NCBI GenBank assembly: GCA_037917675.1
Contig: JAVCBW010000012.1
Span: 1 to 28,995 of the forward strand
Direction: 5' to 3'
Length of the DNA stretch: 28,995 bases
Source: Thermoproteota archaeon
GTDB lineage: Archaea > Korarchaeota > Korarchaeia > B14-G2
Under the pieces are notes generated by a model. The model did no database searches. It was given only the letters and a program-made list of their open reading frames with translations, and had not been told where the DNA came from. This document shows, piece after piece, positions 1 to 28,995 of the stretch. A program made the translations under genes and the position numbers. Numbering within the stretch: the stretch's first letter is position 1; each line of letters starts with the position of its first letter.

Positions 1-69
1 AAATGGGATGCCTCCACTGACTCCAGGTGAGCTAGCTGAGAGGATAAGAGGGCTTATAGGTGGTTCAGG

Positions 70-1122
70 TTGAAGAGAGCTCTAGCTCTCGTCCTGTTAG
101 CTATAGCGTACCTGGCCTACACATTCAGGGGTGGAGGAGAGATCTCTCTGCTGGGAGCAGGCGCATCATTCCAATATCCTCTTATGTCCAGGTGGGTAAG
201 TGAGTACAGGAAGGTGAACCCAAGGGTATCAGTGAGCTACCAGAGTGTAGGGAGTGGGGCTGGGATAAGGCTCCTGACAGCTGGAAGCGTCGACTGGGGT
301 TCAAGTGACGCTCCCATGAGCAGAGAGGAGAGGCTTAAGGTCCCAGATGCCCTCCACATCCCAGTTACCCTAGGCGGTGTAGCAGTCGTATATAACCTAC
401 CTGAGCTAGGTGGGAGGCTGAAGCTTACAGGAGAGCTCCTAGCTGCAATATACCTTGGGAAGATAAGGAAGTGGAGCAGCCCAGAGATAAGGGAAGCCAA
501 TCCAGAGCTTAACCTACCAGATGAGGAGATAGTGGTGGTGAAGAGAGCTGATGGAAGCGGGACAACATACATATTCACAGACTACCTCTCTGCTGTCTCA
601 GAAGAGTGGGAGGCTAGAGTAGGGAGATGCAAGATCTTCTCATTCCCGCCTGAAATAGGAGCTCGTGGGATCGCTGCAAAGGGGAATGAAGGTGTTGCAG
701 CTGTGGTCAAGCAGAACAGGTATTCCATAGGCTACGTTGAGCTGGCATATGCCATCCAGAGCAGCCTACAGACTGCCCTAATAAGGAATAGAGATGGCTT
801 CTTTGTTGAGCCAAACCTCACAACGATATCAGCTGCTGCAGCAGGGGCAGCTAGCTTCCTACCTAGAGGTGATGAGAGCTGGGAGCATGTATCGATAGTA
901 AACGCGCCAGGTAAGCTATCCTATCCCATATCAAGCTTCTCATATGTGATAGTACGCAGAAACCAGGAGAACCCTGAGAAAGCTAGGGCTCTAGCAGAAT
1001 TCCTCAGGTGGGCTGTGACAGAAGGCCAGAGATATGCTCCACAGCTCCACTACCCACAGCTCCCAGAGGAGATTGTGGAGCTTGACCTCCAGACCATAGC
1101 AATGATATCATCAGAGAGCTGA
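70..1122 (+). CDS. pstS: Phosphate ABC transporter substrate-binding protein (PstS family)
   Basis: Has an N-terminal hydrophobic anchor (MKRALALVLLAIAYLAY). PstS-type motifs are GAGASF, QSVGSGAG and SSDAPMS, plus a conserved C-terminal YP segment. The start codon is TTG, with a TATA-like gggcttatagg about 20 nt upstream. Confidence 0.85.
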   Translation: MKRALALVLLAIAYLAYTFRGGGEISLLGAGASFQYPLMSRWVSEYRKVNPRVSVSYQSVGSGAGIRLLTAGSVDWGSSDAPMSREERLKVPDALHIPVTLGGVAVVYNLPELGGRLKLTGELLAAIYLGKIRKWSSPEIREANPELNLPDEEIVVVKRADGSGTTYIFTDYLSAVSEEWEARVGRCKIFSFPPEIGARGIAAKGNEGVAAVVKQNRYSIGYVELAYAIQSSLQTALIRNRDGFFVEPNLTTISAAAAGAASFLPRGDESWEHVSIVNAPGKLSYPISSFSYVIVRRNQENPEKARALAEFLRWAVTEGQRYAPQLHYPQLPEEIVELDLQTIAMISSES

Positions 1123-1166
1123 CTGCCAGGTGTAATCTCTTAAGCTATGTCGCCTACCAGCTATAG

Positions 1167-2393
1167 GTGAGCATGAGAGGAGTATACGTGGAGTGTAGGC
1201 TAGCTGGAGTGTCAGGCGACATGCTCCTAGCTGCCCTAGCTGACACAGGCATCAGAGAGGATCCTCTAGAAGCAGCTAGGCTGGCATGCAGGTCAGCTGG
1301 GGTCAAGGCATCAGTTAAGCTCACTGAAGTGAAGAGGAGAGGAATCAGAGCAAGCAGGCTGCTAGCTGAAGTAGAGGACAAGAGGCTCAGTATAGAGGAG
1401 ATCAGGAGAGCAGTTGAGCAGGGCTTAGCTGAAGCAGGCTGCTCAAGTAAGGCTATAGAGTACGCTATGAAGGCTATCTCTATCTTGGTGGAGGCTGAGG
1501 CCAAGGTACATGGTGTAAAGCCCAGCGAGGTGCATCTGCATGAGGTAGCCTCCCCTGATACCATAGTAGATGTAGCTGGAGTTGCTGCAGCCCTAGACCT
1601 CCTGAATGCATTCTCCTCACGCGTATACTGCAGCCCAGTAGCCCTCGGAGGAGGAGCCTTTACGTTCTCTCACGGCACCTTCCCAGCTCCAGCTCCAGCT
1701 ACCCTAGAGATCCTGAGGAGAGCAGGCCTCCCATCAGCTGGAGGCCCAGCTTACGGCGAGCTCACAACCCCCACTGGAGCAGCTCTCCTAGCAGCCCTTA
1801 AGCCTGAGCCAGCTAGCTTCCAGCCTGAGATGAGAATTGAGGCAGTTGGCTACGGAGCTGGAGCGAGAGACAGCCCTGAGGTAGCAAATGTCCTCAGGGT
1901 CGTCATCGGAGAGCTTAAGCCGATGCTCATGAGAGAAGAGGTCACTGTCATAGAGGCAAACCTAGACGACGTGACAGGGGAGCTCATGTCTCATACCATA
2001 GAGAGGCTGATGGAGCTTGGAGCAAAGGACGCTATAGCACTCTATGGGTGTGGCAAGAAGGGGAGGCCTGCTATGGTGCTTAAGGTTCTGGCTGCTCCAG
2101 GAGACGCAGAGCATATAGCCATGGCTGTCATAGAGGAGACAGGAACCTTAGGTGTGAGGATGTACGCTTGCTCTAGGAGGCTGCTGAGGAGAGAGCTTGT
2201 GGAAACTGAGGTGGAGGGCGAGAGGATAAGGGTGAAGGTCGCTAGAGACCTGTCTGGCAGGGTTCTGAGAGCTAAGCCTGAGTTCGAGGACTTGAAGAGA
2301 GCTTCAAAGTCAGCTGGCAAGCCGCTGAGGATTGTGATGGATGAAGCTGTAGCTAAGGCTGGTGAGCTTGTGCAGCAAGCTCAGGAAGGCTAG
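1167..2393 (+). CDS. larC: LarC-type nickel insertion protein (DUF111; pyridinium-3,5-bisthiocarboxylic acid mononucleotide nickel chelatase)
   Basis: The N-terminal motif GVSGDMLLAALADTG matches the LarC/DUF111 signature (G-I-S-G-D-M). It is about 400 aa in a single polypeptide. The start is GTG 1167 or ATG 1173. It lies next to larE and larB. Confidence 0.85.
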   Translation: MSMRGVYVECRLAGVSGDMLLAALADTGIREDPLEAARLACRSAGVKASVKLTEVKRRGIRASRLLAEVEDKRLSIEEIRRAVEQGLAEAGCSSKAIEYAMKAISILVEAEAKVHGVKPSEVHLHEVASPDTIVDVAGVAAALDLLNAFSSRVYCSPVALGGGAFTFSHGTFPAPAPATLEILRRAGLPSAGGPAYGELTTPTGAALLAALKPEPASFQPEMRIEAVGYGAGARDSPEVANVLRVVIGELKPMLMREEVTVIEANLDDVTGELMSHTIERLMELGAKDAIALYGCGKKGRPAMVLKVLAAPGDAEHIAMAVIEETGTLGVRMYACSRRLLRRELVETEVEGERIRVKVARDLSGRVLRAKPEFEDLKRASKSAGKPLRIVMDEAVAKAGELVQQAQEG

Positions 2394-3147
2394 AGAGATA
2401 ATCTCCTCTCTGGGGAGTGCAGCTGTAGCTCTCTCAGGTGGGGTAGACAGCTCTCTGGTCACAGCGCTAGCAGCTGAAGCCCTAGCTAGGGTTGTTGCGT
2501 TCACAGTGAGCTCTCCTCTGCTCCCCCCATGGGAGCTAGAGCATGCTAGAGCTGTAGCAGAGTACACTGGGGTAGAGCACGTGGTAGTAGACTTCAATGA
2601 GCTCAATATAGCAGGGTTCGCCGAGAACACGGAGGAGAGATGCTACATATGCAAGAAAGCCAGGTACAGCCTGCTAGCCAGGCTCGCGTCTAGGAGGGGG
2701 CTAGCAGCCATGCTGGACGGAACCAACGCGTCAGATCTCAGGGAGGAGAGGCCTGGGCTGAAGGCCATGAGAGAGCTGGGTGTCAGAGCTCCCTTAGCTG
2801 AAGCAGGCTTGACTAAGCTGGAGGTTAGGGAGGCAGCTAAGCTCCTCAAGCTTCCAGGCGCTGAGAGGCCTCAGGAAAGCTGCCTGGCTACGAGGATCCC
2901 AAGTGGAGAGAGGATAACACTGGAGAGAGTCTTCAAGGTGAGGGCAGCTGAGCAAGCTGTCAGGAGGATCCTAGGAGAGGTGCTCATCCGAGTGAGAGAC
3001 CATGGTGAGATAGCTAGGATAGAGGTTGCTAGAAGCTATCTGCCTAAGGCAGCAGAGCTCCTCCCAGATGCTGTGGGAGAGCTCAGGAGGCTAGGCTACA
3101 GGTACATAACGCTAGACATAGAAGGCTATAGGGGCTCTAGCAGCTAG
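2362..3147 (+). CDS. larE: LarE-type ATP-dependent sacrificial sulfur transferase (PP-loop ATP pyrophosphatase)
   Basis: Has the PP-loop SGGVDSS, a conserved Cys in the CLATRIP context, and a length of about 260 aa. It overlaps the larC 3' end by 32 nt. The start is GTG (or TTG at 2368). Confidence 0.85.
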   Translation: MSLCSKLRKAREIISSLGSAAVALSGGVDSSLVTALAAEALARVVAFTVSSPLLPPWELEHARAVAEYTGVEHVVVDFNELNIAGFAENTEERCYICKKARYSLLARLASRRGLAAMLDGTNASDLREERPGLKAMRELGVRAPLAEAGLTKLEVREAAKLLKLPGAERPQESCLATRIPSGERITLERVFKVRAAEQAVRRILGEVLIRVRDHGEIARIEVARSYLPKAAELLPDAVGELRRLGYRYITLDIEGYRGSSS

Positions 3148-3162
3148 CCTCTGCTCCAGTGG

Positions 3163-3510
3163 CTAGGAGGACGCTGAAAAAGCCTCCCTGACAGCCTTGT
3201 CCACAGAGCTCTGATCTATCCTCTTGAATGCCTCTATGCTGAGTGTGCTATACTTCCACTTTACAGCTCCATCCTGCACCTCATAGTCAACTCTAACCCT
3301 GACTACATCTCCTCTCTCTAGTTGAAGCTTGTTGACCAGTATCTCAAAGAGCATCTTGTTGAGCTCTCCAGCTGCCTTAGCCAGCTCCTTGCTGTCTAGC
3401 TTACCAGACTTCACTAGGCTGCTCTGCTGAGCAAACAGGGTCTTTCTGAGCTTGTCAGCGTAGGCGCCGACTATTATGTACCCCGTGCTGAGCGTAGGCA
3501 TCTCCATCAC
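3163..3510 (-). CDS. Small conserved-looking hypothetical protein (coiled N-terminal half, beta-rich C-terminal half)
   Basis: A 115-aa ORF with host-like codon usage. It is transcribed divergently from larB, and the shared spacer contains gcttaaaacc. I am not certain of any domain. Confidence 0.6.
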   Translation of the reverse strand: MMEMPTLSTGYIIVGAYADKLRKTLFAQQSSLVKSGKLDSKELAKAAGELNKMLFEILVNKLQLERGDVVRVRVDYEVQDGAVKWKYSTLSIEAFKRIDQSSVDKAVREAFSASS

Positions 3511-3563
3511 CGTCCTCAGAGTACACCAGCCTGCTTAAAACCTTAACCTACCTCTAGCAGCCT

Positions 3564-4328
3564 ATGAGGCATATACTTGAGAAGCTAGCTAGAGGAGAGC
3601 TTACAGTAGATGAAGCAGAGAAGATGATCAGAGCTCTCCTACTAGAGGAGGTCAGCGGCCTAGCTCTACTAGACGTCGGCAGAGAGGTCAGGAGGGGGGT
3701 TCCTGAGATAGTCTTAGCAGAGGGGAAGCCTCCTGAAGCCACAGCTAGGATAGCGAGGGCTATACTAGACAGGTGTGGGAGGGTCATAGTCAGCAGAGCA
3801 AGCAGAGAGCACATGGAGGCAGTCAAGAAGGAGATCAAAGACGCCGAGCTAGAGGTGCATGAGCTTGCGAGGATAATAGTTGCTAGGAGAGCCCCCAGAG
3901 AGAAGACAGGCGGGAAGGTAGGTGTGATAACAGCTGGGACATCTGACATACCTATAGCTGAGGAAGCTAAGGTCATAGCTGAGGAGCTAGGCTGTGAAGT
4001 CTATACAGCATATGACGTAGGCGTAGCAGGGGTGCACAGGGCATTCAAGGCTCTGAGAGAGATGATTAGGAGAGACGTAGACGTCATCATAGTAGCTGCA
4101 GGAATGGAGGGAGCTCTACCATCAGTGGTAGCAAGCATGATCGACATACCAGTCATAGGTCTACCAACCTCAGTAGGCTATGGGATGGGAGGTAGAGGAG
4201 AGGCAGCTCTCAAATCCATGCTACAATCCTGCTCTCTCGGTGTAGCAGTAGTCAACATAGATGCTGGCGTAGCAGCTGGAGTCATAGCAGCAATGATAGC
4301 GAACAGAGCAGCCAAGTTCAGGGGATAG
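3564..4328 (+). CDS. larB: LarB-type pyridinium-3,5-biscarboxylic acid mononucleotide synthase (PurE-like NaAD carboxylase/hydrolase)
   Basis: Has a PurE-like core (GKVGVITAGTSDIPIAEEA, VGVAGVHR, IVAAGMEGALPSVVA, GLPTSVGYG) preceded by the LarB-specific N-terminal extension of about 110 aa. Confidence 0.9.
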   Translation: MRHILEKLARGELTVDEAEKMIRALLLEEVSGLALLDVGREVRRGVPEIVLAEGKPPEATARIARAILDRCGRVIVSRASREHMEAVKKEIKDAELEVHELARIIVARRAPREKTGGKVGVITAGTSDIPIAEEAKVIAEELGCEVYTAYDVGVAGVHRAFKALREMIRRDVDVIIVAAGMEGALPSVVASMIDIPVIGLPTSVGYGMGGRGEAALKSMLQSCSLGVAVVNIDAGVAAGVIAAMIANRAAKFRG

Positions 4329-4403
4329 CAGCTTCAGCCTACTGCATACATGGGGGAAGCAGCTTAGCAGCCTGAAGCCACTGCTACATGCAGCATGCAA
4401 CAG

Positions 4404-5162
4404 CTATGTAGCTCTCCTCCCACGCTTCCTCTCAGCGAATGCCTTGACTGCTGCCCTATACTCTCTTGTCTGAGATAAGGCTATGAGCTCATCCACCGTA
4501 TTGGGGAGGCTCATCTGCTGCAGCAGAGCTGCTGAAACCTTCTTCACAGCCCTAATGCTAGCTGAGGAGACTGAAGCCACCTCCATAGCCAGGTTTCTAG
4601 CCTCCTCCATGAGCCTATCACCTGGGACAACCCTGTTTACAAGGCCTAGCCTGTAGGCTTCCTCTGCTGTAAGCTCTCTCCCAGTCAGCATCAGCTCCAT
4701 AGCTATCTTCCTTGGCACTAGAACTGGTAGCAGAGCTGCTGCTATAGGAGGGTATGCTCCAATCCTGCACTCTGGCAGCGCGAACCTAGCTTCCCTGCTG
4801 GCTACAGCTAGGTCACATAGGAGCATGAGCTCGAATCCTCCTCCATAGGCCAGCCCATTTACTGCAGCTATGATAGGCTTGTCTAAGGTCAGTAGCCTCT
4901 CTATGACGCTCCTAACCTCCCTAAATATCCTGATGTTCTCCTCTACACTCTCTGCCTCAGCCATCATATAGATGTCATCTCCAGCTGAGAAGGCTCTACC
5001 AGCTCCAGTCAAAACAACAGCCTTAGCTCTGCTAGCCCACGCCTCATCCATGGCAGCCTTCAGCTCACGCCATGCATCAAGGTTCAATGCATTAAGCTTC
5101 TCAGGCCTATTCAGCACAGCCCAGAACACTTCTCCATCAAGCCTACACCTAACAAGCCTCAT
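4404..5162 (-). CDS. Enoyl-CoA hydratase/isomerase (crotonase superfamily)
   Basis: Motifs are LNRPEKLNAL, GAGRAFSAGDDI and AVNGLAYGGGFELMLLCDL (oxyanion-hole segments). The length is 252 aa. Confidence 0.9.
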   Translation of the reverse strand: MRLVRCRLDGEVFWAVLNRPEKLNALNLDAWRELKAAMDEAWASRAKAVVLTGAGRAFSAGDDIYMMAEAESVEENIRIFREVRSVIERLLTLDKPIIAAVNGLAYGGGFELMLLCDLAVASREARFALPECRIGAYPPIAAALLPVLVPRKIAMELMLTGRELTAEEAYRLGLVNRVVPGDRLMEEARNLAMEVASVSSASIRAVKKVSAALLQQMSLPNTVDELIALSQTREYRAAVKAFAERKRGRRAT

Positions 5163-5366
5163 AGGCTCCTTCTGCCACCTCCGCTATTAACCATATGTGT
5201 TGGTTGATAGTCGAACTCCAGTAATAGAGGTAGAGCATCTACCTACAGCTGTGAAAAATACATAGGCACCGTGTAGCAGCCCTCTCTCAGAGTGTAGGCG
5301 GCGTTGCTACCGGAGAAAAAGCATGCCTATGTCAATGCTTAAAAGCACTGTGTTAGGTGGTAGCTC

Positions 5367-6092
5367 ATGTATGCTATCGAGGTCATGGAGGTTACCAAGT
5401 ACTATGGTGGATTTAAGGCTCTTGATGGTGTCTCTTTCAAGGTGAGGGAGGGCGTTGTCTTCGGCCTCCTAGGCCCAAATGGAGCTGGCAAGACTACTCT
5501 CCTGAGGATACTAGCCACCCTGCTGAAGCCTTCAGCTGGGACAGCTAGGGTAGCTGGCTATGACGTCCTGGAGCAGCCTATGGAGGTTAGGAGGAGAATA
5601 GGCTACCTACCAGAGGATACAGGTATATATCCTAGGATGACTCCTGTCGAGTTCCTCCTGTACTATGCTAGGCTCTATGGGATGAGCTATGATGAAGCTG
5701 CTGGCAGGATAGACTACTACCTCAACTTATTCGATCTAGCTGACAAGAGAGATGTGATAGCTGACAAGCTCTCAAGAGGGATGAGGAGGAAGCTAGCTAT
5801 AATAAGAGCTCTCCTATTTGACCCCCCTGTCTTGATCATGGATGAGCCTACTACAGGCCTTGATGTAGTGAGTGCTAGGGAGGTTAGAGAGCTCATCAGA
5901 GAGAAGGCTATAAGAGGTAAAACTGTCATCTTATCAACTCACAACATGTATGAGGCAGAGGAGCTGTGTAGGGAGCTAGCCTTGATCCATAAAGGTAGGA
6001 TCATTGAGGTAGGTGAGATGAGGGATGTCCTAGAGAAGAGGGGTGAGGAGAGGCTTGAGGACATATTCATGCAGCTAGGTGGTGAGAGGTGA
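5367..6092 (+). CDS. ABC transporter ATP-binding protein (ABC-2/NatA-like exporter subfamily)
   Basis: Has Walker A GPNGAGKTT, signature LSRGMRRKL, Walker B VLIMDEPTTGLD and an H-loop STHN. TATA-like gcttaaaagc lies about 25 nt upstream of the ATG. Confidence 0.92.
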   Translation: MYAIEVMEVTKYYGGFKALDGVSFKVREGVVFGLLGPNGAGKTTLLRILATLLKPSAGTARVAGYDVLEQPMEVRRRIGYLPEDTGIYPRMTPVEFLLYYARLYGMSYDEAAGRIDYYLNLFDLADKRDVIADKLSRGMRRKLAIIRALLFDPPVLIMDEPTTGLDVVSAREVRELIREKAIRGKTVILSTHNMYEAEELCRELALIHKGRIIEVGEMRDVLEKRGEERLEDIFMQLGGER

Positions 6093-7324
6093 CAGTCTTA
6101 GCCAGGCCCTTTAAGACCCTGAAGTCTATCATCCTCATAGTTGCTTGGAGGGAGGTTCTGGATGCACTTAGAGACAGGCGTACCATAGCGATGACTATAG
6201 TGCTCCCAGTAGTCCTCTACCCTGTGCTCATGACTCTCCCAATGTACTTCGTATCTCCTAAGAGGAATCCTCCGAAGATAGCTGCAGTCTACTGGGATAG
6301 CGTGGCTGAGGCTATCGTTGAGATGCTGAACTCCACTGGATTAGCTCTAGTCTACGAGGCTTCACCCATGGAGAACATAACAGCTCTAGTTGTCTCATCT
6401 AAAGTAGACTTAGCTCTGGAGTTCGAGAAGGACTTCGGGAGGAAGATCAGGGCTGGGAGGCAAGCCATGCTCAAGGTGATATGGGATCCAACTAGCATGA
6501 GAGGAAGCAGCGGGCTCTCGATAGTGAGGAGTACTGTAGACTCGTATTCGAAGCAGGTTGCTGCAGTCAGGCTGAGGGAGCAGGGAGTCTCAGAGGACAT
6601 ACTAAACCCTGTTGCAGTGGTCTTAGAGTCGGTCAAGGCTGTGCCTCCTCAGGTAGCTATGCTGGCGATGATAATACCCATGATGGTTGGGCTCACAGCT
6701 TTCCTGGGTGGCGCAAGCTATGCCATAGACACCACTGCAGGTGAGAAGGAGAGGAAGACTCTAGAGATGCTCCTCACAGCTCCAGCGCCGAGGATAAAGC
6801 TGATATTAGGGAAGTTCCTTGGCGTGTGGGCTCTGTCACTGCTTGCTGCAGTCAGCACGATAGCAGGCTTAGCCATAGCATCAGAGATGCAGCTGAAGTT
6901 CTTTGCTGAGATGGCTGCTGCAGAAGGCACGCCAGCTGTGCAGTCTGCCCTCAGAATAGGAGTGAAGGAGACAGCTACGATAGGCTTCGGAGTCATATTA
7001 GGGAGCATGATAGGTAGCTCTATGATGATGATGTTAGGCCTATATGCTAGGACATATAGAGAGGGAACTCAGTACCTTGGGTTCCTCAATCTCGCTATAG
7101 TAGCGCCGGTGATAATAGTCCCATATCTCAGCCCATCTACCATGAGGAAGCTGGCTCCAGCTCCCCTGATAGGGATAATAGTTGCTGTGAGAGACGCCGT
7201 CCTCAGGGAGCTTACGTTGAGGACTACAGGCATCGCCTTAGCTTCAAATCTCCTGTTCCTAGCAGCCATGATACTAGCTATGGTCAAGATGTTCAGAAGC
7301 GAGCATGTGCTCTACAGGGTCTAG
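6089..7324 (+). CDS. ABC-2 family transporter permease (NatB-like)
   Basis: Its start overlaps the ATPase stop by 4 nt (GTGA). It has an N-terminal TM segment, a large extracytoplasmic loop and about 5 C-terminal TM segments, which is the ABC-2 permease topology. Confidence 0.8.
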   Translation: MTVLARPFKTLKSIILIVAWREVLDALRDRRTIAMTIVLPVVLYPVLMTLPMYFVSPKRNPPKIAAVYWDSVAEAIVEMLNSTGLALVYEASPMENITALVVSSKVDLALEFEKDFGRKIRAGRQAMLKVIWDPTSMRGSSGLSIVRSTVDSYSKQVAAVRLREQGVSEDILNPVAVVLESVKAVPPQVAMLAMIIPMMVGLTAFLGGASYAIDTTAGEKERKTLEMLLTAPAPRIKLILGKFLGVWALSLLAAVSTIAGLAIASEMQLKFFAEMAAAEGTPAVQSALRIGVKETATIGFGVILGSMIGSSMMMMLGLYARTYREGTQYLGFLNLAIVAPVIIVPYLSPSTMRKLAPAPLIGIIVAVRDAVLRELTLRTTGIALASNLLFLAAMILAMVKMFRSEHVLYRV

Positions 7325-7379
7325 CTGCCTTGGCAGGCAAGCTTTTAAGCCTATGGAGTAGAGCTCTATGGTGTGAGGG

Positions 7380-7628
7380 TTGAAGGTCTTCATATTCATT
7401 AGAGTGAAGCCTGGAAGCGAGGAATCTGTCATAGAGGAGATAAAGGAGAAGGTAGGAAGCTACATACTTGAGGTCGGTGGAGAGAAGGTCGTCCACGAGA
7501 TAACAGGCGTATATGACGTCATAGTCTATATGGAGGTCGACAGCCTAGATACCCTGAGGGTCATCATAGATTCTATCAGAGGGATAGGAGGTGTGATAGA
7601 TACGCATACTGCTATAGTAGTCAAGTAG
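7380..7628 (+). CDS. Stand-alone Lrp/AsnC-type ligand-binding (RAM) domain protein
   Basis: An 82-aa protein with a beta-alpha-beta-beta-alpha-beta pattern (VFIFIRVKPG...VHEITGVYDVIVYMEV...IRGIGGVIDTHT) typical of the AsnC C-terminal domain. It has no HTH. TATA-like gcttttaagc lies upstream. Confidence 0.75.
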   Translation: MKVFIFIRVKPGSEESVIEEIKEKVGSYILEVGGEKVVHEITGVYDVIVYMEVDSLDTLRVIIDSIRGIGGVIDTHTAIVVK

Positions 7629-7676
7629 CTTCAGGTGGAGCGCTAGCGTTTTAAGGAGAGCTGAAGATGTAAGCTG

Positions 7677-8627
7677 ATGCCTCTAGTAGACCCCCATGGG
7701 AGGCCTGTGACAAGTCTCAGGGTCTCAGTGACTCAGAGGTGCAACCTCAAGTGCATATACTGTCACAGAGAGGGGGAGCTAAGCCCTCAAGGAGAGATGG
7801 AGCTTGAGGAGATCACTAGGCTTGTGAGGATTGCATCTGAGCTTGGCATGAGTAAAGTGAAGCTGACTGGCGGAGAGCCTCTGCTGAGGAGAGACATAGT
7901 TGAGCTTGTAGCTGCTATCAGCTCCCTACCTAATGTGAGCGAGGTGTCGATGGTTTCTAACGGTGTCCTCCTGGCTAAGCTGGCAGCTGAGCTAGCTGAA
8001 GCAGGGCTGAGGAGGGTCAATGTCAGCTTAGACACGCTTGATGGAGGGAAGTACCAGCAGATAACTGGGGGAGGAGACGTCAGGAGGGTGGTTCAGGGCA
8101 TAGAGGCAGCTGTTGAGGCTGGCTTGAGGCCGGTTAAGGTGAACATGGTGCTTCTCAAAGGGGTGAATACAGGTGAGATCTGGAGCATGCTTGAGCTCAC
8201 CAAGAGCCTTGGTGCCATCCTGCAGCTCATAGAGCTCGTTTCCAGCTCTCCAAGCTCAGATCCACTCTACAAGCAGTACCACTGGGATCTAGCTGGCATA
8301 GAGGAGGAGCTAAAGAGGAGAGCTAGAGCTATTGTGGTGAGGAGCATGCATAGCAGGAGGAAGTATCTGCTCGAGGATGGTGGTGAGGTTGAGGTTGTGA
8401 AGCCTATGCACAACAGCCTGTTCTGCATGTGCTGCAGCAGGCTCAGGATCACGTCAGATGGGAAGCTTAAGCCATGCCTTATGAGAAACGACAACCTCAT
8501 AGATGCCCTCTCCCTCATGAGAGCTGGTGCAAGCGACAAAGAGCTTGCAAAAACCTTCATAAAGGCTGTCTCACTCAGGGAACCATACTTCAAGGAGGTG
8601 GGGAGATGCCTGAAGTCAGTATGGTAG
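7677..8627 (+). CDS. moaA: GTP 3',8-cyclase (molybdenum cofactor biosynthesis protein A, radical SAM)
   Basis: Has LRVSVTQRCNLKCIYCH (the CxxxCxxC radical SAM cluster), KLTGGEPLLR, and the C-terminal auxiliary-cluster cysteines CMCCSRLRITSDGKLKPCL. Confidence 0.92.
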   Translation: MPLVDPHGRPVTSLRVSVTQRCNLKCIYCHREGELSPQGEMELEEITRLVRIASELGMSKVKLTGGEPLLRRDIVELVAAISSLPNVSEVSMVSNGVLLAKLAAELAEAGLRRVNVSLDTLDGGKYQQITGGGDVRRVVQGIEAAVEAGLRPVKVNMVLLKGVNTGEIWSMLELTKSLGAILQLIELVSSSPSSDPLYKQYHWDLAGIEEELKRRARAIVVRSMHSRRKYLLEDGGEVEVVKPMHNSLFCMCCSRLRITSDGKLKPCLMRNDNLIDALSLMRAGASDKELAKTFIKAVSLREPYFKEVGRCLKSVW

Positions 8628-9046
8628 ACATCACATGTAAGCCTCAGGTCTATAGGGAGGCTGAGGCCTATGGCAGGATAAGGCTCAAGCCTGAGACCGT
8701 TGAGCTCATAAAGAGCAGGAGGATAGAGAAGGGCGACCCCCTCCAGGCTGCTCAGCTTGCTGCAGTGATGGCAGCTAAGAAGACGCCTGAGCTCATACCT
8801 CTCTGCCATCCACTACCGATAACACATGTTGAAGCTGAGGTGAAGCTAGGCTACGACTGCATTGAGGTGTGGTGTAGGGTGAAGACTACTGCTAAGACTG
8901 GTGTCGAGATGGAGGCTTTGACAGCTGTAGCTATAGCTCTTCTGGTGATATGGGACATGGTCAAGAAGTATGAGAAAGATGAGATGGGGCAGTATCCTGC
9001 TACCATGATCGAGGAGGTCAAGGTTGTGAAGAAGGTGAAAGGCTAA
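8606..9046 (+). CDS. moaC: Cyclic pyranopterin monophosphate synthase accessory protein
   Basis: Motifs are MVDI..K, KGDPLQAAQLAAVMAAKKTPELIPLCHPLPI and TGVEMEALTAV. I chose the start at ATG 8606, which is preceded by aaggaggtgggg (SD). The longer tracked ORF from 8474 is an out-of-frame read-through inside moaA. Confidence 0.9.
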   Translation: MPEVSMVDITCKPQVYREAEAYGRIRLKPETVELIKSRRIEKGDPLQAAQLAAVMAAKKTPELIPLCHPLPITHVEAEVKLGYDCIEVWCRVKTTAKTGVEMEALTAVAIALLVIWDMVKKYEKDEMGQYPATMIEEVKVVKKVKG

Positions 9047-9318
9047 GCTAGCATGCTATAGATCCTCTCGAATATCACCCTGACTTCTCTGATTATCTTA
9101 TGGCCCTCCTCTGTCAGCTTGTATATCCTGACTCTCCTTCTGACACCTCTCTCCATCCACTCTCCTCTTATCAGCCCCTTCTCCTCCATCTTATAGAGGA
9201 GAGGATAGACTACTCCTGGACTGAAGGTGAGGCCTGTGATGTCCCTTATCTTCTCTATGAGCTGGTAGCCATGCATAGGCTTCTCGCAGAGCATCACTAG
9301 TATCAGAGGCCTCAGCAT
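9043..9318 (-). CDS. PadR family transcriptional regulator
   Basis: The segment LILVMLCEKPMHGYQLIEKI...SPGVVYPLLYKMEEKGLI...YKLTEEG is a canonical PadR winged helix. I chose the start at ATG 9318, 4 nt after the stop of the upstream radical SAM gene. The tracked 161-aa ORF extends back into that gene. Confidence 0.85.
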   Translation of the reverse strand: MLRPLILVMLCEKPMHGYQLIEKIRDITGLTFSPGVVYPLLYKMEEKGLIRGEWMERGVRRRVRIYKLTEEGHKIIREVRVIFERIYSMLA

Positions 9319-9322
9319 GTCT

Positions 9323-10858
9323 CTAAACAGGAGCTTTGGCGGGATTCTCAAGGCAAGGCACCTCAAGCCTCTGGCTGACACTGCTATAGATGCAGCCAGG
9401 GTCAGGTGCAAGGTAGTCTCTGAAGTAGCCGTATGCTCTAGCTCTGCATCCTCCACAAACATACTTGAACTCGCAGCTTCCACACTCCCCCCTGAGCTTC
9501 TCCCTGTCTCTAAGGTCCCAGAACACATCGCACCCCATCCACACGTCGCTTAGGCTGTCTTTCTTCATGTCCCCAACTCTGAGAGGCAGGAAGACACACG
9601 GGTATATGCTGCCGTCAGCCTCTATTGCACAGTATAGCCTACCTGCTCCACAGCCACCTATGAAGCTGCTCAGATTGACGAGCTTCCCTCTAAGCCTAGG
9701 GTTATAGAAGTGTCCTGGGACGATGACTTCACTCCCCCCTTCCTCAGCTTGGAGGGCTACTCTAGCAAACTGGGGTGCTGTAGAGAGCACCTGCATCCTT
9801 GAGCTACTCTTGAGCCTGGCCCATAGCATCTTAAGAAGCTCTTCTCTCTCCATTGGAGTCAAGTCGAGGTCGAAGATCTCCTTTCCTCTACCTGTTGGGA
9901 CGAAGTTGTACATCATCCACCAGTCTACTCCAAGCTTCTCACAGAGCTCTATGATCTCCAGAACCTCTCTATAGTTCAGCTTTGTGACTGTTGTAGCGAC
10001 CTCAACGAACACCCCCTCCTCGACCAGGTTCTTTATTCCTCTGATAGCCTTCTCGAATGCTCCTTTCACGCATCTGAAGGAGTCGTGGGTTTCTGCTCTA
10101 GCTCCATCTAAGCTCACTTGGACATAGCCTATCCCAGCCTCTCTGAGCCTAGCTGCAACCTCCCTTGTGATCACTGTGCCATTGGTAGCTACAGCAGTGT
10201 AGAGCCCATGCTCATGGGCCAACTCTGCTATCTCATAAAAGTCTCTTCTCAGCAGAGGCTCTCCACCTGAGAAGGCTACTGCAACAACCCCTGAGTCAGC
10301 TAGGTCTATAACGACGCGTCTAGCCTCTTCTGTGCTCAGCTCTCTGTGTGCAGATTCGCCAGCTGAAGAGTAGCAGTGCTTACACCTGAGGTTGCAAGCA
10401 TATGTGAAGTTCCAGACGATGAGGAATGGTGCTCCAGGGGTGAAGGGCTTCCTCACACCGAAGCTAGCTATCCCTCTGAGAACACTTATGAGTCCTCTTC
10501 TCCAGTAAGGCTGCCTGAAGGCCTCGATGATCTCACTGAAGCTTAAACCAAATGCCTTCCCGCCAGCTTTAACAGCCCACTTGACAGCTGGCTTAGCCAG
10601 GTGCCTGCAGGTCCAGCAGGCTTCCTTCCTGGCTCCAGTGAGGAGCTCAAGGGCGACCTCAAGCCTGCTTTCACCATCCCTCTGGCAGCGTCCTGATAGA
10701 AGCATCAAGAGGCGCCTGGTGGCATTGTTATCGAGAGTATACTTAAGCAGGCTTATGCTGTCGACCTTCAAGCAGACACCTCTCAAACACGTTTCATCGG
10801 TTCTCTTCACATGATCTATTACATAGAAAAACTTTTCGTATTGAAAACATGTTGTCAT
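9323..10858 (-). CDS. Radical SAM / SPASM-domain enzyme with an N-terminal extension of about 150 aa (Cmo-like cofactor maturase or peptide-modifying maturase)
   Basis: Has NFTYACNLRCKHCY (CxxxCxxC), a GGEPLL glycine-rich SAM motif, and a C-terminal SPASM Cys pattern (GGCGAG...YPCVF...CGSCEFKYVCGGCRARAY). The N-terminal 150 aa carries additional Cys pairs and a PqqD/RRE-like stretch, LKYTLDNNATRRLLMLLSG. Confidence 0.88.
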   Translation of the reverse strand: MTTCFQYEKFFYVIDHVKRTDETCLRGVCLKVDSISLLKYTLDNNATRRLLMLLSGRCQRDGESRLEVALELLTGARKEACWTCRHLAKPAVKWAVKAGGKAFGLSFSEIIEAFRQPYWRRGLISVLRGIASFGVRKPFTPGAPFLIVWNFTYACNLRCKHCYSSAGESAHRELSTEEARRVVIDLADSGVVAVAFSGGEPLLRRDFYEIAELAHEHGLYTAVATNGTVITREVAARLREAGIGYVQVSLDGARAETHDSFRCVKGAFEKAIRGIKNLVEEGVFVEVATTVTKLNYREVLEIIELCEKLGVDWWMMYNFVPTGRGKEIFDLDLTPMEREELLKMLWARLKSSSRMQVLSTAPQFARVALQAEEGGSEVIVPGHFYNPRLRGKLVNLSSFIGGCGAGRLYCAIEADGSIYPCVFLPLRVGDMKKDSLSDVWMGCDVFWDLRDREKLRGECGSCEFKYVCGGCRARAYGYFRDYLAPDPGCIYSSVSQRLEVPCLENPAKAPV

Positions 10859-11000
10859 GGCTGGCAGAAAAGCTTCTATTCAGTGGCTTTAACCAGAGTT
10901 CTGGTCCACATGGAGCTGAAAGCCCCATGGGGCCTAGTCAGCATCCTTCTTCTAGTGGTGTAAGCTTTTATCTGTAGCTGGCAGCAGGGGCTAGATCCAG

Positions 11001-12290
11001 ATGCATGCAATCGAAGGTATCTTTCCTGCTATAGCCACCCCCTTTAGTGGAGGAGCTCTAGACATAGAGGCTCTCAGGTCTCTTGTAGAGCATCTGGTTG
11101 AGAAGGATGTGAGTGGTGTGGTTGTAGCTGGGACCACAGGAGAGTTCCCATACCTGAGCATGGAGGAGAGGAGAGCTGCTCTAGAGGCTGCTGTAGATCA
11201 GGTGAATGGGAGGGTGCCTGTCATAGCTGGAGCTGGAGCCTCCTCTACTAGAGAGGCTATAGAGTATGCTAGGCAAGCTGAGGACATTGGAGCTGATGCT
11301 CTGCTTGTTGTCTCACCATACTACTTTAAGCCAAGTGAGAAGGGCGTGTACCAGCACTACATGGAGATCATGGGCAGGATAGACCTGCCTCTGCTAGCAT
11401 ATAACATACCACAGTGCACTGGATACTATATCCCGAGGTCTGTGCTAGAGGACTTAGCTAGCGAGGGGCTGAGTGGAGTAAAGGACAGCAGTGGTAGCCT
11501 ACCATACCTAGCTGAGGTCGCAAGCTATCTCAAGGGGAGAGCTGCAGTGCTCTGTGGCCACGATGAGGTTGTGCTCCCTGCTCTGGTGCTTGGAGCTAGT
11601 GGTGCAATCTTGGCTTCAGCTAACATCATACCTGAGGTCTGGCTTAGAGTCTATAAGGCATTCAAGGAGGGTAAGCTTGAAGAAGCTAGGATGATGCAGG
11701 CTAGGGCTCAGAAGCTGGCTAGGCTGATAGCCAGGTATGGCCCATTGGCTGTAAAGGCTGCTCTGAGAGACCTAGGGCTCCCAGCTGGCAGGTGTAGAGC
11801 TCCTCTGAAGGCTGGTGGCTCACTGCCAAGAGAGGTCAGAGAAGAGATCAGGCTAGAGCTAGCGAAGCTGGGTGCAATCCCCATGGAGCTTCCGCCTGAA
11901 GCTGAAGTCCACATAGAGGTTGAAGCTGGCCTGAAGAGCAGTGAGGTCGGCTACAGGTGGGCTAGGGAGCTAGCTAGGCCTAAGGCCTTCAGGGAAGCTC
12001 TCCTAGCTGTAGCTGAGCCGAACCTGGCTGCTAAGCCTCCGACTCTGATAGTCCCTGAGGTCGATATCAGAAGCTTGAGGCAGGCTAGTATGGTCTATGG
12101 GCCAGTTCAGGCTGCAGTCGCTAGGGCTGTCATAGACTCCATTGGAAGCTCTATCCCACCTGAGGCTTGTGAAAGCCATGTCATAATAGTTAGGGTCAAG
12201 CTGAGCCCGAGCCTAGTGGACAGGAACGCTGTCTACTGGAGCACATACAGAGAGGTGGTGAAGGCATTGAAGGAGGTGAAGTGGAGTTGA
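11001..12290 (+). CDS. DHDPS/NAL-family class I aldolase fused to a truncated Fae-like (formaldehyde-activating enzyme) domain
   Basis: Residues 1-295 carry VVVAGTTGEF, LLAYNIPQCTG and the Schiff-base Lys context SGVKDSSGS. Residues 300-429 (nt ~11898-12287) resemble the central part of Fae (LLAVAEPNLAAKPPTL...YGPVQAAVARAV...IP) but lack the VGEAL N-terminus and the HPF C-terminus. TATA-like gcttttatc lies about 33 nt upstream. Confidence 0.8.
   Translation: MHAIEGIFPAIATPFSGGALDIEALRSLVEHLVEKDVSGVVVAGTTGEFPYLSMEERRAALEAAVDQVNGRVPVIAGAGASSTREAIEYARQAEDIGADALLVVSPYYFKPSEKGVYQHYMEIMGRIDLPLLAYNIPQCTGYYIPRSVLEDLASEGLSGVKDSSGSLPYLAEVASYLKGRAAVLCGHDEVVLPALVLGASGAILASANIIPEVWLRVYKAFKEGKLEEARMMQARAQKLARLIARYGPLAVKAALRDLGLPAGRCRAPLKAGGSLPREVREEIRLELAKLGAIPMELPPEAEVHIEVEAGLKSSEVGYRWARELARPKAFREALLAVAEPNLAAKPPTLIVPEVDIRSLRQASMVYGPVQAAVARAVIDSIGSSIPPEACESHVIIVRVKLSPSLVDRNAVYWSTYREVVKALKEVKWS
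11108..11169 (+). repeat. 62-nt tract identical to 12400-12461 in the downstream paralog
   Basis: The sequence tgtgagtggtgtggttgtagctgggaccacaggagagttcccatacctgagcatggaggaga is present in both aldolase genes at a constant offset of 1292 nt. The flanking positions differ. Confidence 0.9.
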
Positions 12291-13684
12291 AGCTCAGGAT
12301 AGAGGGTGTTCTGTCAGCTATAGTGACGCCTTTCAAGGAGGATGGCAGCCTCAACCTCGAGGCCTTCAGCTCTCTAGTGGAGTGGCAGCTCAAGGCTGGT
12401 GTGAGTGGTGTGGTTGTAGCTGGGACCACAGGAGAGTTCCCATACCTGAGCATGGAGGAGAAGGCTGAGCTCTTCGAGCAGGCTTCAAGCCTCCTGTCAG
12501 GGAGAGGCCTCTTCATAGCTGGCGCCTGTGCCCCCTCGACAAGGGAGGTAATTGAAGTAGCTCACCTAGCAGAGAGGTGTGGAGCTGATGCTCTGCTTGT
12601 CATCTCACCATACTACTTCAAGCCAACTGACAAGGAGATCTATGAGCACTATGAGAGGGTTGCAAGTGAGACTGCTGCTCCAGTCATACTCTATAACATG
12701 CCTAAGCTGACAGGCTATACCATACCATGGTGGGTTGTAGAGGGGCTTGCTGAGCTAGACGACATAGCTGGGATAAAGGACTCTTCTGGTAGCATAGCCT
12801 ACATCTCAACCCTATACGAGAAGGTTAAGGGGGAGATCTCGATACTCTGTGGCAGCGGGGAGGTCGTTGTGGGGGCTCTGGCAGCTGGGGCAGACGGCCT
12901 GATACTTGCTGCAGCAAACGTGCTACCAGAGGAGCTAGCTGAGATATACAGGCTCTTCAAGGAGGGCAAGGTAGCTGAGGCACGAGAGCTCCAGAGTAGT
13001 ATCCAAACTCTGCTGAGGCTCATCGGAAGCTATGGTGCTTCAGCTGTAAAGACGTGTCTGAGAGCTATGGGCTTCAATGTAGGACACACGAGGCCCCCCC
13101 TAATCCGAGGGGGCTCACCTCCATATGATGTCGAGATGGAGCTGCTGAGCAGGCTGGCTAAGCTTGGGAAGGTGAGCTTTAAGCCTACTGCCAGAGAATT
13201 CACTCTACTGGTTGGAGAGGCATTGACAACACCTGGCTCAGTTGACTTGGCTCACATAGACTTAGTGCTAGGGGTGGAGGATGGGCCTGTAGGTGAGGCT
13301 TTCAATGAAGCTCTCAGGGAAGAGAACCCAGCTAGGAGGCCTACTCTACTGGACACTAAGCCTAAGGTAGCTGTGGTCCCGACAACCCCTATGGTCAAGG
13401 AGAGGCATCGCCAGCTTTTCTACCACTATGCTACAAAGGGAGTTGAGATGGCTGTGAGAGAGGCTGCTGAGAGCGGGCTTATCCCAGGGGAGCTAGCTGG
13501 CAAGCTAGTCATGGTAGCTAACGTGTTCGTACACCCTGATGCAACGAACCCTAGGAGAGTGATGATGAACAACTATAAGGCTATGAGAGATGCCTTGATC
13601 AAGGCTCTCACAGGGAGACCTACCCTAAGCGAGCTATCTGCTCTAGGAAAGTCAGCTAGGCACCCGTTCAGGTATGAGCCTTAG
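12281..13684 (+). CDS. DHDPS/NAL-family class I aldolase fused to a full-length Fae-like domain
   Basis: Residues 1-300 carry VVVAGTTGEF, ILYNMPKLTG and IAGIKDSSGS. Residues ~307-467 (nt ~13199-13681) align end to end with Methylobacterium Fae as I recall it (VGEAL, LAHIDLVLG, AF, GLIP, VFVHPDA, NNYKA, ARHPF). The GTG start is preceded by aggaggtga (SD) and overlaps the upstream stop by 10 nt. Confidence 0.85.
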   Translation: MELKLRIEGVLSAIVTPFKEDGSLNLEAFSSLVEWQLKAGVSGVVVAGTTGEFPYLSMEEKAELFEQASSLLSGRGLFIAGACAPSTREVIEVAHLAERCGADALLVISPYYFKPTDKEIYEHYERVASETAAPVILYNMPKLTGYTIPWWVVEGLAELDDIAGIKDSSGSIAYISTLYEKVKGEISILCGSGEVVVGALAAGADGLILAAANVLPEELAEIYRLFKEGKVAEARELQSSIQTLLRLIGSYGASAVKTCLRAMGFNVGHTRPPLIRGGSPPYDVEMELLSRLAKLGKVSFKPTAREFTLLVGEALTTPGSVDLAHIDLVLGVEDGPVGEAFNEALREENPARRPTLLDTKPKVAVVPTTPMVKERHRQLFYHYATKGVEMAVREAAESGLIPGELAGKLVMVANVFVHPDATNPRRVMMNNYKAMRDALIKALTGRPTLSELSALGKSARHPFRYEP

Positions 13685-14341
13685 CCTCCCCTCAAGAACC
13701 ACGATGGTGTCGAGCGGAGTCCTCGCTGCTCCAGCGACCACGACATCAAACCCTGCCTTCCTCATGGCTCTAGCTAGGACTATAGCTGGAGTCAGGGTTG
13801 AGGCAGAGGCATATAGCCTACCTCCAGGCTTGAGGTGTCTAGCTGCTCCAAGAGCCAGATCTCTGAGTAGCTCAAGCCCTAGGCCAGCTCCCCACATGCC
13901 CTCTTTCATCGGGGTAGGCAGATAAGGTGGGTTAGAGACCACGACATCAAAGACCTCGCCTGGCTTCAGTGGGGTGTAGAGGCTCCCAAGCCTCACCTCA
14001 GCCTTCTCCATGAGCCCCAGAGCAGATAGGTTTGCGACCGTGCAGGCTAAAGCCTTCTTGCTCACGTCTACTGCAACTACCCTCCTAGCTCTCTCAGCTA
14101 GCAGCACGGTTAGAGCTCCACTCCCACAGCCTACCTCCAACACTTCCTCCCAGCCCTCTAGCCTTATGCACCTGGCTATCAGAGACGCTGACACCGTCCC
14201 AGCTGGCGTGAAGGCTCCAGGGCACACTAGAATCCTCCTGCCAGCAAACCTGACCCAAATTGGGACAGCTATAGACTTGTGTAGAGCTCTCAGGTATACT
14301 AGCGCTGCTGCTGTCTTCAGCCTTCTAGCTCTCCTCTCCAA
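13652..14341 (-). CDS. HemK/Mtq2-like class I SAM-dependent methyltransferase (NPPY motif; likely release-factor glutamine N5-methyltransferase)
   Basis: Has the SAM motif I LEVGCGSGALT, an acidic motif II VVAVDV, and the catalytic VVSNPPYLP. It is about 200-229 aa. It overlaps the upstream coiled-coil gene by 17 nt, so the two may be co-transcribed. Confidence 0.8.
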   Translation of the reverse strand: MERRARRLKTAAALVYLRALHKSIAVPIWVRFAGRRILVCPGAFTPAGTVSASLIARCIRLEGWEEVLEVGCGSGALTVLLAERARRVVAVDVSKKALACTVANLSALGLMEKAEVRLGSLYTPLKPGEVFDVVVSNPPYLPTPMKEGMWGAGLGLELLRDLALGAARHLKPGGRLYASASTLTPAIVLARAMRKAGFDVVVAGAARTPLDTIVVLEGRLRLIPERVPS

Positions 14342-15011
14342 TAGCCTTCAGCGCCTCCTCCAGCTGAGCTGCCTCCTCCTCCAGCCCCTTGATCTCCCTA
14401 CTTATCCTAGCCTCCTCCCCCTCATACTCCTCTCTGGTTATGTCCCCGATCTCCATTCTCGCATACTTCTCTTCTCTCTCAAGCTTCTTCTCCTCGAGCA
14501 CAGCCTTTACCTCAGATAGCCTCCTCTCGATCTCGTCTCTAAGGGATCTGAGCTTCTCCACGACTTCTGTAAGCTTCTCCCTAAGCTCTAGGTCCAGCTT
14601 CTCAAAAGTCCTCTCGCTTATCTTCCCGCTCTCCAATAGGCCTCTAAGCTTCCTCCTCTTCCTCTCGATCTCGGCCCTCCCAGCAGCAAGCCTTCTGACC
14701 TCAGCTCCAGGAGCCACTGGAGCTAGCGGAGGCGGAGGTGGTGGAGGAAGCTGGCGTTCAGGGGGAGGTGAGGGTAGAGCTGGTGGCTGAGGCCCTGTTG
14801 GCCTAGGCAGCTCATGAGAGGGTCCTCTGAATATCTCATGCATGAGCTCATTTCTCCTAGATCTGAACTGCTCCTCTGTTATCCTGCCGTTTATGAGGTC
14901 TTCTTCAAGCCTATCTATCCTCTCTAAGATCTTCTTCCTCCTCTTATACTCCTCCTCAGATATCCTGCCTTCTGCAAGATCTCTCTCTAGGTCTCGAGCT
15001 GTATACTTCAA
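14325..15011 (-). CDS. Coiled-coil protein with four SHOCT-like G-x-I-[ST]-x-E-x-[FY] repeats and a proline-rich linker
   Basis: The repeats are EGRISEEEYKRRKKIL, NGRITEEQFRSRRNEL, SGKISERTFEKLDLEL and IGDITREEYEGEEARI. The central segment PRPTGPQPPALPSPPPERQLPPPPPPPLAP is low-complexity. The rest is charged and heptad-like. Confidence 0.6.
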   Translation of the reverse strand: MKYTARDLERDLAEGRISEEEYKRRKKILERIDRLEEDLINGRITEEQFRSRRNELMHEIFRGPSHELPRPTGPQPPALPSPPPERQLPPPPPPPLAPVAPGAEVRRLAAGRAEIERKRRKLRGLLESGKISERTFEKLDLELREKLTEVVEKLRSLRDEIERRLSEVKAVLEEKKLEREEKYARMEIGDITREEYEGEEARISREIKGLEEEAAQLEEALKAIGEES

Positions 15012-15070
15012 GCATCCACCAGGCTGCTTGGCTCCTCTCTGTTAATAAGCGTTGTCAGCTGAGCTATCTG

Positions 15071-15403
15071 GTGCTAGGCTTGAGCCAGAGGGCTAGGGTG
15101 AGGGTCAAGGTAGCTGAGTCCTTCAGGCAGTACTATGTCTCTGGTTCGGTTGTAGGGCACTCTCTGACAGAGTTCAGGCTGCTATTCTTCAGGGATTCAA
15201 CTGAGGTGGCTGAGGGCTCTATTGAGGTGCTATCGCAGCCTTCTGTGGTCAGGGAGATGCTGCTTGAGGTCGTGATGTCTCCTGTGCAGGCTAAGCTGCT
15301 AGCTGAGCAGCTTTCCAGGAACATAGAGCAGTATGAGAGGGTTTTTGGGAAGATACCTGCCCCAGGAGGGGGGAGAAAGCCTCCTGAGACAATGTACACG
15401 TAG
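15071..15403 (+). CDS. Hypothetical protein, possibly DUF3467-like
   Basis: A 110-aa ORF with a GTG start. Its pattern (QYYVSGSVVGHSLTEFRLLFF ... VVMSPVQAKLLAEQLSRNIEQYERVFGKI) resembles DUF3467 as I remember it. This is not verified. Confidence 0.5.
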   Translation: MLGLSQRARVRVKVAESFRQYYVSGSVVGHSLTEFRLLFFRDSTEVAEGSIEVLSQPSVVREMLLEVVMSPVQAKLLAEQLSRNIEQYERVFGKIPAPGGGRKPPETMYT

Positions 15404-15464
15404 CTCAGGCTGTGAAGCTGACTTCATCGGCTTCCCTCAGGTGAGCGTCGTGTCATCACAGCTA
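15401..15464 (-). ncRNA. C/D-box sRNA (archaeal 2'-O-methylation guide)
   Basis: The minus strand reads uagc-u-GUGAUGA(C)-cacgacgcucac(12 nt)-CUGA(D')-gggaagc-CGAUGA(C')-agucagcuucacagc(15 nt)-CUGA(D)-gcua. It has a 4-bp terminal stem (uagc/gcua) and is 64 nt long. TATA-like atttaatt (15485-15492) is centred about 25 nt upstream on the same strand. Confidence 0.65.
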
Positions 15465-15497
15465 ATCTAATAACCTGCTCTCCGAATTAAATCTTGG

Positions 15498-15929
15498 GTG
15501 TCTCAGCTGCCTAGAGGCAAGCACATGGAGCTAGCTGAGTGGGCTAGGGCTCTAGCTGAAGAGTCATATATGGGTGCTGTGATAGTGGTAGAGGGCAAGA
15601 GAGACGAGGAGGCCTTGAGAGCTCTTGGAGTCGATGGGTGCTTCGAGCATGCATCCAGGCTGCTGTCTCTGCTCAGGTGCACACCTAGCTATGCCAGCGG
15701 GAGAGAGTTCATCATACTTACTGACCTGGATAGCGAGGGTGAGGAGCTCGCTATACACCTGAAGAGGGAGATAGAGCAGTCAGGTGGGAGAGCTGAAACC
15801 AGGCTGAGAGCAGAGTACACGAGGATCCCTGGCAGGCCACCTAGGATAGAGGAGCTGGCTTCAGCTGTGTTAGATGAGAAGGAGGCTAGGAGAGCTAGGT
15901 GGAGAGCCAAGAGGCCGCATAGGCACTAA
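15498..15929 (+). CDS. Toprim domain protein (UPF0292 / small primase-like family)
   Basis: Motifs VIVVEGKRDEEALRALGV and FIILTDLDSEGEELA match the Toprim E...DxD signature. The C-terminus is basic. The start is uncertain, either GTG 15498 or ATG 15525. Confidence 0.75.
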   Translation: MSQLPRGKHMELAEWARALAEESYMGAVIVVEGKRDEEALRALGVDGCFEHASRLLSLLRCTPSYASGREFIILTDLDSEGEELAIHLKREIEQSGGRAETRLRAEYTRIPGRPPRIEELASAVLDEKEARRARWRAKRPHRH

Positions 15930-15930
15930 G

Positions 15931-15938
15931 TTTATATA
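15931..15938 (+). promoter_or_regulatory. TATA box of the 5S rRNA promoter
   Basis: The sequence tttatata is centred about 27 nt upstream of the predicted 5S 5' end (15961). This matches archaeal TATA-to-TSS spacing. Confidence 0.6.
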
Positions 15939-15960
15939 GTGGCCAAGTCCCTTGAGCTGA

Positions 15961-16085
15961 GGGTTAGCGGTCAAAGCGCCGGGGAAACGCCCGGACTCAT
16001 GCCGAACCCGGAAGCTAAGCCCGGTGGCGTCCCGTGTTGTACTGTGCTCCGAGAGGGCACGGGAAGCACGGGAGACTGCTAACCC
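15961..16085 (+). rRNA. rrf: 5S ribosomal RNA (solitary, not linked to 16S/23S in this window)
   Basis: Helix I pairs 5' GGGUUAGC with 3' GCUAACCC. The conserved archaeal 5S core is CCCGGACUCAUGCCGAACCCGGAAGCUAAGCC. The length is 125 nt. Confidence 0.93.
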
Positions 16086-16106
16086 CCCACTTCAAGGGAG
16101 GTTGCA

Positions 16107-16925
16107 TTGCCCGTCTTCCTGGTTGCCAGCAGAAGAGACCCTGCTGGCTTGAGGATAGCTGAGTGGCTTGCTACACACTATGGCACCAAGATAGGTGAAG
16201 ACACATTCACGCTTAGGCTGAGCTCAGAATGCGTCCTTAAGCTTGTCAGCTGTGACATAGTTTACACCCCCAGCACAGCCATCCCAGCTGGCAGTGAGCT
16301 AGCTGTGTTCCTCTCAAGGCACAGTGGGAGAAGCCCTCCAGTGCTCTCTACCCATGTGACTGGCAACTTCGGTGAAGCTGTCCTCGGAGGCGAGAGCGGT
16401 AGGCTCTCCATAGCTCCAGCTAGCAAGATGAAGCTCTTCCTAATGGAGGCTAGCAGGCAAGCTGAGAGCATAGGATATGAGGCTGCCTTCGAGTGTACAC
16501 ATCATGGCCCCACGCTAGACTGCCCTGTGATGTTTGCTGAAGTGGGAAGCAGGCTTGAAAACTGGACTGACAGGAGAGCTGCCTCAGCTGTAGGTGAGGC
16601 TGTCACCTATGCTCTAGAGGAGAGGAGGAGCTTCAAGACTGCAGTAGCATTTGGAGGCCCCCACATAAACAGGAGGTATACTAGGGTCATGGCTGATGGT
16701 GAGCTTGCGATAGGTCATGCGATGTCAAAGCACTACACCCACTTGATCTCAGAGAGCCTAGTAAAGTACTGTATGGAGCGTACTCTAGAACCTGTCTCAA
16801 GGGCTCTGGTAGACTGGAAGGGGATGAGAGGAGGTGAGAGGAAGAAGCTCCTTGAAGCCCTCTCTAACCTAGGCATACCCTACATGAGGGCATCTGAGCT
16901 TGGTGTCGGGTTTGAAGCTAGGTGA
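16107..16925 (+). CDS. dtdA: Archaeal-type D-aminoacyl-tRNA deacylase (DTD2/DtdA)
   Basis: Has an N-terminal VASRRDPAGLRIAEWL, LSRHSG, FECTHHGP and GGPHINRRYT. The length of about 270 aa is characteristic of DtdA. The start is TTG, preceded by gggagg. Confidence 0.85.
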   Translation: MPVFLVASRRDPAGLRIAEWLATHYGTKIGEDTFTLRLSSECVLKLVSCDIVYTPSTAIPAGSELAVFLSRHSGRSPPVLSTHVTGNFGEAVLGGESGRLSIAPASKMKLFLMEASRQAESIGYEAAFECTHHGPTLDCPVMFAEVGSRLENWTDRRAASAVGEAVTYALEERRSFKTAVAFGGPHINRRYTRVMADGELAIGHAMSKHYTHLISESLVKYCMERTLEPVSRALVDWKGMRGGERKKLLEALSNLGIPYMRASELGVGFEAR

Positions 16926-17253
16926 GGTCAGGACTGAGAGCAGCAAGCCTATAGCATTCTTTGACTCTTCGATTCCGAGGCACATGTTCTTCTCAGTGAA
17001 CAGGAGGCTCAAGATGCTAGGCTACAGGGGTGTGTGGGCTCCTGCCTCACCTGTCGGTGGAGCTGCTAGCTTGGATGATGCTGTAAAGTACTGCTCTAAG
17101 AGAGGCATACCCTTGGTGGTCACCATGAGAAGGAGAGCTCTAGGCTTAAGGGAGCTCCATGGAGTGAAGGTCGTATACCTGGATAAGAGGGCTAGAAGGT
17201 CAGCCAACAGGGTGATAGCTAGGATATTTGAGGTGCTGAGAGATGAGGGCTGA
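16900..17253 (+). CDS. Hypothetical protein
   Basis: A 117-aa ORF that overlaps the dtdA end and the start of the next gene, which is an operon-like arrangement. I recognise no domain. The real start may be ATG 16984. Confidence 0.4.
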   Translation: MVSGLKLGEVRTESSKPIAFFDSSIPRHMFFSVNRRLKMLGYRGVWAPASPVGGAASLDDAVKYCSKRGIPLVVTMRRRALGLRELHGVKVVYLDKRARRSANRVIARIFEVLRDEG

Positions 17254-18946
17254 AGCACTAGCTGCAGTCATCATGCTCTCCTCAATCATGCAGGGCAGCA
17301 GCCTGCTTGGTAAAGCTGAGGTCTCATGTGTCCTGATAGAGAGGATGACCTACTTCAGCAGCTGCTGCTCACCATACTGGCATGCTAGAGCAGTAGTGTT
17401 GAACTCCAGCGGGTATGCTCTTGAAGCTGGTGAAGTCATCCAGCTGATAGTCTACTCTGGTGGCTCCCCCCAGGAGCCTGGGACGCTATGCAGGGTATCA
17501 GGACTCCTCTACTGGCAGGGTGGCTTCAAGCTTGTTGTCACTGCTGCTGAGGGATACTTCACGCCTCTGGGGGCAGCTGGAGAGCCTGAAGTAGCCTTGT
17601 CAGTGTCGAGAAGCCAGGCTGCCATAGGAGAGAGCATCGGAGTCGAGTTCTCAGTAGATGTAGCTCCGGCCCAAATAGCTTTGACAGCCTACTATCCAAG
17701 TGGAGAGAGCGAGGTGCTTGCTGAAGGCTGGGTTACACCAGGCTACAGGAGGAAGCTTGAGCTCTATCTACCTGATCCAGGGTCATATACCATAGTCCTA
17801 GCTGCTAGAAGCCCAGCTGGAAGGACATATGCCACCTCTAGGGTGGTCTATGTACCTGAGGAGGCTGGGGAAGCCTCCCTGCACATCAGCGTCCTAGACT
17901 ATGAGTCAGGTAGCCCTATAGATGGAGCTCTGGTGTACGTGAACAGCTCTCTCATAGGCAAGACATCTAGAGGAGCGATAGAGGTCAGAGGGTTGAGTAC
18001 TGGCATAGCTGACGTCTCTGTCTCGAAGCCAGGCTATGTAGCCTGCAGCATGCTTGTCGAGGTCAGAAGGGGATCTAATGAGGTCACCATAGCTCTGAGG
18101 AGAGCTCCCTTAAAGGCTCAGCTCACTGTTGAAGCTGATAGGCTCGAGGTCAAGGTTGGAGAGAGCTTCGAGCTCAGGGTCAGGATTGAGGTCAGCAGGG
18201 AGGCCTCCGTGCAGCTTACAGTTTTCAGCTCACCATCTCTCTCAGTGGGATCCATGGAGTTCCCTCTGGTCGTCAGGGGGGCTGAGGAGGTCAAGCTGAG
18301 AGCTAGAGCCATCAGGGCTGGGGTGTGGGCGATAAGAGCTGCAGCCAGGATCTCAGCTGGATCTGTGGCCACATACATAGAGAATCACACGATTGTGAGG
18401 GTTTCCGAGGCTGAGGAGGCTGCTGAACCTGCAGCATGCCTCTCTGCGAAGTCCATCAGGATATACGTCAGAGGAGAGGACGCTATCGCAGTGCTGTCAG
18501 CTACAGCTACACTAGAGGCGCCTGAAGCTGCCAGTGAGGCAGCCAGGGCCTTCAAGGAGGTCCTCAGGCTCCATGAGCTGGAAGACATCGAGTCTCATGT
18601 GGAGAAGGCTGGCGGCTCCCCTGAGGCCATCTGCACTGGTGTTTTGAAGCCTATCAGGGAGGGTGAAGGAGTTTTCACAGTCATCCTCACAGACCTAGCT
18701 GAGGCTGGTGTGCTACAGGTGGTCTTCGAGCTTCCTAGCAACCTGAGCGTGCTCAGAGCTCCAAGGGGGTCTAGAGTCGTTGAGTTCAATGAGACTACAG
18801 TCATATATGCTGCTGCTAGCGGCATCATTGAGGTTCAGTATGCAGTTGAGGCTGGAGGAGAAGGCAGGAGCTTAAGCCTGCTGCCTATAGTAGCTGTGGC
18901 AGCTGCTCTAGCTGTGGCTGCTCTCGCTGCTAGGAGGCTTCTCTAG
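17243..18946 (+). CDS. Secreted, C-terminally membrane-anchored surface protein with a CarboxypepD_reg-like and Ig-like beta-sandwich domains
   Basis: Has an N-terminal signal-like MRAEALAAVIMLSSIMQGSSLLG. The segment ISVLDYESGSPIDGALVYVNSSLIGKTSRGAIEVRGLSTGIADVSVSKPGYV is typical of a carboxypeptidase-regulatory-like fold. The C-terminal TM segment LLPIVAVAAALAVAALAA is followed by RRLL. Confidence 0.65.
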   Translation: MRAEALAAVIMLSSIMQGSSLLGKAEVSCVLIERMTYFSSCCSPYWHARAVVLNSSGYALEAGEVIQLIVYSGGSPQEPGTLCRVSGLLYWQGGFKLVVTAAEGYFTPLGAAGEPEVALSVSRSQAAIGESIGVEFSVDVAPAQIALTAYYPSGESEVLAEGWVTPGYRRKLELYLPDPGSYTIVLAARSPAGRTYATSRVVYVPEEAGEASLHISVLDYESGSPIDGALVYVNSSLIGKTSRGAIEVRGLSTGIADVSVSKPGYVACSMLVEVRRGSNEVTIALRRAPLKAQLTVEADRLEVKVGESFELRVRIEVSREASVQLTVFSSPSLSVGSMEFPLVVRGAEEVKLRARAIRAGVWAIRAAARISAGSVATYIENHTIVRVSEAEEAAEPAACLSAKSIRIYVRGEDAIAVLSATATLEAPEAASEAARAFKEVLRLHELEDIESHVEKAGGSPEAICTGVLKPIREGEGVFTVILTDLAEAGVLQVVFELPSNLSVLRAPRGSRVVEFNETTVIYAAASGIIEVQYAVEAGGEGRSLSLLPIVAVAAALAVAALAARRLL

Positions 18947-20516
18947 CATAAACCTCCTCAACAACCCCCACAGCTCTCGTTGAGGCCTCCCTGAGGAAGA
19001 ACTTCTCTCCTCTCCTAATGTAGACTGGGTTATACATGAACTCAAGGTCTACCTTAGCCATGTCACCTGTCCTTAGAGGCTCCTTCGACGTCCACGTGAA
19101 CTTCACAGTCTCCCTTATGCTATGGGCGTGAAGTACAGCCTGATATCCTCTCCTTATGGTTGTCGGGTGGTGTAGCACAAGTATCCTAGCTCTAATCTTC
19201 TCTACTGCAAGAGGCTTCTCTGAAATGTCTAGCACAACCATGCCCTTCTCCACAGAGCTGTAGTCTAAGTCTATGGCTAGGCAGGCTAGCTGCCCTGAGC
19301 TAGCTCTCCTCGCGTTCACCCTATGTATCTGGATGGACTTCACTGCAGTAGTCGTGTAGCCTCTATTGACCGGCCCAATCCAGACCCTGTCTCCTACTCT
19401 GACAGTCCCTTCTAGGACAAGCCCATAGACTACTGTCCCAACTCCCCTAACACTGAACTTGTCCTCCACATACATGCGGAATGGAGCTGATGGATCCAGC
19501 CTGCTATGCCTTCTAGGTGGAAGCAGAGATAGGAACTCCACTAGCCTGCCTATGCCCTCTCCTGTCTTGCTTGAGACAAGGAACACAGGCATTACCCTGC
19601 CACTCCTCATGTGTCTGGCTGCTACTACGAGGTCTCCTCTGCTCTTCACGAGCATCGGTATCTTGTCTACTGAGGGCATCTCAGCTAGCTCCCAGAGCTG
19701 CCTAAGAACCCTCTTAACCATCTCCCTCCCAACCAGGTCTGTCTTCGTCACCACCGCGAACACAGGGGTTCTTATGGCCTGCATTATCCCAAACTGCTCT
19801 CTTGCAGTGCCTATTAGCCCTGCGTTCGCTGAGACAACGAGCATACCATAGTCTGGTTCATGTGAGCATATGCCTTTCAACGTTGTCTTGAGGTACCTAT
19901 AGTGCCCAGCTAGGTCTACAAAGCATATGACCTTGCTGCTCTTCGTGTACACCTCGTCTTCAGAGGGGTGTGGTAGTAGCCTGTTGACGACCTCAGCTCC
20001 ATCTGAGAACCCTAGCAGGACTGTTGTGACTGAAGAGGTTCTCCCTGACATGAGCTCATGCTTGTGTCTAGCTATCTTCGCTCTAGCTGCCCCAGCTCCA
20101 TCGTCGAGCTCACCGAATGCAAGCACACTGAGTAAGGTGGACTTCCCGCTGTCTACGTTCCCTATAACTGGTATTGTGAGGCTTATAGGCTCTCTCTGCA
20201 GGACCTTCCTTACATGGACCTCTGCGACAACACCCCTTTTCCCCTCCACCTTCCTGAGGACCCTCAGCTCAGCTCCGATCCTCTTTGCCACCTCCCTCAA
20301 GACCTCTAGGGTCTTCTCTAGCTCCTGTGGTGGGAGCCCTAGTAGCTCTCCTTCATCTGTCACGCCAACCTCATAGAAGGCTTCTCCTCCCCCCTCCCTT
20401 ATCCTGTACTCCATCTGTGTTGTTAGCTCCTCTATCCTCCTGCTGCCTGCCTCAGCTAGCGTAAGCTTGTACTCCACTGGCCCAGTTTCCCTCTCCTTCC
20501 CCTGAACCCTCTCCAT
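18930..20516 (-). CDS. GTPBP1-like translational GTPase (EF-1alpha-related, with N-terminal winged-helix-like extension)
   Basis: Has G1 GNVDSGKST, G3 DLAGH and G4 TKTD, followed by EF-Tu domain II/III-like beta barrels (GVGTVVYGLVLEGTVRVGD). Confidence 0.85.
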   Translation of the reverse strand: MERVQGKERETGPVEYKLTLAEAGSRRIEELTTQMEYRIREGGGEAFYEVGVTDEGELLGLPPQELEKTLEVLREVAKRIGAELRVLRKVEGKRGVVAEVHVRKVLQREPISLTIPVIGNVDSGKSTLLSVLAFGELDDGAGAARAKIARHKHELMSGRTSSVTTVLLGFSDGAEVVNRLLPHPSEDEVYTKSSKVICFVDLAGHYRYLKTTLKGICSHEPDYGMLVVSANAGLIGTAREQFGIMQAIRTPVFAVVTKTDLVGREMVKRVLRQLWELAEMPSVDKIPMLVKSRGDLVVAARHMRSGRVMPVFLVSSKTGEGIGRLVEFLSLLPPRRHSRLDPSAPFRMYVEDKFSVRGVGTVVYGLVLEGTVRVGDRVWIGPVNRGYTTTAVKSIQIHRVNARRASSGQLACLAIDLDYSSVEKGMVVLDISEKPLAVEKIRARILVLHHPTTIRRGYQAVLHAHSIRETVKFTWTSKEPLRTGDMAKVDLEFMYNPVYIRRGEKFFLREASTRAVGVVEEVYAREAS

Positions 20517-20570
20517 GCAGCCACCAGCTCACTAACCTTTATACATCAGCTGTCTCCCCTACATATTCTT

Positions 20571-21773
20571 TTGGGTGCTAGCTTGCGTCTATTCAATATG
20601 GTGACTTGGGAGGAGGTCAAGAGAGGTGATGTAACAGACATATACTTCGAGAGGACTGAGGAGATTCTCAGGAGGAAGGGGCTCTATGACACGGTGGTTG
20701 CTGCTGAGATAGTTTCACATAAGCTCCCTGACAACTGGAGCTGGGCTGTGCTAGCAGGCGTGAAGGATGTCTGTGAGCTCCTAGAAGGCCTCAACATAGA
20801 CTTCTACTCACTGCCAGAGGGCACAGTGTTCAGGAGAGAGGTTCCTGTAGCTAGGCTGGAGGGCCCCTATGGCGTGTTCTGCAGGTATGAGACCGCTATA
20901 CTCGGGATGCTATGCCAGGCTTCTGGTGTAGCCACTGCAGCAGCTAGGGTGAAGCTTGCAGCCAGAGGAAAGCCTGTCTACAGCTTTGGAGTCAGAAGGA
21001 TGCATCCAGCTGTCAGCCTGGTTATAGAGAGAGCTGCGATAATAGGAGGATGTGATGGCGGCTCCCTCAAGCTGCTGAGCGAGCTTGGCCTCAAGCCTGT
21101 TGGCACAATGCCTCACGCCCTGATCCTGGTGTTCGGAGATCAGAGGGGAGCCTGGAAGGCATTCGACGACGTGATGCCTAGCGAGGTCCCCAGGATAGCT
21201 CTAGTCGACACGTTCTATGATGAGAAGGTTGAGGCTATCATGGCAGCTGAGCTCCTCAAGGAGAGGCTCTTTGCTGTCAGGCTTGACACCCCCAGCTCAA
21301 GGAGAGGCTCAATGGAGGACATAGTAAGGGAGGTGAGGTGGGAGCTAGACCTCAGAGGATACAGGCATGTTAAGATATTCGTGTCAGGAGGCCTCGACGA
21401 GGACTCTGTAGCGAGGCTAGCTGAAGCTGGAGCTGACGCCTTCGGGGTTGGAACATACATATCGAATGCCAAGACCATAGACTTTAGCATGGATATAGTG
21501 GAGGTCGAGGGGAGGCCTGTAGCTAAGAGAGGTAAGCCAGCTGGCAGGAAGGACGTATTCTACTGCAGCAGCTGCATGGAGTCCATGGTTCTAGCAGCTG
21601 GCTCTCCTCAGCCCAGGTGCCCGAGCTGCGGAGAGGCCATGGAGAACAAGATGGTCAAGCATGTTGAGAGAGGCCGAGTTATAGCTCCAGAGAGGAGCTT
21701 GCTGGAGATACGCAGCTATGTGCTCGAGCAGCTTGGCAAGCTTACTCGGCAGCCACGATCCCGCTCTCTGTGA
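20571..21773 (+). CDS. Nicotinate phosphoribosyltransferase family protein with a C-terminal zinc ribbon
   Basis: Motifs are TDIYFERT, GVRRMHP, GTMPHALI and RLDTPSSRRG. The C-terminal CSSC...CPSCG provides 4 Cys. The start is TTG 20571 or, more likely, ATG 20598. TATA-like cctttatacat lies at 20537-20547. Confidence 0.85.
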   Translation: MGASLRLFNMVTWEEVKRGDVTDIYFERTEEILRRKGLYDTVVAAEIVSHKLPDNWSWAVLAGVKDVCELLEGLNIDFYSLPEGTVFRREVPVARLEGPYGVFCRYETAILGMLCQASGVATAAARVKLAARGKPVYSFGVRRMHPAVSLVIERAAIIGGCDGGSLKLLSELGLKPVGTMPHALILVFGDQRGAWKAFDDVMPSEVPRIALVDTFYDEKVEAIMAAELLKERLFAVRLDTPSSRRGSMEDIVREVRWELDLRGYRHVKIFVSGGLDEDSVARLAEAGADAFGVGTYISNAKTIDFSMDIVEVEGRPVAKRGKPAGRKDVFYCSSCMESMVLAAGSPQPRCPSCGEAMENKMVKHVERGRVIAPERSLLEIRSYVLEQLGKLTRQPRSRSL

Positions 21774-22707
21774 TCGCGACTTCTATAGAGGACTCTGGTA
21801 GGTACGGGCTCTTCACCAGCTTTATCACTCTCCTATCTCCCTTAGTCCTCCTTATGTAGAGTCTACATGTGACTCCATGCCCTAGCACATGTCCTCCAGC
21901 TGGCGAGAGAGGGTCTCCATAGTATACAGCTGGGTTAGCTAGCACCTGATTAGTCACTAAGACTCCTATGTTGTATATGCTTGCCATCCTGAGGAGCTTG
22001 TGTATGTACTTGTTGAGCCTCTGCTGCCTCTCAGCTAAAGTCTCTCTCCCAACGTATTCTCCTCTAAAGTGGCTTATGAGAGAGTCTACTATCAGGAGCC
22101 CTATGTTCCTGCTCCTGATATACTCCTCTGCCCTATCTGTGATGAGCATCTGGTGGTCTGTGTTGAAGGCTCTAGCATAGAGTATGTTCTTTAAGGCCTC
22201 CATGGGGTCTAGCTCAAACGCCTTAGCTATCTGGACTATCCTCTCTGGCCTAAACGTATGCTCTGTATCTATGTAGAATGCTCCTCTGCCTAGCCCACCT
22301 TTCTCCTCTGGAAGCTGGACTGTCACTGAGAGCTGGTGGCATAGCTGCGTCTTCCCGCTCCCATATGGCCCATAGACCTCTGTTATCGTCCCTGTCTCGA
22401 TCCCCCCATCCAGCATGTCATCCAGAGCCTTACAGCCTGTTGATATCTTCCTAACCTGCTTCCTCCTCTGGAGGAACTCATAGGCTGTCTCAACCTCTCC
22501 GAGGTCTAGTGCAGCTCTAGCAGCTGCTATGAACTTAGCTGCCTGAGCCTCGCTTATACCGCTTATCATAGCTATCTCAGCCGGCGAGGCTGTCGCAATG
22601 GACTCTACTGTCGTGTATCCTGCTGACCTGAGCTTCTCAGCTGTCTGAGGGCCTATGCCAGGTAAGTCTGTAATATCCTCAACCTCCCTCTTTGCTCTCT
22701 TACCCAA
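21742..22707 (-). CDS. radA: DNA repair and recombination protein RadA
   Basis: Has an N-terminal HhH (DLPGIGPQTAEKLRSAGY), Walker A GPYGSGKTQ and Walker B LLIVDS. The C-terminal segment GGHVLGHGVTCRLYIRR is typical of RadA/Rad51. Confidence 0.95.
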   Translation of the reverse strand: MGKRAKREVEDITDLPGIGPQTAEKLRSAGYTTVESIATASPAEIAMISGISEAQAAKFIAAARAALDLGEVETAYEFLQRRKQVRKISTGCKALDDMLDGGIETGTITEVYGPYGSGKTQLCHQLSVTVQLPEEKGGLGRGAFYIDTEHTFRPERIVQIAKAFELDPMEALKNILYARAFNTDHQMLITDRAEEYIRSRNIGLLIVDSLISHFRGEYVGRETLAERQQRLNKYIHKLLRMASIYNIGVLVTNQVLANPAVYYGDPLSPAGGHVLGHGVTCRLYIRRTKGDRRVIKLVKSPYLPESSIEVAITESGIVAAE

Positions 22708-22770
22708 GCTGCTGCACCTAATGTTAGAGGCGTACCCAAGGTATTTAAGTGTTCTCTGGCTCTATAGCGT

Positions 22771-23565
22771 ATGAGGCTAGCTGATGCACACTGCCATCTA
22801 CTGGACTCAGCCTTCTCAGCTGACCTAGCAGAGGTTATTGAGAGAGCTAGGAGAGCTGGTGTAGTCTACATGGTAAGCTCTACTCTCAGCATAGCTGAGG
22901 CCATGAAGCATGCCAGCATGGCTGACAGCCTCATGGAGGCTGGTGTCTTCTGGAGCATCGGACTGGATCCACGCCTGTATCCTCTAGAGGCTGAGGGTGT
23001 CGAGGAGCTCGCCAGGAGGTTTTCACATAAGATAGCTGCCATAGGGGAGGTGGGGCTAGACTTCAAGGCTGCTAGGGGGATGGAGGAGAGGGCTCTTCAG
23101 AGGAGAGTCTTCTCAGACTTCATAAGCCTAGCTCTAGAGCTAGGGAAGCCTATTGTAGTACACTCCAGGTGGTCTCAGAGTGCTGTGCTAGACTTGCTTG
23201 AGGAGCATAGAGCTGACTTAGCTCTGCTACATGCCTATACTGGGAGCTCTAGAGAAGTCGAGAGGGCAGCTAAGCTAGGCTACATGATCTCAGTCTCGAC
23301 TTCTGTCACCAGGCATGCTAGTACCCATAGAGTAGCTGCTGAAGCACCTCTAGAGTGCATTGTGCTAGAGTCAGACTCCCCTGCGCTAGCTCCTGTAGCT
23401 GGAGAGAGGAATGAGCCTGCCAACATAGCTCTGGCTGCAGCTGAGGTGGCTAGGATAAGGAGGGTAGAGGCTACCGTCGTCTCTGAAGCTGCCTTCGAGA
23501 ACACAGTCAGCTTCTACTCGCTTCCAACGAGCCTGCTGAGCTCTTCAAGAGCCCTAGACACCTGA
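22771..23565 (+). CDS. tatD: TatD family metal-dependent hydrolase
   Basis: Motifs are ADAHCHL, IGEVGLD, VVHSR, LHAY and ESDSP. TATA-like ggtatttaag lies about 25 nt upstream. Confidence 0.9.
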   Translation: MRLADAHCHLLDSAFSADLAEVIERARRAGVVYMVSSTLSIAEAMKHASMADSLMEAGVFWSIGLDPRLYPLEAEGVEELARRFSHKIAAIGEVGLDFKAARGMEERALQRRVFSDFISLALELGKPIVVHSRWSQSAVLDLLEEHRADLALLHAYTGSSREVERAAKLGYMISVSTSVTRHASTHRVAAEAPLECIVLESDSPALAPVAGERNEPANIALAAAEVARIRRVEATVVSEAAFENTVSFYSLPTSLLSSSRALDT

Positions 23566-24086
23566 TGAATGGGCTTCTCCCCGAGAGCTAGCCCGACAGC
23601 AGCGCCATCCTCCATGAGATATATGAAGCCTCCTGAGAACTCTGCTAGAAGCCACCCCTCTCCTCTCTTCACCTCAGTCAGCTCTCTCAGCTCCCTGCCA
23701 TGAGCTTTCTCCAGCCTCAGCTCAACCTCAGTATACCCTCTTATCTGGCATGCTCCTCCTAGCGGGAGAAGGGTGAACTTGAATACTCCAGCTGAGTAGA
23801 CTGGAGCTCTCAGCCCAGCTAGGTGCTCAGCTACCCTCCTGTATCTTGAGGTAGCCTTCAGCAGCCAGGTGTAAAGAGGTGCATCCGTCAGGCTCTCAAG
23901 AGCCTCTGAAGCTCTAGCTACGAGGTCCTCATCTCCACAGAGGCTTGCTGCTCTAGCTGCATTAGCTAGGCAGGAGACCTTAATCCCCCTGTCCTCAGCT
24001 TCAGCTGCAGCTTCCATGAAGAGCTCAGCTGCCCTCCTAAAGTCCAAAGCCCATTCAGCACAGTAGGCTAGCTTGACCTTCCTCAT
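23514..24086 (-). CDS. Hypothetical cytoplasmic protein (helical N-terminal half, beta-rich C-terminal half)
   Basis: A 190-aa ORF with an ATG start. On the minus strand, TATA-like ttctaaatataagg lies about 20-25 nt upstream, overlapping the stop of the preceding gene. It has no TM segment and no domain I recognise. It has a 52-nt convergent overlap with tatD. Confidence 0.55.
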   Translation of the reverse strand: MRKVKLAYCAEWALDFRRAAELFMEAAAEAEDRGIKVSCLANAARAASLCGDEDLVARASEALESLTDAPLYTWLLKATSRYRRVAEHLAGLRAPVYSAGVFKFTLLPLGGACQIRGYTEVELRLEKAHGRELRELTEVKRGEGWLLAEFSGGFIYLMEDGAAVGLALGEKPIHQVSRALEELSRLVGSE

Positions 24087-24114
24087 AACAACCCACTGGC
24101 TTCATGCCTTATAT

Positions 24115-25113
24115 TTAGAAGCTGAGCTTCAGCTCCTCCTCAAGCCTGAAGCTGCTTCCCTCATACCTGACATGCCCTCTCTCAACCCAGCTCCTAAAGT
24201 ACACGAAGACCCCTGTCCTCCATGCTCTCCCAGCGTACTCGACGCCTGTAAGCCCTCCTCCAGCGAATACCTTAGATAGGGGGCTCCTATCACAGGCCCT
24301 CCTCTCCGAGACCTCTATCTCGACAAAGACCAGCTTAGTCACGCGGGTAGCTGGCCCCAAGCCAAGGTAATCTTCGTAATACCTATGGTGGTACCTGACC
24401 TGAACTGTGACAGAGTACCTAACCTTCAAGCTGGTTGCTGTAGTAGGCCATGGCACTCTTCTCAGCTCCTCTCTCAGCAGCCTGCAATAGAGCTCAGAGT
24501 ACCTATAGGCTATCACTCTAGCTCCATCCCTACGCCCATAGTCTAGCCTAGCCCTGATAGCCTTCTCAGCTGCAGCTCTAGCAGCCTCTGACATGTGGTA
24601 TAGCAGGTATATCCTAGCTGGGTGAGCTGCCCTTATGGCTGTCTGGAGGCTAGCCCATGCTACTGAGGCTTCTAGGCGAGCTTTAAACCACCCACTTATA
24701 TAGACTCCACCTAGCTGCCCAGCTGCATCAATGGCCTTCAGCTGCTGAGTGTCCAAGACCTCCCCGTGGTAGGGCTGGGCTCTGACATCCACGCTGATCT
24801 GACTCTTCACAGAGAGGCCAGAGAGCCACCTAGCATACTTCATGCTCCACTCCATGGTAGGGATCTCAGAGAGCTCATGGTATGGGTCTAAGCCTAGTGA
24901 TGCTATCTCAGCTATCTTGCTGTCAACCCAGCTCCTCACATAGATAAGTAGAGAGACTTGAGAAGCCTCCATCTCACACCATAGCAGAGATATCTCTGAG
25001 AGCCTCCTATTCCTCTCACCATAGAACCTGTATGGAGCTGGGCTCCAAGCTAGCATGGTGAGGGCAGCTACGAGAACTGCTACAGCTAGGATCACTCCTC
25101 TCCTAGCATCCAC
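24115..25113 (-). CDS. N-terminally anchored extracytoplasmic protein, function unknown (class III signal-like RRG|VILAV)
   Basis: The N-terminus is MDARRGVILAVAVLVAALTMLAW, followed by about 300 aa rich in W, Y and R. The GTG start shares one nucleotide with the upstream stop (TAGTG). Confidence 0.6.
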   Translation of the reverse strand: MDARRGVILAVAVLVAALTMLAWSPAPYRFYGERNRRLSEISLLWCEMEASQVSLLIYVRSWVDSKIAEIASLGLDPYHELSEIPTMEWSMKYARWLSGLSVKSQISVDVRAQPYHGEVLDTQQLKAIDAAGQLGGVYISGWFKARLEASVAWASLQTAIRAAHPARIYLLYHMSEAARAAAEKAIRARLDYGRRDGARVIAYRYSELYCRLLREELRRVPWPTTATSLKVRYSVTVQVRYHHRYYEDYLGLGPATRVTKLVFVEIEVSERRACDRSPLSKVFAGGGLTGVEYAGRAWRTGVFVYFRSWVERGHVRYEGSSFRLEEELKLSF

Positions 25114-25481
25114 TACACACCAGCTCCAATCCTCAACTTGAGCTCTAGGGTAGCTCCATAGCAGACGAACAAGGCTCTAGCTTCACCATAGACTTCTCCA
25201 GCCCACCCTGCTCTACCTGCTCCAAGCTCTACTCTCCCCCCATAGGATTCATGGATTACCTGGGCTCCATTCTCCCCTGAGAGAGCGGCCCATATGCTTC
25301 GAAGAGCTTCTCCACTCCAGCTAGCTTCTACCACGGCTCTAGCTGCCTTAAAGGACCCTAATACGACAGCCTCATCAAAGCTCCTAGTGGCATTTGCTCT
25401 CACAGCTAAGGCAGCTAGAGCAACCGTAGCAACCAGGATGCAGTCTAAGATGGCTAAGCTGACTCCTCTCAAGGGAACCAC
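25113..25481 (-). CDS. Small pilin-like protein candidate (class III signal-like LRG|VSLAIL)
   Basis: A GTG start gives (M)VPLRGVSLAILDCILVATVALAALAV. This is a short basic n-region, then R-G, then a hydrophobic stretch of about 20 aa, as in archaeal type IV pilin precursors. The length is 122 aa. Confidence 0.55.
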   Translation of the reverse strand: MVPLRGVSLAILDCILVATVALAALAVRANATRSFDEAVVLGSFKAARAVVEASWSGEALRSIWAALSGENGAQVIHESYGGRVELGAGRAGWAGEVYGEARALFVCYGATLELKLRIGAGV

Positions 25482-25606
25482 CAGAGCTCTCTAGTCAAGT
25501 TGACTGCAGCCACCCTACTAGGCTCCACATCCAGCATGGCTATGAGGGCTATAGTGAACAACAGGAAGGCGATAAAGGCCTCAACCACATCCTCCAACAA
25601 AGACAC
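25469..25606 (-). CDS. Candidate 45-aa single-TM micro-protein (not in the ORF track)
   Basis: A GTG start gives (M)SLLEDVVEAFIAFLLFTIALIAMLDVEPSRVAAVNLTRELWWFP. It overlaps the upstream gene end by 26 nt and the downstream GTG start by 13 nt. This fills what would otherwise be the only gap in the overlapping operon. Confidence 0.3.
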   Translation of the reverse strand: MSLLEDVVEAFIAFLLFTIALIAMLDVEPSRVAAVNLTRELWWFP

Positions 25607-26018
25607 CTCTGCTAGATGGCTCTAACACCACTATGCTGCCAGCAGGCAGCTCAGCAGCACCCGTAACATAGACTCCACAGCTAACTGCAACCCTATGCTC
25701 ACAGAGTCTAGGTGGAAAGCTGCTCCAGTCGACTCCATCATATAAGACTTCAACGATACCTCCAGCTATCCTCACAGCATAGCTAAAGCCTCCAGCTAAA
25801 GAGATCTCACTAGGCTCTGGAAGCCTATACTCTACAGAGACTCTAGTTGAGTTCACAAGCCTCAGGGTTAGAGCTAGGTCCTCAGCTAGCTCGAGTGCAA
25901 ACCTCCTCCTCATCTCAGCTGAGACAGCGATGCCAAGTGATACAGAGGCTGTCAGCATGAAGACGCCTAGAGCCAGGTAAGCTGCCTTCACAAGGTCAGC
26001 CACCATCAACCACCTCAA
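25581..26018 (-). CDS. N-terminally anchored small protein, function unknown
   Basis: The N-terminus is MRWLMVADLVKAAYLALGVFMLTASVSLGIAV, followed by a beta-rich domain containing Cys. It overlaps the upstream gene by 23 nt. Confidence 0.5.
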   Translation of the reverse strand: MRWLMVADLVKAAYLALGVFMLTASVSLGIAVSAEMRRRFALELAEDLALTLRLVNSTRVSVEYRLPEPSEISLAGGFSYAVRIAGGIVEVLYDGVDWSSFPPRLCEHRVAVSCGVYVTGAAELPAGSIVVLEPSSRGVFVGGCG

Positions 26019-26391
26019 ACCCTACATTGACTCCCAGATCAGATCTCTCAGCCCTAATCTTCAAGAGCCCCTCTGGAAAGAAGCTTGGTGCCCTAACTGG
26101 GATGGGGTAGTAGTAGGCTACTGCCTGGCCACCTAGCTTAAAGACCAAGATGGTCTCTAGGCCACACCTAGACTCCACCTCGACACCAGGGCAGTAGACA
26201 ATCTTCACAGCACACCCACCATAGAGCACCGAGCATATGCTTGAGTCTACTTCACAAGAGAACTCAAGCAGAGCTCTTCTCTCACGGGCCTCAAGCAGCC
26301 TCTTGAACCCGAGGCTCAGGTCTTCTCCTAGAGCAGCTAAGAGAGCTAAGCTAGCTAAGAGCATGAGGGCCTGAGCTATGATCCTGCTCAA
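25996..26391 (-). CDS. N-terminally anchored Cys-rich small protein, function unknown
   Basis: The N-terminus is (TTG)MSRIIAQALMLLASLALLAALG, followed by a domain with 6 Cys. An alternative start is ATG 26364. It is the first gene of the minus-strand operon. Confidence 0.5.
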   Translation of the reverse strand: MSRIIAQALMLLASLALLAALGEDLSLGFKRLLEARERRALLEFSCEVDSSICSVLYGGCAVKIVYCPGVEVESRCGLETILVFKLGGQAVAYYYPIPVRAPSFFPEGLLKIRAERSDLGVNVGFEVVDGG

Positions 26392-26435
26392 GCATACCCC
26401 AAGGTATAAGGGACAGAACAGTATAACTTACCAGC

Positions 26436-27476
26436 ATGAAGCTCAGAGACAGAGACTCAGTAGTCCTATACAGCGGTGTGATAATGAGAGTGCTAGGCTA
26501 CACCCACCCTCCATTAGGCTGGGTGTGTGAGCCAGAGTATACTCCGCCTAGCGTCTTCAAGTCGAGGAACCCAAGATCTCCAAGAGGATATCCCAAGGTA
26601 ACCTACCATAAGCTCTATGGAAGAGAGCCTATAGAGCTTGTTGAAAGGAACCCTGAGCTCACAGTGGTACACCCACACCTCAACACGAGGGTTCCTGGAG
26701 CACCTGCATACCTCATCAAGGAAGCTAGGAAGCCTGAGGAGTCTCTGAGGAGGCTGATGCCAGCATGTGGAGACGAGCTCACAAGAGAGCTCAAGAAGAT
26801 AGTAGAGCTCATAGAAGACCACACTCAGATACATCTAGAGGACCTGGGTGTATTCGGGTCGATCCAGCATGGCTTCCACCACCCAAGGCTATCAGACATA
26901 GACCTGACAGTCATAGGGTCAAGGAATGCTAGGGAGCTAGCTGAGTTCCTCGAGGAAGCCTATAGGGATCCAGCTACCCCCCTAGAGCAGGAGTACAGAG
27001 CGCGGCTACGCTACTATGCCAGCAAGCCATACTGGAGCACCTTCCTGACGCCGAGAGAGCACCTATGGCACCAGCTGAGGAAGCCATACTATGCAGTCTA
27101 TACCACATGGAGAGAGGTAAAAGTAGAGTTCCACCCTGTGAAGGCTTGGAGTGAGATAAGGGGAGAATGCCTCCAGATAAGGAGGATAGGGGAAGCTGAG
27201 GCGAAGCTAGAGGTCATAGACGACTCAGAGTCCATATACATACCGTCAACATGGCTTGTGGAGCCAGTGGAGGGGCCGCCAGTAGAGAAGGTAGTCTCAT
27301 ACATAGAAGACTTCAAGATGCAGGCTAAAGCAGGTGAAACAATGCTAACAGCAGGAGTACTTGAGGAAGTAAAGTCTCCAGCAGGAAGCTACCTCCAGAT
27401 CACAATCACACAGAACCCCCACCTACATGCTCATGGAATAAAGGTGGTGAAGGGATGTATAGAGATGGAGATATAG
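26436..27476 (+). CDS. Pol-beta-superfamily nucleotidyltransferase with N-terminal beta domain and C-terminal OB-like domain (COG1665-like, function unknown), paralog A
   Basis: Has the NTase signature FGSIQHGFHHPRLSDIDLTV (G-S-x10-S-D-I-D). The N-terminal motif VLGYTHPP is shared with paralog B. The C-terminal 100 aa is beta-rich. The assignment to COG1665 is from memory. Confidence 0.75.
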   Translation: MKLRDRDSVVLYSGVIMRVLGYTHPPLGWVCEPEYTPPSVFKSRNPRSPRGYPKVTYHKLYGREPIELVERNPELTVVHPHLNTRVPGAPAYLIKEARKPEESLRRLMPACGDELTRELKKIVELIEDHTQIHLEDLGVFGSIQHGFHHPRLSDIDLTVIGSRNARELAEFLEEAYRDPATPLEQEYRARLRYYASKPYWSTFLTPREHLWHQLRKPYYAVYTTWREVKVEFHPVKAWSEIRGECLQIRRIGEAEAKLEVIDDSESIYIPSTWLVEPVEGPPVEKVVSYIEDFKMQAKAGETMLTAGVLEEVKSPAGSYLQITITQNPHLHAHGIKVVKGCIEMEI

Positions 27477-28429
27477 TAGTAACCAGAGACAACCTCGTGT
27501 TCACAGTGCTAGGCTACACTCATCCTCCATCTAGAGTGATAGCTATCCTAAAGTACATACCTGAGGAGCTAAAGCACCTCTTCCCAGGAAGGTATGAGGA
27601 GGCTAGGTGGAAGCTGGCAGAGACAACTCTGCTCAGGCAGGTGGATGCTCTGGCTCCAGGAGGCTACATGAGGGCGCTCAGAGCGCTAAGAGAGCACCTC
27701 CCAGCCTACACCTACTACTGCCCATACCTCAACAAGCTACTCATAGCTGTACCTACATCGAGAATAGAGCTCCACATAACACCACAGGAAGGCAGGCTTC
27801 TCCTAGAGGGGAAGAAGAGGAGAGATCCCCTAGAGCAGAAGGCTATAGGCCTCATTCAGCTCCTAGAGAGGGAGGCAAAGCTGCCAGAGCACACGGTAGG
27901 TCTAAGAGGGTCCATAGCCCTACAGATGCATACACCAAGCTCAGACATAGATCTGACAGTAGAGGGGGCAGAGAACTATGTTAGAGCAGTAAAGGCAGCA
28001 CTCACCTTGGAGGAAAGAGGAGTTCTCAAGGTCTCTAGAGCAAGCTGGATTGAAAAGCGGAGGCTAAACCGCGGGACATACAGGGGAGCCAGGTTCGTAG
28101 TCAATGCAGTGAAGCCACTACACGAGATAGCAGAGAGGTATGGAGAGAAGCGCTACAGGCAAGTAGCTAGGATCAGAGGCACATGTGAGGTCACAGACAG
28201 CAGGCTATCCCACTACAGGCCTGCAGCATACAGGATACATGCAGCAACAAGCCCAAGCCCAGAATACCTGACATCATGGAGTGGAGAGCACAGAAGCTTA
28301 TTCCAAGAGGGGGAGCAGGTAGAGTTCAAGGGGACACTAGAGCTGGTCTCAGATAAGAGTGGAGTATACTACCAGGTGGTAGTTGGGACAGCACCAGGAG
28401 ACTACCTGAAGCCAAAAATAGAGGATTAG
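27455..28429 (+). CDS. Pol-beta-superfamily nucleotidyltransferase with N-terminal beta domain and C-terminal OB-like domain, paralog B
   Basis: Has the NTase signature RGSIALQMHTPSSDIDLTV and an N-terminal VLGYTHPP. It overlaps paralog A by 22 nt. It has the same three-part layout as A, but overall identity to A is low. Confidence 0.75.
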   Translation: MYRDGDIVVTRDNLVFTVLGYTHPPSRVIAILKYIPEELKHLFPGRYEEARWKLAETTLLRQVDALAPGGYMRALRALREHLPAYTYYCPYLNKLLIAVPTSRIELHITPQEGRLLLEGKKRRDPLEQKAIGLIQLLEREAKLPEHTVGLRGSIALQMHTPSSDIDLTVEGAENYVRAVKAALTLEERGVLKVSRASWIEKRRLNRGTYRGARFVVNAVKPLHEIAERYGEKRYRQVARIRGTCEVTDSRLSHYRPAAYRIHAATSPSPEYLTSWSGEHRSLFQEGEQVEFKGTLELVSDKSGVYYQVVVGTAPGDYLKPKIED

Positions 28430-28430
28430 G

Positions 28431-28979
28431 CTATGGGTACACCAGCTCTATGATGTCTGCTGGGTCAGCTTTCCCATTCCTATTCCTGTCGACCCAGTGG
28501 ATTATGTAGACTCCAGCTGGCTTCTCTCTATACTTACAACTGCTTACCCACAATGCTCCAGCTGCAGTCCCAAACCTAGAGATCCCCTGGATGAAGTAGA
28601 TGAGCCTGCCATCCTGCTCATACCCCCCTATCACAGCCCAGTCCTCTTTCCCAAACATGTCATATGTCATCTTGTATTCCCTGCCAGCATAGACCAGCTT
28701 TATCCCATCAGCCTCCTTCACAAACTCTATTCCAAGCAGCCCATTGACCTCAGCAGCCTCAGGTACAGCAATAGGCCCCCCCATAATGAACCAGTGCCTG
28801 TCAGGAGAAGCCTTACCTGCTGTAATCCTCATTCCAGAGAGCTCAATCAGCCCCTTCACCTTATAGTAGTGTACTGCATCGTCTCTTACGACGTAGTCTG
28901 GGGGCCTGAAGGGCGCACCAATCAGCCCCTTCACCTTATAGTAGTGTACTGCATCTATCTCATTAGATACATACACCAT
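28431..28979 (-). CDS. Hypothetical protein with duplicated DAVHYYKVKGLI motif and a Ca-binding-like D-x-N-x-N-G-x-x-D loop
   Basis: A 182-aa ORF starting from ATG 28979. The reading frame stays open to the window edge (28995), so the true N-terminus may lie outside the window. The C-terminal VDRNRNGKADPADI resembles an EF-hand or dockerin loop. Confidence 0.5.
   Translation of the reverse strand: MVYVSNEIDAVHYYKVKGLIGAPFRPPDYVVRDDAVHYYKVKGLIELSGMRITAGKASPDRHWFIMGGPIAVPEAAEVNGLLGIEFVKEADGIKLVYAGREYKMTYDMFGKEDWAVIGGYEQDGRLIYFIQGISRFGTAAGALWVSSCKYREKPAGVYIIHWVDRNRNGKADPADIIELVYP
28846..28955. repeat. Perfect 35-bp direct repeat (two copies, 75-nt period) inside a CDS
   Basis: The sequence atcagccccttcaccttatagtagtgtactgcatc occurs at 28846-28880 and again at 28921-28955. 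The 40 nt between the copies are unrelated. Confidence 0.9.
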
Positions 28980-28995
28980 GGGCTTTTCGAGAGTG

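What the first reader, a model, noticed from the sequence alone, without database searches (positions are those of the whole stretch)
11001..13684. Tandem, translationally coupled DHDPS-family aldolase::Fae-like fusion genes
Both ORFs begin with a complete DHDPS/NAL-type class I pyruvate-aldolase domain; GTTGE, YN(I/M)P and the Schiff-base Lys in G(V/I)KDSSGS are all retained. Both end in a domain that resembles formaldehyde-activating enzyme (Fae). Fae is known as a stand-alone protein in methylotrophs and as an Fae-Hps fusion in some archaea. I do not know of a characterised DHDPS-Fae architecture. The two Fae-like modules look complementary. ORF2 keeps the N-terminal VGEAL/AHIDL and C-terminal NY...HPF segments but has a divergent centre. 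ORF1 keeps the central LLAV-x-PNL-x-x-KP-x-TL ... GP-x-Q-x-x-VA-x-AV block but lacks both ends. This pattern suggests an obligate hetero-oligomer. A pyruvate-dependent aldolase physically coupled to a formaldehyde-handling domain suggests formaldehyde capture or channelling, for example pyruvate + HCHO -> 4-hydroxy-2-oxobutanoate, or a pterin-linked C1 step. That chemistry is speculation.
Basis: partly seen in the sequence, partly recalled or inferred. Interest (0 to 1): 0.75.

Follow-up and report, generated by a model that had tools for sequence, protein, structure and literature searches.

The report
Paired aldolase–Fae fusion enzyme genes
Two adjacent archaeal genes each fuse a pyruvate-type aldolase to half of a formaldehyde-activating (Fae) site; they probably form one two-protein enzyme that moves a one-carbon unit between a pterin cofactor and a 2-oxo acid, and public databases currently label it as a lysine-biosynthesis enzyme.

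Summary
ORF1 (11001-12290) and ORF2 (12281-13684) each carry a DHDPS/NAL-type aldolase domain (Pfam E about 1e-74) and an Fae domain (E about 1e-26). ORF1's truncated Fae module models as Fae (TM 0.80 to 1Y60).

The architecture is not rare. Hundreds of protein clusters from Bathyarchaeia, Thermoplasmata, Asgard archaea, Korarchaeota-like archaea and Anaerolineae have it. They are auto-named DapA or Fae, and I found no paper on the fusion.

There are three subtypes. A single-gene form has a complete Fae domain. In the conserved tandem pair, upstream type A keeps only the PNL/GPxQ centre. Downstream type B keeps only His22 and the C-terminal arm. This split is specific to the Fae domain (p = 1e-9 against the aldolase domain). 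It argues for an obligate heteromer with one composite Fae site.

Neither aldolase domain is a true DapA: Arg138 is Cys or Leu, and the pocket carries a NAL-like GxDE motif.

An unannotated TIM-barrel gene, N1, sits next to either this pair or a bona fide PanB, never both. The best reading is therefore a Schiff-base analogue of PanB that works with a pterin, probably H4MPT. Substrate and direction are untested.

The parts
11001..12290 (+). ORF1, 429 aa. It is the type A (upstream) member of the DHDPS-Fae pair and is unusually short for type A (median 477 aa).
11010..11810 (+). ORF1 class I aldolase domain (DHDPS/NAL family, residues 4-270). It has the family-typical pocket: Q137, C138 and G-H-D-E in E. 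coli DapA numbering.
11481..11483 (+). Codon of ORF1 Lys161, the predicted Schiff-base lysine (GVKDSSGS).
11907..12272 (+). ORF1 Fae-like half-module (residues 303-424). It keeps E50, L52, E57, P58-N59-L60, R78-Q79-A80 and G85-P86-x-Q88 (M. extorquens Fae numbering). It lacks strand 7-15, F119, H121 and the C-terminal arm.
12271..12290 (+). Gene junction. GGAGGTG lies at 12271-12277, the possible ORF2 starts are GTG 12281 and TTG 12287, and the ORF1 TGA stop is at 12288-12290. The overlap fits translational coupling.
12281..13684 (+). ORF2, 467 aa. It is the type B (downstream) member of the pair.
12302..13105 (+). ORF2 class I aldolase domain (residues 8-275). Lys, Tyr and Thr are kept, but the acceptor pocket has diverged: K137, L138, S187, G188. 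The L138, S187 and G188 changes are shared with the 86% identical relative P0001, which keeps Q137.
12776..12778 (+). Codon of ORF2 Lys166, the predicted Schiff-base lysine (GIKDSSGS).
13211..13669 (+). ORF2 Fae-like half-module (residues 311-463). It keeps E11, A21-H22-x-D24, G32-P33, F119, H121, R129, N133-N134, K136 and the C-terminal arm RHPF-Y-P. It lacks the PNL loop and GPxQ.
13253..13255 (+). Codon of ORF2 His325, which aligns with the proposed catalytic His22 of M. extorquens Fae.
10964..10971 (+). CTTTTATC, an A+T-rich TATA-like element about 30-37 nt upstream of the ORF1 ATG. It may be an archaeal promoter. This comes from reading the sequence only.
   Evidence: inference

Best explanation
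ORF1 (type A) and ORF2 (type B) are the two subunits of one heteromeric enzyme. Each has a class I (Schiff-base lysine) 2-oxo-acid aldolase barrel of the DHDPS/NAL family. Each also has a C-terminal Fae-derived module that retains only one face of the inter-subunit cofactor cleft of Fae. Type A supplies the PNL-loop/GPxQ (Gln88) face. Type B supplies the catalytic His22 face and the C-terminal arm. One complete pterin/formaldehyde site therefore forms per A:B pair. The enzyme couples the Fae reaction (methylene-pterin + water <-> formaldehyde + pterin; the pterin is presumed to be H4MPT) to an aldol reaction between formaldehyde and the enamine of a lysine-bound 2-oxo acid. The net reaction is a hydroxymethyl transfer: methylene-pterin + 2-oxo acid <-> 4-hydroxy-2-oxo acid + pterin. 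This is the chemistry of PanB carried out by unrelated protein folds. The 2-oxo acid may be pyruvate (giving 4-hydroxy-2-oxobutanoate) or 2-oxoisovalerate (giving ketopantoate). The physiological direction is undetermined. What is shown: the domains, the conserved pairing, the complementary residue retention, the loss of the DapA specificity residue, and the alternation with PanB next to N1. What is inferred: heteromer formation, the composite site, coupling of the two activities, the cofactor and the substrates.
For: The domains are well supported. ORF1's Fae module models with pLDDT 80, and Fae (1Y60/1Y5Y) is its only significant PDB match: TM 0.80, E 1.3e-9, with the next hit at E 0.35.

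The pairing is conserved. Every A locus has B close downstream, except two contigs that end inside or just after A (L098, L127). These loci come from Bathyarchaeia, Thermoplasmata, Promethearchaeota, Thorarchaeota, Anaerolineae and a Spirochaetota-labelled MAG, and the two genes often overlap or lie 1-30 nt apart. A neighbour-joining tree splits the sequences 127/124. All upstream genes fall on one side, which also holds the single-gene S-type, and all downstream genes fall on the other.

Residue retention is complementary. In type A (n=62), E50, L52, E57, N59, L60, R78, Q79, G85, P86 and Q88 are 100% conserved, but H22 is 37%, F119 is 24% and the C-terminal arm is absent in 100%. In type B (n=124), E11, H22, F119, H121, R129, H164 and P165 are 100% conserved, but P58 is deleted in 100% and G85/P86/Q88 are not conserved. 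The single-gene S-type keeps everything and passes the NCBIfam Fae cutoff (219 versus 118 bits). ORF1 and ORF2 do not pass (89 and 106 bits).

I took the 60 positions identical between M. extorquens Fae and the S-type consensus. Of these, 22 are kept only in B, 13 only in A and 8 in both. In the aldolase domain the counts are 5, 9 and 49. Fisher's test gives OR 15, p 1.3e-9.

Both aldolase domains keep T44, T45, Y133 and K161 at 99-100%. DapA Arg138 is Cys (Leu in ORF2, matching NanA Leu142). DapA G-D-D-A is G-H-D-E, which matches the NanA G-x-D-E motif.

In 83 N1 loci, the gene next to N1 on the same strand is the A-B pair in 14 and bona fide PanB in 13. PanB scores TIGR00222 316-319 bits against a cutoff of 208, and Pfam E 5e-112. 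The two partners never occur together, and they are interleaved on the N1 tree. A small Cys-rich DUF6485 gene accompanies both versions.
Against: There is no biochemical data of any kind. Which Fae residues belong to which chain around one cofactor was not checked, because 1Y60 coordinates and the structure paper were unavailable. No multimer model could be run.

Fae is a homopentamer and DHDPS enzymes are typically tetramers, so the quaternary arrangement is unclear.

The PanB argument is guilt by association through an uncharacterised gene, N1. The window itself contains neither N1, N2 nor PanB. In addition, 21 N1 loci with at least 3 kb on both sides have neither partner.

Anaerolineae carry the pair but are not known to me to make H4MPT, so the cofactor could be different.

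The conserved Asp-Glu of the GxDE motif binds sugar hydroxyls in NAL. This would fit a larger hydroxylated aldehyde better than formaldehyde.

ORF2's aldolase pocket has lost the family's otherwise invariant Asp188. In this lineage only ORF1 may therefore be a working aldolase.
Confidence: 0.45

Rival explanations
1. Two independent activities are merely fused. A sugar-acid or other pyruvate aldolase (NAL/KDG-aldolase-like) is joined to an ordinary formaldehyde-activating enzyme used for formaldehyde detoxification into the H4MPT pathway. There is no coupling between the two sites.
For: The G-x-D-E pocket motif is NAL-like. Metabolic reconstructions of Bathyarchaeia already read these genes as 'fae' for formaldehyde detoxification (PMC10321748). 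Peptidase and sugar-related genes are often nearby.
Against: The fusion is kept across phyla in all three subtypes and in both partners. The Fae site has been split between the two aldolase-bearing chains instead of being kept whole in one, which ties Fae function to the aldolase oligomer. The pair alternates with PanB, an enzyme that joins exactly these two chemistries.
Confidence: 0.2
2. It is a formaldehyde-releasing catabolic lyase. The aldolase cleaves a 4-hydroxy-2-oxo acid, for example 4-hydroxy-2-oxobutanoate derived from homoserine or a tetronate. The Fae site then traps the toxic formaldehyde as methylene-H4MPT. This would be analogous to archaeal Fae-Hps running the ribulose-monophosphate pathway in reverse. 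The chemistry is the same as in the best explanation, but the direction and role are opposite.
For: There is a precedent in Fae-Hps (NCBIfam PRK13307 is the related bifunctional family). The host lineages are anaerobic peptide and organic-matter degraders that have an H4MPT pathway according to the literature. Peptidase genes are neighbours.
Against: No catabolic gene, such as a transaminase or dehydrogenase for homoserine, is consistently linked. PanB, the alternating partner, is biosynthetic in known systems.
Confidence: 0.2
3. The genes encode a genuine 4-hydroxy-tetrahydrodipicolinate synthase (DapA) for lysine biosynthesis, as databases name it, carrying an accessory Fae domain.
For: Both proteins exceed the NCBIfam dapA equivalog cutoff (224 versus 206 bits). 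The best PDB sequence matches are DapA enzymes.
Against: Arg138 binds the carboxylate of aspartate semialdehyde and distinguishes DapA from NAL (established knowledge). It is Cys in 72-85% of the family, Cys in ORF1 and Leu in ORF2. DapA D187-D188-A189 is H-D-E in the family and in ORF1, and S-G-E in ORF2. No dap genes are adjacent in any locus.
Confidence: 0.03
4. The Fae-derived modules no longer do Fae chemistry. They would serve as oligomerisation or regulatory domains, or bind a different ligand, for an aldolase of unknown specificity.
For: Each module alone is incomplete and scores below the NCBIfam Fae cutoff. Bacterial hosts may lack H4MPT.
Against: The residues that survive are the deeply conserved Fae residues, and they are kept at 99-100%: His22, Asp24 and the HPF arm in B; PNL and GPxQ in A. 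Their union rebuilds the full canonical set, and the single-gene form has a complete, cutoff-passing Fae domain.
Confidence: 0.1

Closest known systems
Bifunctional Fae-Hps of archaea (5,6,7,8-tetrahydromethanopterin hydro-lyase / 3-hexulose-6-phosphate synthase)
   Same: An Fae domain is fused to a carbon-carbon lyase that makes or uses formaldehyde. It is archaeal and sits in an H4MPT context. The logic of keeping formaldehyde bound to a pterin is the same.
   Different: The partner domain here is a Schiff-base DHDPS/NAL aldolase placed N-terminal to Fae, not an OMP-decarboxylase-fold Hps placed C-terminal. The substrate must be a 2-oxo acid, not a sugar phosphate. The Fae site is split between two paralogous chains.
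PanB, 3-methyl-2-oxobutanoate (ketopantoate) hydroxymethyltransferase
   Same: The proposed net reaction is the same: a methylene-pterin plus a 2-oxo acid gives a 4-hydroxy-2-oxo acid. The operon position next to N1 (and DUF6485) is the same and mutually exclusive.
   Different: There is no sequence or fold relationship. PanB is a metal-dependent enzyme of the isocitrate-lyase/PEP-mutase superfamily that uses tetrahydrofolate. Here there is a lysine Schiff-base barrel plus an Fae module. The equivalence is inferred from gene context only.
DapA and N-acetylneuraminate lyase (DHDPS/NAL class I aldolase family)
   Same: The fold is shared, along with the GTTGE carboxylate motif, the Tyr133/Thr44/Tyr107 triad and the Schiff-base Lys161.
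   Different: It lacks DapA Arg138. It has the NAL-like G-x-D-E motif and a family-specific Q137-C138 and C185. It carries a C-terminal Fae module of about 140-190 residues.
Stand-alone Fae of methylotrophs (M. extorquens, PDB 1Y5Y/1Y60)
   Same: The fold is shared (TM 0.80), as are the conserved motifs, which are all present in the single-gene S-type.
   Different: Canonical Fae is a homopentamer with identical inter-subunit sites (structure literature, recalled from memory). Here the motifs are partitioned between two different chains, each tethered to an aldolase.

Membership tests
DHDPS/NAL class I pyruvate-aldolase superfamily (Pfam PF00701) | Profile match above the gathering score | tested here: met
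   251 and 245 bits against a cutoff of 22.1
DHDPS/NAL class I pyruvate-aldolase superfamily (Pfam PF00701) | Schiff-base Lys161, Tyr133, Thr44/Thr45 (GTTGE) and Tyr107 | tested here: met
   All are present in ORF1 and ORF2. In the family, K161, Y133, T44 and T45 are conserved at 94-100%, and Y107 at 74-94%.
DapA (4-hydroxy-tetrahydrodipicolinate synthase) | NCBIfam TIGR00674 equivalog cutoff | tested here: met
   224.0 and 224.7 bits against 206.15. This explains the database name.
DapA (4-hydroxy-tetrahydrodipicolinate synthase) | Arg138, which binds aspartate semialdehyde | tested here: not met
   Cys in ORF1, Leu in ORF2. In the family it is Cys 72-85%, otherwise Val or Thr, and never Arg among the commonest residues.
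DapA (4-hydroxy-tetrahydrodipicolinate synthase) | HTPA synthase activity, or a dap/lys gene context | tested here: not met
   No dap genes were found in the window or in 20 related loci. The activity is not testable with these tools.
Fae (Pfam PF08714; EC 4.2.1.147) | Profile match above the Pfam gathering score | tested here: met
   94.0 and 94.3 bits against a cutoff of 27
Fae (Pfam PF08714; EC 4.2.1.147) | NCBIfam TIGR03126 equivalog-domain cutoff | tested here: not met
   ORF1 scores 89 bits and ORF2 106 bits against 118.05. The single-gene S-type passes with 219 bits.
Fae (Pfam PF08714; EC 4.2.1.147) | Fae fold | tested here: met
   The ORF1 module model matches 1Y60/1Y5Y at TM 0.80, rmsd 2.8 A and E 1.3e-9, and these are the only significant hits. 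ORF2 aligns to 1Y5Y residues 6-166 at E 2.6e-17.
Fae (Pfam PF08714; EC 4.2.1.147) | Complete set of conserved active-site residues in one chain (His22, Asp24, PNL loop, GPxQ88, F119, H121, C-terminal HPF arm) | tested here: not met
   ORF1 has PNL and GPxQ only, plus a His that is not conserved in type A. ORF2 has the His22-Asp24, F119/H121 and HPF arm residues only. The union of the two is complete.
Fae (Pfam PF08714; EC 4.2.1.147) | Homopentamer; H4MPT-dependent formaldehyde condensation | not testable with these tools
   No multimer modelling or biochemistry was available.
Fae-Hps bifunctional enzyme | Hps (OMP-decarboxylase-fold) domain fused to Fae | tested here: not met
   PRK13307 matches only through its Fae part (profile positions 2-160 of 392). 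No Hps domain was detected.
PanB (ketopantoate hydroxymethyltransferase) | Homology to PF02548 / TIGR00222 | tested here: not met
   No such hit for ORF1 or ORF2. The claim is analogy only.
PanB (ketopantoate hydroxymethyltransferase) | Same genomic slot or pathway partner | tested here: met
   N1 is followed by the A-B pair in 14 loci and lies next to PanB in 13. The two are never together, and they are interleaved on the N1 tree.

The most novel reading that the evidence does not exclude
The DHDPS-Fae family, as a single-gene homomer or as an A/B heteromer with a split Fae site, is a previously unrecognised natural enzyme. It uses a lysine Schiff base and a pterin-bound methylene group, presumably on H4MPT, to hydroxymethylate a 2-oxo acid. 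In this reading it is the non-homologous counterpart of PanB in lineages whose C1 carrier is methanopterin. It would supply ketopantoate for coenzyme A synthesis, or 4-hydroxy-2-oxobutanoate for a natural formaldehyde/homoserine-type route. The unannotated TIM-barrel N1 would be the next enzyme of that pathway.
Probability: 0.3. Interest if true: 0.85.

Novelty: new variant of a known kind. Interest (0 to 1): 0.72.

Why it matters
These genes are abundant in some of the most numerous sediment microbes: Bathyarchaeia, Asgard archaea, Thermoplasmata and Anaerolineae. They are currently mislabelled in two ways. As 'DapA' they inflate lysine-pathway calls. As 'Fae' they are taken as evidence for formaldehyde detoxification.

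If the proposed function holds, it would define a new way to form or break a carbon-carbon bond with a pterin-bound C1 unit. It could also explain how organisms that rely on methanopterin make pantoate.

The family would also be a clean natural example of a homo-oligomeric inter-subunit active site split by gene duplication into an obligate heteromer. Finally, pyruvate plus formaldehyde aldolases are sought for synthetic methanol assimilation, so a natural pterin-coupled version would be of practical interest.

Tried and rejected
Literature: nine full-text searches combining Fae, formaldehyde-activating enzyme, DHDPS, dihydrodipicolinate, DapA, aldolase fusion, 4-hydroxy-2-oxobutanoate and tetrahydromethanopterin found no paper on this architecture. 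A tenth, on archaeal ketopantoate hydroxymethyltransferase, found nothing. The Fae structure paper is not held, so I could not check which chain contributes which residue.

It returned only about 15 true fusion loci among 80, and the rest were ordinary DapA.

A first complementarity test used positions conserved within the S-type alone as the reference. It was uninformative (p 0.84) because the S sample is shallow. I replaced it with positions shared with M. extorquens Fae.

A first A/B classification by distance to a few anchor sequences misassigned many sequences. I replaced it with a neighbour-joining tree.

Homology between N1 and N2 remains unresolved. hhalign gave probability 19%, E 1.3e-3. 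A full HMMER search with N1 did not recover clear N2-sized proteins. N1 and N2 have no Pfam, NCBIfam or PDB sequence matches. The N1 fold match is only generic TIM barrel: class II aldolases and methylisocitrate lyase at TM 0.45-0.5.

The true-DapA reading was rejected on Arg138 and pocket residues. A pseudogene or assembly artefact was rejected because both ORFs are intact, are conserved at 86-87% in relatives, and keep their retained motifs at about 100% across the family.


Full report
**Observation**

The window is a whole 28,995-base contig of an uncultured archaeon. The closest relatives of the two proteins are 86-87% identical and are deposited as Thermoproteota / Candidatus Korarchaeota MAG proteins RLG49790.1 and RLG49791.1.

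ORF1 (11001-12290, 429 aa) and ORF2 (12281-13684, 467 aa) lie on the + strand. Both match Pfam DHDPS (E 1.2e-74 and 7.7e-73) and Pfam Fae (E 1.2e-26 and 9.8e-27). The two proteins are 41% identical end to end.

ORF1's stop codon (TGA, 12288-12290) overlaps the two candidate ORF2 starts (GTG 12281, TTG 12287). GGAGGTG sits at 12271-12277.

The Fae parts align to M. extorquens Fae (PDB 1Y5Y) at E 2.6e-17 for ORF2 (residues 6-166) and 7.2e-10 for ORF1 (residues 20-118).

I modelled ORF1's short module with an alignment of type A modules (pLDDT 79.9, pTM 0.79). It finds only Fae in the PDB: TM 0.80, rmsd 2.8 A, E 1.3e-9, with the next hit at E 0.35.

**How common it is**

The architecture is not rare. 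The best 120 hits to each ORF in the 5.8-billion-protein collection all carry PF00701 plus PF08714. They are 40-52% identical to the query. Where named, they come from Bathyarchaeia, Thermoplasmata, Promethearchaeota, Thermoproteota and Chloroflexi/Anaerolineae.

A genome scan added Thorarchaeota and a Spirochaetota-labelled MAG. Sources call these proteins '4-hydroxy-tetrahydrodipicolinate synthase' or 'formaldehyde-activating enzyme'.

Nine full-text searches found no paper on the fusion. One Bathyarchaeia survey simply counts 'fae' as widespread and reads it as formaldehyde detoxification (PMC10321748).

**The pair is conserved**

Where gene order could be read, an ORF1-like gene is followed by an ORF2-like gene. 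This holds in the window and in L001, L003, L004, L007, L009, L011, L013-L020, and in further loci found later.

The junctions are usually overlaps or gaps of 1-30 nt, often with GGAGG at the end of the first gene. In many Chloroflexi-type loci a 65-aa Cys-rich DUF6485 gene sits between the two.

A neighbour-joining tree of 251 sequences splits them 127/124. Every upstream gene is on one side, which also holds the single-gene S-type. Every downstream gene is on the other.

**Three subtypes and a split Fae site**

The upstream clade contains two kinds of protein.

- **S-type.** This is a single gene of about 492 aa, seen in L008, L012 and L088 and in many Bathyarchaeia. It has every canonical Fae motif and passes NCBI's Fae cutoff (219 versus 118 bits).
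- **Type A.** This is the true upstream partner.
- **Type B.** This is the downstream partner.

The numbers below use M. extorquens Fae numbering.

| Residues | Type A (n=62) | Type B (n=124) |
|---|---|---|
| E50, L52, E57, N59, L60, R78, Q79, A80, G85, P86, Q88 | 100% | not conserved; the P58-C62 loop is deleted (P58 absent in 100%; N59-C62 absent in 72%) |
| P58 | 93% | absent in 100% |
| H22 | 37% | 100% |
| D24 | not conserved (commonest residue Ser, 24%) | 99% |
| F119 | 24% | 100% |
| H121 | 35% | 100% |
| E11, A21, P33, R129, N133, N134, K136 | not conserved, except N133 at 83% | 100% |
| C-terminal arm (R163-H164-P165...Y168...P170) | absent in all | 100% |

I took the 60 positions that are identical between M. 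extorquens Fae and the S-type consensus. Of these, 22 survive only in B, 13 only in A, 8 in both and 17 in neither. In the aldolase domain the same count gives 5, 9, 49 and 11. The excess of 'one partner only' positions in the Fae domain has OR 15, p 1.3e-9.

ORF1 and ORF2 follow this pattern exactly. That explains why both fall below the NCBIfam Fae cutoff (89 and 106 bits).

From my own knowledge of the Fae structure paper (Acharya et al. 2005), which is not held here:

- the cofactor lies in the cleft between adjacent subunits of a homopentamer;
- His22 is the proposed acid catalyst;
- Gln88 and the C-terminal arm rearrange on binding.

A site built from two faces of identical subunits is exactly what can be partitioned after duplication. 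The inference is one complete site per A:B interface and an obligate heteromer. Which chain supplies which residue in 1Y60 remains to be checked.

**The aldolase domain is not DapA**

Both proteins exceed the NCBIfam dapA cutoff (224 versus 206 bits). That is why they are named DapA. I aligned them to E. coli DapA and NanA, whose sequences I verified against the PDB.

They keep T44, T45, Y133, K161 and mostly Y107. DapA Arg138 is Cys in 72-85% of the family. ORF1 has Cys. ORF2 has Leu, the residue found in NanA. DapA G186-D-D-A is G-H-D-E, matching the NanA G-x-D-E motif.

It is established knowledge, which I recall rather than tested, that position 138/142 switches DHDPS and NAL specificity. 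No dap genes are nearby.

In this lineage ORF2's pocket has drifted further. It reads K137, L138, S187, G188. The L138, S187 and G188 changes are shared with the 86% identical relative P0001, which keeps Q137. Asp188 is present in 122 of 124 type B sequences. ORF1 keeps the family consensus. ORF1 may therefore be the main aldolase and ORF2 the main carrier of the catalytic His of the Fae site.

**Functional clue from context**

The window gives no help. The flanks hold MoaA/MoaC, PadR, a radical-SAM/SPASM protein, a methyltransferase, 5S rRNA and housekeeping genes. Related loci show two recurrent neighbours with no Pfam, NCBIfam or PDB sequence match.

- **N1** is 316 aa. It is 64-82% identical between Chloroflexi and archaea.
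- **N2** is about 427 aa. It is 62-79% identical across domains. It lies beside the S-type in L008 and L088 and 7 nt upstream of type A in L017.

N1 models as a (beta/alpha)8 barrel (pLDDT 66, pTM 0.73). Its only fold matches are generic: class II aldolases and methylisocitrate lyases at TM 0.45-0.5. The family has about 1000 representatives at 50% identity.

Seen from the N1 side, across 83 loci:

| Partner of N1 | Loci | Position |
|---|---|---|
| Type A, then B | 14 | same strand, 37-985 nt downstream |
| PanB | 13 | within 3 kb, mostly 7-115 nt away, same strand |
| Class I fumarase-like alpha/beta genes | 6 | most (5 of 6) within 1 kb downstream, same strand |
| None of these, with at least 3 kb on both sides | 21 | |
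| Contig too short to tell | 29 | |

The PanB partner is bona fide: Pfam E 5e-112, and NCBIfam panB 316-319 bits against a cutoff of 208. No locus has two partner types.

On a tree of N1 proteins, the PanB-linked and pair-linked loci are interleaved. For example, L124 and L089 (PanB) sit beside L127, L116 and L121 (pair), and L115 and L125 (PanB) sit beside L109 (pair). The partner has therefore been swapped repeatedly. DUF6485 occurs both between A and B and just after PanB. FolD, formate-THF ligase and MTHFR also occur near N1.

PanB transfers the methylene group of a reduced pterin to C3 of a 2-oxo acid. The pair contains a module that handles pterin-bound methylene and a module that makes a C3 enamine of a 2-oxo acid. 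The alternation is what one expects of non-homologous enzymes doing the same job.

**Mechanism proposed**

Shown: the domains, the pairing, the residue partition, the pocket changes and the gene-context alternation.

Inferred:
- A and B assemble through the DHDPS-type interfaces.
- Their Fae modules pair to form one cofactor cleft.
- The cleft interconverts methylene-pterin with formaldehyde plus pterin.
- Formaldehyde reacts with the enamine formed on Lys161 of ORF1 (or Lys166 of ORF2) to give a 4-hydroxy-2-oxo acid, or the reverse.

The substrate (pyruvate or 2-oxoisovalerate), the cofactor (H4MPT presumed; unclear for Anaerolineae) and the direction are open.

**Rivals**

The rivals, scored in their own section, are an uncoupled fusion, a catabolic formaldehyde-trapping lyase, a true DapA, and a non-catalytic Fae remnant.

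**Novelty and verdict**

The domains and the general idea of an Fae-lyase fusion (Fae-Hps) are known. The architecture is visible in databases. What is new:

- recognising it as a distinct, widespread family that is not DapA;
- the split inter-subunit Fae site in a conserved heteromeric pair;
- the PanB-equivalent genomic position.

I rate it a new variant of a known kind, with high interest for C1 and archaeal metabolism. The mechanism rests on comparative inference only.

Noticed in passing
L004 7510-8448(-), L006 253-1203, L007 7494-8426, L009 6883-7833, L015 6964-7914, L089-L171 (e.g. L090 6001-6951); not in the window: N1 is an unannotated 316-aa family with about 1000 representatives at 50% identity. 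It is 64-82% identical between Chloroflexi and archaea and has no Pfam, NCBIfam or PDB sequence hit. It is predicted to be a TIM barrel. It lies next to the DHDPS-Fae pair, or PanB, or class I fumarase-like genes, never two of these together. It often sits near FSA/TalC, FolD, FTHFS and MTHFR genes.
   Followed up: partly
L001 5448-6731, L008 2068-3357(-), L017 7270-8538, L020 4256-5548, L022 7832-9115(-), L088 8658-9932(-): N2 is a second unannotated family of about 427 aa. It is 62-79% identical between Bathyarchaeia and Anaerolineae and lies next to the single-gene or paired DHDPS-Fae genes. It shows only a weak profile similarity to N1 (hhalign probability 19%, E 1.3e-3).
   Followed up: partly
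L005 2927-3124, L009 9679-9870, L015 9471-9659, L092, L093, L094, L112, L116; also after PanB in L115 and L125, and in L102: A 65-aa Cys-rich protein (Pfam DUF6485, motif CTCTYEPC...CCEC) sits between type A and type B in bacterial loci. It also accompanies the N1-PanB version of the cluster.
   Followed up: partly
L008 3737-5224, L012 4636-6147, L088 10001-11503: These loci carry a single-gene DHDPS-Fae form (about 492-500 aa, Bathyarchaeia) with a complete Fae domain. It is presumably the homomeric ancestor-like state of the A/B pair.
   Followed up: yes
window 12692-12706 and 12848-12862 (ORF2 residues 138-142 and 190-194): ORF2 has lost family-invariant aldolase pocket residues: Q137K, C138L, H187S, D188G. 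Its 86% identical relative P0001 shares the last three changes but keeps Q137. ORF1 keeps all four. This suggests further division of labour in this lineage.
   Followed up: yes
L003 9131-9999: In a complete Thermoplasmata genome (CP070726.1), the gene upstream of type B is called as only 288 aa and matches only the C-terminal part of type A. It may be a frameshift, a truncation or a miscalled start.
   Followed up: no
window 1167-4328: LarC-like (Ni insertion, PF01969), LarE-like (PP-loop ATPase) and LarB-like (AIR carboxylase domain) genes lie together. This gene set makes the nickel-pincer nucleotide cofactor in known systems.
   Followed up: no
window 9323-10858(-): A 511-aa radical-SAM/SPASM protein with an N-terminal extension of about 140 residues is transcribed divergently from ORF1. 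A PadR regulator ORF overlaps its 3' end. I found no sign that it is linked to the pair in other loci.
   Followed up: partly
window 7677-9046: MoaA and MoaC (molybdopterin synthesis) are adjacent. The longest MoaC ORF overlaps MoaA by about 150 nt, so its real start is probably further downstream.
   Followed up: no
window 15963-16084: A 5S rRNA gene (Rfam 92 bits) stands alone, with no 16S or 23S rRNA gene in the window.
   Followed up: no

What the first reader, a model, noticed from the sequence alone, without database searches (positions are those of the whole stretch)
24115..26391. Overlapping operon of small, Cys-rich, N-terminally anchored proteins with no recognisable domains (possible pilin-like or novel surface module)
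Five ORFs on the minus strand (131 aa, 145 aa, a 45-aa candidate, 122 aa, 332 aa) are chained by start/stop overlaps of 23, 26, 13 and 1 nt, which implies tight translational coupling. Each begins with a single hydrophobic helix. Two (LRG|VSLAIL... and RRG|VILAV...) fit the archaeal class III, PibD-type prepilin motif [KR]-G-[hydrophobic], and a third has K-A-A. The ectodomains are beta-rich and contain Cys. I could not match them to any family. The window contains no assembly ATPase (PilB/FlaI-like), no platform protein (PilC/FlaJ-like) and no peptidase. This could therefore be an orphan minor-pilin set or a previously undescribed envelope complex. A 190-aa cytoplasmic protein (23514-24086) follows with its own TATA-like box.
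Basis: partly seen in the sequence, partly recalled or inferred. Interest (0 to 1): 0.65.

Follow-up and report, generated by a model that had tools for sequence, protein, structure and literature searches.

The report
Detached pilin-like operon of Korarchaeota
Five tightly packed small membrane-anchored genes are the pilin-like subunit set of a little-known archaeal type IV pilus-like machine whose motor genes lie elsewhere in the genome, so this is a new variant of a known kind of system, not a new kind.

Summary
Five overlapping minus-strand ORFs (A 131, B 145, C 45, D 122, E 332 aa) each start with one hydrophobic helix. All are under purifying selection (dN/dS 0.17-0.26) and none matches Pfam, NCBIfam or PDB sequences.

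The family is very rare: a full HMMER scan of 1.84 billion proteins found five clusters. In distant archaea the same five genes, in the same order, directly follow a FlaI/GspE-type ATPase, a TadC-like platform protein and a minimal A24 prepilin peptidase. In other Korarchaeota the set converges on such an operon.

An AlphaFold model of A (pLDDT 88) has the pilin layout: helix 2-56 plus a six-stranded beta domain. No solved pilin matches it. D and E carry a conserved [KR]-[GA] cleavage motif. A and C do not, and B's K-A is not conserved.

The window has no motor genes. Its sister MAG (locus tags DRN96_) encodes a motor-only locus elsewhere: ATPase, two TadC halves and an A24-like peptidase; a Flp-like pilin beside the ATPase matches a DRN96 protein only at the 90% cluster level. 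So this is a detached pilin-like module served in trans, probably a minor-pilin priming or tip set. "Cys-rich" is incidental, and the 190-aa gene is not part of the module. Moderate interest.

The parts
25996..26391 (-). Gene A (131 aa, TTG start). First gene of the module. Pilin-shaped protein: N-terminal helix 2-56, then six beta strands.
25581..26018 (-). Gene B (145 aa as the maximal ORF; more likely 141 aa from ATG 26006). N-terminal hydrophobic helix with a conserved Y-L-x-x-G motif.
25469..25606 (-). Gene C (45 aa as the maximal ORF; more likely 42-43 aa from TTG 25597/25600). Little more than one hydrophobic helix, followed by a conserved N-x-T sequon.
   Evidence: dN/dS 0.17. A small gene at the same position in L001/L002, L004, L008 and L003, plus unannotated copies in L005 and L016. 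The sequence match on its own is weak (E 0.46 to L004). The C-family HMM finds the L016 copy at 3.4e-15. GAGGTG lies 3-6 nt upstream.
25113..25481 (-). Gene D (122 aa as the maximal ORF; more likely 119 aa from TTG 25472, giving M-R-G|VSLAILD). Class III-type signal motif with a conserved Asp at +7.
24115..25113 (-). Gene E (332 aa, GTG start). Largest and last gene, and the signature protein of the module. R-R-G|VILAV class III-type motif.
   Evidence: dN/dS 0.26. Only 5 clusters found among 1.84e9 proteins. Alignment A2 has invariant P25, R37, Y58, R60, D64, G74, P77, H164-P165-x-R167 and D275. It is always the last gene of the pilin-like block next to the T4P-type motor. E-like genes occur in L009/L019/L020.
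26392..26435 (.). 44-bp divergent intergenic region holding the likely promoter of the A-E operon. It has TATA-like GTTATAC at 26421-26427 and CTTATACC at 26403-26410.
   Evidence: Read directly from the sequence. A has no SD-like motif, consistent with a leaderless first cistron. Archaeal promoter function is inferred, not tested.

Best explanation
The five genes encode the pilin-like subunit module (A-B-C-D-E) of an uncharacterised archaeal type IV filament system (T4P/Tad-like). Each protein inserts into the membrane through its N-terminal hydrophobic helix. D and E, which carry a conserved [KR]-[GA] motif, are cleaved by an A24 prepilin peptidase. A FlaI/GspE-type ATPase working with a TadC-like platform protein then assembles the subunits through their N-terminal helices.

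In this lineage (Korarchaeota-related) the module is detached from its motor and served in trans. The sister MAG encodes, at another locus, an ATPase, two TadC halves and a minimal A24 peptidase; a small Flp-like pilin sits beside the ATPase on that contig and matches a DRN96 protein only at the 90% cluster level.

By analogy with the minor-pilin sets of bacterial type IV filaments, A-E most likely forms the priming or tip complex of a filament whose bulk is the Flp-like pilin. The 332-aa E would be the large distal subunit.

Shown: gene reality, family membership, conserved order, linkage to the motor genes in other genomes, separation of the two modules in the sister MAG, the pilin-like layout of A, and the conserved cleavage-type motifs in D and E.

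Inferred: cleavage, assembly, the minor-versus-major pilin roles, and the biological function (adhesion or other).
For: Context. E homologues P0004 and P0005 are the last gene of operons reading T2SSE ATPase > 434-453 aa membrane protein > 127-142 aa membrane protein > several small genes > E. L016 repeats this. L008 and L003 have split-platform versions.

Homology. A, B and D each match only their positional counterparts. The C family is recovered by HMM and position.

Partner genes. The ATPase hits Pfam T2SSE at 6e-20. Its best PDB relatives are archaeal GspE 2OAP (1.6e-29) and FlaI (1.7e-27). The platform protein has two repeats and a weak T2SSF hit. In the small polytopic protein, the only invariant columns are D...G-x-x-x-G-D. 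It has Pfam Peptidase_A24 hits (7e-5; precomputed hits in L019/L020).

Structure. The A model has pLDDT 88, helix 2-56 and six strands.

Signals. E has [KR]-[GA] before the helix in 5 of 7 homologues and D in 4 of 6.

Motor in trans. L017 carries ATPase, TadC halves, A24-like and Flp-like genes with no A-E. Its proteins are exact matches to DRN96_01445, DRN96_01460 and DRN96_01470. The A and D orthologues of L002 are DRN96_03420 and DRN96_03430.

Korarchaeota-type loci. In L019, L020 and L009 the motor operon converges on an A-like, C-like and E-like set.

Literature. Pilin sets without an ATPase or TadC in the locus, and ATPase/TadC modules that serve different pilin sets, are documented for Thermoproteales (PMC4858521).
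Against: No A-E protein matches any known pilin family in Pfam or NCBIfam or any PDB sequence. Foldseek finds no solved pilin, or anything else significant, for the A model (best E 0.5, TM below 0.3).

A and C lack a [KR]-[GA] motif, and B's is not conserved. The five families show no detectable paralogy with each other (hhalign probabilities below 13%). E could not be modelled (pLDDT 36.7).

The motor has not been found for the window's own genome, only for the sister MAG. A MAG is a bin, so its contigs are not proven to come from one genome.

The minor-pilin role rests on analogy and on the presence of a separate Flp-like pilin. That pilin matches Pfam Flp_Fap only weakly (E 0.02-0.04).
Confidence: 0.78

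Rival explanations
1. A-E builds its own filament, with A as the major pilin. A is the first gene, has the best-conserved core and has a canonical lollipop model. B-E would be accessory subunits. The Flp-like pilin would belong to a different filament made by the same motor.
For: In T2SS and Com operons the major subunit is encoded first and the largest minor subunit last (textbook knowledge). Here the order is A ... E. A has the strongest cross-lineage conservation and a confident pilin-like model. L005, L016, L008 and L003 show no Flp-like gene in the DNA held, and L004 has only a weak one.
Against: A lacks a [KR]-[GA] cleavage motif in every lineage; its N-termini read MNE, MDN or MSR followed directly by the helix. 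A dedicated small pilin with a strongly conserved DERG|V leader sits next to the ATPase in L009-L012 and L017-L020. Major pilins are often stand-alone genes in archaea (PMC4858521).
Confidence: 0.2
2. The system is not an adhesive pilus. It is a short pseudopilus or piston, like bacterial T2SS or Com machines, used for protein secretion or DNA uptake. A-E would be the five pseudopilins.
For: The gene plan is ATPase > platform > peptidase > five small N-terminally anchored proteins with the largest last. That mirrors gspE-F-(O)-G-H-I-J-K and comGA-GB-GC..GG (textbook knowledge). In L004 the operon lies next to a HerA/VirB4/TraG-like ATPase cluster and a DNA methyltransferase.
Against: The Glu5 typical of bacterial (pseudo)pilins is absent from the predicted mature N-termini of D and E. 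No secretin or other conduit is involved or needed in archaea. No substrate genes or DNA-handling genes are consistently linked; the L004 neighbourhood is not repeated in L005, L008, L003, L016 or L019. The resemblance is an analogy only.
Confidence: 0.12
3. In this lineage the detached A-E set is a decaying remnant, or a membrane complex that no longer uses any type IV motor.
For: The window and the 21-kb sister locus contain no ATPase, platform or peptidase. The set evolves faster than neighbouring housekeeping genes: 63-75% amino-acid identity against 82-94%.
Against: All five genes are intact in three independent assemblies, with dN/dS 0.17-0.26. The overlaps and SD-like motifs are preserved. 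The sister MAG retains a complete motor-only locus of the matching ATPase clade.
Confidence: 0.05

Closest known systems
Archaeal type IV pilus systems of the TACK group (clade 4 of Makarova, Koonin & Albers 2016, PMC4858521), including pilin-only loci of Vulcanisaeta and Caldivirga
   Same: Both have a FlaI/GspE-family ATPase plus a TadC-like protein, which may be fused or split into two genes. Both have an A24 peptidase, several fast-evolving small secreted proteins with class III-type N-termini, and frequent MinD/FleN-like and TFIIB-like neighbours. In both, pilin sets can sit in loci without the ATPase or TadC and be served in trans.
   Different: None of the five families matches a known pilin family in Pfam or NCBIfam. 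The fixed five-gene order A-B-C-D-E, with a ~45-aa member and a ~330-aa terminal member, is not described in the parts of that paper I read. The associated peptidases are very small (127-164 aa). I could not place the ATPase in that paper's tree or test arCOG membership.
Tad/Flp pili (Flp major pilin, TadE/TadF pseudopilins, CpaF/TadA ATPase, TadB/TadC, TadV peptidase)
   Same: Both have a very small major-pilin candidate with a G| cleavage site followed by a polar-then-hydrophobic helix ('DERG|VTQTVEQALL'). It gives weak hits, and only to Pfam Flp_Fap. The platform is split into two genes. There is a dedicated minimal aspartyl peptidase and a ParA/MinD-like ATPase. CpaF is among the solved relatives of the ATPase (5e-15).
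   Different: The ATPase is closer to archaeal GspE and FlaI than to CpaF. A-E give no TadE/TadF/TadG hits. The Flp_Fap hits are below the family threshold. No secretin-type or outer-membrane parts are present.
Minor (pseudo)pilin sets of bacterial type IV filaments (GspH-I-J-K with GspG; FimU-PilV-W-X; ComGC-GG)
   Same: Both are sets of about five N-terminally anchored subunits encoded together, next to the ATPase, platform and peptidase genes, with the largest subunit last. This suggests a priming or tip complex. A has the long-helix-plus-beta-sheet layout.
   Different: There is no sequence or structural match. There is no Glu5. The five families are not detectably related to one another. 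The comparison is by analogy only.
Archaellum accessory proteins FlaF/FlaG
   Same: These are also small monotopic membrane proteins with an N-terminal helix and a beta-rich domain, encoded with a FlaI/FlaJ motor.
   Different: There is no match to archaellin or FlaF/FlaG families in Pfam. No FlaB, FlaH or FlaX genes occur in any of the related loci. The gene set is different.

Membership tests
Type IV filament pilin/pseudopilin module (archaeal T4P sense) | Class III signal peptide: a short charged leader ending in [KR]-[GA], followed by a ~20-residue hydrophobic helix | tested here: inconclusive
   Met for E (RRG|VILAV; 5 of 7 homologues have [KR]-[GA], the other two have N-A). Largely met for D (LRG|VSLAILD; 4 of 6 have [KR]-[GA], one has R-S, one has Q-A-K-A). 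Not met for A and C, whose helix starts after 2-6 residues with no G/A. B's K-A is not conserved. FlaFind and PilFind were not available.
Type IV filament pilin/pseudopilin module (archaeal T4P sense) | Fold: an extended N-terminal alpha-helix followed by a beta-rich globular domain | tested here: met
   Met for A only. AlphaFold2 with a 7-sequence alignment gave pLDDT 88, pTM 0.72, helix 2-56 and strands 60-127. The E model was unusable (pLDDT 36.7).
Type IV filament pilin/pseudopilin module (archaeal T4P sense) | Structural similarity to a solved pilin | tested here: not met
   Foldseek of the A model against PDB: best E 0.5, TM below 0.3, and no pilin among the hits. BFVD likewise gave nothing. 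The AlphaFold DB was not available.
Type IV filament pilin/pseudopilin module (archaeal T4P sense) | Genomic linkage to a PilB/FlaI/GspE-family ATPase and a PilC/TadC/FlaJ-family platform protein | tested here: met
   Not met in the window. Met in homologous loci L004, L005, L016 and L008, where the genes share an operon. The operons are convergent in L009, L019 and L020. The motor sits at a separate locus in the same MAG as the sister A-E set.
Type IV filament pilin/pseudopilin module (archaeal T4P sense) | A cognate A24 aspartyl prepilin peptidase | tested here: met
   None is in the window. In related loci there are small polytopic proteins whose only invariant residues are D...G-x-x-x-G-D. 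They give Pfam Peptidase_A24 hits (7e-5 and 0.031; precomputed hits in L019/L020). The sister MAG's copy is DRN96_01470. A profile search against PDB sequences found no FlaK match.
Type IV filament pilin/pseudopilin module (archaeal T4P sense) | Sequence membership in a described pilin family (Pfam Class_IIIsignal, Pilin_N, TadE, Flp_Fap, archaellin; NCBIfam) | tested here: not met
   The five window proteins give no Pfam families and only sub-threshold, unrelated NCBIfam matches at E up to 1. Homologues from other loci tested for A, B, D and E (no C homologue was scanned) give no pilin family at E up to 10. arCOG membership could not be tested.
Type IV filament pilin/pseudopilin module (archaeal T4P sense) | Leader cleavage and incorporation into a filament | not testable with these tools
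   This needs biochemistry, or cryo-EM or cryo-ET on an enrichment or a heterologous host.
Bacterial T2SS/Com-type pseudopilins | Conserved Glu at position +5 of the mature N-terminus, and a G|F/M-type cleavage site | tested here: not met
   The predicted mature N-termini are VSLAI.. (D) and VILAV.. (E), with no Glu5. The C family has E or Q at +3 after an acidic residue.
Tad/Flp system | Flp-type major pilin (Pfam Flp_Fap) and TadE/F pseudopilins | tested here: inconclusive
   Flp-like small pilins lie next to the motor in L009, L019, L020, L017 and L018. They hit Flp_Fap only weakly (E 0.019-0.036, below the gathering score). None is in the window. A-E give no TadE hit.

The most novel reading that the evidence does not exclude
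A-E may not be a set of pilus accessories. It could be the five-subunit pseudopilus of an archaeal machine built on the T2SS/Com plan (ATPase, platform, minimal peptidase, five pseudopilins with a large cap). Such a machine would act as a piston for protein secretion or DNA uptake in Korarchaeota and a few other uncultured archaea. In some lineages the subunit module is exchanged or relocated independently of the motor.
Probability: 0.12. Interest if true: 0.75.

Novelty: new variant of a known kind. Interest (0 to 1): 0.45.

Why it matters
It gives five 'hypothetical protein' families a concrete, testable role as subunits of a type IV filament machine. It also defines a conserved eight-to-ten-gene system in uncultured archaea, Korarchaeota included: a FlaI-like ATPase, a TadC-like platform protein, a minimal A24 peptidase, a Flp-like pilin in some lineages, and A-E.

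The locus is a clean natural example of modular evolution. The same subunit module is fused to its motor in some lineages, convergent with it in others, and fully detached here. That supports the earlier proposal that archaeal motors serve pilin sets encoded in trans.

The beta-domain of A has no solved structural relative, and the associated peptidases are unusually small. Both are worthwhile structural targets. None of this overturns current views, because archaeal T4P diversity is already known to be very large.

Tried and rejected
1. Pfam, NCBIfam and PDB-sequence searches gave nothing for A-E, whether run with single sequences or with profiles.

2. AlphaFold2 of E with a 3-sequence alignment gave pLDDT 36.7 and was discarded. 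No fold search was run on it.

It worked after the orthologues were registered through the cluster lookup.

4. Foldseek of the A model against PDB and BFVD gave no significant match.

5. hhalign among the A, B, C, D, E and Flp-like profiles showed no paralogy. I therefore do not claim that the five families are diverged copies of one pilin.

6. The idea that L009 (same ENA sample as L002) is the sister organism's motor locus was rejected. Its tetranucleotide correlation to L002 is only 0.72 and its GC content differs. It belongs to another Korarchaeota lineage.

7. The 190-aa downstream gene and the two upstream nucleotidyltransferase genes were considered as parts of the module and rejected. 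They accompany A-E only in the sister genomes, not in L003, L004, L005, L008, L016 or L019.

8. A link to conjugation or Ced-like DNA transfer was considered because of the HerA/VirB4-like cluster beside the operon in L004. That neighbourhood is not repeated elsewhere.

9. A profile of the peptidase-like family against PDB sequences did not retrieve FlaK. The A24 assignment rests on the two-Asp motif and the Pfam hits.

10. The promoter/terminator scan tool was not used, because it models bacterial sigma-70 sites.
Full report
**Observation.**
- A: 25996-26391 (131 aa)
- B: 25581-26018 (145 aa)
- C: 25469-25606 (45 aa)
- D: 25113-25481 (122 aa)
- E: 24115-25113 (332 aa)

Maximal-ORF overlaps are 23, 26, 13 and 1 nt. 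Each protein has a single Kyte-Doolittle hydrophobic segment, at its N-terminus. The rest of the window is ordinary archaeal chromosome: RadA, TatD, QRPTase, an EF-1alpha-like GTPase, MoaA/MoaC, ABC transporters and LarC/E/B-like genes. It holds no PilB/FlaI-type ATPase, PilC/TadC/FlaJ-type platform protein or A24 peptidase. Custom HMMs for the peptidase-like and Flp-like families also find nothing in the window.

**Are they real genes?** Yes. The same five genes, in the same order and between the same neighbours, occur in a Guaymas Basin MAG contig and in a 90-kb ENA contig. The neighbours are two nucleotidyltransferase genes on one side and a 190-aa gene, TatD and RadA on the other. The MAG contig is L001 (QMWA01000027, 'Thermoproteota archaeon B14_G2') and the ENA contig is L002. 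NCBI names for the L002 proteins read 'hypothetical protein DRN96_03420/03430 [Candidatus Korarchaeota archaeon]'.

Against L001, dN/dS is 0.24 (A), 0.25 (B), 0.17 (C, the 45-aa ORF), 0.22 (D) and 0.26 (E), with dS about 0.8-1.1. Amino-acid identity is 63-75%, against 82-94% for neighbouring housekeeping genes. The set is therefore selected but fast-evolving.

SD-like GAGGTG/GGTG motifs lie 3-7 nt upstream of internal start codons of B (ATG 26006), C (TTG 25597/25600) and D (TTG 25472). These starts agree with the gene calls in L002 (146, 42 and 119 aa) and give overlaps of 11, 17-20 and 4 nt. A has no SD-like motif and lies 33 nt downstream of a TATA-like GTTATAC. This fits one polycistronic unit with a leaderless first cistron. 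That reading is an inference.

**No known family.** Pfam and NCBIfam give nothing at E up to 1. Profile searches against all PDB chain sequences give nothing for A, D or E.

**Rarity and the key context.** A word-indexed search of 5.8 billion proteins found only two relatives of E, at about 70% identity. A full HMMER scan of 1.84 billion cluster representatives, using the E profile, found five clusters in all. Four of them are distant: P0004 (2e-20), P0005 (4e-20), P0006 (1e-11) and P0007 (1e-10).

Their genomic contexts are decisive:
- L004: T2SSE ATPase (570 aa) > 453-aa membrane protein > 127 > 121 > 105 > 46 > 130 > E homologue (327 aa).
- L005: T2SSE ATPase (577 aa) > 434 > 142 > 133 > 138 > [unannotated small ORF] > 126 > E homologue (324 aa).
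- L016: repeats the L005 plan.
- L008 and L003: the same block, with the large membrane protein split into two genes.

**Partner genes.**
- ATPase: Pfam T2SSE at 6e-20. Its profile is closest to the archaeal GspE of Archaeoglobus (2OAP, 1.6e-29) and to FlaI (1.7e-27), then to CpaF (5e-15).
- Large membrane protein: two internal repeats that are separate genes in L008, L003 and L009, and a weak T2SSF hit (0.035). This is the PilC/TadB-TadC/FlaJ plan.
- Small polytopic protein (127-215 aa): its only invariant columns are D35 and G89-x-x-x-G93-D94, the two-aspartate signature of A24 prepilin peptidases. It has Pfam Peptidase_A24 hits at 7e-5 and 0.031, plus precomputed hits in L019/L020.

**Pilin-likeness of the subunits.** With a 7-sequence alignment, AlphaFold2 models A at mean pLDDT 88 and pTM 0.72. 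The model is one continuous helix over residues 2-56 followed by six beta strands (60-127). That is the classic type IV pilin layout. Foldseek finds no significant match in PDB or BFVD (best E 0.5 and 0.15, TM below 0.3), so the beta-domain is not recognisably that of any solved pilin. E could not be modelled (pLDDT 36.7 with three near-identical sequences).

The N-terminal motifs differ by family:
- E has [KR]-[GA] immediately before the helix in 5 of 7 members: RRG, RRG, RRG, FRG and LRA. The other two have N-A.
- D has it in 4 of 6 (LRG, LRG, VKA, KKG); one has R-S and one has Q-A-K-A. An Asp at +7 is invariant.
- B has K-A only in the window (R-T, L-N, L-T, L-N, F-N elsewhere), but carries a conserved Y-L-x-x-G.
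- A and C start their helix after two to six residues, with no G/A.

Most of A's five Cys are not conserved, so 'Cys-rich' is incidental. The five families show no detectable similarity to one another (hhalign probabilities below 13%).

**Where is the motor in this lineage?** A search with the operon ATPases defines a distinct clade, P0023-P0040, scoring at least 242 bits. Scores then drop to 192 bits and then to 92 or less. Many members are named Korarchaeota.

One member, P0025, lies on contig L017: ATPase (555 aa) > 204 > 219 (TadC halves) > 164 aa (A24-like; family HMM 1.6e-4). A divergent 84-aa gene lies beside it, and there is no A-E set. L017's proteins are exact matches to NCBI proteins of the DRN96 MAG:
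- the A24-like protein is DRN96_01470;
- the DHH protein is DRN96_01460;
- the Hjc protein is DRN96_01445;
- the SHMT is RLG52898.1;
- for the 84-aa pilin, only a 76-aa member of the same 90% cluster carries a DRN96 tag (DRN96_09235).

This is the same MAG that carries the A-E orthologues DRN96_03420 and DRN96_03430. So in the window's sister genome the subunit module and the motor module are encoded at separate loci.

L017 and its relative L018 have tetranucleotide correlations of 0.96 and 0.94 with the window. The window's correlation with L001/L002 is 0.955-0.959, and all other loci score 0.75 or less. L018 may therefore represent the window's own lineage, but this is unproven. A MAG is a bin, so co-residence in one genome is strongly suggested and not proven.

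**A second arrangement and a major-pilin candidate.** In other Korarchaeota (L009, L019, L020) the motor operon reads: ParA/MinD-like > three small genes > ATPase > two TadC halves > A24 peptidase. It converges on a minus-strand operon of 71 > 140 > 89 > 42 > 91 > 307 > 81 aa > a TFIIB-like gene.

The 96/97-aa gene directly upstream of the ATPase, and the 84-aa gene beside the L017/L018 ATPase, form a tight family. Its leader reads '...(D/E)ERG|V(T/N)x(T/I)V(E/S)(Q/E)ALL'. Its only Pfam similarity is a weak hit to Flp_Fap (0.019-0.036, below threshold). L004 has a weak relative (0.0018), and the window and L001/L002 have none. This is the best candidate for the major pilin.

**Mechanism (inferred).** A-E are inserted into the membrane by their N-terminal helices. 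D and E, and perhaps others, are trimmed by the A24 peptidase. The FlaI-like ATPase and TadC-like platform extract the subunits and stack them through their helices.

Three observations suggest that A-E is a minor-pilin priming or tip complex, with E as the large distal subunit. A dedicated Flp-like pilin accompanies the motor. A-E are five dissimilar single-copy proteins in a fixed order with the largest last. And this resembles GspH-K, FimU-PilVWX and ComGD-GG.

I put about 0.78 on 'pilin-like module of a type IV filament system served in trans'. Within that, I put roughly 0.5-0.6 on the minor-pilin role. Rivals are A as the major pilin of its own filament (0.2), a T2SS/Com-like pseudopilus for secretion or DNA uptake (0.12), and a decaying or motor-independent remnant (0.05, contradicted by purifying selection and the retained motor).

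**Comparison with what is known.** The closest framework is the clade-4 (TACK) archaeal T4P systems catalogued by Makarova, Koonin and Albers (PMC4858521). That paper documents several matching features:
- extreme diversity and fast evolution of Thermoproteales pilins;
- pilin loci lacking the ATPase and TadC (Vulcanisaeta, Caldivirga);
- split TadC genes;
- MinD/FleN and TFIIB neighbours;
- ATPases with Cys-rich N-terminal domains (the L004 and L005 ATPases have such regions);
- evidence that one ATPase/TadC module can serve different pilin sets.

The present module fits that framework. Its five protein families are unannotated, with no Pfam, NCBIfam or PDB counterpart. The fixed A-E order, with a ~45-aa and a ~330-aa member, and the 127-164-aa peptidases are not described in the sections I read. 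I could not test arCOG membership or place the ATPase in the published tree. I therefore rate it a new variant of a known kind, of moderate interest.

Noticed in passing
window 23514-24086 (-): A 190-aa soluble protein lies directly downstream of E, with a TATA-like AAATATAA box overlapping E's stop codon. It has no Pfam or NCBIfam hit. It is conserved in L001/L002 (83% identity, dN/dS 0.14) but absent next to A-E in all other lineages, so it is not part of the module. Its function is unknown.
   Followed up: partly
window 26436-27476 (+) and 27455-28429 (+): Two tandem, overlapping paralogous genes (346 and 324 aa) lie divergent from gene A. Each has a central nucleotidyltransferase (Pol-beta-like) domain and a shared N-terminal '...V(L)GYTHPP' region. 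They are conserved in L001/L002 only.
   Followed up: partly
window 28431-28979 (-): A 182-aa ORF with an internal near-exact duplication of 'DAVHYYKVKGLI' near its N-terminus. It has no family hit.
   Followed up: no
window 11001-12290 (+) and 12281-13684 (+): Two tandem genes each fuse a DHDPS-family domain to a formaldehyde-activating-enzyme (Fae) domain. This is an unusual duplicated fusion.
   Followed up: no
window 1167-4328 (+): A cluster with a nickel-insertion (LarC-like) gene, a PP-loop ATPase (LarE-like) gene and an AIR-carboxylase-like (LarB-like) gene. This suggests synthesis of the nickel-pincer cofactor.
   Followed up: no
window 16900-18946 (+): A 117-aa gene overlaps a 567-aa gene that has a weak PEGA domain hit and a faint S-layer-like NCBIfam hit. 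Both are conserved in L002 (113 and 569 aa). They may encode a surface protein pair.
   Followed up: no
L009 15281, L010 15019, L011 5074 (locus ends): Three independent assemblies of the Korarchaeota-type locus all break at the same place inside the pilin-like operon, just upstream of the D-like and E-like genes. This may reflect strain-level hypervariability of these genes.
   Followed up: no
L004 1369-5163 (-) and 11995-12750 (+): Beside the complete operon in L004 lies a divergent cluster: an 869-aa DUF87/HerA/TraG-like ATPase with four small membrane proteins. An N6/N4 DNA methyltransferase lies downstream. This could be a conjugative or Ced-like DNA-transfer element, or an integrated mobile element. 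It is not seen in the other loci.
   Followed up: partly
L005 about 9495-9621; L016 14178-14327: The ~45-aa C-family gene is not annotated in these records. It is present in frame and, in L016, recovered by the family HMM (3.4e-15). Small members of this module are being missed by gene callers.
   Followed up: yes
L004 8374-8757; L005 8272-8700; L017 12907-13401; L019 12467-12853: The A24-type peptidase-like proteins of this system are only 127-164 aa, much shorter than characterised PibD and FlaK, yet they keep both catalytic-Asp motifs. L008 encodes two of them in tandem (215 and 160 aa).
   Followed up: partly
L017 8439-9605 (-); L018 8425-9594 (-): A conserved 388/389-aa soluble protein with no family hit is co-oriented with the Flp-like pilin gene, divergent from the motor operon. 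It may be a cytoplasmic accessory or regulatory component.
   Followed up: no
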